Positions 1 to 64,000 of a stretch of 64,000 nt of DNA are shown one piece after another. A model generated the notes under the pieces. The model was not told the DNA's origin. It did no database searches and saw only the letters and a list, made by a program, of their open reading frames with translations. The stretch is from Macrostomum lignano (taxonomy: Eukaryota). Location: the NCBI GenBank assembly GCA_002269645.1, contig NIVC01003466.1:1-64000 (forward strand). Reading direction: 5' to 3'. Each line of letters begins with the position of its first letter. Position 1 is the stretch's first letter. A program made the position numbers and the translations under genes.

Positions 1-135
1 CGCACTTGCATCCGGTACACTGGCTGCCGCGCAGGACGGCCAATCCTGACCCACCGTTGTTGCCGACGACACGTCGATGATGAACAGCTGCAGCAGGACG
101 ACAAGAGACAAGCGACAACCGGCAGCTTCCATCAT
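1..135 (-). CDS. Possible first coding exon of a secreted/membrane protein running off the left edge
   Basis: ATG at 135 opens an uninterrupted frame to position 1: MMEAAGCRLSLVVLLQLFIIDVSSATTVGQDWPSCAAASVPDASA, with a signal-peptide-like hydrophobic core. It has no stop in the window, so it is absent from the ORF track. Confidence 0.4.
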   Translation of the reverse strand, partial: MMEAAGCRLSLVVLLQLFIIDVSSATTVGQDWPSCAAASVPDASA

Positions 136-713
136 TGGTGCGGTGAAGCCAAACAGTTCAAGGCTATGGACACTGGGCTTTAAGTATGGCTTGCTGCTTT
201 TTGATGAAAAATTTCAGCTCGATTTTATACGCTGTGAGCAGTTTGTCTGTTGCTGGGCAATTACTGGGCCGCGCGCACTTATTCAACTTCCGCTTTTGTC
301 CATAATCGAAAAGATAATGACACCCATGTGATTGCTTTCCCATCATGAAAGATTCTAGCAAAACTGTGACAAAAATTACGACGGAAGCTGCCTAATCAAG
401 GAGATCGTAGAAAAACAAAAACATCTGGAGTGAAAACTGAAAACCTAAAGCACTAATTTAAAATGCTATAAAATAGCCAAAAATTATATCCTTAGCTACA
501 TTTTAGGCGATAAAGAATGAAGGTTACTAAAAGCAATTTTTTGTAGTTGTGACTGGTCTATCATAAAAACTTGGTTTATTTTTAACATTGATGAATGGAT
601 TCAGTCCAACTGAAGTACGAGTTGAAGGACGCTCTACACTCGATTTTCTTAGAAATGAGCTTCTGGAGGCCGGTAAGTAATTTATATTTGTCGTATCGCT
701 AGTGCATTCAGTA

Positions 714-1049
714 GGGGTTGCAGCCTAGTGGTTGGAGCGCCAGACGATCACCATTGAAAGGTCGGGGGTTCGATTCTCAACCTACTCGGAACAATTTGTG
801 TCCTTGAACAAGACACTCAACTCTGCATTGCTTCAGTTCACCCAGCTGTAAAATGGGTGCCAGCATTAGCTGGGGTAATTGAGGGTGTGTGGCGACCCCC
901 CAGTCCTTGGACTGAACAGCCGTACGCAGCCTTCAGATGCACCGCGCAATAGCTGCGGCTGAGCTGTCGGTTGCACATCTGGCCATTAGGGCAGGTGTAA
1001 TCAATTATTATTATTATTATTATTAATAAGTAGTAGTAGTATTATTATT
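714..1049 (+). mobile_element. tRNA-derived SINE with CORE-like central domain and (ATT)n/(AGT)n tail
   Basis: A box GCAGCCTAGTGG (720-731) and B box GGTTCGATTC (767-776). 798-857 (GTGTCCTTGAACAAGACACTCAAC...CAGCTGTAAAATGGG) parallels the MIR CORE (GTGACCTTGGGCAAGTCACTTAAC...CATCTGTAAAATGGG). Simple-repeat tail at about 1005-1049. Confidence 0.75.
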
Positions 1050-1142
1050 GTGTTTCACGAGTTGCGAGCGTCCTTCTACTTCGACTGTCCGTATACACTG
1101 ACGTTTCAGTCATCTCCTATTTCTAACTGTCGCTCAGACCGT

Positions 1143-4100
1143 TCAAGATCCCGCTCGGAACAGCACCAGCCAGTAGGCCATGTTCACCGCCACGAACGAG
1201 ACAGGGAACAGGCACCTGGCGGCGCGGTCGATCTTCGACTCCGAGTTCGGTCCCGAGACACTCTCGGAGCTCGGCCAGCCGCCGCCGCCGCCGCCGCCGC
1301 CGCCGCTTCTGATTGGCGCGTATCTCCGGTCGCCGCGCAGACAGTCAGCGAACATCCGCAGGCAGGAGTTACCGTCGCCATGGACACCGCCCCGGCCGCC
1401 GTTGGCTGGGGTGGCATCGTCGATTCGTCGAGGAATCTCAACGTTGCCAGCCTTAGTGAAGTAGTTGACGCCCGCGTATTCCAGCAGGGCGGAGAACACG
1501 AAGAAGAAGCAGATGAGCAGGAAAATGTCCATGGCGGTGGCGTAGGGCACTTTTGGAAGGCCCATGCGGCCTGTGAGAGTGATTGTCACGCTGGTGAGCA
1601 GGGCTGTGATGCCTGTCAGTGAGTTCGTGAGTGAGTACATGAGTGAGTTTATGAGTGAGTTCATGACTGAGTTTATGACTGAGTTCATGAGTGAGTTTAT
1701 GAGTGAGTTCATGAGTGAGTTTATGACTGAGTTCATGAGTGAGTTTATGAGTGAGTTCATGAGTGAGTTCATGACTGAGTTTATGACTGAGTTCATGACT
1801 GAGTTTATGACTGAGTTCATGAGTGAGTTTATAAGTGACTTCATGAGTGACTTCATGAGTGAGTTCATGAGTGACTTCATGAGGGAGTTCATGAGGGAGT
1901 TCATGAGTGACTTCATGAGTGAGCCCATGAGTGAGTTCATGAGTGAGTTCATGACTGAGTTTATGACTGAGTTCATGACTGAGTTTATGACTGAGTTCAT
2001 GACTGAGTTCATGACTGAGTTTATGACTGAGTTTATGAGTGATTTTATGACTGAGTTTTTGAGTGAGTTTATGAGTGAGTTGATGACTGAGTTTATGACT
2101 GAGTTTATGAGTGAGTTTATGAGTGAGTTTATGAGTGAGTTTATGACTGAGTTTATGAGTGAGTTGATGATTGAGTTTATGACTGAGTTTATGACTGAGT
2201 TCATGACTGAGTTTATAAGACAGTTCATCACTGAGTTCATGATGGAGTCTCACCCAGAGTGACCCTGGCAGGCGTGGCCTCCCTGTTAATCCAGAAGCTA
2301 ACCCAGGACATGGCGACCGTCATGTACGACGGCAGGTATATCTGCAGCACATAGAAGCCGATCATGCGCTCCAGCGGGATGGTCATGCTGAGCATGTTGC
2401 GCACCTCTAGAAAGCAGAAGATCTATAATTATTTTTAGCAGAGAAAAACATTAAAAAAGGCTAAGCAGATAGACATCTTACCTTTTCCAACCAAGGCCTC
2501 GGAGTGGGAGAACTGCACCAGATCCGGCCTGAATAAGAACTGGGCCATTGCGGTCACTTCGAACCCCAGATTTTTATTACTGGAGTTCACTATGGTTGGC
2601 GGGATGCCGTATAGGTGAGAACTCAGCCTGGCCTCCTCCCACCAGAGGTAGACCAGGTTTCTTGAGTCGTAGGCGACTGTAAAGTAGTGAGATTGTGAGA
2701 TTGGCCATCATGTAGTGTGAATAGCCGTGAGAGCAGTGTGTGAACACCCATGAGAACAGTGTGTGAATACCAATGAGAACAGTGCGTGAACACCCGTGAA
2801 AAAAGTGCGTGAACACCCATGAGAACAGTGTGTGAATACCAATGAGAAAAGTGCGTGAACACCCATGAAAACAGTGTGTGAATACCCGTGAGAACAGTGC
2901 GTGAACACCCATGAAAACAGTGTGTGAATACCCGTGAAAAAAGTGCGTGAACACCCATGAAAACAGTGTGTGAATACCCGTGAAAAAAGTGCGTGAACAC
3001 CCATGAAAACAGTGTGTGAATACCCGTGAAAAAAGTGCGTGAACACCCATGAAAACAGTGTGTGAATACCCGTGAAAAAAGTGCGTGAACACCCATGAAA
3101 ACAGTGTGTGAATACCCGTGAGAAAAGTGCGTGAACACCCATGAAAACAGTGTGTGAATACCAATGAGAACAGTGCGTGAACACCCATGAAAAAAGTGTG
3201 TGAATACCCGTGAGAAAAGTGCGTGAACACCCATGAAAACAGTGTGTGAAGACCCATCACAATCTGAATGTCCTCAACCGCAACAGCTGCAACCTCACAG
3301 CTGCCAATCATGAGCAGGCAGGTCTGACTGTCCACCGGAAATCTTCGGAAGTCCATGTGACAGAGCGCCTTCACAGTCAGTCTGAAATGAAAAGCAGCAA
3401 TCCATAGACTCACAGAACACGTTGCCAGGATATTCAATAACAAACGAACCTCATCGAGAAGAACACGGTGCCGTCTGCTTGGATTCTCAGCAGCTTATTA
3501 GGCACGGTGATCTCGTGCAGTCTGGAGCCCTTGCCGTTGACAAAGTAGGTGTCGGGCCGCCAGATCCGGCGCAGGATGCTCACGCTCACCTTGATCTCCT
3601 TTTGGCGAGCGTCGGCCGGGTCGAAACGGAGGCGCTTGTCGATCCAGCACTGGCGAAAGTAGATCTCCATGGCGTACATCTGGGCGGGCGCAGGTCAGGG
3701 ACTTTCAGGATTTGTTGTCCCTGATACCTGATTAGTAGTCCGTGATCTCATCTTCAATATCACCTTTGATCTCATCCTCAATCTCACCTTTGATCTCATC
3801 TTCAATCTCAGCTTTGATCTTATCGTCAATCTCAACCTTGATCTCATCTTTAATCTCACCTTTGATCTCATCCTCAATCTCACCTTTGATCTCATCGTCA
3901 ATCTCACCTTTGATCTCATCCTCAATCTCACCTTTGATCTCATCCTCAATCTCACCTTTGATCTCATCGTCAATCTCACCTTTGATCTCATCCTCAATCT
4001 CAGCTTTGATCGCATCCTCAATCTCACCTTTGATCTCATCTTTAATCTCACCTTTGATCTTATCGTCAATCTCACCCTTGATCTCATCCTTAATCTCACC

Positions 4101-7100
4101 TTTGATCTCATCCTCAATCTCACCTTTGATCTCATCCTCAATCTCACCTTTGATCTCATCCTCAATCTCACCTTTGATCTCATCCTCAATCTCAGCTTTG
4201 ATCGCATCCTCAATCTCACCTTTGATCTCATCCTCAATCTCACCTTTGATCTCATCCTCAATCTCACCTTTGATCTCATCCTCAATCTCACCTTTGATCT
4301 CATCCTCAATCTCACCTTTGATCTCATCGTCAATCTCACCTTTGATCTCATCCTCAATCTCAGCTTTGATCGCATCCTCAATCTCACCTTTGATCTCATC
4401 CTCAATCTCACCTTTGATGTTATCGTCAATCTCACCCTTGATCTCATCCTTAATCTCACCTTTGATCTCATCCTCAATCTCACCTTTAATCTCATCCTCA
4501 ATCTCACCTTTGATCTCATCGTCAATCTCACCTTTGATCTCATCCTCAATCTCACCTTTGATCTCATCTTCAATCTCACCTTCGATCTCATCCTTAATCT
4601 CACCTTTGATCTTATCGTCAATCTCACCCTTGATCTCATCCTTAATCTCACCTTTGATCTCATCTTCAATCTCACCTTTGATCTCATCTTCAATCTCACC
4701 TTCGATCTCATCTTAATCTCAACCTTTAATCTCACCGTCAATCTCACCCAGAGTTATATTGCAATATTCTCAATCTTAACCTAAATCTTCTCTTCTGAGC
4801 TCTCATTCTGAATCTCGCATCATTTATCTTTCATATCAAACTTGGGATGAAAAATAAAAATAGACTCCAGCAAAGGTGACAAGGCCGAGCTCACCATTTG
4901 TTCCTCATCAATTGGGCCCAGATTCTTGATCAGCATGTTAACTGAGACGGCCACAGGATTGCTGTCTGCAATCGTTTTGTGCAACAAAATTTAGAACATA
5001 GAAACTACTGAACTTAGTAGCACGCTACGCAACTGACAACTATATGCTTAAATTCTGGAAAAAAATTTTGGCTCAGACTGCATCGGCCCTTTGTGACCTC
5101 AGCTTGAAACCAGATTTAATTAGCCTTGATACCCAGCTTGGCGTCCTCTGACACACAGTTCAGAACCCTCTGACACACAGTTCAGAACCCTCTGACACAC
5201 AGTTCAGAACCCTCTGACACACAGTTCAGAACCCTCTGACACACAGTTCAGAAGCCTCTGACACACAGTTCAGAACCCTCTGACACACAGTTCAGAACCC
5301 TCTGACACATAGTTGAGAACCCTCTGACACACAGTTCAGAACCCTCTGACACACAGTTCAGAACCCTCTGACACACAGTTCAGAACCCTCTGACACATAG
5401 TTGAGAACCCTCTGACACACAGTTCAAAACCCTCTGACACACAGTTCAGAACCCTCTGACACATAGTTGAGAACCCTCTGACACACAGTTCAAAACCCTC
5501 TGACACCCAGCTTGGCGCTTAATGCCATTCTGATTGGCGCCCCTTGGAGCCCTGGAGCCCATTCCAGAAATCCCCCAGGTTTAATCTGTCATACAGACAT
5601 CCAGGTGTAGCAGGTAAGGACCTGAACGCTTAAATTCTTTCTACTTGTGTCACTCGATTTGATAACTTTCCAACTGACTGCCTCGCAGTCCGCACCCAAG
5701 ATCGCGTGTGTGCCTGCCTTTGTAGCCTGTGTGCTGCTGTATTCTTTGTTTTAATCTTCTTTGAAATTGAAGTTGCGGGGAGATGTAGAATTATAGTCCA
5801 AAGGGAGCTGGGTGCAATTAAAGTACCACCCCCCCCGCTGTGACGAGGCAGACATCTCAAACATAGTTAGCAATCTGAGGCAGAAATGACAGAAAAGCAG
5901 TGCTGGGACAGAGTAACAAAAAGCAACTGCACTGGGTCTTGTTTGATTTGCTCGAATATTCATTTGAACGATTTTTCTGCTTACGAGGGATACTCTAAAA
6001 GTTTTGCAATTCGACTATTTAAAGTTAATTTTGGCAAACTTTTCTATTACAATCCTTCAAAGTAGGCTCCCCGGAACTGCAAACACTTGTGCGCTCGTCC
6101 GAGCCACTTGTTCATCAAGCCCTGCAAGTCTTCAATTGGGATGCCGTCAATCGTCTCCTTCGCCGCCTGCTCCAGCTCCTCGTCGGACTGAAACCTGCGC
6201 CCCCTAAGCGATTTTTTGATTTCTGGAAAGAGCCAGAAGTCGCAGGGGGCGAGGTCGGGTGAGTAGGGCGGGTGTGGTAGCGTTGAAATGCCCTCTTGGT
6301 CCAGGAACGCTCGAGTTGCAGCAGCCGTATGGGCGGGGGCGTTGTCATGGTGAAGTTTCCGCCCTCGCATTCCGTCCTTGGTGCCCTCTGGGTCACGCTG
6401 TCGATCACGACTGGCAAGCACTCTTCAGTGTACCATCGAGCAGTGACTGTAGCTTGACCCTCCAGCTTCTCCATCGCCACCACGCCTTGTGAGTCGAAGA
6501 AGATGGCAAACATCCGCTTGCCCTGGGACCGGGACCGCCTTGCTTTCAGGGGTCGTTGCCCACCTTCCGGCACCCACTCTGCACTGCTGCGCTTTGTCTC
6601 GACGTCAAAATGATAGAGAAACGTCTCATCACCAGTGATGACCTCAGAGCGGCGCTGATGGCTCCCATGCTCATATTGATCGATGAGAAACTGACAGAAC
6701 TCCATGCGGGCCTGTTTCTGAGCATCTGTCAGGATGTGGGGTATCCATCGGGCACAAAGCTTCCTGACTCTCAGGTGATCGTGTAGAATCGTATCGACCG
6801 CTGCCGATTCAATGCTGACATTCATAGCTAGCATGTCCGTGGTGATTCGCGGATCCTGATGAATCAGCTCCTGCACTGCAGCGATGTTTTCCTCCGTCAC
6901 TGCTTTCGGAGGTCTCCCGGGCCGGGGGTCGTCAGAAAAGCTGGTCCTGCTGGCCTGGAACTCGCGGTACCAGCGTGTAACCGTAGCATATGACGGCGCT
7001 TGAGCCTCCAATGTTGCTAGTAGCTCGGCATGAGTCTCAAGCGCCGTGAGCTTTCGCTTGTGGCAGTACCAAATTAGTAGCCGATTCTGCTCACGATTCA

Positions 7101-7905
7101 ATTCCATGGCTGCAGCTGTACAGTTAAGGGGTCTCTGACTTTGACTGGGGGCTGAGCAGGCGTATATGTATGAATTCACTTGAAAATTGAGGTGGGGACT
7201 ATGTACATGTTTATTGTACAGAGAGTTGGTTTTGAAGATTGTGCGACTTGCGCAAGTGGTTGAATTGCAAAACTTTTGGAGTATCTCGTATGTCACTTTA
7301 ACGGTTCGTATTTCTATCTGCTATAGTATTGTGCTCGATCTGCTCATAGTGCTTGATCTCATCATAATGTTTGATCTGCTTATAGTACTTGATCTGCTCA
7401 TAGTGTTTGACCTACTCATAGTTTTTTATCTGCTCATAGTAGTCTATCTGACTATTTTACTTATTATTCATTGTCTCATTCGCAATACCTGACTTCCTTA
7501 TCTGCTCATGGATATTTTTCATCAGCTGATTGCAATTTATCTGCTCATAGGACTTTACAAAAGTTCTGTGCTTGCCTTTTAAAGTCATCAAACTTCTTCT
7601 CATGCGCTCCCAGTCTCAGCTTTTTATGCAGCCAGCTACTCATAGTTGAGTAGTATAATTCGGTTATAAACTCCTCACCATCCACTTCACGCTCGCCTGT
7701 GGTGTTGTTCCACCGCATGTCCAGGCCGGGCCGCAGGTGGCTGTCGTAGCGAGCCCCGGCCAGGATCTGGTCCAGCACCCGGGACACGCGGACCAGGTGA
7801 GACGCGTTGCCTAGCAACGGCACCTGGTCGGCGTCCTCATTGCTGGAATTTGCGGCTGCGATTGAGACCAGGCAGCAGGTCAGCAGCGCGAGGCTGATGA
7901 GGAGC
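1143..7905 (-). CDS. Cys-loop ligand-gated channel subunit, GABA-A alpha/GRD-like (5' exon not located)
   Basis: Exons 7905-7679, 4965-4895, 3679-3450, 3381-3299, 2676-2482, 2406-2254 and 1612-1143, all GT-AG and phase-consistent (475 codons plus stop). Motifs: signal peptide, [22 protein letters not shown], Cys-loop [16 protein letters not shown]1 [23 protein letters not shown]2 [25 protein letters not shown]3 and M4. Confidence 0.92.
1616..2245. repeat. 12-bp minisatellite (ATGAGTGAGTTC / ATGACTGAGTTT) filling the last GABA-R intron
   Basis: About 52 units; source of the spurious MNSV/HELT/MSEF ORFs. Confidence 0.95.
2735..3250. repeat. 23-bp minisatellite arranged as a 46-bp dimer
   Basis: Alternating GAACACCCATGAAAACAGTGTGT and GAATACCCGTGAAAAAAGTGCGT in a GABA-R intron. 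Confidence 0.9.
3742..4745. repeat. 24-bp minisatellite (AATCTCACCTTTGATCTCATCCTC)
   Basis: About 41 units, intronic; source of the [15 protein letters not shown] ORFs. Confidence 0.95.
5145..5510. repeat. 22-bp minisatellite (CAGAACCCTCTGACACACAGTT)
   Basis: About 16 units in a GABA-R intron. Confidence 0.9.
5984..7288 (-). mobile_element. Full-length mariner (DD34D) transposon, 1305 bp, in a GABA-R intron
   Basis: TIRs CGAGGGATACTCTAAAAGTTTTGCAATTC (5984 onward) and its reverse complement ending at 7288 (2-nt deletion, 1 mismatch). TA duplication at 5982-5983 and 7289-7290. Confidence 0.93.
6047..7107 (-). pseudogene. Mariner transposase with one frameshift
   Basis: ATG at 7107 (MELNREQNR). 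HTH region, [14 protein letters not shown] and ITGDETF lie in one frame; HHDNAPAH and [10 protein letters not shown] (34 residues between the last two D) lie in another. The frame switches at about 6365-6400; stop at 6047. Confidence 0.9.
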
Positions 7906-8129
7906 CTTGGGAAGAAAATTAATTTTATTTTTCAATTTCAAGGTTTCAAATTTATTGAATTTCTGGAAAGGAATATTTAAAAATTGAAACTTTCGGATGG
8001 GGGATTTTATCGAAGTTAGAACTCTTGGGATTAAGAGTTTTAATTTTTCTGGATTGGGATTTTTTAGAATCAGGATTTTCGAGATTGAGAATGGTATTTC
8101 TTGGAATTGAGGTTTTTAGCAGTGGGATT

Positions 8130-8470
8130 TTTGAATATGGCATTTTTGGGATTTAGACTTTTGGGATTGGCATTTTTTGGGATTTAGACTTTTCGGATTG
8201 GCATTTTTGGGATTTATACTTTTGGGATTGGCATTTTTGGGATTTCGACTTTTCGGATTGGCATTTTTGGGATTTAGACTTTTCGGATTGGCATTTTTGG
8301 GATTTAGACTTTTCGGATTGGCATTTTTGGGATTTCGACTTTTGGGATCGACATTTTTGGATTTAGACCTTTGGGATTGGCATTTTTGGGATTTAGACTT
8401 TTCGGATTGGCATTTTTGGGATTTAGACTTTTCGGATTGGCATTTTTGGGATTTAGACTTTTGGGATTGG
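8130..8470. repeat. 30-bp minisatellite (GATTTAGACTTTTCGGATTGGCATTTTTGG)
   Basis: About 11 units with degenerate flanks over 7990-8700. Confidence 0.9.
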
Positions 8471-9330
8471 CATTTTTGGGATTTAGACTTTTGAGTTTTG
8501 AGTTTTTGACTTTTGACATTTTTGACTTTTTGTCTTTTGACTTTTTGAGTTTTCGGCACTGGAATTTTTAAGATTAGGATTTTTGGCATTTAGGTTTTTG
8601 TGAATGCGATTTTTGGGAATGCAATTTGACGGAATGGGATTTCTTGAGATTAGGAATTTTTCGATGGGAGATTTTTTTGCAATAGGGATTGTTGAAATGG
8701 AGATTTTATAATAGGATGCTTTGAAATGTGACACTAAAGATAGAGATAATGCATCAATTCTTGTACTTGATTTGATTGAATGCGCAGCACTTCAAGGTAG
8801 GTTGTACTTTATCAGAAATTTTAACAGGCAATTTGTAGGCCATTATGCTTTTGTGTCGAACTATGCTCTCTCTCTCTCCCTCAATGTTTCATCTTATTAA
8901 CTATGCATGAAGCTTCGTGCTTTGATATTTGATCGGCTGTTGGTTCAGCAAGCAGTCAAATAGCTGCACACATGCAGAGAGGCTTATAACGCGGATATTA
9001 AAAACTCTTTGATCGCAGTTAAGGACACTCCATCTGCTGCGTGACGCCCTGATCGTGACTGACTTGGCAGGGAACTGGATATTTCCATCGCTAGATCCGG
9101 TGGGATTTCCCACATGAGACTGACTGGCAGCTGTTAAAATTTATAAATATCGTACGAGTAAAGCAAAGATTTATCAATAGAAATAAAGTGGATTGCTAAT
9201 CTAGCTATCAAAAGGGGGGGGGTTTCTGCGCTTCTTCGCGGAAATAGGCCAGGGGGTTGTCCTGCGATTCACACCAGGGATAAGGGCTAATCCCCTAGGC
9301 ACAGCCTGTGCCTGAGTACGGTATTGGCGC

Positions 9331-9753
9331 GCTGGTGTGTGCTCGGGAGTCAGCGGGATGGGCAGAATGGCCTCAGCGCTGGTGTGTGCTCGGGAGTCAG
9401 CGGGATGGGCAGAATGGCCTCAGCGCTGGTGTGTGCTCGGGAGTCAGCGGGATGGGCAGAATGGCCTCAGCGCTGGTGTGTGCTCGGGAGTCAGCGGGAT
9501 GGGCAGAATGGCCTCAGCGCTGGTGTGTGCTCGGGAGTCAGCGGAATGGGCAGAATTGCCTCAGCGCTGGTGTGTGCTCGGGAGTCAGCGGGATGGGCAG
9601 AATGGCCTCAGCGCTGGTGTGTGCTCGGGAGTCAGCGGGATGGGCAGAATGGCCTCAGCGCTGGTGTGTGCTCAGGAGTCAGCGGGATGGGCAGAATGGC
9701 CTCAACGCTGGTGTGTGCTCAGGAGTCAGCAGGATGGGCAGAATGGCCTCAGC
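9331..9753 (+). repeat. 47-bp minisatellite, 9 units, SINE-derived
   Basis: Unit GCTGGTGTGTGCTCGGGAGTCAGCGGGATGGGCAGAATGGCCTCAGC; matches the SINE body at 47995-48030 and 53690-53725. Confidence 0.9.
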
Positions 9754-10599
9754 GGAATGGGCAGAACTGCGTGTTCGTGGGACGTCGTTTCAATTGTACA
9801 AATTTCCCCAGGAATCTCAGCACCATGCGCCCGAGTTGACTCCGCCTGCGGTGGTGGCGGTGGTGGTGGTCGGACTCGGGTACAATCAATTCGATTAGAA
9901 GTTCACCCAGCGATATCCTTGCTACTGACTGACACTGCGGATAGACGGATCCAGACAGATTAATTTGTCCGAGTGGAGGCGGCCCGCAGCCTCCCTCTCG
10001 GTAGCATAATTGGATGATGAAGCTTTGCTCGTTGGGGAGGCCCGCTAGACGAACGGAATCACACTTGAACGGCCGGCCCCTTTTTCTTTACGCACTTTAT
10101 CCGATTTTCAGTCGTTAAGATCCCGGATCCTGCAGGGCTCAGACAAATCATCCAGCGGTTCCTGTGTGTGTTTTTTGAGTCTGTTTTTTCTAGCGCTAAC
10201 GGCTAACGAATTCGCAGGAGATGCAAAGAACAGGCCGTGTCGTGGAGCCGCATAAGTTTACAAGCCAAGCTGGCGGTTGCTGTTCTGATGCGCAATTGCC
10301 AGCTAGGGTGAATGCCACGTGATAGTTGATAATTTGCCTGCATGATCAGCCCAGGTGTTTGGAGAGAGGGATTATAGAGAGGAATTAGCAATGGATTGCT
10401 AATCTATCTTCCTCATTCATGATGGATGGCTTATATAAGATAGATTGAAAAAAAAGTTTTTCTATAATTGATATAGTATAGAATGGATTGCTAATCTATT
10501 CAAATTTGAATATAATGAAAGAAGAATGAATTGATAATCTATCCTTTATAGATAAAGAAATAGAGTGGATTGCTAATCTATCCAGTATGGATAATGAAA

Positions 10600-11030
10600 T
10601 AGCGAGGATTGCTAATCTAGCCAACATGAATAGATTAAATGAATTGGATTGCTAATCTAGCCAACATGAATAGATTAAATGGATTGGATTGCTAATCTAG
10701 CCAACATGGATAGATTAAATGGATTGGATTGCTAATCTAGCCAACATGGATAGATTAAATGGATTGGATTGCTAATCTAGCCAACATGGATAGATTAAAT
10801 GGATTGGATTGCTAATCTAGCCAACATGGATAGATTAAATGGATTGGATTGCTAATCTAGCCAACATGGATAGATTAAATGGATTGGATTGCTAATCTAG
10901 CCAACATGAATAGATTAAATGGATTGGATTGCTAATCTAGCCAACATGAATAGATTAAATGAATTGGATTGCTAATCTAGCCAACATGGATAGATTAAAT
11001 GGATTGGATTGCTAATCTAGCCAACATTGG
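10600..11030. repeat. 40-bp minisatellite (GGATTGGATTGCTAATCTAGCCAACATGGATAGATTAAAT)
   Basis: About 10 units. The core GGATTGCTAATCTA also occurs singly near 9190, 10393, 10484 and 10567. Confidence 0.9.
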
Positions 11031-11723
11031 ATAAAGGAAGCTTCAGCAGTCTCTTTCTCTGTTTCCGCAGAGCCGAAACGCTCCCATCAGACTTGGCACC
11101 GCAGCTCTGACAGGATCAATAAAAAGAATTGACAAAACCAGTGAGGCTGAGTTTTCAGCAGTCCACACCGATGGGAAAAGCACTTAAAGTTAAAACTTGA
11201 AGTTGCAGAGCGAAGTAGCAGCGAGTACGTGAAGCTGAGATTGCACAAAAGGCACTCACGAATGCTGGAGCAGTCGCATATCAGTCCAGAGCAGGTCAGG
11301 TTGCTGCCCTACTGGCTGCACAAATTTTGCTTCTCCTAATGGAGAGGCAGTCGTGAGCGCAGGTTTTGTGCCTTCCCCCTTCCCAATGAAATTTAAACAG
11401 CTTTGAACCAATCGGCTTTTAGCAGAAACCCAACGGTTTCACGATACGAGCTTTAGTGTATAATTTAGGCTAATTTATAATCCTACTATTAGTAGAAACA
11501 GAGGACTAAACTCGCAGGACATCTTGAATGAAAATTGAAAAGAAGACTTTTGGAAAAAAGCGATTTTAAAATCGACATGGAAAAGTTTGTCACAAGCAAC
11601 GAGACCGGAACTTACAATATTCAGTCAATACTACTTGCGCTTAGAGTGTCATAAAAGTAATATCTGTTGCGAATAAACTAATTTGCTTTAAAATGGGGTC
11701 CAATTTTTCACTACTTGAAGTAG

Positions 11724-13295
11724 TCACGGCAGATCGAAGGACCAAACGCAATTTGCGTCCGAATCGGCCACAAACAGTCGGACAAGGCCCTTCTTCGGAT
11801 ACTCGTACACGGACAGGCCAACCGGACGGCGCATGTCCGGTCGGGCCAGACGGTAGACGAGGTCGCCGTTGGCCGAGATAGCGTTCACGCAGCCGCCTGC
11901 GGAGTCTGTGGCGTACACCAGGCCGCGGCTGTCCACTGCGCAGGCTGAGGGAGCGCCCAGGCTGTAGCTGAAATTGCTGCTTCCGCCCTGGCTTCCGCCC
12001 TGGCTTCCGCCCTGGCTTCCGCCCTGGCTTCCGCCCTGGCTTCCGCCCTGGCTTCCGCCCTGGCTTCCGCCCTGGCTTCCGCCCTGGCTTCCGCCCTGGC
12101 TTCCACCCTGGCTTCCGCCCTGGCTTCCGCCCTGGCTTCCGCCCTGGCTTTCGCCGCCAGCAACCGGAGGGAAGACGGCGACAACTCGCTGGGTGAATTC
12201 GCACAGCTTGGCCAGGCAGGCCGGAGCCACCGAGCAGATGTACAGATGCGGCGGCTTCCTGGCCAGGCCGAACGCCGTCTCGCTGCCGTCCCAGCGCCGC
12301 CGGAACAGGTGGCTGACATCCGTCGGCTCCCAGCGGGCGCGCGTCGAAATGAGAAGCGCCGAGGCATCAACGCGACTGGCATCGTCGTCCAGGACCTCCT
12401 CGCCAGCGGCTTCGGCTGTCACCACGGCGAAAGCGAACAGCTCCTCGGGCTTGTCGCCGAAGCTCAGGCCGAAGGGCAGGCAGATTGCCCGGTCGGTGAG
12501 GCCGAAGTCTGCGCCAACCAGTCGCCGAATGACGCCGCCGGAGAGGTCCATCAGCAGCACCGACGAGCCGGCGCCGCCTCCGGTCGGCTTGACAACCGAC
12601 ACGGCAAGCAAACCGTCTGAGTTGCTGGCCTCCAGGCCGGCGATGAAGTCGCCAGCCTCCAGGCCCGCTGGGCGCAGCGGCACCGTCAGGCGAGTCGGCG
12701 GCGGCAATACCAGCGACAGCCGACAGACGGAGCCGCCCTCAGCGTGCGCCACGGCCAGGCAAGGAGGCGGCACCTCCAGCCAGCCGGCCTCCCCCGCCAG
12801 CTCCGCCTCGTCGCCGTTCACCAGTCGGAGGCGCGGCTGATCGGCGACGTCCCGGACTCGAATCCGAAGGTGGCAAGTCCGGGCGCAGGCGGCCACCAGG
12901 CTGGGCGCGAGGATGCCCGGCGCGGCGATGGCCGTCGCTCGCTGCGCCGGCACGGCGGCATCCAGCCGGCCAACGCGCGGCGGCGGCGTGGCATCGGCGA
13001 GGCGGAGCCGCGGCAGCAGGGTGCCCAGCCGGTGCCGCAGGTTGCCAAGGTAGCCAATGACGTCGCTCTGATCGGCAAAGTTGCAGCAGCGGCTGTCAGC
13101 ATCGGCCTGCAGCTGGGATTCAACAGTCAGACGCTGCTCGGCGAGGTCCTTCAGCAGTCGGTCCCGGTGCTGCGTCAGCAGCTCGTGCAGCCGGTTGAAC
13201 TCGGCGTCCAGCTCGACCGCCTGCCAGTCGAAGAGGTCGAGACGCCGACGCAGCTGCTCAGCTGAGAGGCGGTCGCGGTTCGGAGTTCGACTCAT
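11724..13295 (-). CDS. Coiled-coil plus NHL/beta-propeller protein (TRIM-NHL C-terminal-like, no RING/B-box), 523 aa
   Basis: Long GC-rich ORF, first ATG at 13295. Heptad-rich N-terminus (ELDAEFNRLHELLTQHRDRLLKDLAEQR). NHL-like blades PSACAVDSRGLVYATDS and PVGLSVYE...LFVADSDANCV. Confidence 0.78.
   Translation of the reverse strand: MSRTPNRDRLSAEQLRRRLDLFDWQAVELDAEFNRLHELLTQHRDRLLKDLAEQRLTVESQLQADADSRCCNFADQSDVIGYLGNLRHRLGTLLPRLRLADATPPPRVGRLDAAVPAQRATAIAAPGILAPSLVAACARTCHLRIRVRDVADQPRLRLVNGDEAELAGEAGWLEVPPPCLAVAHAEGGSVCRLSLVLPPPTRLTVPLRPAGLEAGDFIAGLEASNSDGLLAVSVVKPTGGGAGSSVLLMDLSGGVIRRLVGADFGLTDRAICLPFGLSFGDKPEELFAFAVVTAEAAGEEVLDDDASRVDASALLISTRARWEPTDVSHLFRRRWDGSETAFGLARKPPHLYICSVAPACLAKLCEFTQRVVAVFPPVAGGESQGGSQGGSQGGSQGGSQGGSQGGSQGGSQGGSQGGSQGGSQGGSQGGSQGGSQGGSSNFSYSLGAPSACAVDSRGLVYATDSAGGCVNAISANGDLVYRLARPDMRRPVGLSVYEYPKKGLVRLFVADSDANCVWSFDLP
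11982..12149 (-). repeat. In-frame 12-bp coding repeat (GGSQ)13
   Basis: 13 GGSQ units flanked by GESQ and GGSS, inside the NHL ORF. Confidence 0.9.
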
Positions 13296-13616
13296 TGCTG
13301 CACCGGCTGAGGGTCTCAGAAGGCTGCTGTCTGCTCCGCTCTGGTCTCCGTGTGTTCCGCGCGGAGTGCGCTGGGGCAGCGTGGGCAGAGGAAGAGAGCG
13401 GGGCAGAGGGACGGTTCCGGGAGGAAGGGCAGGGGAAGGGACTGAGTGCACTCTGGGTAAGGGTTTCCCTAGTGATCGATTCAAATGTGCACTCAGTGCT
13501 GACTCAACTCTTTCCCGTTTGTCTATAGTCAGATAACTCAAAGTTAATCTCCATACGTACTGTACAGACACAGCGTGCACTGCACACAGATAAACCTTTT
13601 CAGCGTTCCCAGATCG

Positions 13617-14197
<581 letters not shown>

Positions 14198-14507
14198 AGT
14201 AAATTTTTAAGTTTCAAGCAAAATATGTCCAGAAAAAAGGCATTGCAATCAGCTACCTCCCTAGAAGCAGCTCAGTAGCCAGATTCGGCTGCGTTGCACC
14301 AAACAGTTGCAATGCTGCGCTGTTAACTGTCTGGCTCGGGTCAGCTCGGGCGCACTGGCAGCCCAACCCTTTCGCGCCTGCCAGGTGTAACCCGAAGCGA
14401 TAAAGGGACTTTTAGTAATGCGGAGAGAGTGAGAGAGTCAGAGCTATGAGGGGGAGGCAGAAAGAGAAAAAGCAAGCAGTTTAAACTCTGCGCAGGCGCT
14501 CGCTTGG

Positions 14508-14521
14508 GTTGCCATGGCAAC
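14508..14521. promoter_or_regulatory. Perfect palindromic RFX X-box GTTGCCATGGCAAC
   Basis: Matches the RFX/DAF-19 consensus GTTNCCATGGNAAC, about 154 bp upstream of the Tctex1-domain ATG. An NRF1-like TGCGCAGGCGC sits at 14489-14499. Confidence 0.8.
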
Positions 14522-14674
14522 AGCTCGAATCAGCTAGCAATAATAGCTATAAGATTGCTTGATACATAAGCGAAGCATGCTCAAGTCTGCCTCGACTGCT
14601 AAGCAGGAGAAAGGAGAGAGAGGTGAGGCAGCAAGGTGAGAAGGAGAACCTCAATCGATCGAAACCGAAACCCG

Positions 14675-16470
14675 ATGCAGCAGCAGAACTCGGCGCTGGC
14701 GCCAATCTCTGAGGGTGCCGCTAGGGCGCCACAGCCGCCGCCTGTCAATGAGCAACAGCGGCAGCTGCTGCAGCCGAGACGGAGTCTCCGGTATCCAACC
14801 TCGGTGACAACGCCGCTGTCGGAGCAACCCAGACGGCTCACCTTGATGCCGGCGCCCACCAGTGACAAGCCGACGACCGACGGTCACGTGGTGCCGAAAC
14901 AGCGACGACAGTCTCGACGTCGGCCAAGCTCGATTCGCTCGTCGGAGCGAAGCCAGGGCCGTCCGTCGGCTGGAGTGCTGGCTGGCCTGGTGGAGAACAC
15001 CTACCGGATGGGCCCGGCTCAGCCGTTTATTGTTGACGCTGCCGAGGCGCTGATTAAAGAGCGACTGGAGACAAATTTGAAGCGCTACAGCTACAATGCC
15101 CAGTCTGCCAAGGTGCGGTCCGCCTGCTGAGATCATGGGGTGATTCTCGTGTGTGGTTAATAGTGATTCTCGTGTGGTTAATAGTGATTCTCGTGTGGTT
15201 AATAGTGATTCTCGTGTAGTTAATAGTGATTCTCGTGTGGTTAATAGTGATTCTCATGTGGTTAATAGTGATTCTCGTGTAGTTAATAGTGATTCTCATG
15301 TGGTTAATAGTGATTCTCGTGTAGTTAATAGTGATTCTCGTGTGGTTAATAGTGATTCTCATGTGGTTAATAGTGATTCTCGTGTAGTTAATAGTGATTC
15401 TCATGTGGTTAATAGTGATTCTCGTGTGGTTAATAGTGATTCTCATGTGGTTAATAGTGATTCTCATGTGGTTAATAGTGATTCTCATGTGGTTAATAGT
15501 GATTCTCGTGTAGTTAATAGTGATTCTCATGTGGTTAATAGTGATTCTCATGTGGTTAATAGTGATTCTCATGTGGTTAATAGTGATTCTCATGTGGTTA
15601 ATAGTGATTCCCGTGTAGTTAATAGTGATTCTCATGTGGTTAATAGTGATTCTCATGTGGTTAATAGGGATTCTCATGTGGTTAATAGTGATTCCCGTGT
15701 AGTTAATAGTGATTCTCATGTGGTTAATAGTGATTCTCATGTGGTTAATAGTGATTCTCATGTGGTTAATAGTGATTCCCGTGTAGTTAATAGTGATTCT
15801 CATGTGGTTAATAGTGATTCTCGTGTGGTTAATAGGGATTCTCATGATGGCTAATAGTGATTCACGTGATTATTTATAGTGATTCTCATGATGGTTTTTT
15901 AGGTGATCCTTATTGTGGCTAATTGTGATTCTCATAATGGCTAGTTGTGGTTCTCTGGATGGCTGATTGTGATTCTCTCATGATGATTAATTGTAAATAT
16001 CACGATGACGGTTATGGTGATTCTCATGCTGGTTTATAGTTCTCGTAAAGGTTTCCCTCTTCTCACAGAAAGACATGAATGATCCGTATGGCTCAGTCCT
16101 AGTGATTCCGGAGAGTCATCCAAGATTTGTGCATGATTCTAAAAGCACAAACCCCATTCTTTCCGAAATAACTGTACACGTGCATGGCGATTCTGTCAGC
16201 CTGCATCCGCTCTCGCATTTCAAGGTGATGTCGACCAACATGGCTCAGGAGATAAAAAACAAGATCAAACAGCAGCTGCTTCGGCAGGGCCCGAACTCCC
16301 GGTACAAGCTGGTGGTGCTGGTCACGGTGACCGATGTGAACAGGCCAGCAGGGGAGTTCGCCTCCCGGATGCTCTGCCAGGCAGCCACAGGAGACGCCTG
16401 CGCCAAAGCCGAATTTCGCGGCAACAGGGCGGCCGCGTGGGCTGCGGTGTTCGCCCTCTACTGCGAGTAG
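14675..16470 (+). CDS. Tctex1-domain dynein light chain (TCTEX1D/TCTE3-like), 227 aa
   Basis: Exons 14675-15112 and 16225-16470 (AAG|GTGCGG donor, TTTCAAG acceptor, phase 0). Tctex-1 motifs ENTYRMGP, RYKLVVLVTV and WAAVFALYCE; Arg/Ser/Pro-rich N-terminal extension. Confidence 0.88.
15150..15850. repeat. 21-bp minisatellite (GTGGTTAATAGTGATTCTCAT) in the Tctex intron
   Basis: About 33 units; source of the VVNSDSH/INHMRIT ORFs. Confidence 0.95.
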
Positions 16471-16860
16471 GCAGTAGCAAAAATTACCGTCATTTTTTGT
16501 GATGGAACTTCAAATTCTATCCGAATAATTTGTGTCAGAGTTAAAGATTTTGTTCATTCATAATTAACTAATGAGGGAATTATGCATTCTCAATCAAACA
16601 AACTTGTAACTAACTATATGATTATTTTGGCTCGCAAACAATCGACAATGGCAAAAATTAATATGTGCAACTGGAACTGTTACAGGTGTTTTCGCTGCAA
16701 TAGGCATTGCCAGTGTTTTATAACAAAGATTTTAACTGTTTCTATTTTTCTGCATCGAAATTGAACTTGATGAATTCTAGTGAATAGTAGGGCATGAGCA
16801 GTGAATGAGGCATATTGTAAAAGCAATCGTGCGACTGTATTGACACTTATGTCACTCATT

Positions 16861-17364
16861 CATGGACTCCTCAAGTAGAAGGACGAGAAACTACGTTTCT
16901 TGCAAAATTTTTAGGTGGCTTGATAGAAGGGAGATCCAAGGTTCATATTTTGATACGTTTTGCCGTTCCTATAGACATATTCTTGGCTTAACGACTCTGT
17001 AAAACATGTGCAACAGAATGATAAAATAGTTTCATAAAACCAACGAGTCGATTTGCGCCATTTTTATTATTTTTTCGGCACAGTACAATGCGTACCGTTA
17101 CGACTGTGCGTAGGATATAAAATTAACACAGAACCCTAACTTTCTAAACGAAAAGCTTTATGAATATCAATAGAGCTACATGTATAGGAAAGGCAAGACA
17201 TCAAAAGATGAACTTTGTGTCTGCCTCCTATCAGAGGCAATAACAATTTTTGTGCTGAAAAATGAGTCCTCCTATCTCCGTAATGTATTATTTCGGTAAA
17301 AACTGCCTCCGAAAATTTTCCAAGAAACGTACTTTCGGCCGTCCTTCTACCTGAGTAGTCCATG
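16861..17364. mobile_element. MITE-like element with about 53-bp imperfect terminal inverted repeats
   Basis: Left CATGGACTCCTCAAGTAGAAGGACG-AGAAACTACGTTTCTTGCAAAATTT versus reverse complement of right CATGGACTACTCAGGTAGAAGGACGGCCGAAAGTACGTTTCTTGGAAAATTT. AT-rich non-coding interior; no clean TSD. Confidence 0.7.
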
Positions 17365-17378
17365 ATGTCATTATGAAA

Positions 17379-17963
17379 CTACACACTGCTCCGACGTTCC
17401 AACCAACTCTGAGGACAAGCAGTGCCAGTCATCTTAGCATCTCTCTCCGCCGCCGCTGTCCGGTCCAAGCGACGAAGAGCATCGCCCAGGCTGCACATGG
17501 CCAGACAGGCAGCTGATCCGTACGCAGCCAGGCTAATGCAGAATCCGCCTGCAGCGGCTGCGGCTGCGGACAAGAACGGCGTCTCCGCTGGCCACTGGAG
17601 CAGCGCAAAGTTGTACACCGCCTGAGCTGCAATGCACGGCAGCGCGCACGCGTTTAACAGCGCCGTTCTCAGCGCCAACCTGAAGGCAACGGCGCTCCGC
17701 TGGTTTTCAGAAACCGCCAGCTGCAGTAGACGGGCAAGAGCGACCGAAGCGGCGCCGGCTGCCGCGTTGACGCCGGCAAAACCGAAGCCCAGAAGGCGAA
17801 GTGCCAAATCCTGACGTCTGGCGACGCCGCCAGTGGAAAGCGCCGACCGCGATAGCGACAGAAACATCGGTGGCACAGCGGCTAGAAGGCAGACAATGGC
17901 CAGCGACAGTTGAACTGTGGCTGCAAATTTTCTGCGGCAGCAGCAGGAGCAGCAGCTGTGCAT
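17379..17963 (-). CDS. Putative four-transmembrane protein (CD20/MS4A-like topology), 194 aa
   Basis: GC-rich non-repetitive ORF with four hydrophobic segments and an N-terminal CCSCCC cluster; no family recognised. Confidence 0.55.
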   Translation of the reverse strand: MHSCCSCCCRRKFAATVQLSLAIVCLLAAVPPMFLSLSRSALSTGGVARRQDLALRLLGFGFAGVNAAAGAASVALARLLQLAVSENQRSAVAFRLALRTALLNACALPCIAAQAVYNFALLQWPAETPFLSAAAAAAGGFCISLAAYGSAACLAMCSLGDALRRLDRTAAAERDAKMTGTACPQSWLERRSSV

Positions 17964-19109
17964 TGCGCCGTTATAAATCCTTTGAATCCGGCCTCTTCTA
18001 GAACAGCGCTATCAAAACTGATGAGGGACCAGCTTCATATAGCTTCTGTCAAAGCTTGCCGCTGGAGCTCTCTACTTCCTTTTATCTCTGACAGAGGTTA
18101 AGCCAAGGAGACCTTGACCGACAGCCTGGTATTAGTTAACAGCCAGATCCTCAATTTCACACTGCACTTTTCACCAATCAGTCAGTTTACACACAAGACA
18201 ACAACGAGGCATCACCTAGGCGACTTTTCTGCTAAAGGGAACGTTAGCTTAAACACCGGAATGGGATCGAGGCCGAAATAAATGAAAATTCCGAATGCAA
18301 TTGGTGCAACTTGCCACACCTGTTGACTGGGAATGTCAACTACGTAGAAGATAATGCATGACATTTAGGGTTGCATTTGTAAGATAATACAACCCGTAAA
18401 AAGGCATGCGTTATCTCACTCTAAATTCCTTTTTTCTGGGATTTAACCTAATTAATCCGGAACATGTGACATTTGTCTATGGCACTGCATTGCGGGGTCA
18501 AGGGGGCGCTTTTCTTATGCTTGAGTTTCGTCCGGAAATTATTCGTGGAGGACGTATAAATCCCGTAAAATGATTAATTACATCTTCGACTTTTCGTCTA
18601 TGGTAAAATAACAGCTCGAAAATTTGACTGAAAGGGATTTAACTGGCTTTACCGCCCGGCCTCCAGCTCATTGGTAAGAAAAGCGAGCGAGAAGCTTTAT
18701 ACCAGCTCGTACTTGGGTCTCCATCTCGGCACTCGAGTCTAAGTGACAGCTGAAGAGCTGATTTCGATAGAACTTCTTCTGTAGGACACGAAAGCACATA
18801 AAACAGAAGTTTCATTGCCCAGCTCAGTTAAACAGCACCACAGAATACTCCAGACCCTAGTCGATGGTCTCCTTGGCTAAGCCCGGCTAGACAGAACAGG
18901 AAAAGAGGGAAGCGCAAATCAGCTTTCAACAGGTTTACCTCGCGCTAATGGACCGTTTGCTTTGGTGACAGGTGACATGCTTTCTGACAAGCTTATGTAA
19001 TGCAAGGCATTTCAGTTGCTGACCAAAATTGATTTCATCACTTTCAAAAGACCATTCGCATTTATTTTTTACTCGTATTTACTACTTACTAAGTAGCCGG
19101 GGCTACTAG

Positions 19110-19890
19110 AAGCGCCATGTCAGACTGAAAGAAGCGCCATTTCAGACATGAAAGAAGCGCCATGTCAGACATGAATGAAGCGCCATGTCAGACATGAAAG
19201 AAGCGCCATGTCAGACATGAAAGAAGCGCTATGTCAGACATGAAAGAAGCGCCATGTCAGACATAAAAGAAGCGCCATATCAGACATGAAAGAAGCGCCA
19301 TGTCAGACATGAAAGAAGCGCCATGTCAGACATGAAAGAAGCGCCATGTCAGACATGAAAGAAGCGCCATGTCAGACATGAAAGAAGCGCCATGTCAGAC
19401 ATAAAGGAAGCGCCATGTCAGACATGAAAGAAGCGCCATGTCAGACATGAAAGAAGCGCCATGTCAGACATGAAAGAAGCGCCATGTCAGACATGAAAGA
19501 AGCGCCATGTCAGACATAAAAGAAGCGCCATGTCAGACATGAAAGAAGCGCCATGTCAGACATAAAAGAAACGCCATGTCAGACTGAAAGAAGCGCCATG
19601 TCAGACATGAAAGAAGCGCCATGTCAGACATGAAAGAAGCGCCATGTCAGACATGAAAGAAGCGCCATGTCAGACATGAAAGAAGCGCCATGTCAGACAT
19701 GAAAGAAGCGCCATGTCATACTGAAAGAAGCGCCATGTCAGACATGAAAGAAGCGCCATGTCAGACATGAAAGAAGCGCCATGTCAGACATGAAAGAAGC
19801 GTCATGTCAGACATGAAAGAAGCGCCATGTCAGACATGAAAGAAGCGCCATGTCAGACATAAAAGAAGCGCCATGTCAGACATGAAAGAC
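19110..19890. repeat. 23-bp minisatellite (GAAGCGCCATGTCAGACATGAAA)
   Basis: About 34 units. Confidence 0.95.
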
Positions 19891-20924
19891 GTGCATGTCA
19901 AGCATGAAAAAGCGGCATTTCAAAAATGAAAGAAGCGTCATGTCGAACATAAAAGATTATTTGGGGAATTTGCTAAAAAGTCAATGCTGAGAGGTTAAAA
20001 CCTACATTTAGTTTATTCAGAAATTTTTATTGCATTTCTTTGTTGGCTCCCTAACGGTGGGAGTTGATTGATAGTTTAACACTAAACATTTTATCCACCC
20101 ACACGGTTTCCCACCAAACCATCCAATCTAGGGTAATAAATGATCCCAAGAACTAAGACACAAAGCGGACAAATTTAGATATAATTAACGATTTTTCAGG
20201 TAAACTTTCAAAACACGAAATGACGCGCGCTGGAAATGTGTATAATTAAAAAAATTAAACAGTAGACAGTCACAATGAGCGAAAGTAAAGTGCAAAATTA
20301 TTTCTAAACAAATGGCATACAGCACTACGAATTCATTAATTAACATGGAAAAGATTTGAGAAAATCTGGGGTGTAAATTGAAATGTACAGCTTGTACTTG
20401 AATAGAAGTGTGTATATATAGAAGCAAGCTTATGCTAATAAAAGTCTATTTAAATAAGTGCTTGCAGCAAAACAACTTGGTCGCTAAGGCTATTGTCATG
20501 ATTGGAGAGTCGATAAAAAATCAAGCAAATTAACAAAAAAGGTGGAGACAAGCTGCTAAATATTTTTTATAAAGCAGTTACCTTCTGCCAATAGTTAACT
20601 TGAATCAAATTTTTCAGTATACATTTACTACTAGTAGTAAGAAACATTGCAATTCGAATTTAAATAGTATTTTAAAATATACAATGAAATTGCATATAAA
20701 ACTGCATCGACAATGAAAAACTAAGGAAATCAAAATCAAACTTGACAAAAAACAATTAGAAACCCAAGAATTAAAGCTTAAGTAAAGCATTTTTAGTTAA
20801 AACACAAATTCCTTGAATAAAAAACTAGTCAATCAAATCTTTGATCTGGTGCTTGGCTTGCGTTTTAAATTAACTAAAACTGATTTTACGTTTGATCAAG
20901 ACTAACTGTGATGCATTATACAGA

Positions 20925-21850
20925 AAGCAAACCAAAAACACCGGAAAGAAACCAGAAACACACTGGAAGCAAACCAGAAACACACCGGAAGCAAACCAGT
21001 AACACACCGGAAGCAAACCAGAAGCACACCGGAAGCGAACTAGAAGCACACCGGAAGCAAACCAGAAGCACACCGGAAGCGAACCAGAAACACACCGGAA
21101 GCAAGCCAGAAACACACCGGAAGCAAACCAGAAACACACCGGAAGCAAACCAGAAGCACACCAGAAGCACACCGGAAGCGAACCAGAAGCACACCGGAAG
21201 CGAACCAGAAACACACCGGAAGCAAGCCAGAAACACACCGGAAGCAAACCAGAAACACACCGGAAGCAAACCAGAAGCACACCAGAAGCGAACCAGAAGC
21301 ACACCGGAAGCGAACCAGAAACACACCGGAAGCAAGCCAGAAACACGCCGGAAGCAAACTAGAAACACACCGGAAGCAAACCAGAAGCACACCAGAAGCA
21401 AACCAGAAGCACACCGGAAGCGAACCAGAAGCACACCGGAAGCAAGCCAGAAACACACCGGAAGCAAACCAGAAACACACCGGAAGCAAACCAGTAACAC
21501 GCCGGAAGCAAACTAGAAACACACCGGAAGCAAACCAGAAGCACACCGGAAGCGAACCAGAAGCACACCGGAAGCAAGCCAGAAACACACCGGAAGCAAA
21601 CCAGAAACACACCGGAAGCAAACCAGTAACACGCCGGAAGCAAACTAGAAACACACCGGAAGCAAACCAGAAGCACACCAGAAGCAAACCATTAGCACAC
21701 CGGAAGCGAACCAGAAGCACACCGGAAGCAAGCCAGAAACACACTGGAAGCAAACCAGTAACACACTGGAAGCAAACCAGAAGCACACTAGATTAGAAGC
21801 AAACCAGAAACACACCGGAAGCAAACCAGAAGCACACTGGAAGCAAACCA
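20925..21850. repeat. 22-bp minisatellite (GGAAGCAAACCAGAAACACACC)
   Basis: About 42 units with patterned variants. Confidence 0.95.
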
Positions 21851-22212
21851 GAAAGATAATATGAAGCAAACCAGATAAAAAACGGTGGGGGTAACAGAAT
21901 TAAAAACATTTCACCATACCAGACTTGCATGGTTGACCCCAAAGCCAAGCTCACTATTGTAGAAATTGCAATTTATAGACAAGTAAAATAATTAGCCTAA
22001 AGTACATAAGAAAACTTAAGAAAACACAAATAATGTCAGTTATACGCCAATGTACAGCATAATCAATATAATGAATAGAAAAATACTGTCAAAAAATTGG
22101 TTGATCAGACTTGACATTACAGCCGAGAGCAGTGCCTGCATACATTATTATAACCTGTTCACACGGCATGATAAATGAGGGTCCTTTCCGAAAAAAAACT
22201 TACTAAAGCAGT

Positions 22213-25200
22213 TTAACGGCAGAGTCGCATTGTCATCTCCTTCTGCAAATGGGTGTAGTAAGAGATTAAGTGCAACTACTAACACAAATGAAAAGCTATT
22301 TGAGAATTAAAAATGCATTACTAACCAGAGGCTCAAGTTCCTTCTTATCAACCAGACCGAATTCGGTGACAAAATAATAGAAATGCTTGTAGCAGGTGTT
22401 CACGTGCGCCTCCTGACAAACAATTATAGTTGCGAATACGCGTATTGAATATGCGAAACGTTAATTAGTCTATTAATTAGTAGCTATTTTTAGTATGGAG
22501 ACTTGCAGTCTCAATGCACTACTAAATGAGGGTGTGCAGTGTCCCTTTGCACTACTAAATGAGGGTGTGCAGTGTCCCTTTGCACTACTAAATGAAGGTG
22601 TGCAGTGTCCCTTTGCACTACTAAATGAAGGTGTGCAGTGTCCCTTTGCACTACTAAATGAGGGTGTGCAGTGTCCCTTTGCACTACTGAATGAAGGTGT
22701 GCAGTGTCCCTTTGCACTACTGAATGAGGGTGTGCAGTGTCCCTTTGCACTACTGAATGAAGGTGTGCAGTGTCCCTTTGCACTACTGAATGAAGGTGTG
22801 CAGTGTCCCTTTGCACTACAAATTGAAGGTGTGAATTGTCCCTTTGCACTACAAATTGAAGGTGTGCATTGTCCCTTTGCACTACAAATTGAAGGTGTGC
22901 ATTGTCCCTTTGCACTACTGAATGAAGGTGTGCAGTGTCCTTTGCACTACAAGATGAAGACGTGCAGTGTCCTTTGCACTACAAGATGAAGACGTGCAGT
23001 GTCCTTTGCACTACAAGATGAAGGCGTGCAGTGTCCTTTGCACTACAAGATGAAGACGTGCAGTGTCCTTTGCACTACAAGATGAAGACGTGCAGTGTCC
23101 TTTGCACTACAAGATGAAGGCGTGCAGTGTCCTTTGCACTACAAGATGAAGGCGTGCAGTGTCCTTTGCACTACAAGATGAAGGCGTGCAGTGTCCTTTG
23201 CACTACAAGATGAAGGCGTGCAGTGTCCTTTGCACTACAAGATGAAGGCGTGCAGTGTCCTTTGCACTACAAGATGAAGGCGTGCAGTGTCCTTTGCACT
23301 ACAAGATGAAGGCGTGTAGTGTCCCGTTACCAACTTAGGCGGAAGTGCACCAAAGGGAGTGCTCAGTCGCAAAAATAGGGACATATTTCTCCTTAAATGT
23401 CTTCACAATAAGAGCAATAGAACTCACGGCGCCAATATTCCTCAGCCGGTCAAAATGGTGAATATACACGTGAACAAACACGCGGAACAATCTAGTTAGT
23501 ATTTTCTTTACGCTGGCCGTGTAATTCTTTGGGAACGGTGTCTGAGAGTCGCCAGGAAATAGGCGATCATCGTTAATCTGCTCCTCTACCCAGTCCATCA
23601 GTAGGCCAATGTACACTGGAGCGGGCAGAGAGGTGGGCTTCTTATACTGCACTTTGTCAGCCCACTGGTACTCGTACTTGGCGCCGCCGCTCATTTTCGG
23701 ACAGGCTGCCTCGGTGCAGTGCTCCGACACTGTGCCATAGATAAGGCTGATGCGATTGTAGAAATCTACAACGTGAACAGCTAGCCAATCATTGTAGTCC
23801 TCGCCGCGAGGCAATTTGACAGCCTCTTTGAGATCGATGCCGGCGCTTAGAGAGGCCATGGCATTCTTGTGCAACTGTTGGCGCATTGTACCAGGCGTGA
23901 ATTTCTTCTGCGGTTTGAATGTCTGCTCGGAAATTTGTGCAGTTAGGTGGGCTTTTAAGAGCTAGATAAGGACACTGCCTACTAATGAGTAGCGAGGAGA
24001 GATCACACAGCAACAAATCGCTTATTAATTAGTCCTGGCAGTTAAATAAAGATTCTGGGTCATTTGATTAAGTTAGTCTGATGTAGTATTTTTGCAGGTT
24101 ACTTTAGAAGTTAGAAGCACTTTGATAGTAAAGAGCTAATCTGTCTGTCTGTTAAAATGCATAAATAGTTCAGATAAGTCAATAGTAAACAGTTTTATAT
24201 AATTATACAATAATTCTAAAAGAATTGCTCTACTTTGTTACAAAAAGCTGATATATTACTTAGAGTAGAAAGTGTATTATAATTCATTGCTGTTTAAACT
24301 AGAGATCTAGAAATATCAATTTCATTAATGGTTTAAAAGTATTTAGCTAATTAAAGTCTATACCAATGGCAATAAGTTCAGCTAGTAGGCTTCTATGAAG
24401 GTTAAGGTAGGTGCAGCACAAGGCCTAGAACAATGTGTATGCCTTGTGCAATCTTCTAAGTCTTTGAACTACATTTCTTTCCCATTACTATAGATTTTCT
24501 TACTTGTAGGCCTATAACATTGTTATAAATGCCTTATTGTTAAAATATAACCAAAATTTTGAAATGATTTTCAATGAATGTATAAAAATTCAAAATTCAA
24601 ACTGAAATTATTTTGATACAAAATTAGGTTCCAAATTTAATATTGAAATTGAAATTGAATTTTAATCTATCACTATATTATACTTATAGCTTTTATTATA
24701 AACCATAGTCTTGTAGATGCGCCAGCCAGGTGGGAACATTTTTAGCTGCCATGGAAGTTGTGTGCGCTGCACAGCCAGCAGTTTTGCTTTATACGTGAGG
24801 CATGCCCATGAGGCATTGAGACAATAAAGGACCTTTTTTGCAGTTGCAACAATAAAGGACCTTTTTGCAGTTTTGCATTATATGCACTACATGAAGACTT
24901 TTAATTAACTTTCTAAAATCCAACATTACATATAAAAATATCAACATAGATTATAATTAATTCTTTCTACCGACGCGTTTCGGACCAACAATGGCCATCT
25001 TCAGGGTCTGGTATATTTTTAACTCATACAACAACTTTATAAGTGAACAAACGTTAACTGTACAGTCTAAAGGGCATGTCATGGGCAGAATTTTCCAAAA
25101 TGTTAAGCATAGATTGCAAGTACATTGTTTAGACTTGTGCCTTTACTTAGAATACCTTGAGCAAATGGCCCGCACCACTATGGGAGAGCTGAATATTCAG

Positions 25201-27529
25201 ATTAGGTTTTTGGTCTTTAACCAAAATTAAATTAAATTAAACTTATTCAATAAATTCAATAAAAAATTTAATAAACTTATTAAATATTCAGATTAGGTTT
25301 TTGGTCTTTAACCAAAATTAAATTAAATTAAAGACCAAAAACCTAATCTGAATATTCAGCTCTCCCATAGTGGTGCGGGCCATTTGCTCAAGGTATTCTG
25401 AGTAAAGGCACAAGTCTGAACAATGTACTTGCAATCTATGCTTAACATTTTGGAAAATTCTGCCCATGACATGCCCTTTGGACTGTACAGTTAACATTTG
25501 TTCACTTATAAAGTTGTTGTATGAGTTAAAAATACACCAGACCCTGAAGATGGCCATTGTTGGTCCACAACGCGTCGGTAGAAAGAATTAATTATAATCT
25601 ATGTTGATTTTAACTTTTGTATTTCTCTGCCTGCTAAAGCGTGCTACCTTACCTCAAAAAATATCAACATTGTTCTACAAGAGTAACATTCTAAAACAAC
25701 AAGTAAACTCTCCAACACTATCTATGTCATTAATAGATACACAACTTTATAAACATATAAATCTCAAAAAGATAAAAATGTAAAAGCTTTTCTGTTATAG
25801 GACAATTTCTAGATTTTAAACTTTATTTTTGTTAGATGTATTAATTTGATATAGACTTTTATCTATGGCATGACCGCCACTAGCATTACAGTACAACTTG
25901 AATGAGCAGTGCCTCATTCTAAGCCCATAATCAATAAAAGTGATATTGAGAGCTGCTTAACTGGAGAGCTTAAGAAATAACTGAGTTAGCTAAAGGCTAT
26001 ATCAAAATTGGTATTATAGTGTCTGTGCATTCAGAACCAACAGTTTTACTTTTTACAAATAACAAAATATATAATTATTTAAATTTTCTTTTTATTCAAA
26101 TACTTGAAATAAGTTATCATGGTCATTGAAACCATGGTCATGTTTATTTCCAATAAGGGAAATGCACCAAAAGATCATCTATAGTTGTTTTTACGCTAGC
26201 CATTTATCCCAATTAATTTTTCTATTAATTCTTATGCAAAGGCTAATTTTTGTCTATAATTATACTGGAGATTTTTGGTATAACTATAAGGAAATGGACT
26301 ATATGCTGTGTACACTAAGCATGCGGCTACATATCAATGGAAATGGCTCTATGCCACACATATTCATAGAGCCACCTAGGTGGGAATTTTTATCAAAAAA
26401 GTGCATCAACTGATTCAACAAGACAATGGATTATAAAGACCTAATATATTTTTAAAGTTGGCATAGAAGAACTAAAAAAGCAACTTAACTTTTAGTATAT
26501 TTTTAATTTAGGCTTCTATTGCTACAGAGTTAACAAAACTGATTTTAATTTTGGCATATACCTGCCATGATCAAAGCTGCCTATAGGTATAGTAGTAACA
26601 AGCTAGGTGTATAGATAATTATTCTTATGTCAACAATAAACTACACTACCTTCCTCTCTAATTATATTAAGCCTATACTATAGTCCATACTCTAGAAGGA
26701 ATATATCACCATCGCGCATTTGGTTTGGTCTAAAAATTGTTGCATGCATTGGCGTGTATTTGGATATTGCATGCCAAAAGTGGCTTATTGGCATGCTATT
26801 GCATGAAATAGCTGGCATAGAATGTGGCCTGGCATGATAGTGGGACATGTTTTATTGAGAAAAAAGTTTGTGAAAAGACATGATGTTGTAAAGACATACT
26901 TATTTTTTTGCAATATGACAAGTAAATTTTAATGTGCCAAAAATGTAATACTAATAGGCCTATATTTGATTGCTACAAAAGTTTTTAAAAAATTGAAGAC
27001 AGTTTATTTTAAATACATTTTTAACCAAAAAAGTTGCATGTTTTTTTCTATAACATATTAGTTTGACATGCTTTTGCTTTGCTTGGCACTGGCGTGCATC
27101 TACTTGGCATTGGCATGCATTGGTTTAGAGCATTCTAGTTCCAGTGTGCACTCAACATGATCTAGACTATGGACTATAGTCTTGCTACTTGCTTGCTTTT
27201 ATAAAAAATATCAATTTTTTGTTAGAAGAAACAGCTCTAAAAGGCCTAAAAAAGTGGTTTTTTAATAGCATAGATAGGCCTAGCATGATCAATCATACAA
27301 CATACTGATTCAAATAGGGCCTAGTGCAATAAATATCTAGCTAGGCCTAGTACTAATAGCTGCCTGCTGGCTTTTCGAGCTTAAATTTTAGAAAAATTTT
27401 ACTCACAATTACCGTTACTTACTGCTTGAAACGACTACAAAAAAAATATAATATCAATAATAAATAAGGGTTCCTATTTTGGCTTACCTTTTCTCGATTA
27501 AAAAAATCGATAAACCCACCAAACGCCAT
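22213..27529 (-). CDS. MOB3: MOB kinase activator 3, 217 aa
   Basis: Exons 27529-27488, 23922-23428, 22412-22326 and 22242-22213, all phase 0. [14 protein letters not shown]|TFKPQKKF...[13 protein letters not shown]...[14 protein letters not shown]...GA|[14 protein letters not shown]...ELEPL|KEMTMRLCR aligns end to end with the MOB3 subfamily. Confidence 0.95.
22505..23320. repeat. 33-bp to 32-bp minisatellite in MOB3 intron 2
   Basis: GCAGTGTCCCTTTGCACTACTAAATGAGGGTGT changes to the 32-bp GCAGTGTCCTTTGCACTACAAGATGAAGGCGT near 22930. Confidence 0.93.
24969..25007 (-). ncRNA. Minimal type-I hammerhead ribozyme motif, intact core
   Basis: ACC-CUGAAGA-U-GGCCA(UUGU)UGGUC-C-GAAAC-GC-GUC^GGU: 3-bp stem I, stem II, palindromic ACGCGU stem III and GUC cleavage triplet (cut between 24972 and 24971). 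Confidence 0.75.
25541..25579 (+). ncRNA. Hammerhead motif copy with mutated core (GAAA to ACAA)
   Basis: Identical to the 24969-25007 copy except at 25567-25568; predicted inactive. Confidence 0.65.
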
Positions 27530-28309
27530 TTACTTATTTTTAATTTATATGGAGAACACAGAAAGCAGATATTCAAATCGGGCTTGTCGCCAGCAACTCC
27601 GGACACTGCTGTTACCCAAAAAAGAACCACCACAGAAGCAATCCTATATATCCGCGATATCAAACAACGGGTCAGATTGAAATTAATTTAAATAAGGGCC
27701 TAGTTAAAAACTGTTTAATAGTATAAAAAATTTTTACTTGTGTCTACGCGTCATGTTGTTTGAATCTATAGAATTCCAAGTCTTTTTTACTTTTTATGTA
27801 TTAAATTGATATAAATATTCTCTTCTTATTTAAAGTTGACTTTAAAAAGTTGACGACTTCAAAGCTATTTAATGTACGCTTTTTTAGATCCAGGATCTCC
27901 CTGTAGGTATACTCCGTAACCACTAGTCAGACGACAACCCGGCCGCGCCCATGGGCTGGTAAAATGAAATAACTCCCATTTAGTAGGCTGGTGCTGGCGT
28001 CCAATCTGCTGTATGGCACCCAAATGAAATCACGTACTAGTAGAATAGATAAATTATGAAAAAGATTCTCCCTAGTTGATCACAAAATCAATAAAGTCAC
28101 GACATGCTATAGTTCAAAATCGCATTTTGTCTTGTGCAATAATTCGCCTACAGGTATATCTCAGCTAATTTAATTGATACAATCAATATTGCCATTACGG
28201 CTGTTTATTGATTGTTGCTTTAACCTTTTCTTGACTAGTCTACTTGCCAACATATCCGTTCCCGACGGCTTGGACCGAAATCGTGCCATAGACATTTTTG
28301 CGCTCACGA

Positions 28310-28870
28310 CTGAGGGAATTACTGAGATGTCAAGGCTTACTGAGGGAATTACTGAGATGTCAAGGCTTACTTGGGGAATTGCTGAGTTGTCAAGGCCTAC
28401 TGGGGGAATTGTGAGAAGTCAAGACTTACTGGAGGAATTACTGAGATTCGAGACTTACTGGGGAATTACTGAGATTTCAAGGTTTACTCGGGGGAATTGC
28501 TGAGTTGTCAAGGCTTACTGGGGGAATTGCTGAGACTTCAAGGCTTACTGGGGGAATTTCTGAGATTTCAAGGCTTACTCGGGGAATTGCTGAGATTTCA
28601 AGGCTTGCTGGGGGAATTGCTGAGATTTCAAGGCTTGCTGGGGGGAATTGCTGAGATGTCAAGGCTTACTGAGGGAATTACTGAGATGTCAAGGCTTACT
28701 GGGAGGAATTGCTGAGATGTCAAGACTTACTGGGGGAATTACTGAGATGTCAAGGCTTACTGAGGGAATTACTGAGATGTGAAGGCTTACTGGGGAATTA
28801 CTGAGATGTCAAGGCTTACTGGGGGAATTGCTGAATTGTCAAGGTTTACTGGGGGAATTGCTAAGATGTC
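28310..28870. repeat. About 30-bp minisatellite (GGGAATTACTGAGATGTCAAGGCTTACTGA)
   Basis: About 18 units upstream of the MOB3 ATG. Confidence 0.9.
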
Positions 28871-30554
28871 ATCAAGGCTTATGGCATATTGAGCTCCTTC
28901 TGCGGACCAGAATATGCCCAGGCCAATGACGATATGCCCTAAGAGTTTGTGCTTGAAAGGATAAGTACTATTTGCTGAATGAGAAAGGGTTTTGGGCTGA
29001 TGAAGGAAACTTTGGCTGGTGAAGGTTTTGATTCATGGCAATTTATTTTTGCCAAAAATGAGAAAAAGTAAGTTTTGATTAATGGATTTTGAATAATAAG
29101 TAGGTTTTTACTCATTGGCCAAAATAAAAACCACTTGGCGTCATTCTTGCGCCCCCCAACGGGGGGCTTAAATTGAATAATATACGAAATTCACAAGATG
29201 TCAATTTTAACTAAGGCGAAGGCCCTGAATGAAGCTTTTGTCTTACTTCATTTCTTACATGTAATCTTTGGCGAAACAAATATGAATAGACTGAGGCAAA
29301 GCGCAAAGGCTAAGGAAATAGAGCCAAACAGAAAATCTTAGCGCGAAAGAAAGAGACCAACAAAATTATAAATCGTGCCATCAGTCTCATCGTGGTTAAT
29401 ACACTGTAAATATTCAATTTGGCTGTGGATGCGAACTATTTTACAGCTAGTTCTTTTATCTCTAAAACAAAAACTCCATGAATGTAAACTCTATACATAA
29501 AGCACTCTTGAGAAATTTTTACAAGTGCGATTTTTATAAATACTGTCCTTACTGTCTGACTCGGTCAATCCTTTGCATTACATGTAGGTTAGAACCAAGA
29601 AGCACGATCGAAGAGGCAATTGAAGCAGCTGGTCTTTTGGGATTTTATAATTGGCATTCTCTGGCCGAGCTTCGTGTCGCTTTGAGGATTAGGAATTGTA
29701 CATCCATTTGCTCTGAGGGTTGAGCTCGTTTGCAATTATCCCACCAAAGTCAAGCGTGCGCCGCGAAAATCCCCATGCCACCCCTCTAGACTTTCTCCCC
29801 CTACCGCCCACACCCTACATGTACGCACAGATCCTCATTCCGCTCCGCGAGCCTTCATTTCCATCCAAACGGCGTCTTCCCTTCGCTTGGGCATAGTGAA
29901 TTTTTTTTTGCGTCTCAAAGTCCCACGAGGACATTTTTAGTTTATAGCTGGCAGTGCTCACAGCTACCATTCTCGAAAGCGATCCCATGCTACGTTAAGC
30001 TGATGTGGCCCTGTGCCTGCCGCCTCTTCCCAACAAACTCTACACTTGCATGCGATCCTATATTGAGAGCAGTTCGCAGCATGAATTTTACAAAATCTTA
30101 TATTGCGGGCATACAGCAAGCATGCAAAAAAACTTCTCAAGCATGTAAATTGTCTAGATGGGCCGCGCGCGGCGCTGGTAAAAAATGTGCAGGGAGCGCA
30201 TATCCTTGAGCTTACTTGAAGCGTATAAAACGGCGCTGAATGAAACGAATTTCGTTAACGGACAAATTGCGAATCAAGGATGCTTTTCTAACCCTCCAAA
30301 GTTGATTCACAAGATGATCGAAGTTTTTTTAATGACACTGAGTCTGGCTATAGAAAGCAAGCAAAGTTCGGGCGAAATTTCAATAGCGCAGCTCGCAATA
30401 TTTTGCATTTTTCTTAACTAAATTTTCTTAGCGGAGTCTACGTATGATAGAATTATCCTTTTAATGTCATGTATTGAACAGACTTTTAGCAAAATCCATT
30501 TCGAGCATACTATATTGATAATGATAGTACTCCCTTAGCATAGCACAGAGTGGA

Positions 30555-30947
30555 GGGGCAGGAGATCAGCAGATGGGCCGTCGTCTCCTCTCCATCGCCG
30601 CAGAAGCGGCAGTTGGGTGCCACGTCAACGCCGATGGCGGCCTGGAAGCCCCGCAGGGCCGGGCAGCGGTCGGCGCGCAGCTGGCAGATCAGCCGCTCCT
30701 GCCGCCGCGTGAGGTCGCTCGTCGGCGGAGGCGGCAGGCGGCCCGCCGTGCAGGCAAAGTGCCAGGCCAGCGAGCTCGTGCTCGCCGCCTCGGTGGCCAC
30801 CGCGTTGTAGATCTGGTGCCAGCGGGCGAGGCAGTGGCGGCGGACGGCAGCCTGCGCGGCAGCCAACGGGACGGGCGCGGTGCCTTGCGCCAGCGTGGAG
30901 CCTCGCTTGGCGATCTCGTCCACGGCCTCGTTGCCGGGGAGGCGCAT
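30555..30947 (-). mobile_element. Truncated RNase H-bearing LINE 3' fragment (I/Loa/R1-like)
   Basis: LPGNEAVDEIAK (end of the RNase H domain), LTRRQERLICQLR and CCHC knuckle CRFCGDGEETTAHLLISC; a GC-rich island in AT-rich DNA. Confidence 0.8.
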
Positions 30948-32759
30948 TTCGTACCTGCCCGCCCGCAGCTGGCTTTGAACTGAATCAATGGTATTTTGAC
31001 CATAGACATTCTAAGCGGAAGGGCTGAAAATTGTTTAAACACGCTATAGTAGCTGCAATTGCATTTTGCCTGACTCAGCACCGATATTCTTGCTAGCGTC
31101 AACCTTGGACGAAGAGACCCACACTGCTATGACACACACAGCTTCATTTTACATTCGTGAAGTCCAGCTCGCGAGAGTTTTGATTTTAAATTTTGTACTA
31201 AAAGAACATGCCCGGTCTTGCTAATGCATTTTCAGAGCGTGCAGAAGTCAGCATACAGTGCAAACTTCCTTCAGTTCGATTATTTTTTACTTTTAAGATT
31301 AATTAAATGCAACTCCTCATTCCTCATCTATCTCGCTATAGCCAGTCAAGAGAATTTGCATTTATATTGCATTCTCACTGCACGATTCTGTGACTATACT
31401 TTACCCTTGTATTCTTCCAAGGGAGCTTTCGAGTTTTGATTTCTGAGGTCAAACAGAAACCAATATGTCTTAACTATTGAAGTGAATAGGCACACGCATA
31501 GGAGTTGACGCGACGCGCATTTTCTCATTGCCAACCCGTCATATACACGAGAGCTACTGTATAATCTGCATTTGGAATCGATTTAATTAATCATATTTTT
31601 AGACGTAAAGCTTTTCTAATCCCTGCCTTTCTCGTGTACGGCAGCTTCAGGCACAGCTACCCTTATCTATTCATCCATCCATTGATGCATTGCCTGATAT
31701 ACTCGGTTGCAAATTGAATTATCGTCACCTCTGCTATAATATGATAATATCAATTTGCATACTTGCTTCCTCAAATCCCCTGCATCACTGTAAGATTTGT
31801 ACTGCAGAGGCTGGAACGCCTCAAGGCTCGCATAAAGCGCCTTGATGACATACATTCTTTCTCTCTCCTTCTCAGTCTTTCAACCTTACATATGACGGGT
31901 ATTATAAGACGGAAATCTGTCCCAGCTGCTGACAGAGAGATAGCGAGAGTGAAGGGAAATACTGAAGTTGATGCTGAGCCCAGAAGGAAGATTTCCTCGA
32001 CTTATCAGGCTGGCTCAGAATATGCTTGTACCAATAGGCAGAGCTGAGAGCACATTTTCACTGCCATAGCCAGGAGGCGAGCATGCAATGGGGTCATAAA
32101 TTTCTGTCCTTATATAATCCCCATTTTAAGCCCATATATTTATCTCCCTATTGCAGAGATTGCTTAAGAGCTCGCCGGAAGACTTGTCAAGGAATGCTCA
32201 GAGCCTGTTTAGGTGCAGTCAGTGCAGCAGCAATATGCGGCTTGTCAGAGCTGAGGCATTCTCTCCCCTTCTCTCCCAGAGCCATTACTGACTCCGCTCT
32301 CTAACTGAATCAGTTAATAATGTAACATAATCAGATTAATATCTTTCCACCCGCCCTAATACAGCATGGGTCTCTGTCTTTCTCGGGCTGAATTGAGTTA
32401 GTGATCATTTTTACAGCACAGCATAGCTATAGGCCATGGTCATTTTGTCAGCTTAGTGGCAATCTGTTTCTAGATTGGAACTATATGAATGGGGCATCTC
32501 GTCTATGATAATATGGGACTAATTCAATAACTTGTATGTCTTTCGCGTCTCCAGAAAATCTTATGGTTCCCCCCCCCCCCAGATTGATCAGACACTTCCT
32601 TGAGATTCCATCTAGCACTGGACTGTATTGCTTAGTATTGGGCCATCCAATGTACATTGCAAGCTGCATCCCCAACTTGCACACAGTTATTGACAGCTGC
32701 TATGCGTTCTGTACATGCAAAAGCCTGGTGTGTATCAATTTGGTTTGTGCTTTTAAGGG

Positions 32760-33050
32760 GACCGTTTGTGTTGGGACACTGTTGAGGCGACCGTTTGTTG
32801 GGACACTGTTGGTTGGGACACTGTTGAGGCGACCGTTTGTTGGGACACTGTTGAGGTGGCTGTTTGTTGGAACACCGTTGAGGTGACTGTTTGTTGGGAC
32901 ACTGTTGAGGTGGCTGTTTGTTGGAACACCGTTGAGGGGAATGTTTGTTGGGACACTGTTGAGGTGACTGTTTGTTGTTGTTGGGACACTGTTGAGGTGA
33001 CTTCTGAGGCGCTGTTGAGGTGGCTGTTTGCTAAGGCCTGTTGAGGTGAC
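32760..33050. repeat. Degenerate minisatellite, about 30 bp (TTTGTTGGGACACTGTTGAGG core)
   Basis: About 9 units. Confidence 0.8.
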
Positions 33051-34388
33051 TTCTGAATACTGTGTTAGCGTACTGATCGGACGTCTATTAATTCTTAAGC
33101 ACTGTTTCAGGTGCTATTTAAGACATTAAATAATGGGCTTAGAGCTAATGAAACTCGTTACCTTTTATCATGGCTAATAAATTCGGACTCAGCAAGTTTA
33201 AGTCAAAGTAATAACGAGCGTGTGGATCTTATTGCAATATGCACAAGCCCGTTGCCACACATCATTTTTAATTCATTCAGGCCCGCCAAAAGTCGCTGAG
33301 CCTTTGATTATTTCTGCCAGGTACTACAAAGAATTTAATTATATTTTCTTCTCAGGAAAATGAATTGAAAAATCCCCAGCAACCGAGGCGTCTACCTACC
33401 CAGTTCATTTGGGGAATAATTAGCAGGAATTCTGCAGGGAACCTATTGGAGCGAGTCCGCACCCCCTCCGCCGGAGGGCGTGCAATTCGTAATCGAATTC
33501 AAGCACAGAGAGGAATTTTTCCAGCTCCCTGGAGCCTACTATAGAGCTCTTCGAGCACGAAAGAAGACTCGAGTGGGCCACCACAGGAGCAAGAATAAGT
33601 GGCAGGCGGAAACCATTGAGGATGTCGGAGGCCGCGGTAGAGAGAGAAAAAGGTCTAATTCTGCTGGGAATCTCCGTCCTATGGCCTGCTCCTGCCCTCC
33701 CCGACCCCGGACCCGCCCTGACCCTCACCCCCTCTCCCAACACCCCTCCTCCAAGTGCTCGCCTCCGATCGCAATTCAAACTTCCAGCTGGGGCTGCCTG
33801 CCGGCTGTCATTGGCTGTGGCTGCAGAGGAGATGCTCAAGCGGTCGGCGACCGATCTCTCCTGCTGCGCGGGAAGAGACGGGCAGAGATACCCAGCCCGG
33901 TTGATTCCTTCCTCTAGCTAAGCTTTACTCTCCTACCCGAGACTGAATCCAAAGGGGAAGCCATTCTTCTTACCTATAGCGACGATCAACCATTGGCTCA
34001 GGCGGATAAGGACAGGCACGGTAGCCTTGGCCTAGAATTAACAGAACAAAATCCGCAAGCGCACGCTCGCCACCGCCTCCTCCTTCCAAAATTAACGTCT
34101 TCGGTCAAGTCAACTTAGTCGGCGCAGCAAATATTGTTTCTGGGTGCCATCCCCGACCGAGATCCGGAGCAGCAAGTAGCCCGTTGTGTCATTTTTGGCA
34201 GCATCGACCGGAGCCTACCTAAAGTTTCTAGGACAAACAGGCAGAGAGGAAGCGGAGAGCACACACGCAGGCAAGTAGATAAAGGTTGGGAAGCCGATTG
34301 AACGGCTAAATGAAAAATAAGCACTGGGAGTTCGTTCATAGTGCAATTTGGTGGAACTGGAAAGATCGCCTTCCTTGCTGCTTCCAGC

Positions 34389-37300
34389 ATGAAAGTGTCC
34401 GACCTAATTGCCGAGCTGTTGAACGCGGCCGAGAAATCTGCCGAGCTGGCCAGGGCCATCAGGCGAGAGGAGTCGCTTTTCCACCTGCTGATTGAGGAGA
34501 AAACCGGCGACGATAAGAACAAGAGGTTCGGCTTCGACTTCAAAACTCTGGCTGACGTGCTGGTGCAGGAGATGATTCGGTTCGACCTGAACAAGAAGGT
34601 GAGGCGTGAGACACCGGGGGACATTCGAGAGCTGCCTACTGGATAGGTCTATAGGACGAGTAGCACAGTGGTAAAGCGCCGACTTACTTGACTCAGCTGC
34701 AGGCAGGGGGTTCCAGGCATCCGGATATAGTGGGGAGGCGTCGCCGTCCATTCCGCTGACCCCTGGCGACCACGGTCGCGGTCGCCTCCAGAAAGTCCAG
34801 GAGGTGGATGGTCGCTCGCCCGGTAGCCCTAAGGTAAGGGGACGAGCTGGTAGAGGTTCTCGAGCCCGAAAATGTCGGAGAAGTCCGGGTTTGGGCCGAA
34901 GTAGGTGAGCCTGTCCTGATTAAGACTTCAAGGTGAAGTGCTTCGCATTCTCTACACCGGAGAAGCAGGATGGGCATTCCTCTCTACGGATTTTTCCCTG
35001 GAGGTAGCGATGCCGGCAAAACAGAAATGACTACAGAGGGCCATGGTCACCGCCCTGATGTCCCTGCGGTTGAGTCCAAGCAGGGCCCTGCGGATGGGCA
35101 GGGGAAGGACAGGGGACAGCCGCGCGGGATTGCCGGCAGCGCTAGCCCACCCACTAGTTAATCCGAGTGGTGAGGTAAAGTGCCAGAGTCCTGTACTCTG
35201 CAGGGAAATCGACCCGAGGCTTGTTGTCGTGAGATAAATGGGCATCATGAGAGCCAACCCACCCCAAGACGCAGAGAGAGTACATGCCTACTCACGACGG
35301 GAGAATCAAGGCCACTGCGTGCCCTGTGTGATTGTGTACCTGCGTGCTCAGGCGTTAGCGGAATGGGCATCGAGACACCAAGTCTTTGAGACAGAAGCTT
35401 TCACTTCACTCCAAATGGCAATGGTGACAAATTACACGTGCTTCAAGCATTTCAAGATTTGCAAACGTAACAATCCTTTATTTATTTACCATTCTTGAGG
35501 TCACTTTCAAACCCAACGACCAAATATCCCAGAGCAGACCAGTTCTCTACAATCAATGCAACAAGATGCTTAGAGGCAGGGGGGTTGTGTGCACCCTGGC
35601 GCACTTTAAGCGACACAGGCACACAACCGGCGAGAGGCATTACTGCCCATTCCGCCGACAACAACAAGATGCTTAGGCGGGGTCATTGTTTGCCCCATCA
35701 TGAAACCCAGAGAAAAAGCAGAACCATCTGCATCCAATTCAGTAAGACACTCAGCGAAACTGTTCGGCATCTGGATTACTTATCAGTGGCTCAGTTCCCT
35801 TATGATAAAATATTTACTGCAGGACGGGCTTAAGCCGTATTTTCTCTGCACCCAATCGTGCTCGCTGAGCCGAAGATGAGGCTGAGAGACCGCGAGAAGA
35901 AGCGCAGGAAATGGGATCTCGTCTTCCTGCTACTGTTATCCCCATCATCCCCCTACTGGTGGGATAATCCATTGCTGGCAAGATATTGGGATTAATGTCA
36001 GTCTGAGAACTCTTTGCTCAAACCACCGTGTCTTGAAATGTAGAAGTAGACAGAATTATTCAATCGCATTGATTGGCTGATGTGCTGCTTGTACATCAAA
36101 AGACTATCAATGCTGGGGTCGCACACAGGGCTGGCAGTTGTGATGGCTTGGTGATTATTCAGTAGTCATGAACTAGTGATGCGTAGTTTGAAGTCAAACT
36201 GCATTCTAAGTCGTCAATTCAATTTTTAACTCTCTCGCACTTTTGCACTCTCTCTATTTTGCACACGCACCTTTCCATTTTTATCTTTCGCTATCTCAAC
36301 CTCTCTGCTTCCCTCTGCCCCTCACCCTCCCTGTCTCACCCTCCCTGTCTCACCCTCCCTGTCTTACACTCCGTGTCTTAACCTCCCCGTCTCATGCTCC
36401 CTGCCTCACCCTCCCTGTCTGACCCTCCCTGTCTTTCCCTCCCTGTCTGACACTCCCTGTCTGACCCTCCCTGTCTGACCCTCCCTGTCTCACCCTCCCT
36501 GCCTCACCCTCCCTGTCTCACCCTCCCTGTCTCACCCTCCCTGCCTCACCCTCCCTGTCTCACCCTCCCTGTCTCACCCTCCCTGCCTCACCCTCCCTGT
36601 CTCACCCTCCCTGTCTCACCCTCTTAGTCTCACCCTCCCTGTCTCACCCTCCCTGCCTCACCCTCCCTGTCTCACCCTCCCTGTCTCACCCTCTCTGTCT
36701 CACCCTCCCTGTCTCACCCTCCCTGTCTCACCCTCCCTGTCTCACCCTTCCTTGTTTAACTCTCTCTTATAATTGAATTCATCAATTACGTTGCGTCGGC
36801 TCTAGCTAGGGCTAAGCAAAACAGCTGCACCGAGTGTCTGCTTGTGTTTGTCGTTCTCCCCTCTCTTGTTCCCCCTTCCTATTCGCTCTCTCTCTTTCCT
36901 AATCTTCTTCCTACCTTCCCCTAATTATTTCTTTCCCCGAACTGGAGAATTTTCTATTTCGACACCTTTAATCAAATTTTCTTTTCCTGGCCAAAATGTG
37001 AACGCGAATACGCGCTCACAAAAGTCCCACTCTTTGCCCGCATGCTCCAGTCCGCACTAATCATTCATTGAAAACGCTTCAAAAAGTGGATCTCCAATAT
37101 CTCCAATACAGCCAATTTTTATTAACCGATAGTCTGGTGCCATTGGCACTCATTTAGGCGCTATCGACACTTATTTTGGCGCTATCGACACTCATTTAGG
37201 AGCTATCGGCACTCATTTAGGAGCTATCGGCACTCATTTAGGAGCTATCGGCACTCATTTAGGAGCTATCGGCACTCATTTAGGAGCTATCGGCACTCAT

Positions 37301-40300
37301 TTAGGCGCTATCGACACTTATTTTGGCGCTATCGACACTCATTTAGGAGCTATCGGCACTCATTTAGGAGCTATCGGCACTCATTTAGGAGCTATCGGCA
37401 CTCATTTAGGAGCTATCGGCACTCATTTAGGAGCTATCGGCACTCATTTAGGAGCTATCGGCACTCATTTAGGAGCTATCGGCACTCATTTAGGAGCTAT
37501 CGGCACCCATTTAGGCGCTATCGACACTCATTTAGGAGCTATCGGCACCCATTTAGGCGCTATCGACACTCATTTAGGAACTATCGGCACCCATTTAGGA
37601 GCTATCGGCACCCATTTAGGAGCTATCGGCACCCATTTAGGAACTATCGGCACCCATTTAGGAGCTATCGGCACCCATTTAGGAGCTATCGGCACCCATT
37701 TAGGCGCTATCGACACTCATTTAGGAGCTATCGGCACCCATTTAGGCGCTATCGACACTCATTTAGGAACTATCGGCACCCATTTAGGAGCTATCGGCAC
37801 CCATTTAGGAGCTATCGGCACCCATTTAGGAACTATCGGCACCCATTTAGGAGCTATCGGCACCCATTTAGGAGCTATCGGCACCCATTTAGGCGCTATC
37901 GACACTCATTTAGGAACTATCGGCACCCATTTAGGAGCTATCGGCACCCATTTAGGAGCTATCGGCACCCATTTAGGCGCTATCGGCACCCATTTAGGCG
38001 CTATCGGCACTCATTTAGGCGCTATCGGCACTCATTTAGGAGCTATCGGCACCCATTTAGGCGCTATCGACACTCATTTAGAAGCTATCGGCACCCATTT
38101 AGGCGCTATCGACACTCATTTAGGAGCTATCGGCACTCATTTAGGAGCTATCGGCACTCATTTAGGAGCTATCGGCACTCATTTAGGAGCTATCGACACT
38201 CATTTAGGAGCTATCGGCACTCATTTAGGAGCTATCGGCACTCATTTAGGAGCTATCGGCACCCATTTAGGCGCTATCGACACTCATTAGGAACTATCGG
38301 CACCCATTTAGGAGCTATCGGCACCCATTTAGGAGCTATCGGCACCCATTTAGGAACTATCGGCACCCATTTAGGAGCTATCGGCACCCATTTAGGAGCT
38401 ATCGGCACCCATTTAGGCGCTATCGACACTCATTTAGGAACTATCGGCACCCATTTAGGCGCTATCGGCACTCATTTAGGAGCTATCGGCACCCATTTAG
38501 GCGCTATCGACACTCATTTAGGAACTATCGGCACCCATTTAGGAGCTATCGGCACTCATTTAGGAGCTATCGGCACCCATTTAGGCGCTATCGGCACTCA
38601 TTTAGGCGCTATCGGCACCCATTTAGGAGCTATCGGCACTCATTTAGGAGCTATCGGCACCCATTTAGGCGCTATCGACACTCATTTAGGAACTATCGGC
38701 ACCCATTTAGGAGCTATCGGCACCCATTTAGGCGCTATCGGCACCCATTTAGGCGCTATCGGCACTCATTTAGGCGCTATCGGCACCCATTTAGGAGCTA
38801 TCGGCACTCATTTAGGAGCTATCGGCACCCATTTAGGCGCTATCGGCACTCATTTAGGCGCTATCGGCACCCATTTAGGCGCTATCGGCACTCATTTAGG
38901 CGCTATCGGCACTCATTTAGGCGCTATCGGCACCCATTTAGGAGCTATCGACACTCATTTAGGAACTATCGGCACCCATTTAGGCGCTATCGACACTCAT
39001 TTAGGAGCTATCGGCACTCATTTAGGAGCTATCGGCACTCATTTAGGAGCTATCGGCACTCATTTAGGAGCTATCGGCACTCATTTAGGAGCTATCGGCA
39101 CTCATTTAGGAGCTATCGGCACTCATTTAGGAGCTATCGGCACCCATTTAGGCGCTATCGACACTCATTTAGGAGCTATCGGCACCCATTTAGGCGCTAT
39201 CGACACTCATTTAGGAGCTATCGGCACCCATTTAGGCGCTATCGACACTCATTTAGGAGCTATCGGCACCCATTTAGGCGCTATCGACACTCATTTAGGA
39301 ACTATCGGCACCCATTTAGGAGCTATCGGCACCCATTTAGGAGCTATCGGCACCCATTTAGGAACTATCGGCACCCATTTAGGAGCTATCGGCACCCATT
39401 TAGGCGCTATCGACACTCATTTAGGAACTATCGGCACCCATTTAGGAGCTATCGGCACTCATTTAGGAGCTATCGGCACCCATTTAGGCGCTATCGACAC
39501 TCATTTAGGAACTATCGGCACCCATTTAGGAGCTATCGGCACCCATTTAGGAGCTATCGGCACTCATTTAGGAGCTATCGGCACCCATTTAGGCGCTATC
39601 AACACTCATTTAGGAACTATCGGCACCCATTTAGGAGCTATCGGCACCCATTTAGGCGCTATCGGCACCCATTTAGGCGCTATCGGCACCCATTTAGGCG
39701 CTATCGGCAGTCATTTAGGCGCTATCGGCACCCATTTAGGCGCTATTGACACTCATTTAGGCTTACACCCAGGTCCCCAGCATGCAGAGTAATTAAACAG
39801 CTGTCTAAGTGTGGCATCTGCAATCACCCAGTCTCTGCCCAACACTCACGCCTACAATTATTATCCGGAATGAGGACATTGCTCCGCTGCAACACCTCAC
39901 GGATAGTTCCTAGAGGGGGGGGGAGGGCAGCACTGCCATTCCGTATAGATTTACTCAACTAACATTGCTCATCCCTAGAGACAAAAAACCTGTCCGAGAC
40001 TGTCTCTTGTCGCTGATAAAGGCAATTTGTAACTCCCGGCACAGTTTGCAAGCTACCATGCCCAAATTTTTTGCTCTCGTCTGTTCCATCGCGTTCCAGC
40101 CAATGCGTCTCTTCTCCCGCTCCCATTGCTCTCTCTCTCTGCTCAGTTGCTTCACTGATCGAAAGCTGTATGGATGTTGCTGCAAGCGGAAGGTACTCTA
40201 GGGCTACGGCTCTCTTCCGTCACCATGCTGGGGCTATAGCCCACTCCTGTCACTCTACTGGGGGCTACAGCCCTCTCCCGCGACTCTACTGGGGGCTACA

Positions 40301-43300
40301 GCCCTCTCCCGTTACTCTGCTGGGGGCTACAGTCCTCTCCCGTCACTCTGCTGGGGGCTACAGCCCTCTCCCGTCACTCTGCTGGGGGCTACAGCCCTCT
40401 CCCGTCACTCTGCTGGGGGCTACAGCCCTCTCCCGTCACTCTGCTGGGGCTACAGCTCTCTCCTGTCACTGCTGTGTGGGGCTACAGTCTCCTGCACTCT
40501 GCTGAGGAGGGGGTTACATCCCTCTCCTGCCACAACCAGAAGCAAGCAATGCCAAAATTCAAACCTGGAGGTCTCTTTTAAAATGCCAGCCACAATGCCC
40601 CAGGTGTTCCAGCAAAACAAAATCCGTCAATCCGACACAGCAAATGAAATCGTGCTAATTCCCGAGCACTGCAGTCCCGCATTAATGTCTAGACGGGGTC
40701 CTGAGACGAAGAAAAACAAATCAATCGTGCCTGACTGACAGTCTGGCCCTGTCTAGATCCCAGCAGTGTTTTGGCGACGTCTTCAGAAAATAGACCCCGG
40801 CTGAGCACAGACAGTCTCAGTACAACTGTTGACAGTTTTGCCCGGAAATTTCGCTCCATTTGTTCGTTCAACAGTGTCGCAGCATTTTGTGCTTTCATAA
40901 TCCCCTATAATCCACCTCTGTTGTAACAATGTCTCTCGTATAAGTACTACTGACTCACTTTGGGATTCACTATCTCACTCATTCTCTCCACTCATTCTCT
41001 CACTCATTCTCTCACTCATTCTCTCACTCATTCTCTCACTCATTCTCTCACTCTCTCACTCATTCTCTCACTCATTCTCTCACTCTCTCACTCATTCTCT
41101 CACTCATTCTCTCACTCTCTCACTCATTCTCTCACTCATTCTCTCACTCATTCTCTCACTCATTCTCTCACTCTCTCACTCATTCTCTCACTCATTCTCT
41201 CACTCTCTCACTCATTCTCTCACTCATTCTCTCACTCTCTCACTCATTCTCTCACTCATTCTCTCACTCTCTCACTCATTCTCTCACTCATTCTCTCGCT
41301 CATTCTCTCACTCATTCTCTCACTCATTCTCTCACTCTCTCACTCATTCTCTCACTCATTCTCTCACTCATTCTCTCACTCATTCTCTCACTCATTCTCT
41401 CACTCATTCTCTCACTCTCTCACTCATGAACTCGCTCATGAAACTTACTCATGAACTCACTCATGAACTCACTCATGAACTCACTCATGAACTCACTCAT
41501 GAACTCACTCATGAACTCGCTCATGAACTCACTCATGAACTCGCTCATAACTCACTCATGAACTCCCTCATGAATTCACTCATGAACTCCCTCATGAACT
41601 CACTCATGAACTCCCTCATGAACTCACTCATGAACTCACTCATGAACTCACTCATGAACTCACTCATGAACTCACTCATGAACCGATTCATTAACTCACT
41701 CATGAACTCACTATAATCTCACTCATAAACTCCCTCATGAAGTCACTCATAAACTCACTCATGAACTCACTATAATCTCACTCATAAACTCCCTCATGAA
41801 ATCACTCATGAACTTACTCACGAACTCACTCGTGAAATCACTCATTAACTCATTAACAAACTCGTGAGAACTCACAAAGTGCCCCTTCCCTGAAACTAAA
41901 GCTCCGCACAATTCTGAGCAAGCTCTGTCTCAATTTTTCCCCGCCATTCCAATCGCTCTAACAAGTGGCCGCCACAGCCACGCCTCGGGGCAGATTGGCC
42001 TCGGAAAGGCGCTTCAATGGTCTCGAGCGCGACGCCCCCCTTCTCAATAGTCCCAACCTCAGTCTCCCGCTTCGCTGCTTTTCATCTTCCCTCAAGCGAC
42101 CACTTCATTCTGGCTGACGGGTGAGGGAGTGGGTCAAAGACGAGAACAGAAAGAGGCCGGCAGCAGAGCATCAGCGGTTTGCTGCTTGCCAGGAAAAGAG
42201 GCAAAAGTGCAGCTGCCCAACAGCTCCATCCGTTGGGCTGCTTGGCTCTTGGGGAAGAGGTTGACTGAGGTCAGCGCACTCTGAGCACTCTCTGTGCAGC
42301 TTCAAAAATAGAATTTTTATTAGAATTCGATGTAAAATCTATGAAAAAATCAAATAAATCGAATGATTGTACTTTTAAACTTACTTCTTAAAAGATTGAC
42401 TTGACTGCTTGGAGAAGAAGAATTTCAGAGCTTTAATATTTGCTTTATTCCGGTCAAGGACTACTTAAGTAGGCCGACTATAGTGGTCCTTGAGCCAGGG
42501 TTAAGTAAACAGTGCCAATGTTCAAGCAACTGACGAACTTCGGATGCAGAAACTGGGACATGGGTTCCAGCTTTCAGCTGGGAAAACGAGAGAGAATAGC
42601 GGAGCGGGAAAAAGAAGAGGCAGAGAGCAAGGTTGGAAGGCAGACTGAATCAGGCATAAACAGTTTTAACCATTGTTTCTGCATGAAATTGTTTTATGCA
42701 GCACAGTCAGCTGCAGCAGCGACATCAGGCAAGTGAGGGGCCGCCAAACCAGGTATCTGGCGGCGCCAAAAAAATGAGTGTCTGAGGGCGCCAAATTGGG
42801 TGTCTGGCGGCGCCAAAAACTGGTTGTCTAAGTGCCCCAAAATTGGATGTCTTGGAGCGCCAAAAAATTGGTGTCTGATGGCGCCAAAAATGGGTGTCTG
42901 AGGGCGCCGAAACCTGGGTGTCTGAAGGCGCCGAAACCTGGGTGTCTGAGGGCGCCGAAACCTGGGTGTCTGATGGCACCAAAAACTGGGTGTCTGAGGG
43001 CGCCGAAACCTGGGTGTCTGAGGGCGCCAAAAACTGTGTGTCTGAGGGCGCCAAAAAGTGTGTGTCTGAGGGCGCCAAAAACTGTGTCTGAGGGCGCCAA
43101 AAACTGTGTGTCTGAGGGCGCCAAAAACTGGGTGTCTGAGGGCGCCAAAAACTGGGTGTCTGAGGGCGCCAAAAACTGAGTGTCTGAGGGCGCCAAAAAC
43201 TGGGTGTCTGAGGGCGCCAAAAACTGGGTGTCTGGCGGCGCCAGAACTGGGGCGTCTCCTCGGATTCTACTCCGGGAAAAAGCCCCCATTCTACTTTGCG

Positions 43301-43972
43301 ATTAATGCAGTTTGCACACTCCCGCCCGCTTTATTTTTATTATTCCAACGCAAACCTCCTTCATCTCGACTGAAGTGCGGAGAACAAAAAAACTCCCATT
43401 AAGCTTTCGTGCAGGCGAGTTCTCGTTTATCCATCAACAAACGTCTATTTTTACCTCGTTTTTTCATTGCAGTTCTCCGGAATCGGGAAACGAGTCACCG
43501 GGGAGGAGAATAACAAATTCACAAACTTTGCGGGTGATAAGTTCAGCCTGGAGATTAAAGACAACAAGAAGAAGACAACCGCTTTGCTGTGTAAGCATTC
43601 GCTTTTATAAATATTTATGATCCTGAAAATTTCAGAGTATGGAGGGATTAAGCAAAAGCAGCTTAAACAGCAAAAAACAAAAACAAAAGTAACAAGGAAC
43701 GACAATCATAGTAATAACAATAACAACAACAGCAACAGGAACAAAAGCAACAAAAACAACAGCAACAACAACGGCAACAACAACGGAAACAACAACAACA
43801 GCAACATCAACAACAACAGCAAGAACAACAGCAACAAATTAAAAGCAACAACAATAACACATCTGCTGCCTTGACAACCAACTGCATGTAGTGCATGTTT
43901 CCATTATTGTGCGTTTTTTAGCCTTTCCTGTCTCCCCACCTCTCAGAAACGAGCAAATCGGACAGTCTCGAG

Positions 43973-44034
<62 letters not shown>

Positions 44035-47000
44035 CAGATTTTGTAGCAAATCCGTGAAGCAGAGCATTTCAAAAAATTGCCTCCCTCCTGGCGCTCTGAG
44101 CTGCCCGATCTTTAAATAACCATGCTAGCAAATAACTAGCAAATCCAACTACCGCTTGCAAGCTATCAGATTGCTTTAGGCAGATGGAGAGAGGACTGCT
44201 CTTGTGAGCAAATCCGGATTTGGAGCACAGGTTGTCGTCTTCCTGTGATTTTGGGTGACACTCTACACTGTTTTATCGGATGGGTTATTCAATTTTTTTA
44301 GATTTCAGATTTTTAATTTTAGCATAGTGGATTGTTCTCCTGTCTGTAAGTTGTTTGTTCTTCGTTCCCGATCCGCCCCTGAGAATCACTCCTGATCCGC
44401 CCCTGAGAATCACTCCCGATCCGCCCCTAAGAATCACTCCTGATCCGCCCCTGAGAATCACTCCTGATCCGCCGCTGAGAATCACTCCTGATCCGCCGCT
44501 GAGAATCACTCCTGATCCGTCCCTGAGAGTCACTCCTTATCCTCTCAGGATAAGGAGAGAGGATATAGAGGAGAGAGAGAGGATATAGAGAGCCTATGAG
44601 AGTCAGTCACTCCTTATCAGCCTATGAGAGTCAGTCACTCCTTATCCGACCATGAGAGTCAGTCACTTCTTATCCGACCATGAGAGTCAGTCACTCCTTA
44701 TCAGCCCATGAGAATCAGTCACTCCTTATCCGACCATGAGAGTCAGTCACTCCTGATCCGCCCGTGAAAGTCATTCCTTATCCGCTGCTGAGAATCACAC
44801 CTGATCCGCCCGAGAGAGTCACTCCTGATCCGACCCTGAGAATCACTCCTTATCCGCCGATGAGAGTCAGTTACTCCTTATCCGCCCGTGAGAGTCACTC
44901 TTTATCCGCCCATGAGAGTCAGTCCTGAGTCACACGCAATAAGACAACATGCCGCCGCCTCAAACCTGCACGATACTAAAATTTCACCTCAGGCAAGATT
45001 CTGGACGGCAACGATCGAGCTGCCACCACGCTGGCCAATTTGGTTCACGAAGACGTTACTGTGCCGCGGCCGCCCGAACTGGAGAAACTGGAGTCCCTGG
45101 AGCTCGACAAAAAGGAGATCGGAATCTGGATTGATCCAATTGGTGAGGACGCGAAGCGGAGGGTGGGGCTTCGAATTTAGGGTGTGTGGGATTGAGGGGT
45201 GGGATTGGGGGTGGGATTGATGGGTGTGATTGAAGGGTGGCATTGAAGGGTGGGATTGAAAGGTGGGATTGAGAGGGTGAGATTGAGAGGGTGGGATCGG
45301 AATCTGGATTGATCCCATTGGTGGGGACGCGAAGCGGAGGGTGGGGCTTCTGCCAGAGCGTGGGATTGAGGGTGTGTGGGATTGAGAGGGTGGGATTGAG
45401 AGGGTGGGATTGAGGGGGTGGGATTGAGGGGTGGGATTGAGGGGGTGGGATTGAGGGGTGGGATTGAGGGGGTGGGATTGAGGGGTTAGGAGTGAGGGTG
45501 TGGGATTGATTGGGTAAGATTGAAGGGTGGGTCTAACTAACCAAGAATAGGAAGACACCGGAAGAGAAAGCTCAAGACAGAATCAAGATTTCCACATCAA
45601 ACCCTCAGACGGCACCGCTGAGTACATCTCGGGCAGCCGGGACCCGGAATTCCGGCCTGGCGAGAACATCAGCCAGAACGGCCTGCCAAACGTGACGGTG
45701 CTGATCGGGGTGTACGAAAGGTCCACCGGCCTGCCAATCATTGGCGTCATCAACCAGCCGTTCTTCAAGACCGAGGATGGCAAGATGTGAGGACTGGCCT
45801 TTGTCGGCGCCCTATCACTGGAGTAATGGCGCTATAACTGTGGCGCCCTATATTGACGCACTAGCTGTGGCGCCATAGTGATACAAAAATTCTGGCAGCC
45901 ATTAGCCAACATATTTTCAATTAAAAAGATTGTGAGCTCACGCAAATTATTCAGCAAAGCAAAAGAATTCTTACAAAGCGGAGTAATGTATGTTAGCTGA
46001 ATTCTAAGCAAGGAAGAGAGGAGAAGTTAATCCGCCCACAGAGGGAGTTCCTCAATCATTTCTGTCGCAGGGGCGGGGATTTAATGAAAGATGTTCTCGC
46101 GTGCCGCGTCCCCCTGTCTCCCTATCTTCAGCTCGTGTCCGCAACGAATCTCGGCAGTTATTGAGCCAAGGCAGCGCTGGCAGAATTAAAACGCACAGCT
46201 GAGTCAGTTGCTAGGGGGGGGGTGTGATAGAGTTGAGCCCACAGAAATTAATCCATCGATTTTTCTGAGGCTCGAGTCCGGGAGCCGGGGGTAGAGCGGT
46301 TTTTCGATGGGCATTTGGGATTTTTTCGTCACACTTGCAATCGGTGTATCGCCGCAAAACCATTATAAAAACCTCACTGAACTACCCTGAGAATCGCCCC
46401 TGAACTACGCTGAGAATCGCCCCTGAACTACCCTGAGAATCGCCACTGAACCACCCTAAAAATCGCCACTGAACCACCCTGAGAATCGCCCCTGAGCTAC
46501 CTTGAGAACGCCCTTAAATACCCTAAGAATCGCCCCTGAACTACCCTAAGAATCGCCACTGAACTACCCTGAGAATCGCCCCTGAACTACCTTGAGAACG
46601 CCCTTAAATACCCTAAGAATCGCCCCTGAACTACCCTAAGAATCGCCGCTGAACTACCTTGAGAATCGCCCCTGAACTACCTTGAGAATCGCCCCTGAAC
46701 CACCCTAAGAATCGCCACTGAACCACCCTAAGAATCGCCACTGAACCACCCTAAGAATCGCCACTGAACCACCCTAAGAATCGCCACTGAACCACCCTAA
46801 GAATCGCCACTGAACCACCCAAAGAATCGCCACTGAACTACCCTGAGAATCGCCACTGAACCACCCTGAGAGTCGCCACTGAACCACCCTAAAAATCGCC
46901 ACTGAACCACCTCAAGAATCGCCACTGAACCACCCTAAGAATCGCCACTGAATCGCTTTGTAAATCTCAGAAAACCAGGTGCGATTGTCAGATGTTTTTA

Positions 47001-47640
47001 GCAGATTCTCATCTAGTTCAAGAGCGATTCCCATGACGCTTCAGAGGCAAGAGGCATGAGGTATTCGCTGTCTCATACCCCATTCTCATACCGCCTCCCG
47101 TCTCCCCCCACCAGCTGGAGCGGCCGCATGGTGTGGGGCGCCTGCATCGGCGACGCCCGCGTCACCAGCGTGCCGCACGGGCGCGACCAGCCGCCAGTGG
47201 GCGAAGCCGAGAAGCCCGCCGTGGTGACGTCAATGTCCGACTGCAAGAAGCTGGGCACCTACCTGTGCGAGAACTTCGACATTCTCACCGCCCCTGGCGC
47301 CGGCTACAAGCTGCTGTGCGTCATCGATCGGCTGTGCTCAGCCTACGTGCTGTCCAAGGACAACACCTACAGGTGGGACACCTGCGCTCCTCACGCAATC
47401 CTGCGATCCCAGGGCGGCGGAGTTGTCAAGCACCAGTCGGCGCTGACTGCCGACCTGTCCGGAGGTGGCGGCAGCGGCGGTGGCGCTTGCGACAAAGCCC
47501 TGCGCGACCTGCAGCTGACCTACCACAAGGCCGAGCCGAAGGCCTCCGGCTCCAATGCCTGGTGCAACATGCAGGGCGTCATCGCCTACTCGGACCCGGA
47601 GGTGCTGCAGCGCCTGGTGGCCAGCCTGACCAAGAAGTGA
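34389..47640 (+). CDS. INPP1: Inositol polyphosphate 1-phosphatase, 393 aa
   Basis: Exons 34389-34598, 43473-43590, 44993-45142, 45609-45786 and 47115-47640 (phases 0,1,1,2). Motifs FKTLADVLVQE, GEE, GIWIDPI|DGT, GVINQPF, GAGYK and RWDTCAPHAILR. Confidence 0.95.
34840..35130 (-). mobile_element. Decayed LINE 3' fragment in INPP1 intron 1
   Basis: LLGLNRRDIRAVTMALCSHF followed, after a frameshift, by CPSCFSGVENAKHFTL (degenerate CCHC knuckle). Confidence 0.55.
35248..35369 (+). mobile_element. Degenerate SINE body (family of 47740)
   Basis: Shares GAGAGCCAACCC...GTACATGCCTA...TGCTCAGG..GCGGAATGGGCA with 47875-48030. Confidence 0.6.
35586..35659 (-). mobile_element. SINE 3' fragment (family of 47740)
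   Basis: Reverse complement closely matches 48015-48088. Confidence 0.7.
36320..36750. repeat. 14-bp pyrimidine-rich minisatellite (CTCACCCTCCCTGT)
   Basis: About 30 units in INPP1 intron 1. Confidence 0.9.
37145..39765. repeat. 21-bp minisatellite (CATTTAGGAGCTATCGGCACT/C), largest array
   Basis: About 125 units with a few recurring variant positions. Confidence 0.97.
40250..40500. repeat. 31-bp minisatellite (TGGGGGCTACAGCCCTCTCCCGTCACTCTGC)
   Basis: About 7 units. Confidence 0.85.
40965..41840. repeat. Compound 12-bp array: CTCACTCATTCT changing to CTCACTCATGAA at about 41425
   Basis: The second half is the reverse complement of the 1616-2245 unit. Confidence 0.93.
42780..43240. repeat. 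24-bp minisatellite (GTGTCTGAGGGCGCCAAAAACTGG)
   Basis: About 19 units. Confidence 0.9.
43700..44032. repeat. Degenerate (AAC)n and (CA)n(GA)n microsatellites
   Basis: 43700-43860 and 43975-44032 in INPP1 intron 2. Confidence 0.85.
44370..44920. repeat. 24-bp minisatellite (GATCCGCCCCTGAGAATCACTCCT) with degenerate continuation
   Basis: INPP1 intron 2. Confidence 0.85.
45180..45520. repeat. G-rich 14-17-bp repeat (GGGTGGGATTGAG)
   Basis: INPP1 intron 3. Confidence 0.85.
46375..46950. repeat. 23-bp minisatellite (CTGAACCACCCTAAGAATCGCCA)
   Basis: About 25 units in INPP1 intron 4. Confidence 0.9.
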
Positions 47641-47739
47641 GACCGAACAGAATTTTCCGAGGCGGCTTAACGATGCACTATCTTAGGCCCAAGGCTCAAT
47701 TTCGCTTAAATACGCATTGGCGAGATATAGGAAAGGGTA

Positions 47740-48112
47740 GGTGCCGTAGCCCAGTGGTCAAGCGCGGCGCTCTGATGTGCCAGCGGTCCAGGTTCGATTC
47801 CAAGTGCAGTCACATTAATTTTGGGGCTAAATTGGAATCTCGGGTTGGCTCTGCTCGTGCAATTAACGACCTTGAGAGCCAACCCCCCAATGCACAGTGA
47901 AGTGTACATGCCTAACGATAAATATAGATAGGGCCGCTGTACACTCCTGTGTGAGTGTGTGCCTGTGCGTATGACTGCGTACGTATCCGCGCGCTTGTGT
48001 GCCTGCTCAGGGGAGTCGGCGGAATGGGCAGTAATGCGTCTCGCCGGCTGTGTGACAATGTCGGTTAAAGTGCGCCAGGGTGCACACAGCCACTGGTGCT
48101 TCGCTTCCATTT
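47740..48112 (+). mobile_element. tRNA-derived SINE just downstream of the INPP1 stop
   Basis: A box TAGCCCAGTGG (47747-47757) and B box GGTTCGATTCC (47791-47801). Body homologous to 9300-9377, 35248-35369, 35586-35659 and 53580-53725. Confidence 0.8.
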
Positions 48113-49129
48113 AGGCACTGAGTTGACACCCCAATTTCAGTTTTTTAGCACTAAATTGTCAGCATCTCACCTTCAGAGCTGTCAATATGCATATAAAGCT
48201 AGGGATTGAGGTAAATTTGCTTCAAATTCGCGCATTTGCCAGTGTGCAGTAGCATTTTCCCCGGAGCTATAAGTCTAGAAACTGATGAAGCCACCTCAGA
48301 CACACGCCAGCTCCTCAATAAGAGGAAGGTAAAGCATCATCCATTAGCTGCTAAAAATTACAATTCCCATCTTTGCCAATGTATTTTTAAGCGAAATTCA
48401 GCCCTCAAAAAAGTCATCCGTTCAACGCTTGGGTGTTGCAATTTTCTAGACAAGAGCTGAATTAAACATCGCTTTGTATTGTTAAAAATTATTGCAGTAA
48501 TGAGCGTACTACTACTAGTAAGATAATAATTTTTTAGCCTTCTCGTTCTTTGGAAGTGCAAATGTTTTGTAAAATCTGTTTTAAAGAATATCAGAATATG
48601 TACCTGGTTTATGGTCCTGGTTTAAGAGTATAATATATCTATAAATACAATTAACAAAAGAGTCAATGCAGGTAACATTCCCACCCTGACAATTAATTGA
48701 TAAAATTAAATTAAATCAGTGTTGTGAATTACTACAATTATTAAAATCGATTCAAACAATAATCTAGCCCTATTATACACTACTATGCATATGAGTAGCA
48801 TATAAGTAGTAGTTAACTTTTTTTTGTTTAAAGAAACGCACCGACAGTTAAAAGAAAAGCCATTGCGCGCACGCTTATTACTGGCCATTGTGTGTTCTTT
48901 CTGCTTTTTGTTTCTATAGACTTTTGATCCAGCCCTAAATTCTCAGCAGTTTCACTGTCTATTATATTTACTGGATTATAAAGCATAAATAAAACACCTG
49001 TTGTGCGACTCTTCTTGCGCCAGTCAATAACTATTTCTGTTGTGTTTAAAATGCGTTTATTATCTGTCTATGCGCTTCATTTCATTTATCCCTAAGAGAT
49101 ACTGAGGCTCTTTTTTGTAAGTTGAGAGC

Positions 49130-49650
49130 TGCCACCTCAATACCTGATCCTAACACCTCACTACCTGATCCTAACACCTCACCACCTGATCCTAACACCT
49201 CAATACCTGATCCTAACACCTCAATACCTGATCCTAACACCTCAATACCTGATCCTAACACCTCAATACCTGATCCTAACACCTCAATACCTGATCCTGA
49301 CATCTCAGTACCTGATCCTAACACCTCAATACCTGATCCTAACACCTCAATACCTGATCCTAACACCTCAATACCTGATCCTAACACCTCAATACCTGAT
49401 CCTGACATCTCAGTACCTGATCCTAACACCTCAATACCTGATCCTAACACCTCAATACCTGATCCTAACACCTCAATACCTGATCCTAACACCTCAATAC
49501 CTGATCCTAACACCTTACTACCTGATCCGGACACATCGCACCACCTGATCCTGACAACCTCACCACCTGATCCTGACACCTCACTACCTGATCCTGACAC
49601 CCCAATACCTGATCCTGACACCCCAATACCTGATCCTGACACCTCACTAC
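49130..49650. repeat. 21-bp minisatellite (CCTGATCCTAACACCTCAATA)
   Basis: About 24 units. Confidence 0.93.
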
Positions 49651-50444
49651 CTGAGTCACCCGGATCCACCAACTTCATAATTCCTAAAGCATAAGAAATA
49701 AAATATAGCTGGCACACAGGGTGCTCGTCACAGTTTAATCCGGACTTATCAACCCTTGGAATTTGCTAAAAATTACACAATTGCCTTGATATATTTTGTA
49801 GAAAAAAAGACAATTTCTTTACAAATTGAGAATCAATGCATTGCGATCAACCAATCAATATTGCAGGTAATTCAGCAAAAACAGTGTAAAATCAACAATT
49901 ATTATATACAACAGCTGATTAAAGGTGCCATCAGTATGTACATATGAGAAATGATGACATAAAAGCATAGTGCAGTTTTGCGACTTTTCTAGGTTAAGCG
50001 GTTTAAAACACAAATTAACAGATTAGAAAACAAACTGCACTGATAGATTTCTAAAACATTTATAAATAAACAGCTGCAAAATCTGCTCATTGCAAAAAGA
50101 CTCATCAAGACTAGCTCATTGTAACAATAGGGAAAAATAATGAGTAATATTACAGCTAATTTAAGCCAAGCTTAATGTACACTATTATCGTACGTAAATA
50201 AATTCACCTTCCATACAAGAGATGCATGCTTCGAGCATTAGAATATTTTTTGTCTAAAAAAATTGAAAAAAAAACATTTAAAACGGCAAGCATAATTACG
50301 CGCACTGCATACTACTGTTATCGGCTGAATGCGTTTTTGGGAATTTTTTGTGCTAAAAAAATCTCACTTCAGCGGGTAGAAGGAGCAGTGAAGGATTTGC
50401 TTGTATACAGTCTGAGGCACATCGCACTAGTGTGAGATCACCAA

Positions 50445-51103
50445 TGAGCTCTCAGCTACGATCATGAGATCCCAATGAGATCTCAGCTCCGATCATGAGA
50501 TACCAATGAGATCTCAGCTCCGATCATGAGATACCAATGAGATCTCAGCTCCGATCATGAGATCCCTATGAGATCTCAGCTCCGATCATGAGATCCTAAT
50601 GAGATCTCAGCTCCAACCATGAGTTCCCAATGAGATCTCAGCTCCGATCATGAGATCCTAATGAGATCTCAGCTCCGATCATGAGATCTCAGCTCTAATT
50701 AGGAGATCCAAATGAGATCTCAGCTCCGATCATGAGATCCAAATGAGATCTCAGCTCCGATCATGAGATCCCAATGAGATCTCAGCTCCGATCATGAGAT
50801 ACCAAGCTCAGATGAGATTCCAAGCTCAGGTGAGATCTCAAAGATCAGATGAGGTCTCAAAGCTCAGATGAGGTCTCATAGCACAGATGAGGTCTCAAAG
50901 CACAGATGAGATCTCAAAGCTCAGATGAGGTTTTCAAGCTCAGGTGAGATCTCAAAGCTCAGATGAGGTCTTCAAGCTCAGGTGAGATCTCAAAGCTCAG
51001 ATGAGGTCTTCAAGCTCAGGTGAGATCTCAAAGCTCAGATGAGGTCTTCAAGCTCAGGTGAGATCTCAAAGATCAGATGAGGTCTCAAAGCTCAGATGAG
51101 GTC
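50445..51103. repeat. Compound array: 31-bp unit, then a 38-bp dimer of 19-bp units abutting the semaphorin stop
   Basis: ATCATGAGATCCCAATGAGATCTCAGCTCCG, then CAGGTGAGATCTCAAAGCT/CAGATGAGGTCTTCAAGCT. Confidence 0.9.
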
Positions 51104-51595
51104 CCACTCGTTAATCCGGTGATCAACTGGCGCATCATCGGCAAAGGCAGCCACAGCGGCCAGACTGTCGATGCTCGGCGGCCTCCAGCCGTCCAGCGAG
51201 GACAGAGCGGCAGAGTTACGCAGAGGCGGCTGCTGCGGGCGCGGGTTAGTGGCGTAGTCGTTCTCCACCGCGTGCTGCGTCGCCGCTGTCCCCGTCGCAG
51301 CGGCAGTCCCCGTTTGTCGTTCGTTGCTCGCCGACAAAGTCGGCGACAAATTGTCCTGATTGCTACCGACGTCGGGTCGGTGACGCTTCAACAACGACGA
51401 ACACGACGCTGCGTCGGTCAGTGGCCGCGGCGGCGGCGGCAGCGGCTGGCCGGGCGGCAGTTTCCGCCTCCGCCTGCTGCGCAGTCGCCGCCCGGCCAGG
51501 AAGCCGGCAGCGAAGCCGACGGCACCGAAGGTGGCCAGAACGGCGACGAAAGCGCCGACGGGCACCCGGGCGGCGGCTGCGTTGTCGGACGAGGA

Positions 51596-51635
<40 letters not shown>

Positions 51636-54394
51636 GAGGCCGAGGCTGGGCTGGTGTCGTAAGGCTGCAGCCGGTGGCTTGGCGACTCTTCGACACCGTT
51701 TTCGATGGCGGCTTGGATCGCCGCATCATCGACTGCGTTGTTGGCTGGTGGCTGCGGCGGCGGCGGCGGCGGTGGCAACAGGCGCGATCTTTGCGGAGAT
51801 CTAATCTCGGAATCGACACCTGAAATGAGGGGTTTTGGAATTCAAATTAAAAGTGTCTTCTTATCAGATTCTTCGAACTTTATTGAATAGGGATTTCTGG
51901 ACTTTGTGAATGGGTATTTATCAGACTGGTGAATAGGGATTTCTCAGACTGGTGAATGGGGATTTCTCAGATTGGTGAATGGGGATTTATCAGATTGGTG
52001 AATAGGGATTTATCAGATTAGTAAATGGAGATTTATCAGATTGGTGAATGGGGATTTATCAGATTGGTGAATGGAGATTTATCAGATTGGTGAATGGAGA
52101 TTTATCAGATTGGTGAATGGAGATTTATCAGATTGGTGAATGGAGATTTATCAGATTGGTGAATAGGGATTTATCAGATTAGTAAATGGAGATTTATCAG
52201 ATTGGTGAATGGGGATTTATCAGATTGGTGAATGGAGATTTATCAGATTGGTGAATGGAGATTTATCAGATTGGTGAATGGAGATTTATCAGATTGGTGA
52301 ATGGAGATTTATCAGATTGGTGAATAGGGATTTATCAGATTAGTAAATGGAGATTTATCAGATTGGTGAATGGAGATTTTTCAGTACATTCCCCTTAGTG
52401 AATTGGGGATATACTGGTAGCTGAATATACATTATATATATTTCCACAGATCAATAGCCCTCTAAAAGAGGGCTAAAAAGCTGTCTTTCAAGCAAAATTA
52501 CAACCCAGCAATGTGTTGCCTCGAAAGCAGAGAAACCCGAAGCCACTCTACTAGCAGGCAGGAAAATTGAGCCAGCAGGAGGGGCAGGAAATGCAAAAAA
52601 AGAAATAAAAACCACAAGGCATCGAGGATTAAGCAGAGCTGCTAGATAGGACAGCTTGTATCTGTGCGAATTTCTAATTGTAGCCAAAAGCTGCAGTTCT
52701 GTTTATACAAACCCCAACAGCCCAGAATCTAAACGAAAACAGATTGAGAAAAATAAACCAGTGCAGAGCAGGCACACAGCAACTGGAATTTGCGTGTGAA
52801 CATTGTGACCCTGTGCGGCAACCACCTTACTCCGATTGCGCGCCAAAAAACCTGGCCACGGAAAAACTAAAAGAGCAATAGGAAAAGGCAGTAACAGCAA
52901 AAGCAGAAGCAGTATTTCTCTTAACATCTGCTTATGGACTTTTGTAGCGCGATTAATTTCCTAATTTTCTAAGTCCATTTGAAAGGGGTTAATTTATGGA
53001 CATATTGCTACTTGTACTAAGTGTTTGATTGAAAAAAATATTTACATTTCCACTATCGGGTGCGGCTTTGATCCGCTTCACTTTTCTTAGTCACATCTCT
53101 GCACACCCGCATTCCACCTCTACCCGCTCCACTCTCTACTCTCCATTGCACTCTCTATCCCTTATTCATCTCTATCCCTCATTGCACTCTCTACCCCCCG
53201 TTCCACTCTCTACCCCCGTTCCACTCTCTACCCCCCCCCATTCAATTCTCTACCCCCCGTTCCACTCTCTACCCCCGTTCCACTCTCTACCCCCCATTTC
53301 ACTCTCTACCCCCCGTTCCACTCCCTTACCCCCCGTTCCACTCTCTACCCCCCCATTCCATTCTTTACCCCCCGTTCCACTCTCTACCCCCCATTCCATT
53401 CTTTACCCCCCGTTCCACTCTCTACCCCCCATTCCATTCTTTACCCCCCGTTCCACTCTCTACCCCCATTTCACTCTCTACCCCCGTTCCACTCTCTACC
53501 CCCGTTCCACTCTCTACCCCCATTTCACTCTCTACCCCCATTTCACTCTCTACCCCCCGTTCCATTCTTTTCACAGCTATGAGGGCCAACCCCCAAGGCA
53601 CCGAGAGTGTACATGTCTGATGATTAGAAAGTCGTACACCCTGAGTGAGCGTGTGTATGAATGCGTGCCTGCGTACAGCATTGGCGCTTGTATGTGCTCA
53701 GGAGTCAGCGGAGTGGGCAGAATTGTGTGGAACGATGCCGCCGAAGGTATTTCAGCGTCTGTGTTTACTCAAACCCATAAAAAAGCGATAAACAAGCAAG
53801 AAACAGATCGTCTAAAGAGTTAAAGCATCCTAGAAAAACACTAGTTTAAAAGCAAAGGCGCCCCTGCACATTGTTGAATTTTTGAGGCTATTCTGGCCCA
53901 GAAAGCCGAAACAGGCGCAGAGTTGCTCGATTAGCAATTCCATTCCATTAGCGAGAAAGAGTGGGCGGGCGGGGTGCGGAGAGTAGCGAAAGGAAGCAGC
54001 AAAGGAAATTCCAGGGCGACCAGCCTAATTACCAAAGCAGCGAAGAGATCATTGGAGGGGAGGGGGCCTTTGAAAAAAATGAGGAGAGAAAGCCACTGCG
54101 AGGAAAGCTGGACAGCTGCTCAGAGTGATGAAGCACGAATGCTGCTTGAGAATCTCAGAAGAACTGGTCTTCAGGCTCGCGTGCGTGGGAGAGGGAAGGA
54201 GAGCTGGACGGGAAATGGGCCAAGCTGATGCAGAGAACAGATGGCTTGAGGGGACGGCACGGGATGCTGCGCTGCGGTCGGCCTGAACACGGCACTGTTC
54301 AACTTTTTTAACCATGAAATTAGTATAATTACCCATGACGGGCAGGGTGTGAAAGTAAAAGATGAGAATGCGACAGAGTCTAAGAGCTTAGCCA

Positions 54395-54471
<77 letters not shown>

Positions 54472-54474
54472 CTA

Positions 54475-54551
<77 letters not shown>

Positions 54552-54570
54552 CTAAGACAGACAGACAGAC

Positions 54571-54607
<37 letters not shown>

Positions 54608-54610
54608 CTA

Positions 54611-54674
<64 letters not shown>

Positions 54675-57600
54675 TGACAGACAGACAGACAGACAGACAG
54701 ACTGACTGACAGACAGACAGACAGACAGACAGGCAGGCAGGCAGGCAGGCAGACAGACAGGCAGGCAGACAGACAGGCAGAGCTGCAAGTGACCTCACAA
54801 GAGGTCAGAATCAGCAAATGCAGGTCGGCCACAGACCCGCCCACTCAAGCGTCTTCAGGCCACCCGCAGCCCCTCAGTAAAAATGTAAAGCCGGAAATTT
54901 TGACACAAGCCATTTTTCCTTCGGACGTTAAGAATGAAAACAATGAGAACGGGAGTTCAACCCGGTGGGAGGGGGGGGGGTTCAATGGACAGTGCAGTAC
55001 AATGCGCGTGAATATAGTTTCACACAATACATTACTGAAGCTTCAACCCACAGGGAAGTTGCGTGTACAATCGGGCTTGCGGGAATTCAGGGTAGAGAAA
55101 AAGAGACTATAAGATCATAAATCACCTGCGCAAATCCTCCAAGAGAGTTGAGAGCCTCACCCAGCCCACTTCTCACACTCTGTGGCTCCAGTTTCTAACT
55201 GCATAGCGGCAGGAGTCACTGGGCCACACTGTGAGATGAGGGCGTGTGGCTTTGGGCATTGTGGAAGTTTTTATATAACTGGGGAATGAGAGAGCGGAAT
55301 GAGCACGCGAGGGGAGACAGGGAGACAGACGTTACTTTTAATTGAATTGTAGCTTTTAAAGGTCTGAGCCACACGCACTCTATGGTAGCTAGTGCAGACA
55401 ATATCTAACAAAGCATTGCTTGCATGGAAGTACCGGTATTGCATGCAATGAGAGAGAAAGGGGGGTCCGGGAGTCCAGGGAACCGAGGAGAAAAGGGAAG
55501 GAGAGGGGAGAGGGAGAGAAAGAGGGAGAAGGGAGAAAAGGAAGAGGGAGAGAGAAAGGGGAGAGGGAGAGAAAGGGGAGAGGGAGAGAAAAGGGAGATA
55601 AAGGGGAGAGGGAGAGAAAGGGGAGAGGGAGATAAAGGGGAGAGGGAGAGAAAGGGGAGAGGGAGAGAAAGGGGAGAGGGAGAGAAAGGGGAGAGGGAGA
55701 GAAAGGGGAGAGGGAGAGAAAGGGGAGAGGGAGAGAAAGGGGAGAGGGAGAGAAAGGGGAGAGGGAGAGAAAGGGGAGAGGGAGAGAAAGGGGAGAGGGA
55801 GAGAAAGGGGAGAGGGAGAGAAAGGGGAGAGGGAGAGAAAGGGGAGAGGGAGAGAAAGGGGAGAGGGAGAGAAAGGGGAGAGGGAGAGAAAGGGGAGAGG
55901 GAGAGAAAGGGGAGAGGGAGAGAAAGGGGAGAGGGAGAGAAAGGGGAGAGGGAGAGAAAGGGGAGAGGGAGAGAAAGGGGAGAGGGAGAGAAAGGGGAGA
56001 GGGAGAGAAAGGGGAGAGGGAGAGAAAGGGGAAAGGGAGAGAAAGGGGAGAGGGAGAGAAAGGGGAGAGGGAGAGAAAGGGGAGAGGGAGAGAAAGGGGA
56101 GAGGGAGAGAAAGGGGAGAGGGAGAGAAAGGGGAGAGGGAGAGAGAAAGGGAGAGGGAGAGAAAAGGGAGAGGGAGAGAGGAAGGGAGAGGGAGAGAAAG
56201 AGGAGAGGGAGAGAAAGGCGGAGAGGGAGAGAAAGGGGAGAGGGAGAGAAAGGGGAGAGGGAGAGAAAGGGGAGAGGGAGAGAAAGGGGAGAGGGAGAGA
56301 AAGGGGAGAGGGAGAGAAAGGGGAGAGGGAGAGAAAGGGGAGAGGGAGAGAGAAAGGGAGAGGGAGAGAAAAGGGAGAGGGAGAGAGGAAGGGAGAGGGA
56401 GAGAAAGAGGAGAGGGAGAGAAAGGCGGAGAGGGAGAGAAAGGGGAGAGGGAGAGAAAGGGGAGAGGGAGAGAAAGGGGAGAGGGAAAGGGAGAGGGCGG
56501 AGGTGAGGGGGGAGAATAGACAGTGGCCTGTTGCCATGAGGAGCCCGAGAGGGCAAACTCACCAACGTGATCAACGATGACTGGGCAGTCGGCTGGCAGG
56601 TCATCAACGGAATCATTTTTCCCGGACCTGGAATTGGGGTAAAAAAGCAACAAATTGAAAGCAATTGTGAGCAATAATGCATCAGTTTTAACAGCGCTTC
56701 TACAGGGCGAGTGTCTCCAGAGACAGCGCGTTGATCTGCTACTAGAAGAGCTCTCAAAGAATTGGTTTTCCCCAAAACCCGATAATGTCCAGGGTTAAGC
56801 AACACCAGGAACTAAAAGCAAATGCATTTTTTGTTTGAATACAGTGTCAATCAAGAAAATTGAGGTAAAAATGGGAGAATTTTTTCTAGAGCCACGTCAA
56901 TCAAGGGATTAGCCGGATCAGACAATACGCCACCAGCTGACTCACATCGAGATAATGAAGTCTTAATTACTCGGATTGAAACCATGAATTACCTTTGAGA
57001 TTCAATCTATGACCTCGGTCTGACTTAGCGACCAAGGACCACTAGGAATATGAATTCTCGGCCAGTTCTGCAATCCTAAGTGGTCCCTGGCCACTTCTAC
57101 TATCATAGTGGTCCTCGGCCAGTTCACCTACATGTATTCTAGTGGTCCCTGGCAAAGTCTACTCTTCTAGTGGTCCTCGGTCAGTTCAGCTATCCTAGTG
57201 GTCCCTGGCCACTTCTAGTGGTCCTTGGCCAGTTCAGTTAGTGGTCCTGGGCAAATTCTACTATCATAGTGGTCCTCGGCCAGTTCAGCTATCCTAGTCA
57301 CTATAGTCCTATCCTGGTCCTCAGCCACTTCTAGTGGTCCTTGGACACTTCTACTTTCCTAGTGGAGCTTGACCATTGGTTCTACTCCTAGCGGTCCTTG
57401 CTACCGACATGTATGGAAATTAGCATTTGATATTAGGCTTGGTGGTAAAATCAACTCACCCAGTGATTGAGATCTCCGCGCACCGCATCCCGATGGGATC
57501 CCAGCGACATCCGGGATCCCTCCTGCAGACGGGGCAGTCGGTCCCTGCCTGTCGGCATCCGGGCGACAGCGGCGCAGAGGCTGCCCGATCGCCGGAGAAG

Positions 57601-60128
57601 ACGAACAGCCGGCCGTCGCGAACCACAACTCGATCGACTGCGAAGTCGGGCAGAAGGTGCAGCGTCTCCAGAACGGAGCCGGTGTTGGCCAGGACTTTGA
57701 GCACTGCTCCGTTGTCTGGGGGATTGGGATTGGGAAATTAGCATTTGTAGAGGGATGTGACTGATTCTGTGCTCTGAGCACTCTCTGTTGGGTATACTGG
57801 ACTCTGAGCACTCTGGCTCAGACTGTGGAGTGTGTTCGACCCTGGGCACTCTCTGTGGGATTTGAAGGACTCTGGGCGCTGAGCACTCCCGGAGGTGTGC
57901 TGCGGAAACAATTCTGAGCACTCCATGAAAAAAATAGTTGTAAAGGAAGCCATTCTGAGCACTCTCTAAGAAAGAGCATGTGAGGGAACCTATTCTGAGC
58001 ACTCTCTAAGGAAGAACGTGTGAAGGAACCCATTCTGAGCATTCTCTGATGAAGAACGTGTGAAGGAACCCATTCTGAGCACTCTCTGATGAACGTGTGA
58101 AGGAACCAATTCTGAGCACTCTCTAAGGAAGAACGTGTGAAAGAACCTATTCTGAGCACTCTCTGATGAACGTGTGAAAGAACCTATTCTGAGCACTCTC
58201 TGATGAACGTGTGAAGGAACCAATTCTGAGCACTCTCTAAGGAAGAACGTGTGAAAGAACCTATTCTGAGCACTCTCTAATGAAGAACGTGTGAAGGAAC
58301 CAATTCTGAGCACTCTCTAAGGAAGAACGTGTGAAAGAACCTATTCTGAGCACTCTCTAATGAAGAACGTGTGAAGGAACCTATTCTGAGCACTCTCTAA
58401 GGAAGAACGTGTGAAGGAACCCATTCTGAGCACTCTCTGAGGAAGAACGTGTGAAGGAACCCATTCTGAGCACTCTCTGAGGAAGAACGTGTGAAGGAAC
58501 CCATTCTGAGCACTCTCTAAGGAAGAACGTGTGAAAGAACCTATTCTGAGCACTCTCTAATGAAGAACGTGTGAAGGAACCTATTCTGAGCACTCTCTAA
58601 GGAAGAACGTGTGAAGGAACCTATTCTGAGCACTCTCTCATGAAGAACGCATGAAGGAACCCATTCTGAGCACTCTCGGATGAAGAACGTGTGGGGGAGA
58701 GAGCCTGGAACGCTGCATAAGTCAGAAGCATACACACCCATATTACACAGTTAAAGAAAATCACAATGGGACGACGTACAATGTAGCAGAAATGGCATAA
58801 AAAAAGACTACAAATTCAATGCTCTGACTTAGTCAGCTGTGACAGGTTACAAATTTAGTCACAGAAAAGCTAGTATGGCAGCTAGGTGCTTCTAAACATC
58901 GCATCCTGCTGCTATTCAGAGCTTTTAGACAGGCCTTAACAGAAGAATTCAGTCTTCTCCTACTCTAGAGTAGCCATATCGTCTGTAAATACAGTAGCTA
59001 TGCTCAAATTCCTATCTGCTTCAATGCTTGTAATTGCAGTTACTAAAGTACTAAGCAGCATGCAGTCTAACTAACGGCTGCCACACTAGCTGCATACAAA
59101 CTCAGCAAATCATTTACGCAATGCCTATGAGACATGCGGAGCCAAGCACTCTGGCTGGCGGCAAAATTAAAGTGCAAATCATACTGCTGAAGAGATGAGG
59201 CATGCAGTACTTGCTATTCTCGGTGATGGATGGGAGTTGGGGGGGGGCGATTCTGGAAGGGAGTTTGGGCAATTTTTCGGATTTTTATAGACGACTTTTT
59301 TTAACTCATCAATTCTGAATGGAAATTTTGTTGTGGGCGCTTTTCTAGAGGATTAAGAGCGATTTTCTAGAAGATTTAGGGGCGTTTTTTAGGCGATTAA
59401 GGGGCGATTTTCTAGAGGATTGAGGGGAGATTTTCTAGAAGATTGAGGGGTGATTTTCTAGGAGATTGAGGGGCGATTTTCTATAAGATTTAGGGGCGAT
59501 TTTCTAGAGGATTGAGGGTGATTTTCTATAAGATTGAGGGGCGATTTTCTAGAGGATTAAGGGTGATTTTCTAAGAGAAGTGTAGGGGCGATTCTCTAGG
59601 GGATTTAGGGGTAATTTTGTGGGGAATTAAGAGGCGAGTTTCTAGCATATTGAAAAATTCAGAGGGCCATTAAAAACCTGTTGAACACACCTGTGCCCAT
59701 CAGCAGGAGGTCCCTAGGTGGCAAGCCCACGTCAAAGGCGGCAGCCACCGCAGTCACGCGGTGCTTGGCCCCGGCCTGCAGAGTCAGCAGGCTGCTGGCC
59801 ACAAGCGGCCGCGCTACCAGCGGCGCCATCCTTTCGACCTTCAAGTTGCTGAAGCGCAGCCTGCCAGCCTCATCAGGAGTCCAGCTGCAGCTAGTCGGCT
59901 GCGCCCGGCCGCTCCGCCTGGCAAATTCCGACCTTGGCAACCGGCTGGCCGTGTAGGGCGCCTGCCAGGCAGTCCGGTTCAGCTCGATGAAGCTGTCCGC
60001 GCTCGATAGCAGCGCTTCGGCTTCGGCCGCGTCGAAACGGCAGACGGCTTGAAAACCACCGGCTGGCGAGTTCTGGGGCGAGAATAGGCCGTAGAATGCG
60101 CCCGACTGGCTGAACTGAGTGACCTGGT
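51092..60128 (-). CDS. Transmembrane semaphorin (Sema-1a/Sema6-like), 3' portion
   Basis: Exons 60128-59691, 57715-57460, 56627-56563 and 51819-51092, phase-consistent (494 codons plus stop). Sema-like FYGLFS...QAVCRF and LLMGT|DNGAVLKV; PSI domain [16 protein letters not shown]...C; TM segment ending [11 protein letters not shown]; Pro-rich tail. Possible upstream exons at 61101-61029 and 60565 to about 60475 (splice phases unresolved). Confidence 0.78.
51900..52380. repeat. 23-bp minisatellite (GGAGATTTATCAGATTGGTGAAT)
   Basis: About 20 units in the last semaphorin intron. Confidence 0.92.
53130..53570. repeat. C-rich repeat of about 19-20 bp (TTCCACTCTCTACCCCCCG)
   Basis: Semaphorin intron. 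Confidence 0.85.
53580..53725 (+). mobile_element. SINE body fragment (family of 47740)
   Basis: GAGGGCCAACCCCCAA...GTGTACATG...GTACAC...TGCTCAGGAGTCAGCGGAGTGGGCAG. Confidence 0.6.
54396..54778. repeat. (GACA)n microsatellite with CACTAA interruptions, ending in (GGCA)n
   Basis: Same interruption as the 13619-14197 array. Confidence 0.95.
55490..56500. repeat. About 1-kb polypurine array, 17-bp unit AAAGGGGAGAGGGAGAG
   Basis: Almost exclusively A/G on the plus strand. Confidence 0.95.
57930..58690. repeat. 40-bp minisatellite (TTCTGAGCACTCTCTAAGGAAGAACGTGTGAAGGAACCCA)
   Basis: About 19 units in a semaphorin intron. Confidence 0.92.
59330..59640. repeat. About 23-bp degenerate minisatellite (GGGGCGATTTTCTAGAGGATTGA)
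   Basis: About 13 units. Confidence 0.85.
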
Positions 60129-60159
60129 CTGCAAGCGAGCGGGGGGAGTTGTCTATGGC

Positions 60160-60350
60160 TTAGACTGAATAGTCTATGGCTCGGACGGGATATTCTATGG
60201 CTCAGATTGGATAGTCTATGGCTCAGACTGGATAGTCTATGGCTCAGACTGGATAGTCTATGGCTCAGACTGGATAGTCTATGGCTCAGACTGGATAGTC
60301 TATGGCTCAGGCTGGATAGTCTATGGCTCAGACTGGAAAGTCTATGGCTG
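60160..60350. repeat. 21-bp minisatellite (GGCTCAGACTGGATAGTCTAT)
   Basis: About 9 units. Confidence 0.88.
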
Positions 60351-61329
60351 TTTTAATATGGCTTAGACCAGTTTTTTATCACAAATTATCAACAGTATCA
60401 AGTTTCCTAGAGAGTGAAGCTAAGCTAGCTGCAATAAATCGATATATTTTGTGCAATGCTAAGTCCGACTACATTCCTATAGGCCCCGTAGCCCAAACTC
60501 GAATTTTCTCCCTGCTCATCGGCGGCACAGCGGAACTGGGAACATGAAGCCAGCACGACGGCTGGCTGGGAAAGAAATCAATGAGACACTTCAGCTGCTA
60601 GGCAATAGCGTCATAAAAATTTTGAGGCATCGGCTCCTCGGGGTTGAACATGAGAGATCATATTTTTGACCTCGAAACTTTCTTAAGGTCACTGGCCGGC
60701 ACTCGACAGTGGAGATTCTAATTTTGGGACTATTGATTAGCGATGGGGAGGACTGTGGCATAAGATTTTTGTCAACACGTTTCGCTTCCACCCCCCCCCA
60801 GTTTTAGTGATGATGATGAAGGAGCGAAGGGTAGACGGGCCCAGTCTCCGGGGCAAGCTGGAAGTGGACTCAAATCGAACTCTCCAGTGCTCCTCTACTC
60901 ATATAGAAGCTACAAGCAGAGCGGCGCAAATCCCTGTGGAAATTAAAAAGGAAATTGTCTGGCGGGTTGCGTCACAGGCCCGCTTAATCAATAGGCTGCT
61001 CCCAACAGAGGCTTCTGGGCTTCCTCACCCGGTTTCTCTGCACGCATATTGCACTGCTCAGCTCCTCAGATCCCATATGGCACACGCTATTGCCATAATT
61101 ACTGCTAAATTAATCAACCATTCCTAGCTGAATGGCTCTCTTAATGCTCAGTTCAAACAGCTCAAAGACGGATACTTCACCTCAGGTACATCGTATGAAA
61201 GTCAACTGGTATAAAATGCCCTAATACGAATATTAGATAATAAAATGTGAAACTTCGATATAACACTGATTAAGAAATTCATCTTTCTCGATTTTAGTCT
61301 CTCTCTCTCTCTGCATATTCATATTTATC

Positions 61330-61950
61330 CATCACTCTGTATTACTCTCCGCTCAGTATTACACTCCACTCTATTACTCTCCACTCTGTACTACTTTCCA
61401 TTCTGTATTACTCTCCACTCTGTACTACTTTCCATTCTGTATTACTCTCCACTCTGTACTACTTTCCATTCTGTATTACTCTCCACTCTGTATTACTCTC
61501 CACTCTGTATTACTCTCCGCCGATATGTATTACTCTCCACTCTGTATTACTCTCCAGTCTGTACTACTCTTGACTCTGTATTACTCTCTATCGATCTGTA
61601 TTACTCTCCACCGATCTGTATTACTCTCTATCGATCTGAATTACTCTCCACCGATCTGTATTACTCTCCACCGATCTGTATTACTCTCCACTGATCTGTA
61701 TTACTCTCCACCGATCCGTATTACTCTCAATCGATCTGTATTACTCTCCACCGATCTGTATTACTCTCAATCGATCTGTATTACTCTCAATTGATATGTA
61801 TCACTCTCTATCGGTCTGTATTACTCTCCACCGATCTGTATTACTCTCAATCGATCTGTATTACTCTCTATCAATCTGTATTACTCTCCACCGATCTGTA
61901 TTACTCTCCACCGATCTGTATTACTCTCTATCGATCTGTATTACTCTCCA
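61330..61950. repeat. 17-20-bp minisatellite (GATCTGTATTACTCTCCACC core)
   Basis: The unit drifts along the array. Confidence 0.88.
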
Positions 61951-63914
61951 CCAATTTTTATTACGCTCCGTCGCTCGGTATCACTTTCTGCCTCACTGAA
62001 CCTCATGCTGTGCCCAGCAAGGCAAAATGCAAGCGGGTAGGGAATTAAAAAACCCCTGGCGACAGGCTTAATTAACGAATCCGGAAGTCCCGTCTTCTCC
62101 TGCCTTCGACTTTTTTTTGTCAAGCATCTCTCGCTCTCTCTCCCTTTCGCTCTTCGCCCAGAAGTCATCATTCATCACCAACAGTTGGCGCTGCAAGACA
62201 GACAGGAAAATTCCAACAAATCTTCATAGATATTATAATTAATACGGGCACAGCATGGTGCCATCCGTAGGCTGCATCAAGGAGGCCAAGAGCCAGATTA
62301 TGGAGAATCAATTCTTCTCCCAATTTCGGACAACCCGCTATGGTGTTTGCTGCGTCATGTGGTGCAAAATGTATCCTAAACTTCGGTTCGGTACTCGTAG
62401 AAACGACTTTTTTAAACTTTCTTTTTAATTTTAAAGCTAAATAAAATAATTGAATTCTAAGCAATACCCGTACACTAAGAGCCAGTCAGAGGAAATTTAC
62501 ACTCGAGTTTCTTAGAAACGCGCTGAAGGCCGATAAGGAACGCATATTTGTCGTATCGCCAATGCATTCAGTGTGCTCTCGAGAACTCATAGCGCTGATT
62601 GGGGTTTTGCCATAGACAAATCCGGTCGAGAAATATCCGAGTGTCCGAGTGCGCCGAGAACAATTATATAATCATTCAGGGGCCGGATTGCTATTGTGAA
62701 GTTTCAGAGGACCCGAGGGCCGGATAGAGAAGTCGAGTTTGTACGAGTTGTCATGCACAAAAGGTAAATTGAAATTTAGGCGATTTCAGCCTACAGACTG
62801 GGGATTTGGGCAAGAGTCAAAGCTCCTGGTCTCCCTGGCTGCATCTATCTGCAATGCACACAGAACTTTTTATAGCCATACGAACCCTCCCACACCGCAG
62901 AATCCATATTTATTTTTCTGCGACTGTCGCCAGCAGCACTGGTGAGGCAGGCGCTGTGAGGGTCGCCGCGCGTGGGAAAGGAGATTTGCGATTTGGGATT
63001 CTGGGGATGAATCCTAGACATTCGGGAAAAGAGCCTGCGCGAGAGGATGGGATAGGGATTATAAATTTTTTGCTTGGCCCGCCACACCGTGGAAGAGAGC
63101 GAAAAGAAGCACCGATCGTCTGGAATTTTTAGTTTTACATTATGGATTTTGGAATCCCATTGGGGAAGCTGGTTGGCTGCAGATGGAAAACGCAGGCCTA
63201 CTAAATACTGGTCTTAGTTAGGAGTCTCAAGTTTCTATAGTGTGACCTCGAGGGCTTCGGGATCAGCAGCAGGCGGCGTGTTTTGGGAAAAATTGTCCAA
63301 GGATAGAAGACACTCTGCGCGGAACATCTGAGGTCAACACTTTGCCGAGGCCGAGCAGAAAGTGAACGGCCTGGCATTTAATGCGCGAACAGGGGAAAAA
63401 AGAAGACGGCAGGCTCTGCTTCCTCTGCTCCCCTTTTGACTACTTGCCAGCCTTTTCATTTCGCTGGGAGCTAAGAGGAAAATGAAATTTTTTCAAGATG
63501 TCCTTCCAGGATGCCCCTGGCGCTCCATTCTTTGTTGCTATGCTACCGCGGCTGCTGCTGTTACTGCACAGAGGTCTGAAAGCTATTGAAGCTTAATGGG
63601 CCGTATGAGGGTAGCAACACCCCCCCCCCTCAACCAAAAGTCTAGACTTTCCAATGCCTAAAATATCTAATAAATGGTACAGACGGGGAGCTTAAGAAAA
63701 ATCAATCAATCAACCAATCTGTTTGGTTGTTGATGCCACTAGAAAATAGATGGCCGAAATGTTTGTTTATTATAAACTGCTGGCTGGCTAAGTGCCTGGC
63801 TGCGAAAGTATCGAAACAGAAGGGAAAATAGGAGAGATGTGGGGAGATTGTAGGAGACTAAGGGGATAGTGAAAGGATAGGGAGAGAAGAGAGGAGAGGG
63901 CGGGGTAGAGGGGG

Positions 63915-64000
63915 AGTGACGGGTAGAGAGAGACGGGTAGAGAGAGACGGGTATAGAGAGACGGGTAGAGAGAGACGGGTAGAGAGAGACGGTTAGAGAG
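63915..64000. repeat. 14-bp repeat (GACGGGTAGAGAGA), running off the edge
   Basis: About 6 units visible. Confidence 0.85.

What the first reader, a model, noticed from the sequence alone, without database searches (positions are those of the whole stretch)
24969..25007. Intact minimal hammerhead ribozyme in the sense strand of MOB3 intron 1
Seen: the minus strand reads ACC CUGAAGA U GGCCA UUGU UGGUC C GAAAC GC GUC^GGU, with both catalytic boxes, stem II, a 3-bp stem I and a stem III reduced to the palindrome ACGCGU. Established: minimal type-I hammerheads with palindromic stem III are associated with Penelope-like elements and cleave mainly as dimers. Inference: it is transcribed with every MOB3 pre-mRNA, so a Hippo-pathway-family gene carries a potentially self-cleaving intron.
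Basis: partly seen in the sequence, partly recalled or inferred. Interest (0 to 1): 0.78.

Follow-up and report, generated by a model that had tools for sequence, protein, structure and literature searches.

The report
Retroelement hammerhead fossil in a MOB3 intron
The hammerhead ribozyme motif is real and sits in intron 1 of a flatworm MOB3-like gene. It is the passenger of a roughly 700-bp Penelope-like retroelement insertion found in only one of three copies of the gene, and it is probably locked inside a long RNA hairpin, so it is an ordinary transposon relic rather than a gene-regulatory ribozyme.

Summary
**Observation: confirmed.** The minus strand 25007-24969 reads ACC-CUGAAGA-U-GGCCAUUGUUGGUCC-GAAA-CGCGUC-GGU. 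It is a minimal type-I hammerhead (min-HHR) with every core position intact.

**Where it sits.** The window is Macrostomum lignano. The motif lies in the sense strand of intron 1 (27487-23923) of a MOB3-like gene.

**What carries it.**
- The motif belongs to a 698-bp insertion (24948-25645) made of two head-to-head 273-nt copies.
- The second copy (25541-25579, + strand) has a dead core (GAAA changed to ACAA).
- A 37-45-nt tail is present at one end only, and a 14-bp (imperfectly 25-bp) target-site duplication flanks the insertion.
- The other two copies of the gene in the same assembly have clean empty sites.
- Inverted 5'-truncated copies, a one-sided tail and a 3'-proximal min-HHR are the published hallmarks of Penelope-like elements (PLEs).

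**The motif class.** A covariance model built from unrelated metagenomic min-HHRs scores the motif at 33 bits (E about 7e-7). Rfam's hammerhead models miss the whole class.

**Activity.** In the pre-mRNA the HHR is predicted to be fully paired with the antisense copy in a hairpin of about 300 bp (-530 kcal/mol). Only one intact sense copy exists, so no cis dimer can form. Self-cleavage is therefore unlikely.

**Verdict.** A new member of a known kind, of low interest. The link to an RT/GIY-YIG ORF could not be tested.

The parts
24969..25007 (-). Intact minimal type-I hammerhead (min-HHR). It consists of helix I ACC/GGU, CUGAAGA, an extra U, helix II GG-CCA/UGG(U)CC with loop UUGU, GAAA, the palindromic helix III ACGCGU, and C17 at 24972. 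The predicted cleavage site is 24972|24971.
   Evidence: Sequence read. Descriptor and shuffle test. Covariance model R1 scores it 33 bits, E about 7e-7.
24948..25220 (-). Left copy of the 273-nt retroelement 3'-end unit, in the sense orientation of the MOB3 transcript. The HHR occupies unit nt 214-252. The copy ends ...AATTATAATCT directly at the target-site duplication, with no tail. An AT-rich 5' extension runs on to 25241.
   Evidence: Inverted repeat, alignment, mismatch count.
25221..25327 (.). Rearranged head-to-head junction. It holds a 21-nt AT-rich extension, a 41-nt spacer (25242-25282), and a 50-nt exact duplicate (25283-25332) of 25192-25241. That duplicate forms a perfect 29-bp hairpin with the start of the right copy.
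   Evidence: Family D5 and pair I2; self-blast; sequence.
25328..25600 (+). Right copy of the 273-nt unit, antisense to the MOB3 transcript. It differs from the left copy at 7 of 273 positions.
25541..25579 (+). Degenerate hammerhead copy. GAAA has become ACAA (G12A and A13C); everything else is identical.
   Evidence: Alignment. Model R1 scores it only 19.9 bits.
25601..25645 (+). 3' 'tail' extension present at this end only. It is 37 nt if ATGTTGAT belongs to the unit, 45 nt otherwise.
   Evidence: Sequence. It matches the optional 30-40-bp PLE tail described in PMC8557442 and PMC11167929.
24923..24947 (.). Target-site duplication, copy 1. It is identical to the empty site; the perfectly duplicated part is 24934-24947.
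   Evidence: Family D7. Empty sites in L002 and L129.
25646..25670 (.). Target-site duplication, copy 2. It matches 21 of 25 positions; the perfect part is 25657-25670.
23923..27487 (-). Intron 1 of the MOB3-like gene (GT at 27487-27486, AG at 23924-23923). It is AT-rich (31-33% GC) and hosts the insertion.
22213..27529 (-). MOB3-like gene (Mob1/phocein family, 217 aa, identical to BOX15_Mlig017823g1). CDS exons are 27529-27488, 23922-23428, 22412-22326 and 22242-22213.

Best explanation
The motif is the hammerhead carried near the 3' end of a Penelope-like retroelement (PLE) or of a short non-autonomous element mobilised by PLE machinery.

**The insertion event (shown, apart from the timing).** A single retrotransposition placed a 698-bp unit in intron 1 of one copy of the Macrostomum lignano MOB3-like gene. 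The unit has two 5'-truncated 273-nt copies arranged head to head. One copy carries the optional 37-45-nt tail, and a 14-25-bp target-site duplication flanks the unit. The timing is inferred: the event happened after that gene copy diverged from the other two.

**Role in the parent element (from the literature, not tested here).** The min-HHR is thought to process tandem or pseudo-LTR transcripts. It would act as a dimer through the palindromic helix III, and possibly only with help from the element's protein.

**Role at this locus (inferred).** Here the HHR is a passenger.
- It remains intact only because the insertion is young: the arms differ at 2.6% of positions.
- Its inverted twin has already lost G12 and A13.
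- In the MOB3 pre-mRNA the antisense copy is transcribed first. The HHR is predicted to be sequestered in a near-perfect RNA duplex of about 300 bp.
- Significant self-cleavage of the intron is therefore not expected.
For: **The insertion is a mobile element.**
- Inverted repeat: 305-nt arms by ungapped extension. The true homologous arms are 273 nt with 7 mismatches.
- Presence/absence: the 698 bp at 24948-25645 are missing from both other gene copies (L002/L130 = NIVC01002331.1 and L129 = NIVC01000803.1). Each has a single copy of ATGTTGATATTTTTATATGTAATGT at the site, and the flanks align at 92-96%.
- The tail is present at one end only.

**These are the published PLE hallmarks.**
- High 5' truncation, an inverted 5'-truncated copy adjacent at the 5' end, a 30-40-bp tail often at one end only, and an HHR near the 3' end or in the pseudo-LTR (PMC8557442).
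- The tail corresponds to alternative internal start sites of reverse transcription (PMC11167929).
- In the flatworm Schistosoma, 'dual min-HHRs ~100-700 bp apart in opposite strands' were reported (PMC4209133).

**The motif fits the min-HHR consensus.** It has the extra nucleotide between 9 and 10.1, G10.1-C11.1, and palindromic 15.2-16.2 plus loop 3 (PMC4209133).

**Independent check of the motif class.**
- The pattern CTGANGANGG..CCGAAACGCGTC occurs in at least 120 metagenome contigs.
- In the 95 low-GC contigs, positions left free by the pattern agree with the window's motif: N7 = A in 59, extra nucleotide = U in 77, helix I of 3 bp or more in 59. In the 26 high-GC contigs only 2 have such a helix I.
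- 9 of 11 base pairs show changes on both sides.
- A covariance model built from 32 of these sequences gives the window motif 33 bits and the dead copy 19.9 bits.

**Arguments against activity at this locus.**
- The fold of 25680-24900 (minus strand) has an MFE of -530 kcal/mol, z = -38.7. In a similar fold (25700-24880, -540.7 kcal/mol), 38 of the 39 HHR nucleotides pair with 25541-25579.
- The HHR-competent monomer fold is -4.6 to -5.0 kcal/mol, against -7.4 for the isolated MFE.
- The double-hammerhead dimer is -18.7 kcal/mol, against -27.3 for the MFE dimer.

**No sign of selection on the HHR.** Two of the 7 arm differences fall in the 39-nt HHR, where about 1 would be expected by length, and they hit catalytic positions.
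Against: **The link to a PLE coding region is missing.**
- No reverse-transcriptase or GIY-YIG coding sequence was linked to this 273-nt unit. No PLE protein motif was found in the window or in about 100 kb of other M. lignano loci.
- No further copy of the unit was found anywhere I could search.
- The assignment to PLEs therefore rests on insertion anatomy and motif class, not on a full-length element.

**Anatomy that does not fit perfectly.**
- The two arms start at the same unit position. This could mean a complete short non-autonomous element rather than two independent truncations.
- The upstream copy of the target-site duplication has 4 mismatches in its last 11 nt, so the duplication length is uncertain (14 or 25 bp).

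**Limits of the folding argument.** Thermodynamic folding ignores co-transcriptional kinetics, tertiary contacts, helicases and proteins. Some cleavage in vivo is not excluded.
Confidence: 0.85

Rival explanations
1. Host-relevant self-cleaving intron. The intact sense-strand hammerhead cleaves MOB3 pre-mRNA, as a monomer, as an intermolecular dimer or with protein help, and so modulates expression of a Hippo-pathway-family gene.
For: - The core is fully intact and in the sense orientation within intron 1.
- The motif class is a genuine ribozyme class with covariation.
- Weak dimeric cleavage has been published (PMC4209133), and so has protein-assisted cleavage (PMC11167929).
Against: - The motif is present in only 1 of 3 gene copies that encode the identical protein. 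It is a lineage-specific transposon insertion with a target-site duplication.
- Its twin copy decayed at catalytic positions, so there is no sign of selection on the HHR.
- The HHR is predicted to be buried in a duplex of about 300 bp with the copy transcribed just before it.
- No second sense copy exists for a cis dimer.
- Single min-HHRs gave no detectable cleavage in vitro (PMC4209133).
- Helix I is only 3 bp, and the HHR fold is not the MFE even in isolation.
Confidence: 0.05
2. Foldback or MITE-type DNA transposon. The 305-bp inverted repeat is the terminal inverted repeat of a cut-and-paste element that merely contains a hammerhead-like sequence.
For: - The inverted repeat is long and near-perfect, with a short centre.
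- The insertion is flanked by a direct repeat and has a clean empty site in the paralogous copies.
- Mariner-type transposases exist in this genome.
Against: - The ends are asymmetric: a 37-45-nt tail sits at one end only.
- The target-site duplication is 14-25 bp, far longer than the 2-10-bp fixed duplications of DDE transposons (my knowledge).
- One junction shows microhomology (ATGTTGAT) between the element's 3' end and the target, as expected for target-primed reverse transcription.
- The arms carry a motif of a class that the literature ties to PLEs (PMC4209133, PMC8557442). That motif points outward, 21 nt from the 3' end of each arm.
Confidence: 0.05
3. Chance resemblance: the hammerhead boxes and stems arose by accident in AT-rich intron sequence.
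For: - The motif is short.
- Rfam hammerhead models do not report it.
Against: - Only 2 hits occurred in 3628 shuffled windows.
- The motif sits in a mobile element in duplicate, at the same position of both arms.
- It shares unconstrained features with a covarying natural class: N7 = A, extra U, GG after the cleavage site.
- The Rfam negative is uninformative.
Confidence: 0.02

Closest known systems
Minimal hammerhead ribozymes (min-HHRs) of metazoan Penelope-like elements (Cervera & De la Pena 2014, PMC4209133). The closest cases are the Schistosoma mansoni (Cercyon) families and the Drosophila virilis Penelope variant.
   Same: - Type-I topology with a CUGANGA/GAAA core.
- An unpaired nucleotide between A9 and G10.1, and a G10.1-C11.1 pair.
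- A helix III that is reduced and palindromic (ACGCGU), which implies dimeric action.
- A short helix I (3 bp here; 4-5 bp in Schistosoma, 2 bp in D. virilis).
- A bulged nucleotide inside helix II and a 2-nt palindromic insertion in helix III, as in the D. virilis variant.
- Occurrence as 'dual motifs 100-700 bp apart on opposite strands', as in Schistosoma.
   Different: - Helix II is 5 bp with a bulge, against 7-8 bp in the Schistosoma families.
- No full-length PLE with this motif was recovered, so membership of a named PLE clade is unknown.
- I found no report of hammerheads in Macrostomum.
Complex PLE insertions: pseudo-LTR, inverted 5'-truncated copy and 30-40-bp tail (Craig et al. 2021, PMC8557442; the 2024 Mobile DNA paper on the Anolis element, PMC11167929).
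   Same: - Head-to-head 5'-truncated copies.
- A tail at one end only.
- A target-site duplication of variable, longish size.
- The HHR close to the 3' end.
- An AT-rich target.
   Different: - Only 273 nt of each copy are present.
- There is no ORF and no direct (tandem) pseudo-LTR.
- The centre of the junction carries an extra 50-nt duplicate and a 41-nt spacer.
Animal non-LTR retrozymes and other HHR-bearing non-autonomous elements (bioRxiv 10.64898/2026.07.22.740005, PMC5680766; also Schistosoma Sm-alpha and newt satellite 2, both from my knowledge).
   Same: - A short (about 300 nt) non-coding unit with a type-I HHR whose helix III needs a partner copy.
- Thought to be PLE-derived and mobilised in trans.
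   Different: - Retrozymes are head-to-tail tandem arrays that can yield circular RNAs. Here the two copies are inverted, so no unit-length RNA can be released by two sense cleavages.
- The preprint reports retrozymes as depleted from introns, whereas this one is intronic.
Conserved intronic hammerheads of amniotes (HH9, HH10; Rfam RF02275 and RF02277; from my knowledge).
   Same: A hammerhead in the sense strand of an intron of a protein-coding gene.
   Different: - Those are canonical, monomer-competent ribozymes with tertiary loop contacts, conserved at orthologous positions across species.
- This one is minimal, lineage-specific, absent from the paralogous copies, and not detected by those models.

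Membership tests
Hammerhead ribozyme (type I, minimal variant) | Catalytic core C3 U4 G5 A6 N7 G8 A9 ... G12 A13 A14 A15.1 ... U16.1 H17 | tested here: met
   All positions are present in 25007-24969 on the minus strand. The twin copy at 25541-25579 fails at G12 and A13.
Hammerhead ribozyme (type I, minimal variant) | Helices I and II flank the core, with G10.1-C11.1 closing helix II | tested here: met
   Helix I is ACC/GGU (3 bp). Helix II is G-C, G-C, a U bulge, then C-G, C-G, A-U, preceded by an unpaired U. The descriptor was met only 2 times in 3628 shuffles.
Hammerhead ribozyme (type I, minimal variant) | Mg2+-dependent site-specific self-cleavage after H17 | not testable with these tools
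   This needs in vitro transcription or in vivo end mapping. Folding predicts the active fold is disfavoured as a monomer, as a dimer and in context.
Hammerhead ribozyme (type I, minimal variant) | Match to a curated Rfam hammerhead covariance model (Rfam hammerhead families) | tested here: not met
   There was no hit at the gathering threshold or at E<=10. The same models also miss 8 control min-HHR loci, so the failure reflects the models' need for a helix III, not the motif.
PLE-type min-HHR class | Extra nucleotide between 9 and 10.1; palindromic 15.2-16.2 plus loop 3; family-wide covariation in helices I and II | tested here: met
   The extra U and the ACGCGU palindrome are present. In a set of 32 metagenomic motifs of the class, 9 of 11 pairs have changes on both sides. 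Model R1 built from them scores the window motif at 33 bits, E about 7e-7. Caveat: the retrieval pattern was derived from this motif, so the fixed positions agree by construction.
Penelope-like element insertion | Insertion behaves as a mobile element: presence/absence with a target-site duplication | tested here: met
   The 698 bp are absent from two paralogous copies that have intact empty sites. The duplication is 14 bp perfect, or 25 bp with 4 mismatches.
Penelope-like element insertion | 5'-truncated copies in an inverted (head-to-head) or partial tandem arrangement | tested here: met
   Two inverted 273-nt 3'-end copies with their inner ends joined. The criterion comes from PMC8557442.
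Penelope-like element insertion | Optional 30-40-bp 'tail' at only one end of the insertion | tested here: met
   A 37-45-nt extension (25601/25609 to 25645) follows the right copy. The left copy ends at the shorter site. The criterion comes from PMC8557442 and PMC11167929.
Penelope-like element insertion | Family includes copies that encode a TERT-like reverse transcriptase with a GIY-YIG endonuclease, with this sequence as their 3' end or pseudo-LTR | not testable with these tools
   - No RT or GIY-YIG signature was found in the window or in the M. lignano loci then held, L002-L007.
- The whole M. lignano assembly cannot be searched by DNA here.
- Attempts through ORF look-ups and protein searches failed.
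- In one metagenomic locus of the same motif class (L032), a GIY-YIG-like motif lies 982 nt upstream on the same strand. Pfam did not confirm it.
Non-LTR retrozyme | Head-to-tail tandem repeats, each with an HHR, able to release unit-length RNA | tested here: not met
   The two copies are inverted, not tandem. Only one sense HHR is intact.
Conserved intronic hammerhead of a host gene | Conservation at the orthologous or paralogous intron position | tested here: not met
   It is absent from both other copies of the same gene in the same assembly.

The most novel reading that the evidence does not exclude
**Cleavage reading.** The one intact sense-strand min-HHR does cleave in vivo. This could happen co-transcriptionally, with a PLE-encoded protein acting as chaperone, or after the hairpin is unwound or edited. 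It would selectively lower output of one of three otherwise identical MOB3 gene copies. That would be a natural example of copy-specific dosage tuning by a transposon-borne ribozyme.

**Hairpin reading.** The roughly 300-bp intronic hairpin could be diced into small RNAs that silence the parent PLE family.
Probability: 0.06. Interest if true: 0.55.

Novelty: new member of a known kind. Interest (0 to 1): 0.12.

Why it matters
It matters mainly as a calibration case. Minimal hammerheads occur in thousands of copies in many invertebrate genomes because Penelope-like elements carry them. An intact one in an intron is therefore expected and does not imply ribozyme-based gene regulation.

The locus is a tidy, fully delimited example of PLE insertion anatomy. 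It has inverted truncated copies, a one-sided tail, a microhomology junction, a target-site duplication and matched empty sites. The organism is a flatworm model in which I found no report of hammerheads or PLEs in the papers I could search.

It also shows that Rfam's hammerhead models are blind to this abundant class. A simple model built from environmental sequences detects it.

Tried and rejected
**Rfam**
- Whole window at the gathering threshold and 24700-25300 at E<=10: no hammerhead family. The weak SNORD93, UPD-PK2, BSnc119 and SSU hits are chance.
- Control run: Rfam also misses bona fide min-HHRs, so I dropped this as evidence.

**Looking for other copies of the unit**
- Window self-blast: only the two arms and a 50-nt fragment.
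- L002-L007: nothing.
- Exact look-up of the two 79-aa antisense ORFs that run through the arms: not on record.
- Homology search with that ORF: no candidate.
- Metagenome scan with the exact motif: 0 hits.

**Looking for PLE coding sequence**
- Pfam on ten large window ORFs: a ligand-gated channel exon, a mariner-type transposase and a LINE-type zf-RVT fragment, but no PLE.
- Regular-expression search for GIY-YIG, YxDD and motif A in six frames of the window and L002-L007: nothing.

**Sampling more of the M. lignano genome through multicopy TE proteins**
- The mariner and LINE ORFs are not on record.
- The mariner homology search gave a single M. lignano protein on one contig. It holds no min-HHR.
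- The weak R1 hits in L003 and L004 are not hammerheads: they lack GAAA.

**Other**
- Pfam on the GIY-YIG-like stretch of metagenomic locus L032: no GIY-YIG hit.
- Supplements of PMC8557442 and PMC4209133 are not held.
- I considered the sense-frame peptide at the 5' end of the arms (24 codons to a TAA) as a possible ORF C-terminus. I rejected it because it is preceded by a stop in AT-rich low-complexity sequence and is no longer than chance allows.
Full report
**1. The observation**

The minus strand of the window from 25007 to 24969 reads ACCCTGAAGATGGCCATTGTTGGTCCGAAACGCGTCGGT, exactly as reported. All hammerhead core positions are present:
- CUGAAGA (C3 to A9, with N7 = A);
- GAAA (G12 to A15.1);
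- U16.1 and C17.

Helix I is ACC/GGU. A15.1 to U16.1 form the 6-nt palindrome ACGCGU. The predicted scissile bond lies between 24972 and 24971.

I would redraw helix II. After A9 comes an unpaired U. Then come G10.1-C11.1, G-C, a bulged U on the 3' strand, C-G, C-G and A-U, closed by the loop UUGU. [quoted passage not shown] A bulge inside helix II and a 2-nt palindromic insertion in helix III are described there for the Drosophila virilis variant.

A descriptor encoding these features hit the window once. It hit 3628 approximately dinucleotide-preserving shuffles twice. A looser sequence-only pattern had an expectation of 0.15 per window.

**2. Organism and gene**

- A tblastn search with a MOB3 sequence located exons on the minus strand.
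- The spliced translation is 100% identical to the Macrostomum lignano protein BOX15_Mlig017823g1 (P0001, 217 aa, Pfam Mob1_phocein). MOB3A/3B orthologues of other animals match at about 70%.
- The first 14 codons ([14 protein letters not shown]) lie at 27529-27488 and are followed by GTAAGC.
- Exon 2 begins at 23922 after a CAG acceptor. Exons 3 and 4 are at 22412-22326 and 22242-22213.
- Locus L001 (NIVC01003466.1) is the window itself.

Intron 1 is therefore 27487-23923, and the motif lies in it on the transcribed strand. The intron accounts for the AT-rich block at 24-28 kb.

**3. What the motif is part of**

The repeat finder reports an inverted repeat with arms 24937-25241 and 25307-25611. 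Aligning the arms shows a second copy of the motif on the plus strand at 25541-25579. It is identical except that GAAA has become ACAA, so G12 and A13 are lost.

Trimmed to unambiguous homology, the arms are 273 nt: 24948-25220 on the minus strand and 25328-25600 on the plus strand. They differ at 7 positions, and 2 of those are the core changes. The hammerhead occupies unit positions 214-252, 21 nt from the unit's short 3' end.

The two copies face away from each other, with 5' ends inward and 3' ends outward.
- The centre (25221-25327) is rearranged. It holds a 41-nt spacer and a 50-nt exact duplicate of the left copy's inner end, and that duplicate forms a perfect 29-bp hairpin with the start of the right copy.
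- The left copy ends ...AATTATAATCT and runs straight into ATGTTGATATTTTT.
- The right copy continues ...AATTATAATCT-ATGTTGAT-TTTAACTTTTGTATTTCTCTGCCTGCTAAAGCGTGCT. This gives a tail of 37-45 nt at one end only.
- ATGTTGAT is both the continuation of the element and the start of the target. That is a microhomology junction of the kind expected for target-primed reverse transcription (inference).

**4. It is an insertion**

The assembly contains three contigs that encode the identical P0001 protein. In the other two (L002/L130 = NIVC01002331.1 and L129 = NIVC01000803.1), intron 1 aligns to the window on both sides at 92-96% identity. Window positions 25645-24948 are missing from both. Each has one copy of ATGTTGATATTTTTATATGTAATGT at the site.

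In the window this 25-mer is duplicated on both sides of the insert, at 24923-24947 and 25646-25670. Fourteen nucleotides match perfectly, and 21 of 25 match overall.

The hammerhead is therefore carried by a 698-bp mobile-element insertion that is specific to one of three gene copies.

On age: substitutional divergence between the arms is 2.6%. Intron divergence between gene copies is about 2.4-2.8% in substitutions, plus indels. The insertion is thus roughly as old as the split of the copies. At about 1.3% per arm, a 39-nt motif has about a 60% chance of being untouched, so its intactness needs no selection (my arithmetic).

**5. Which kind of element**

The published structural hallmarks of Penelope-like elements are:
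- strong 5' truncation;
- an inverted 5'-truncated copy adjacent at the 5' end, forming inverted repeats;
- a 30-40-bp tail, often at only one end;
- hammerhead motifs in the pseudo-LTR or 3' region (PMC8557442).

The tail corresponds to the interval between two alternative internal reverse-transcription start sites (PMC11167929). In Schistosoma, most min-HHRs are solitary remnants of truncated PLEs, and some occur as pairs 100-700 bp apart on opposite strands (PMC4209133).

The insertion shows every one of these features. What I could not show is a coding link.
- No RT or GIY-YIG signature exists in the window or in the M. lignano loci then held, L002-L007.
- I could not search the whole M. 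lignano genome by DNA.
- All indirect routes failed.

Whether the 273-nt unit is the 3' end of an autonomous PLE or a short non-autonomous derivative stays open. The identical start point of both arms mildly favours a short unit or a snap-back origin.

**6. An independent look at the motif class**

Their names suggest that many are termite-gut samples, presumably carrying host DNA (my reading).

| Feature left free by the pattern | 95 low-GC contigs | 26 high-GC contigs |
|---|---|---|
| N7 = A | 59 | 11 |
| Extra nucleotide = U | 77 | 12 |
| Helix I of 3 bp or more | 59 | 2 |

- The two nucleotides after the cleavage site are GG in 65 of all 121 motifs.
- In 32 non-redundant motifs, 9 of 11 pairs show changes on both sides. 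The covariation score is 0.49, against 0.19 for shuffles and 0.06-0.15 for slid partners. These sequences were pre-selected for pairing, so the percentage paired is biased, but the diversity of pair types is not.
- A covariance model from this set puts the window motif first in the 64 kb (33 bits, E about 7e-7) and the mutated twin second (19.9 bits). Caveat: the pattern was derived from the motif, so the fixed positions agree by construction.
- One locus (L032) has a GIY-YIG-like motif (IYKLT...YIGHT...RYKEH) 982 nt upstream on the same strand. Pfam did not confirm it.
- Rfam's hammerhead families detect none of eight control loci. This explains the negative results.

**7. How it most likely behaves here**

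The MOB3 pre-mRNA is transcribed from the minus strand. The polymerase first makes the antisense of the right copy and then the sense left copy.
- Folding 25680-24900 gives a near-perfect hairpin of about 300 bp at -530 kcal/mol, against -166 ± 9 for shuffles (z = -38.7).
- In a similar fold of 25700-24880 (-540.7 kcal/mol), 38 of the 39 hammerhead nucleotides pair with 25541-25579.
- In isolation the hammerhead-competent fold (-4.6 to -5.0 kcal/mol) is not the MFE (-7.4).
- The double-hammerhead dimer (-18.7) loses to an alternative duplex (-27.3).
- No second sense copy exists for a cis dimer.

The literature points the same way. Single min-HHRs gave no detectable cleavage, and dimers or trimers cleaved only weakly (PMC4209133). 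The Anolis PLE hammerhead cleaved only in the presence of the element's protein, and no RNA-seq ends were found at its site (PMC11167929).

I therefore infer that the motif is an inactive or nearly inactive passenger at this locus. The long intronic hairpin could instead feed dsRNA pathways, but that is speculation.

**8. Verdict**

- The PLE association and the intron and strand placement are right.
- The functional inference is not supported.

This is a new member of a well-known and very abundant class. It is nicely delimited and is not surprising. Confidence is 0.85 for a PLE-type retroelement relic and about 0.05 for host-relevant self-cleavage.

Noticed in passing
window 22213-27529; L129; L130 (= L002): Three copies of the MOB3-like gene in the assembly encode the identical 217-aa protein. 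Exon 2 differs by 1 nt in 512, while intron 1 differs by about 2.5% in substitutions plus many indels. This fits the recent large-scale duplication reported for M. lignano (my knowledge) together with purifying selection on the coding sequence.
   Followed up: partly
window 22409-23388 (intron 2 of the MOB3-like gene): Two adjoining minisatellites with 33-nt and 32-nt periods, about 30 units in all, fill most of intron 2. The three gene copies span 5317, 4613 and 4102 nt. The window exceeds L129 by 704 nt, about the size of the 698-bp insertion. The shorter span of L130 (NIVC01002331.1) was not traced to a cause.
   Followed up: partly
window 20835-21900 and 28285-28923: An 11-nt-period tandem array of about 1 kb lies just 3' of the gene. 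A 30-nt-period array lies just 5' of it. Both give long spurious ORFs in several frames.
   Followed up: no
window 25646-25656 versus 24923-24933: The inner 11 nt of the upstream copy of the target-site duplication differ from the empty site at 4 positions. Three of these are A-to-C changes on the plus strand. Either the true duplication is only 14 bp, or the fill-in synthesis was error-prone.
   Followed up: no
window 6115-7296 (-): An open 393-codon mariner/Mos1-type transposase ORF with HTH_48, HTH_32 and Transposase_1 domains. It is 93% identical to BOX15_Mlig033664g1. Close relatives appear in short environmental contigs.
   Followed up: partly
window 30510-30947 (-): An ORF with a weak zf-RVT match (CRFCGDGEETTAHLLISCP). 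It looks like the C-terminal part of a LINE-type reverse transcriptase and is unrelated to PLEs.
   Followed up: no
window 42893-43009 (+): A 24-nt tandem repeat whose unit, GGUGUCUGAAGGCGCCGAAAC, matches only the helix II plus GAAAC part of the min-HHR model (12-13 bits). It is not a hammerhead: it lacks the CUGANGA box in register and has no cleavage site.
   Followed up: partly
window 1143-2240 (-) and 16075-16470 (+): An exon of a ligand-gated ion channel (Neur_chan_memb, E = 4e-17). About 8 kb from the hammerhead lies a neighbouring gene whose product carries a Tctex-1 domain.
   Followed up: no
L008-L127 (metagenome contigs; e.g. L014, L099, L031; L114 at 27 and 2317): A very abundant min-HHR family, ACUCC-CUGAAGAUGG...CCGAAACGCGUC-GGAGU, occurs in low-GC metagenome contigs, many apparently from termite-gut samples. 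L114 has two identical copies 2290 nt apart on one strand, which resembles a pseudo-LTR. L032 has a decayed GIY-YIG-like motif 982 nt upstream.
   Followed up: partly
L115 1178-1259 and L046 1339-1420: tRNA-like Rfam matches (34 and 28 bits) lie in two of the termite-type contigs that carry min-HHRs, 570-1060 nt from the motif. They may be SINE-like modules and were not examined.
   Followed up: no
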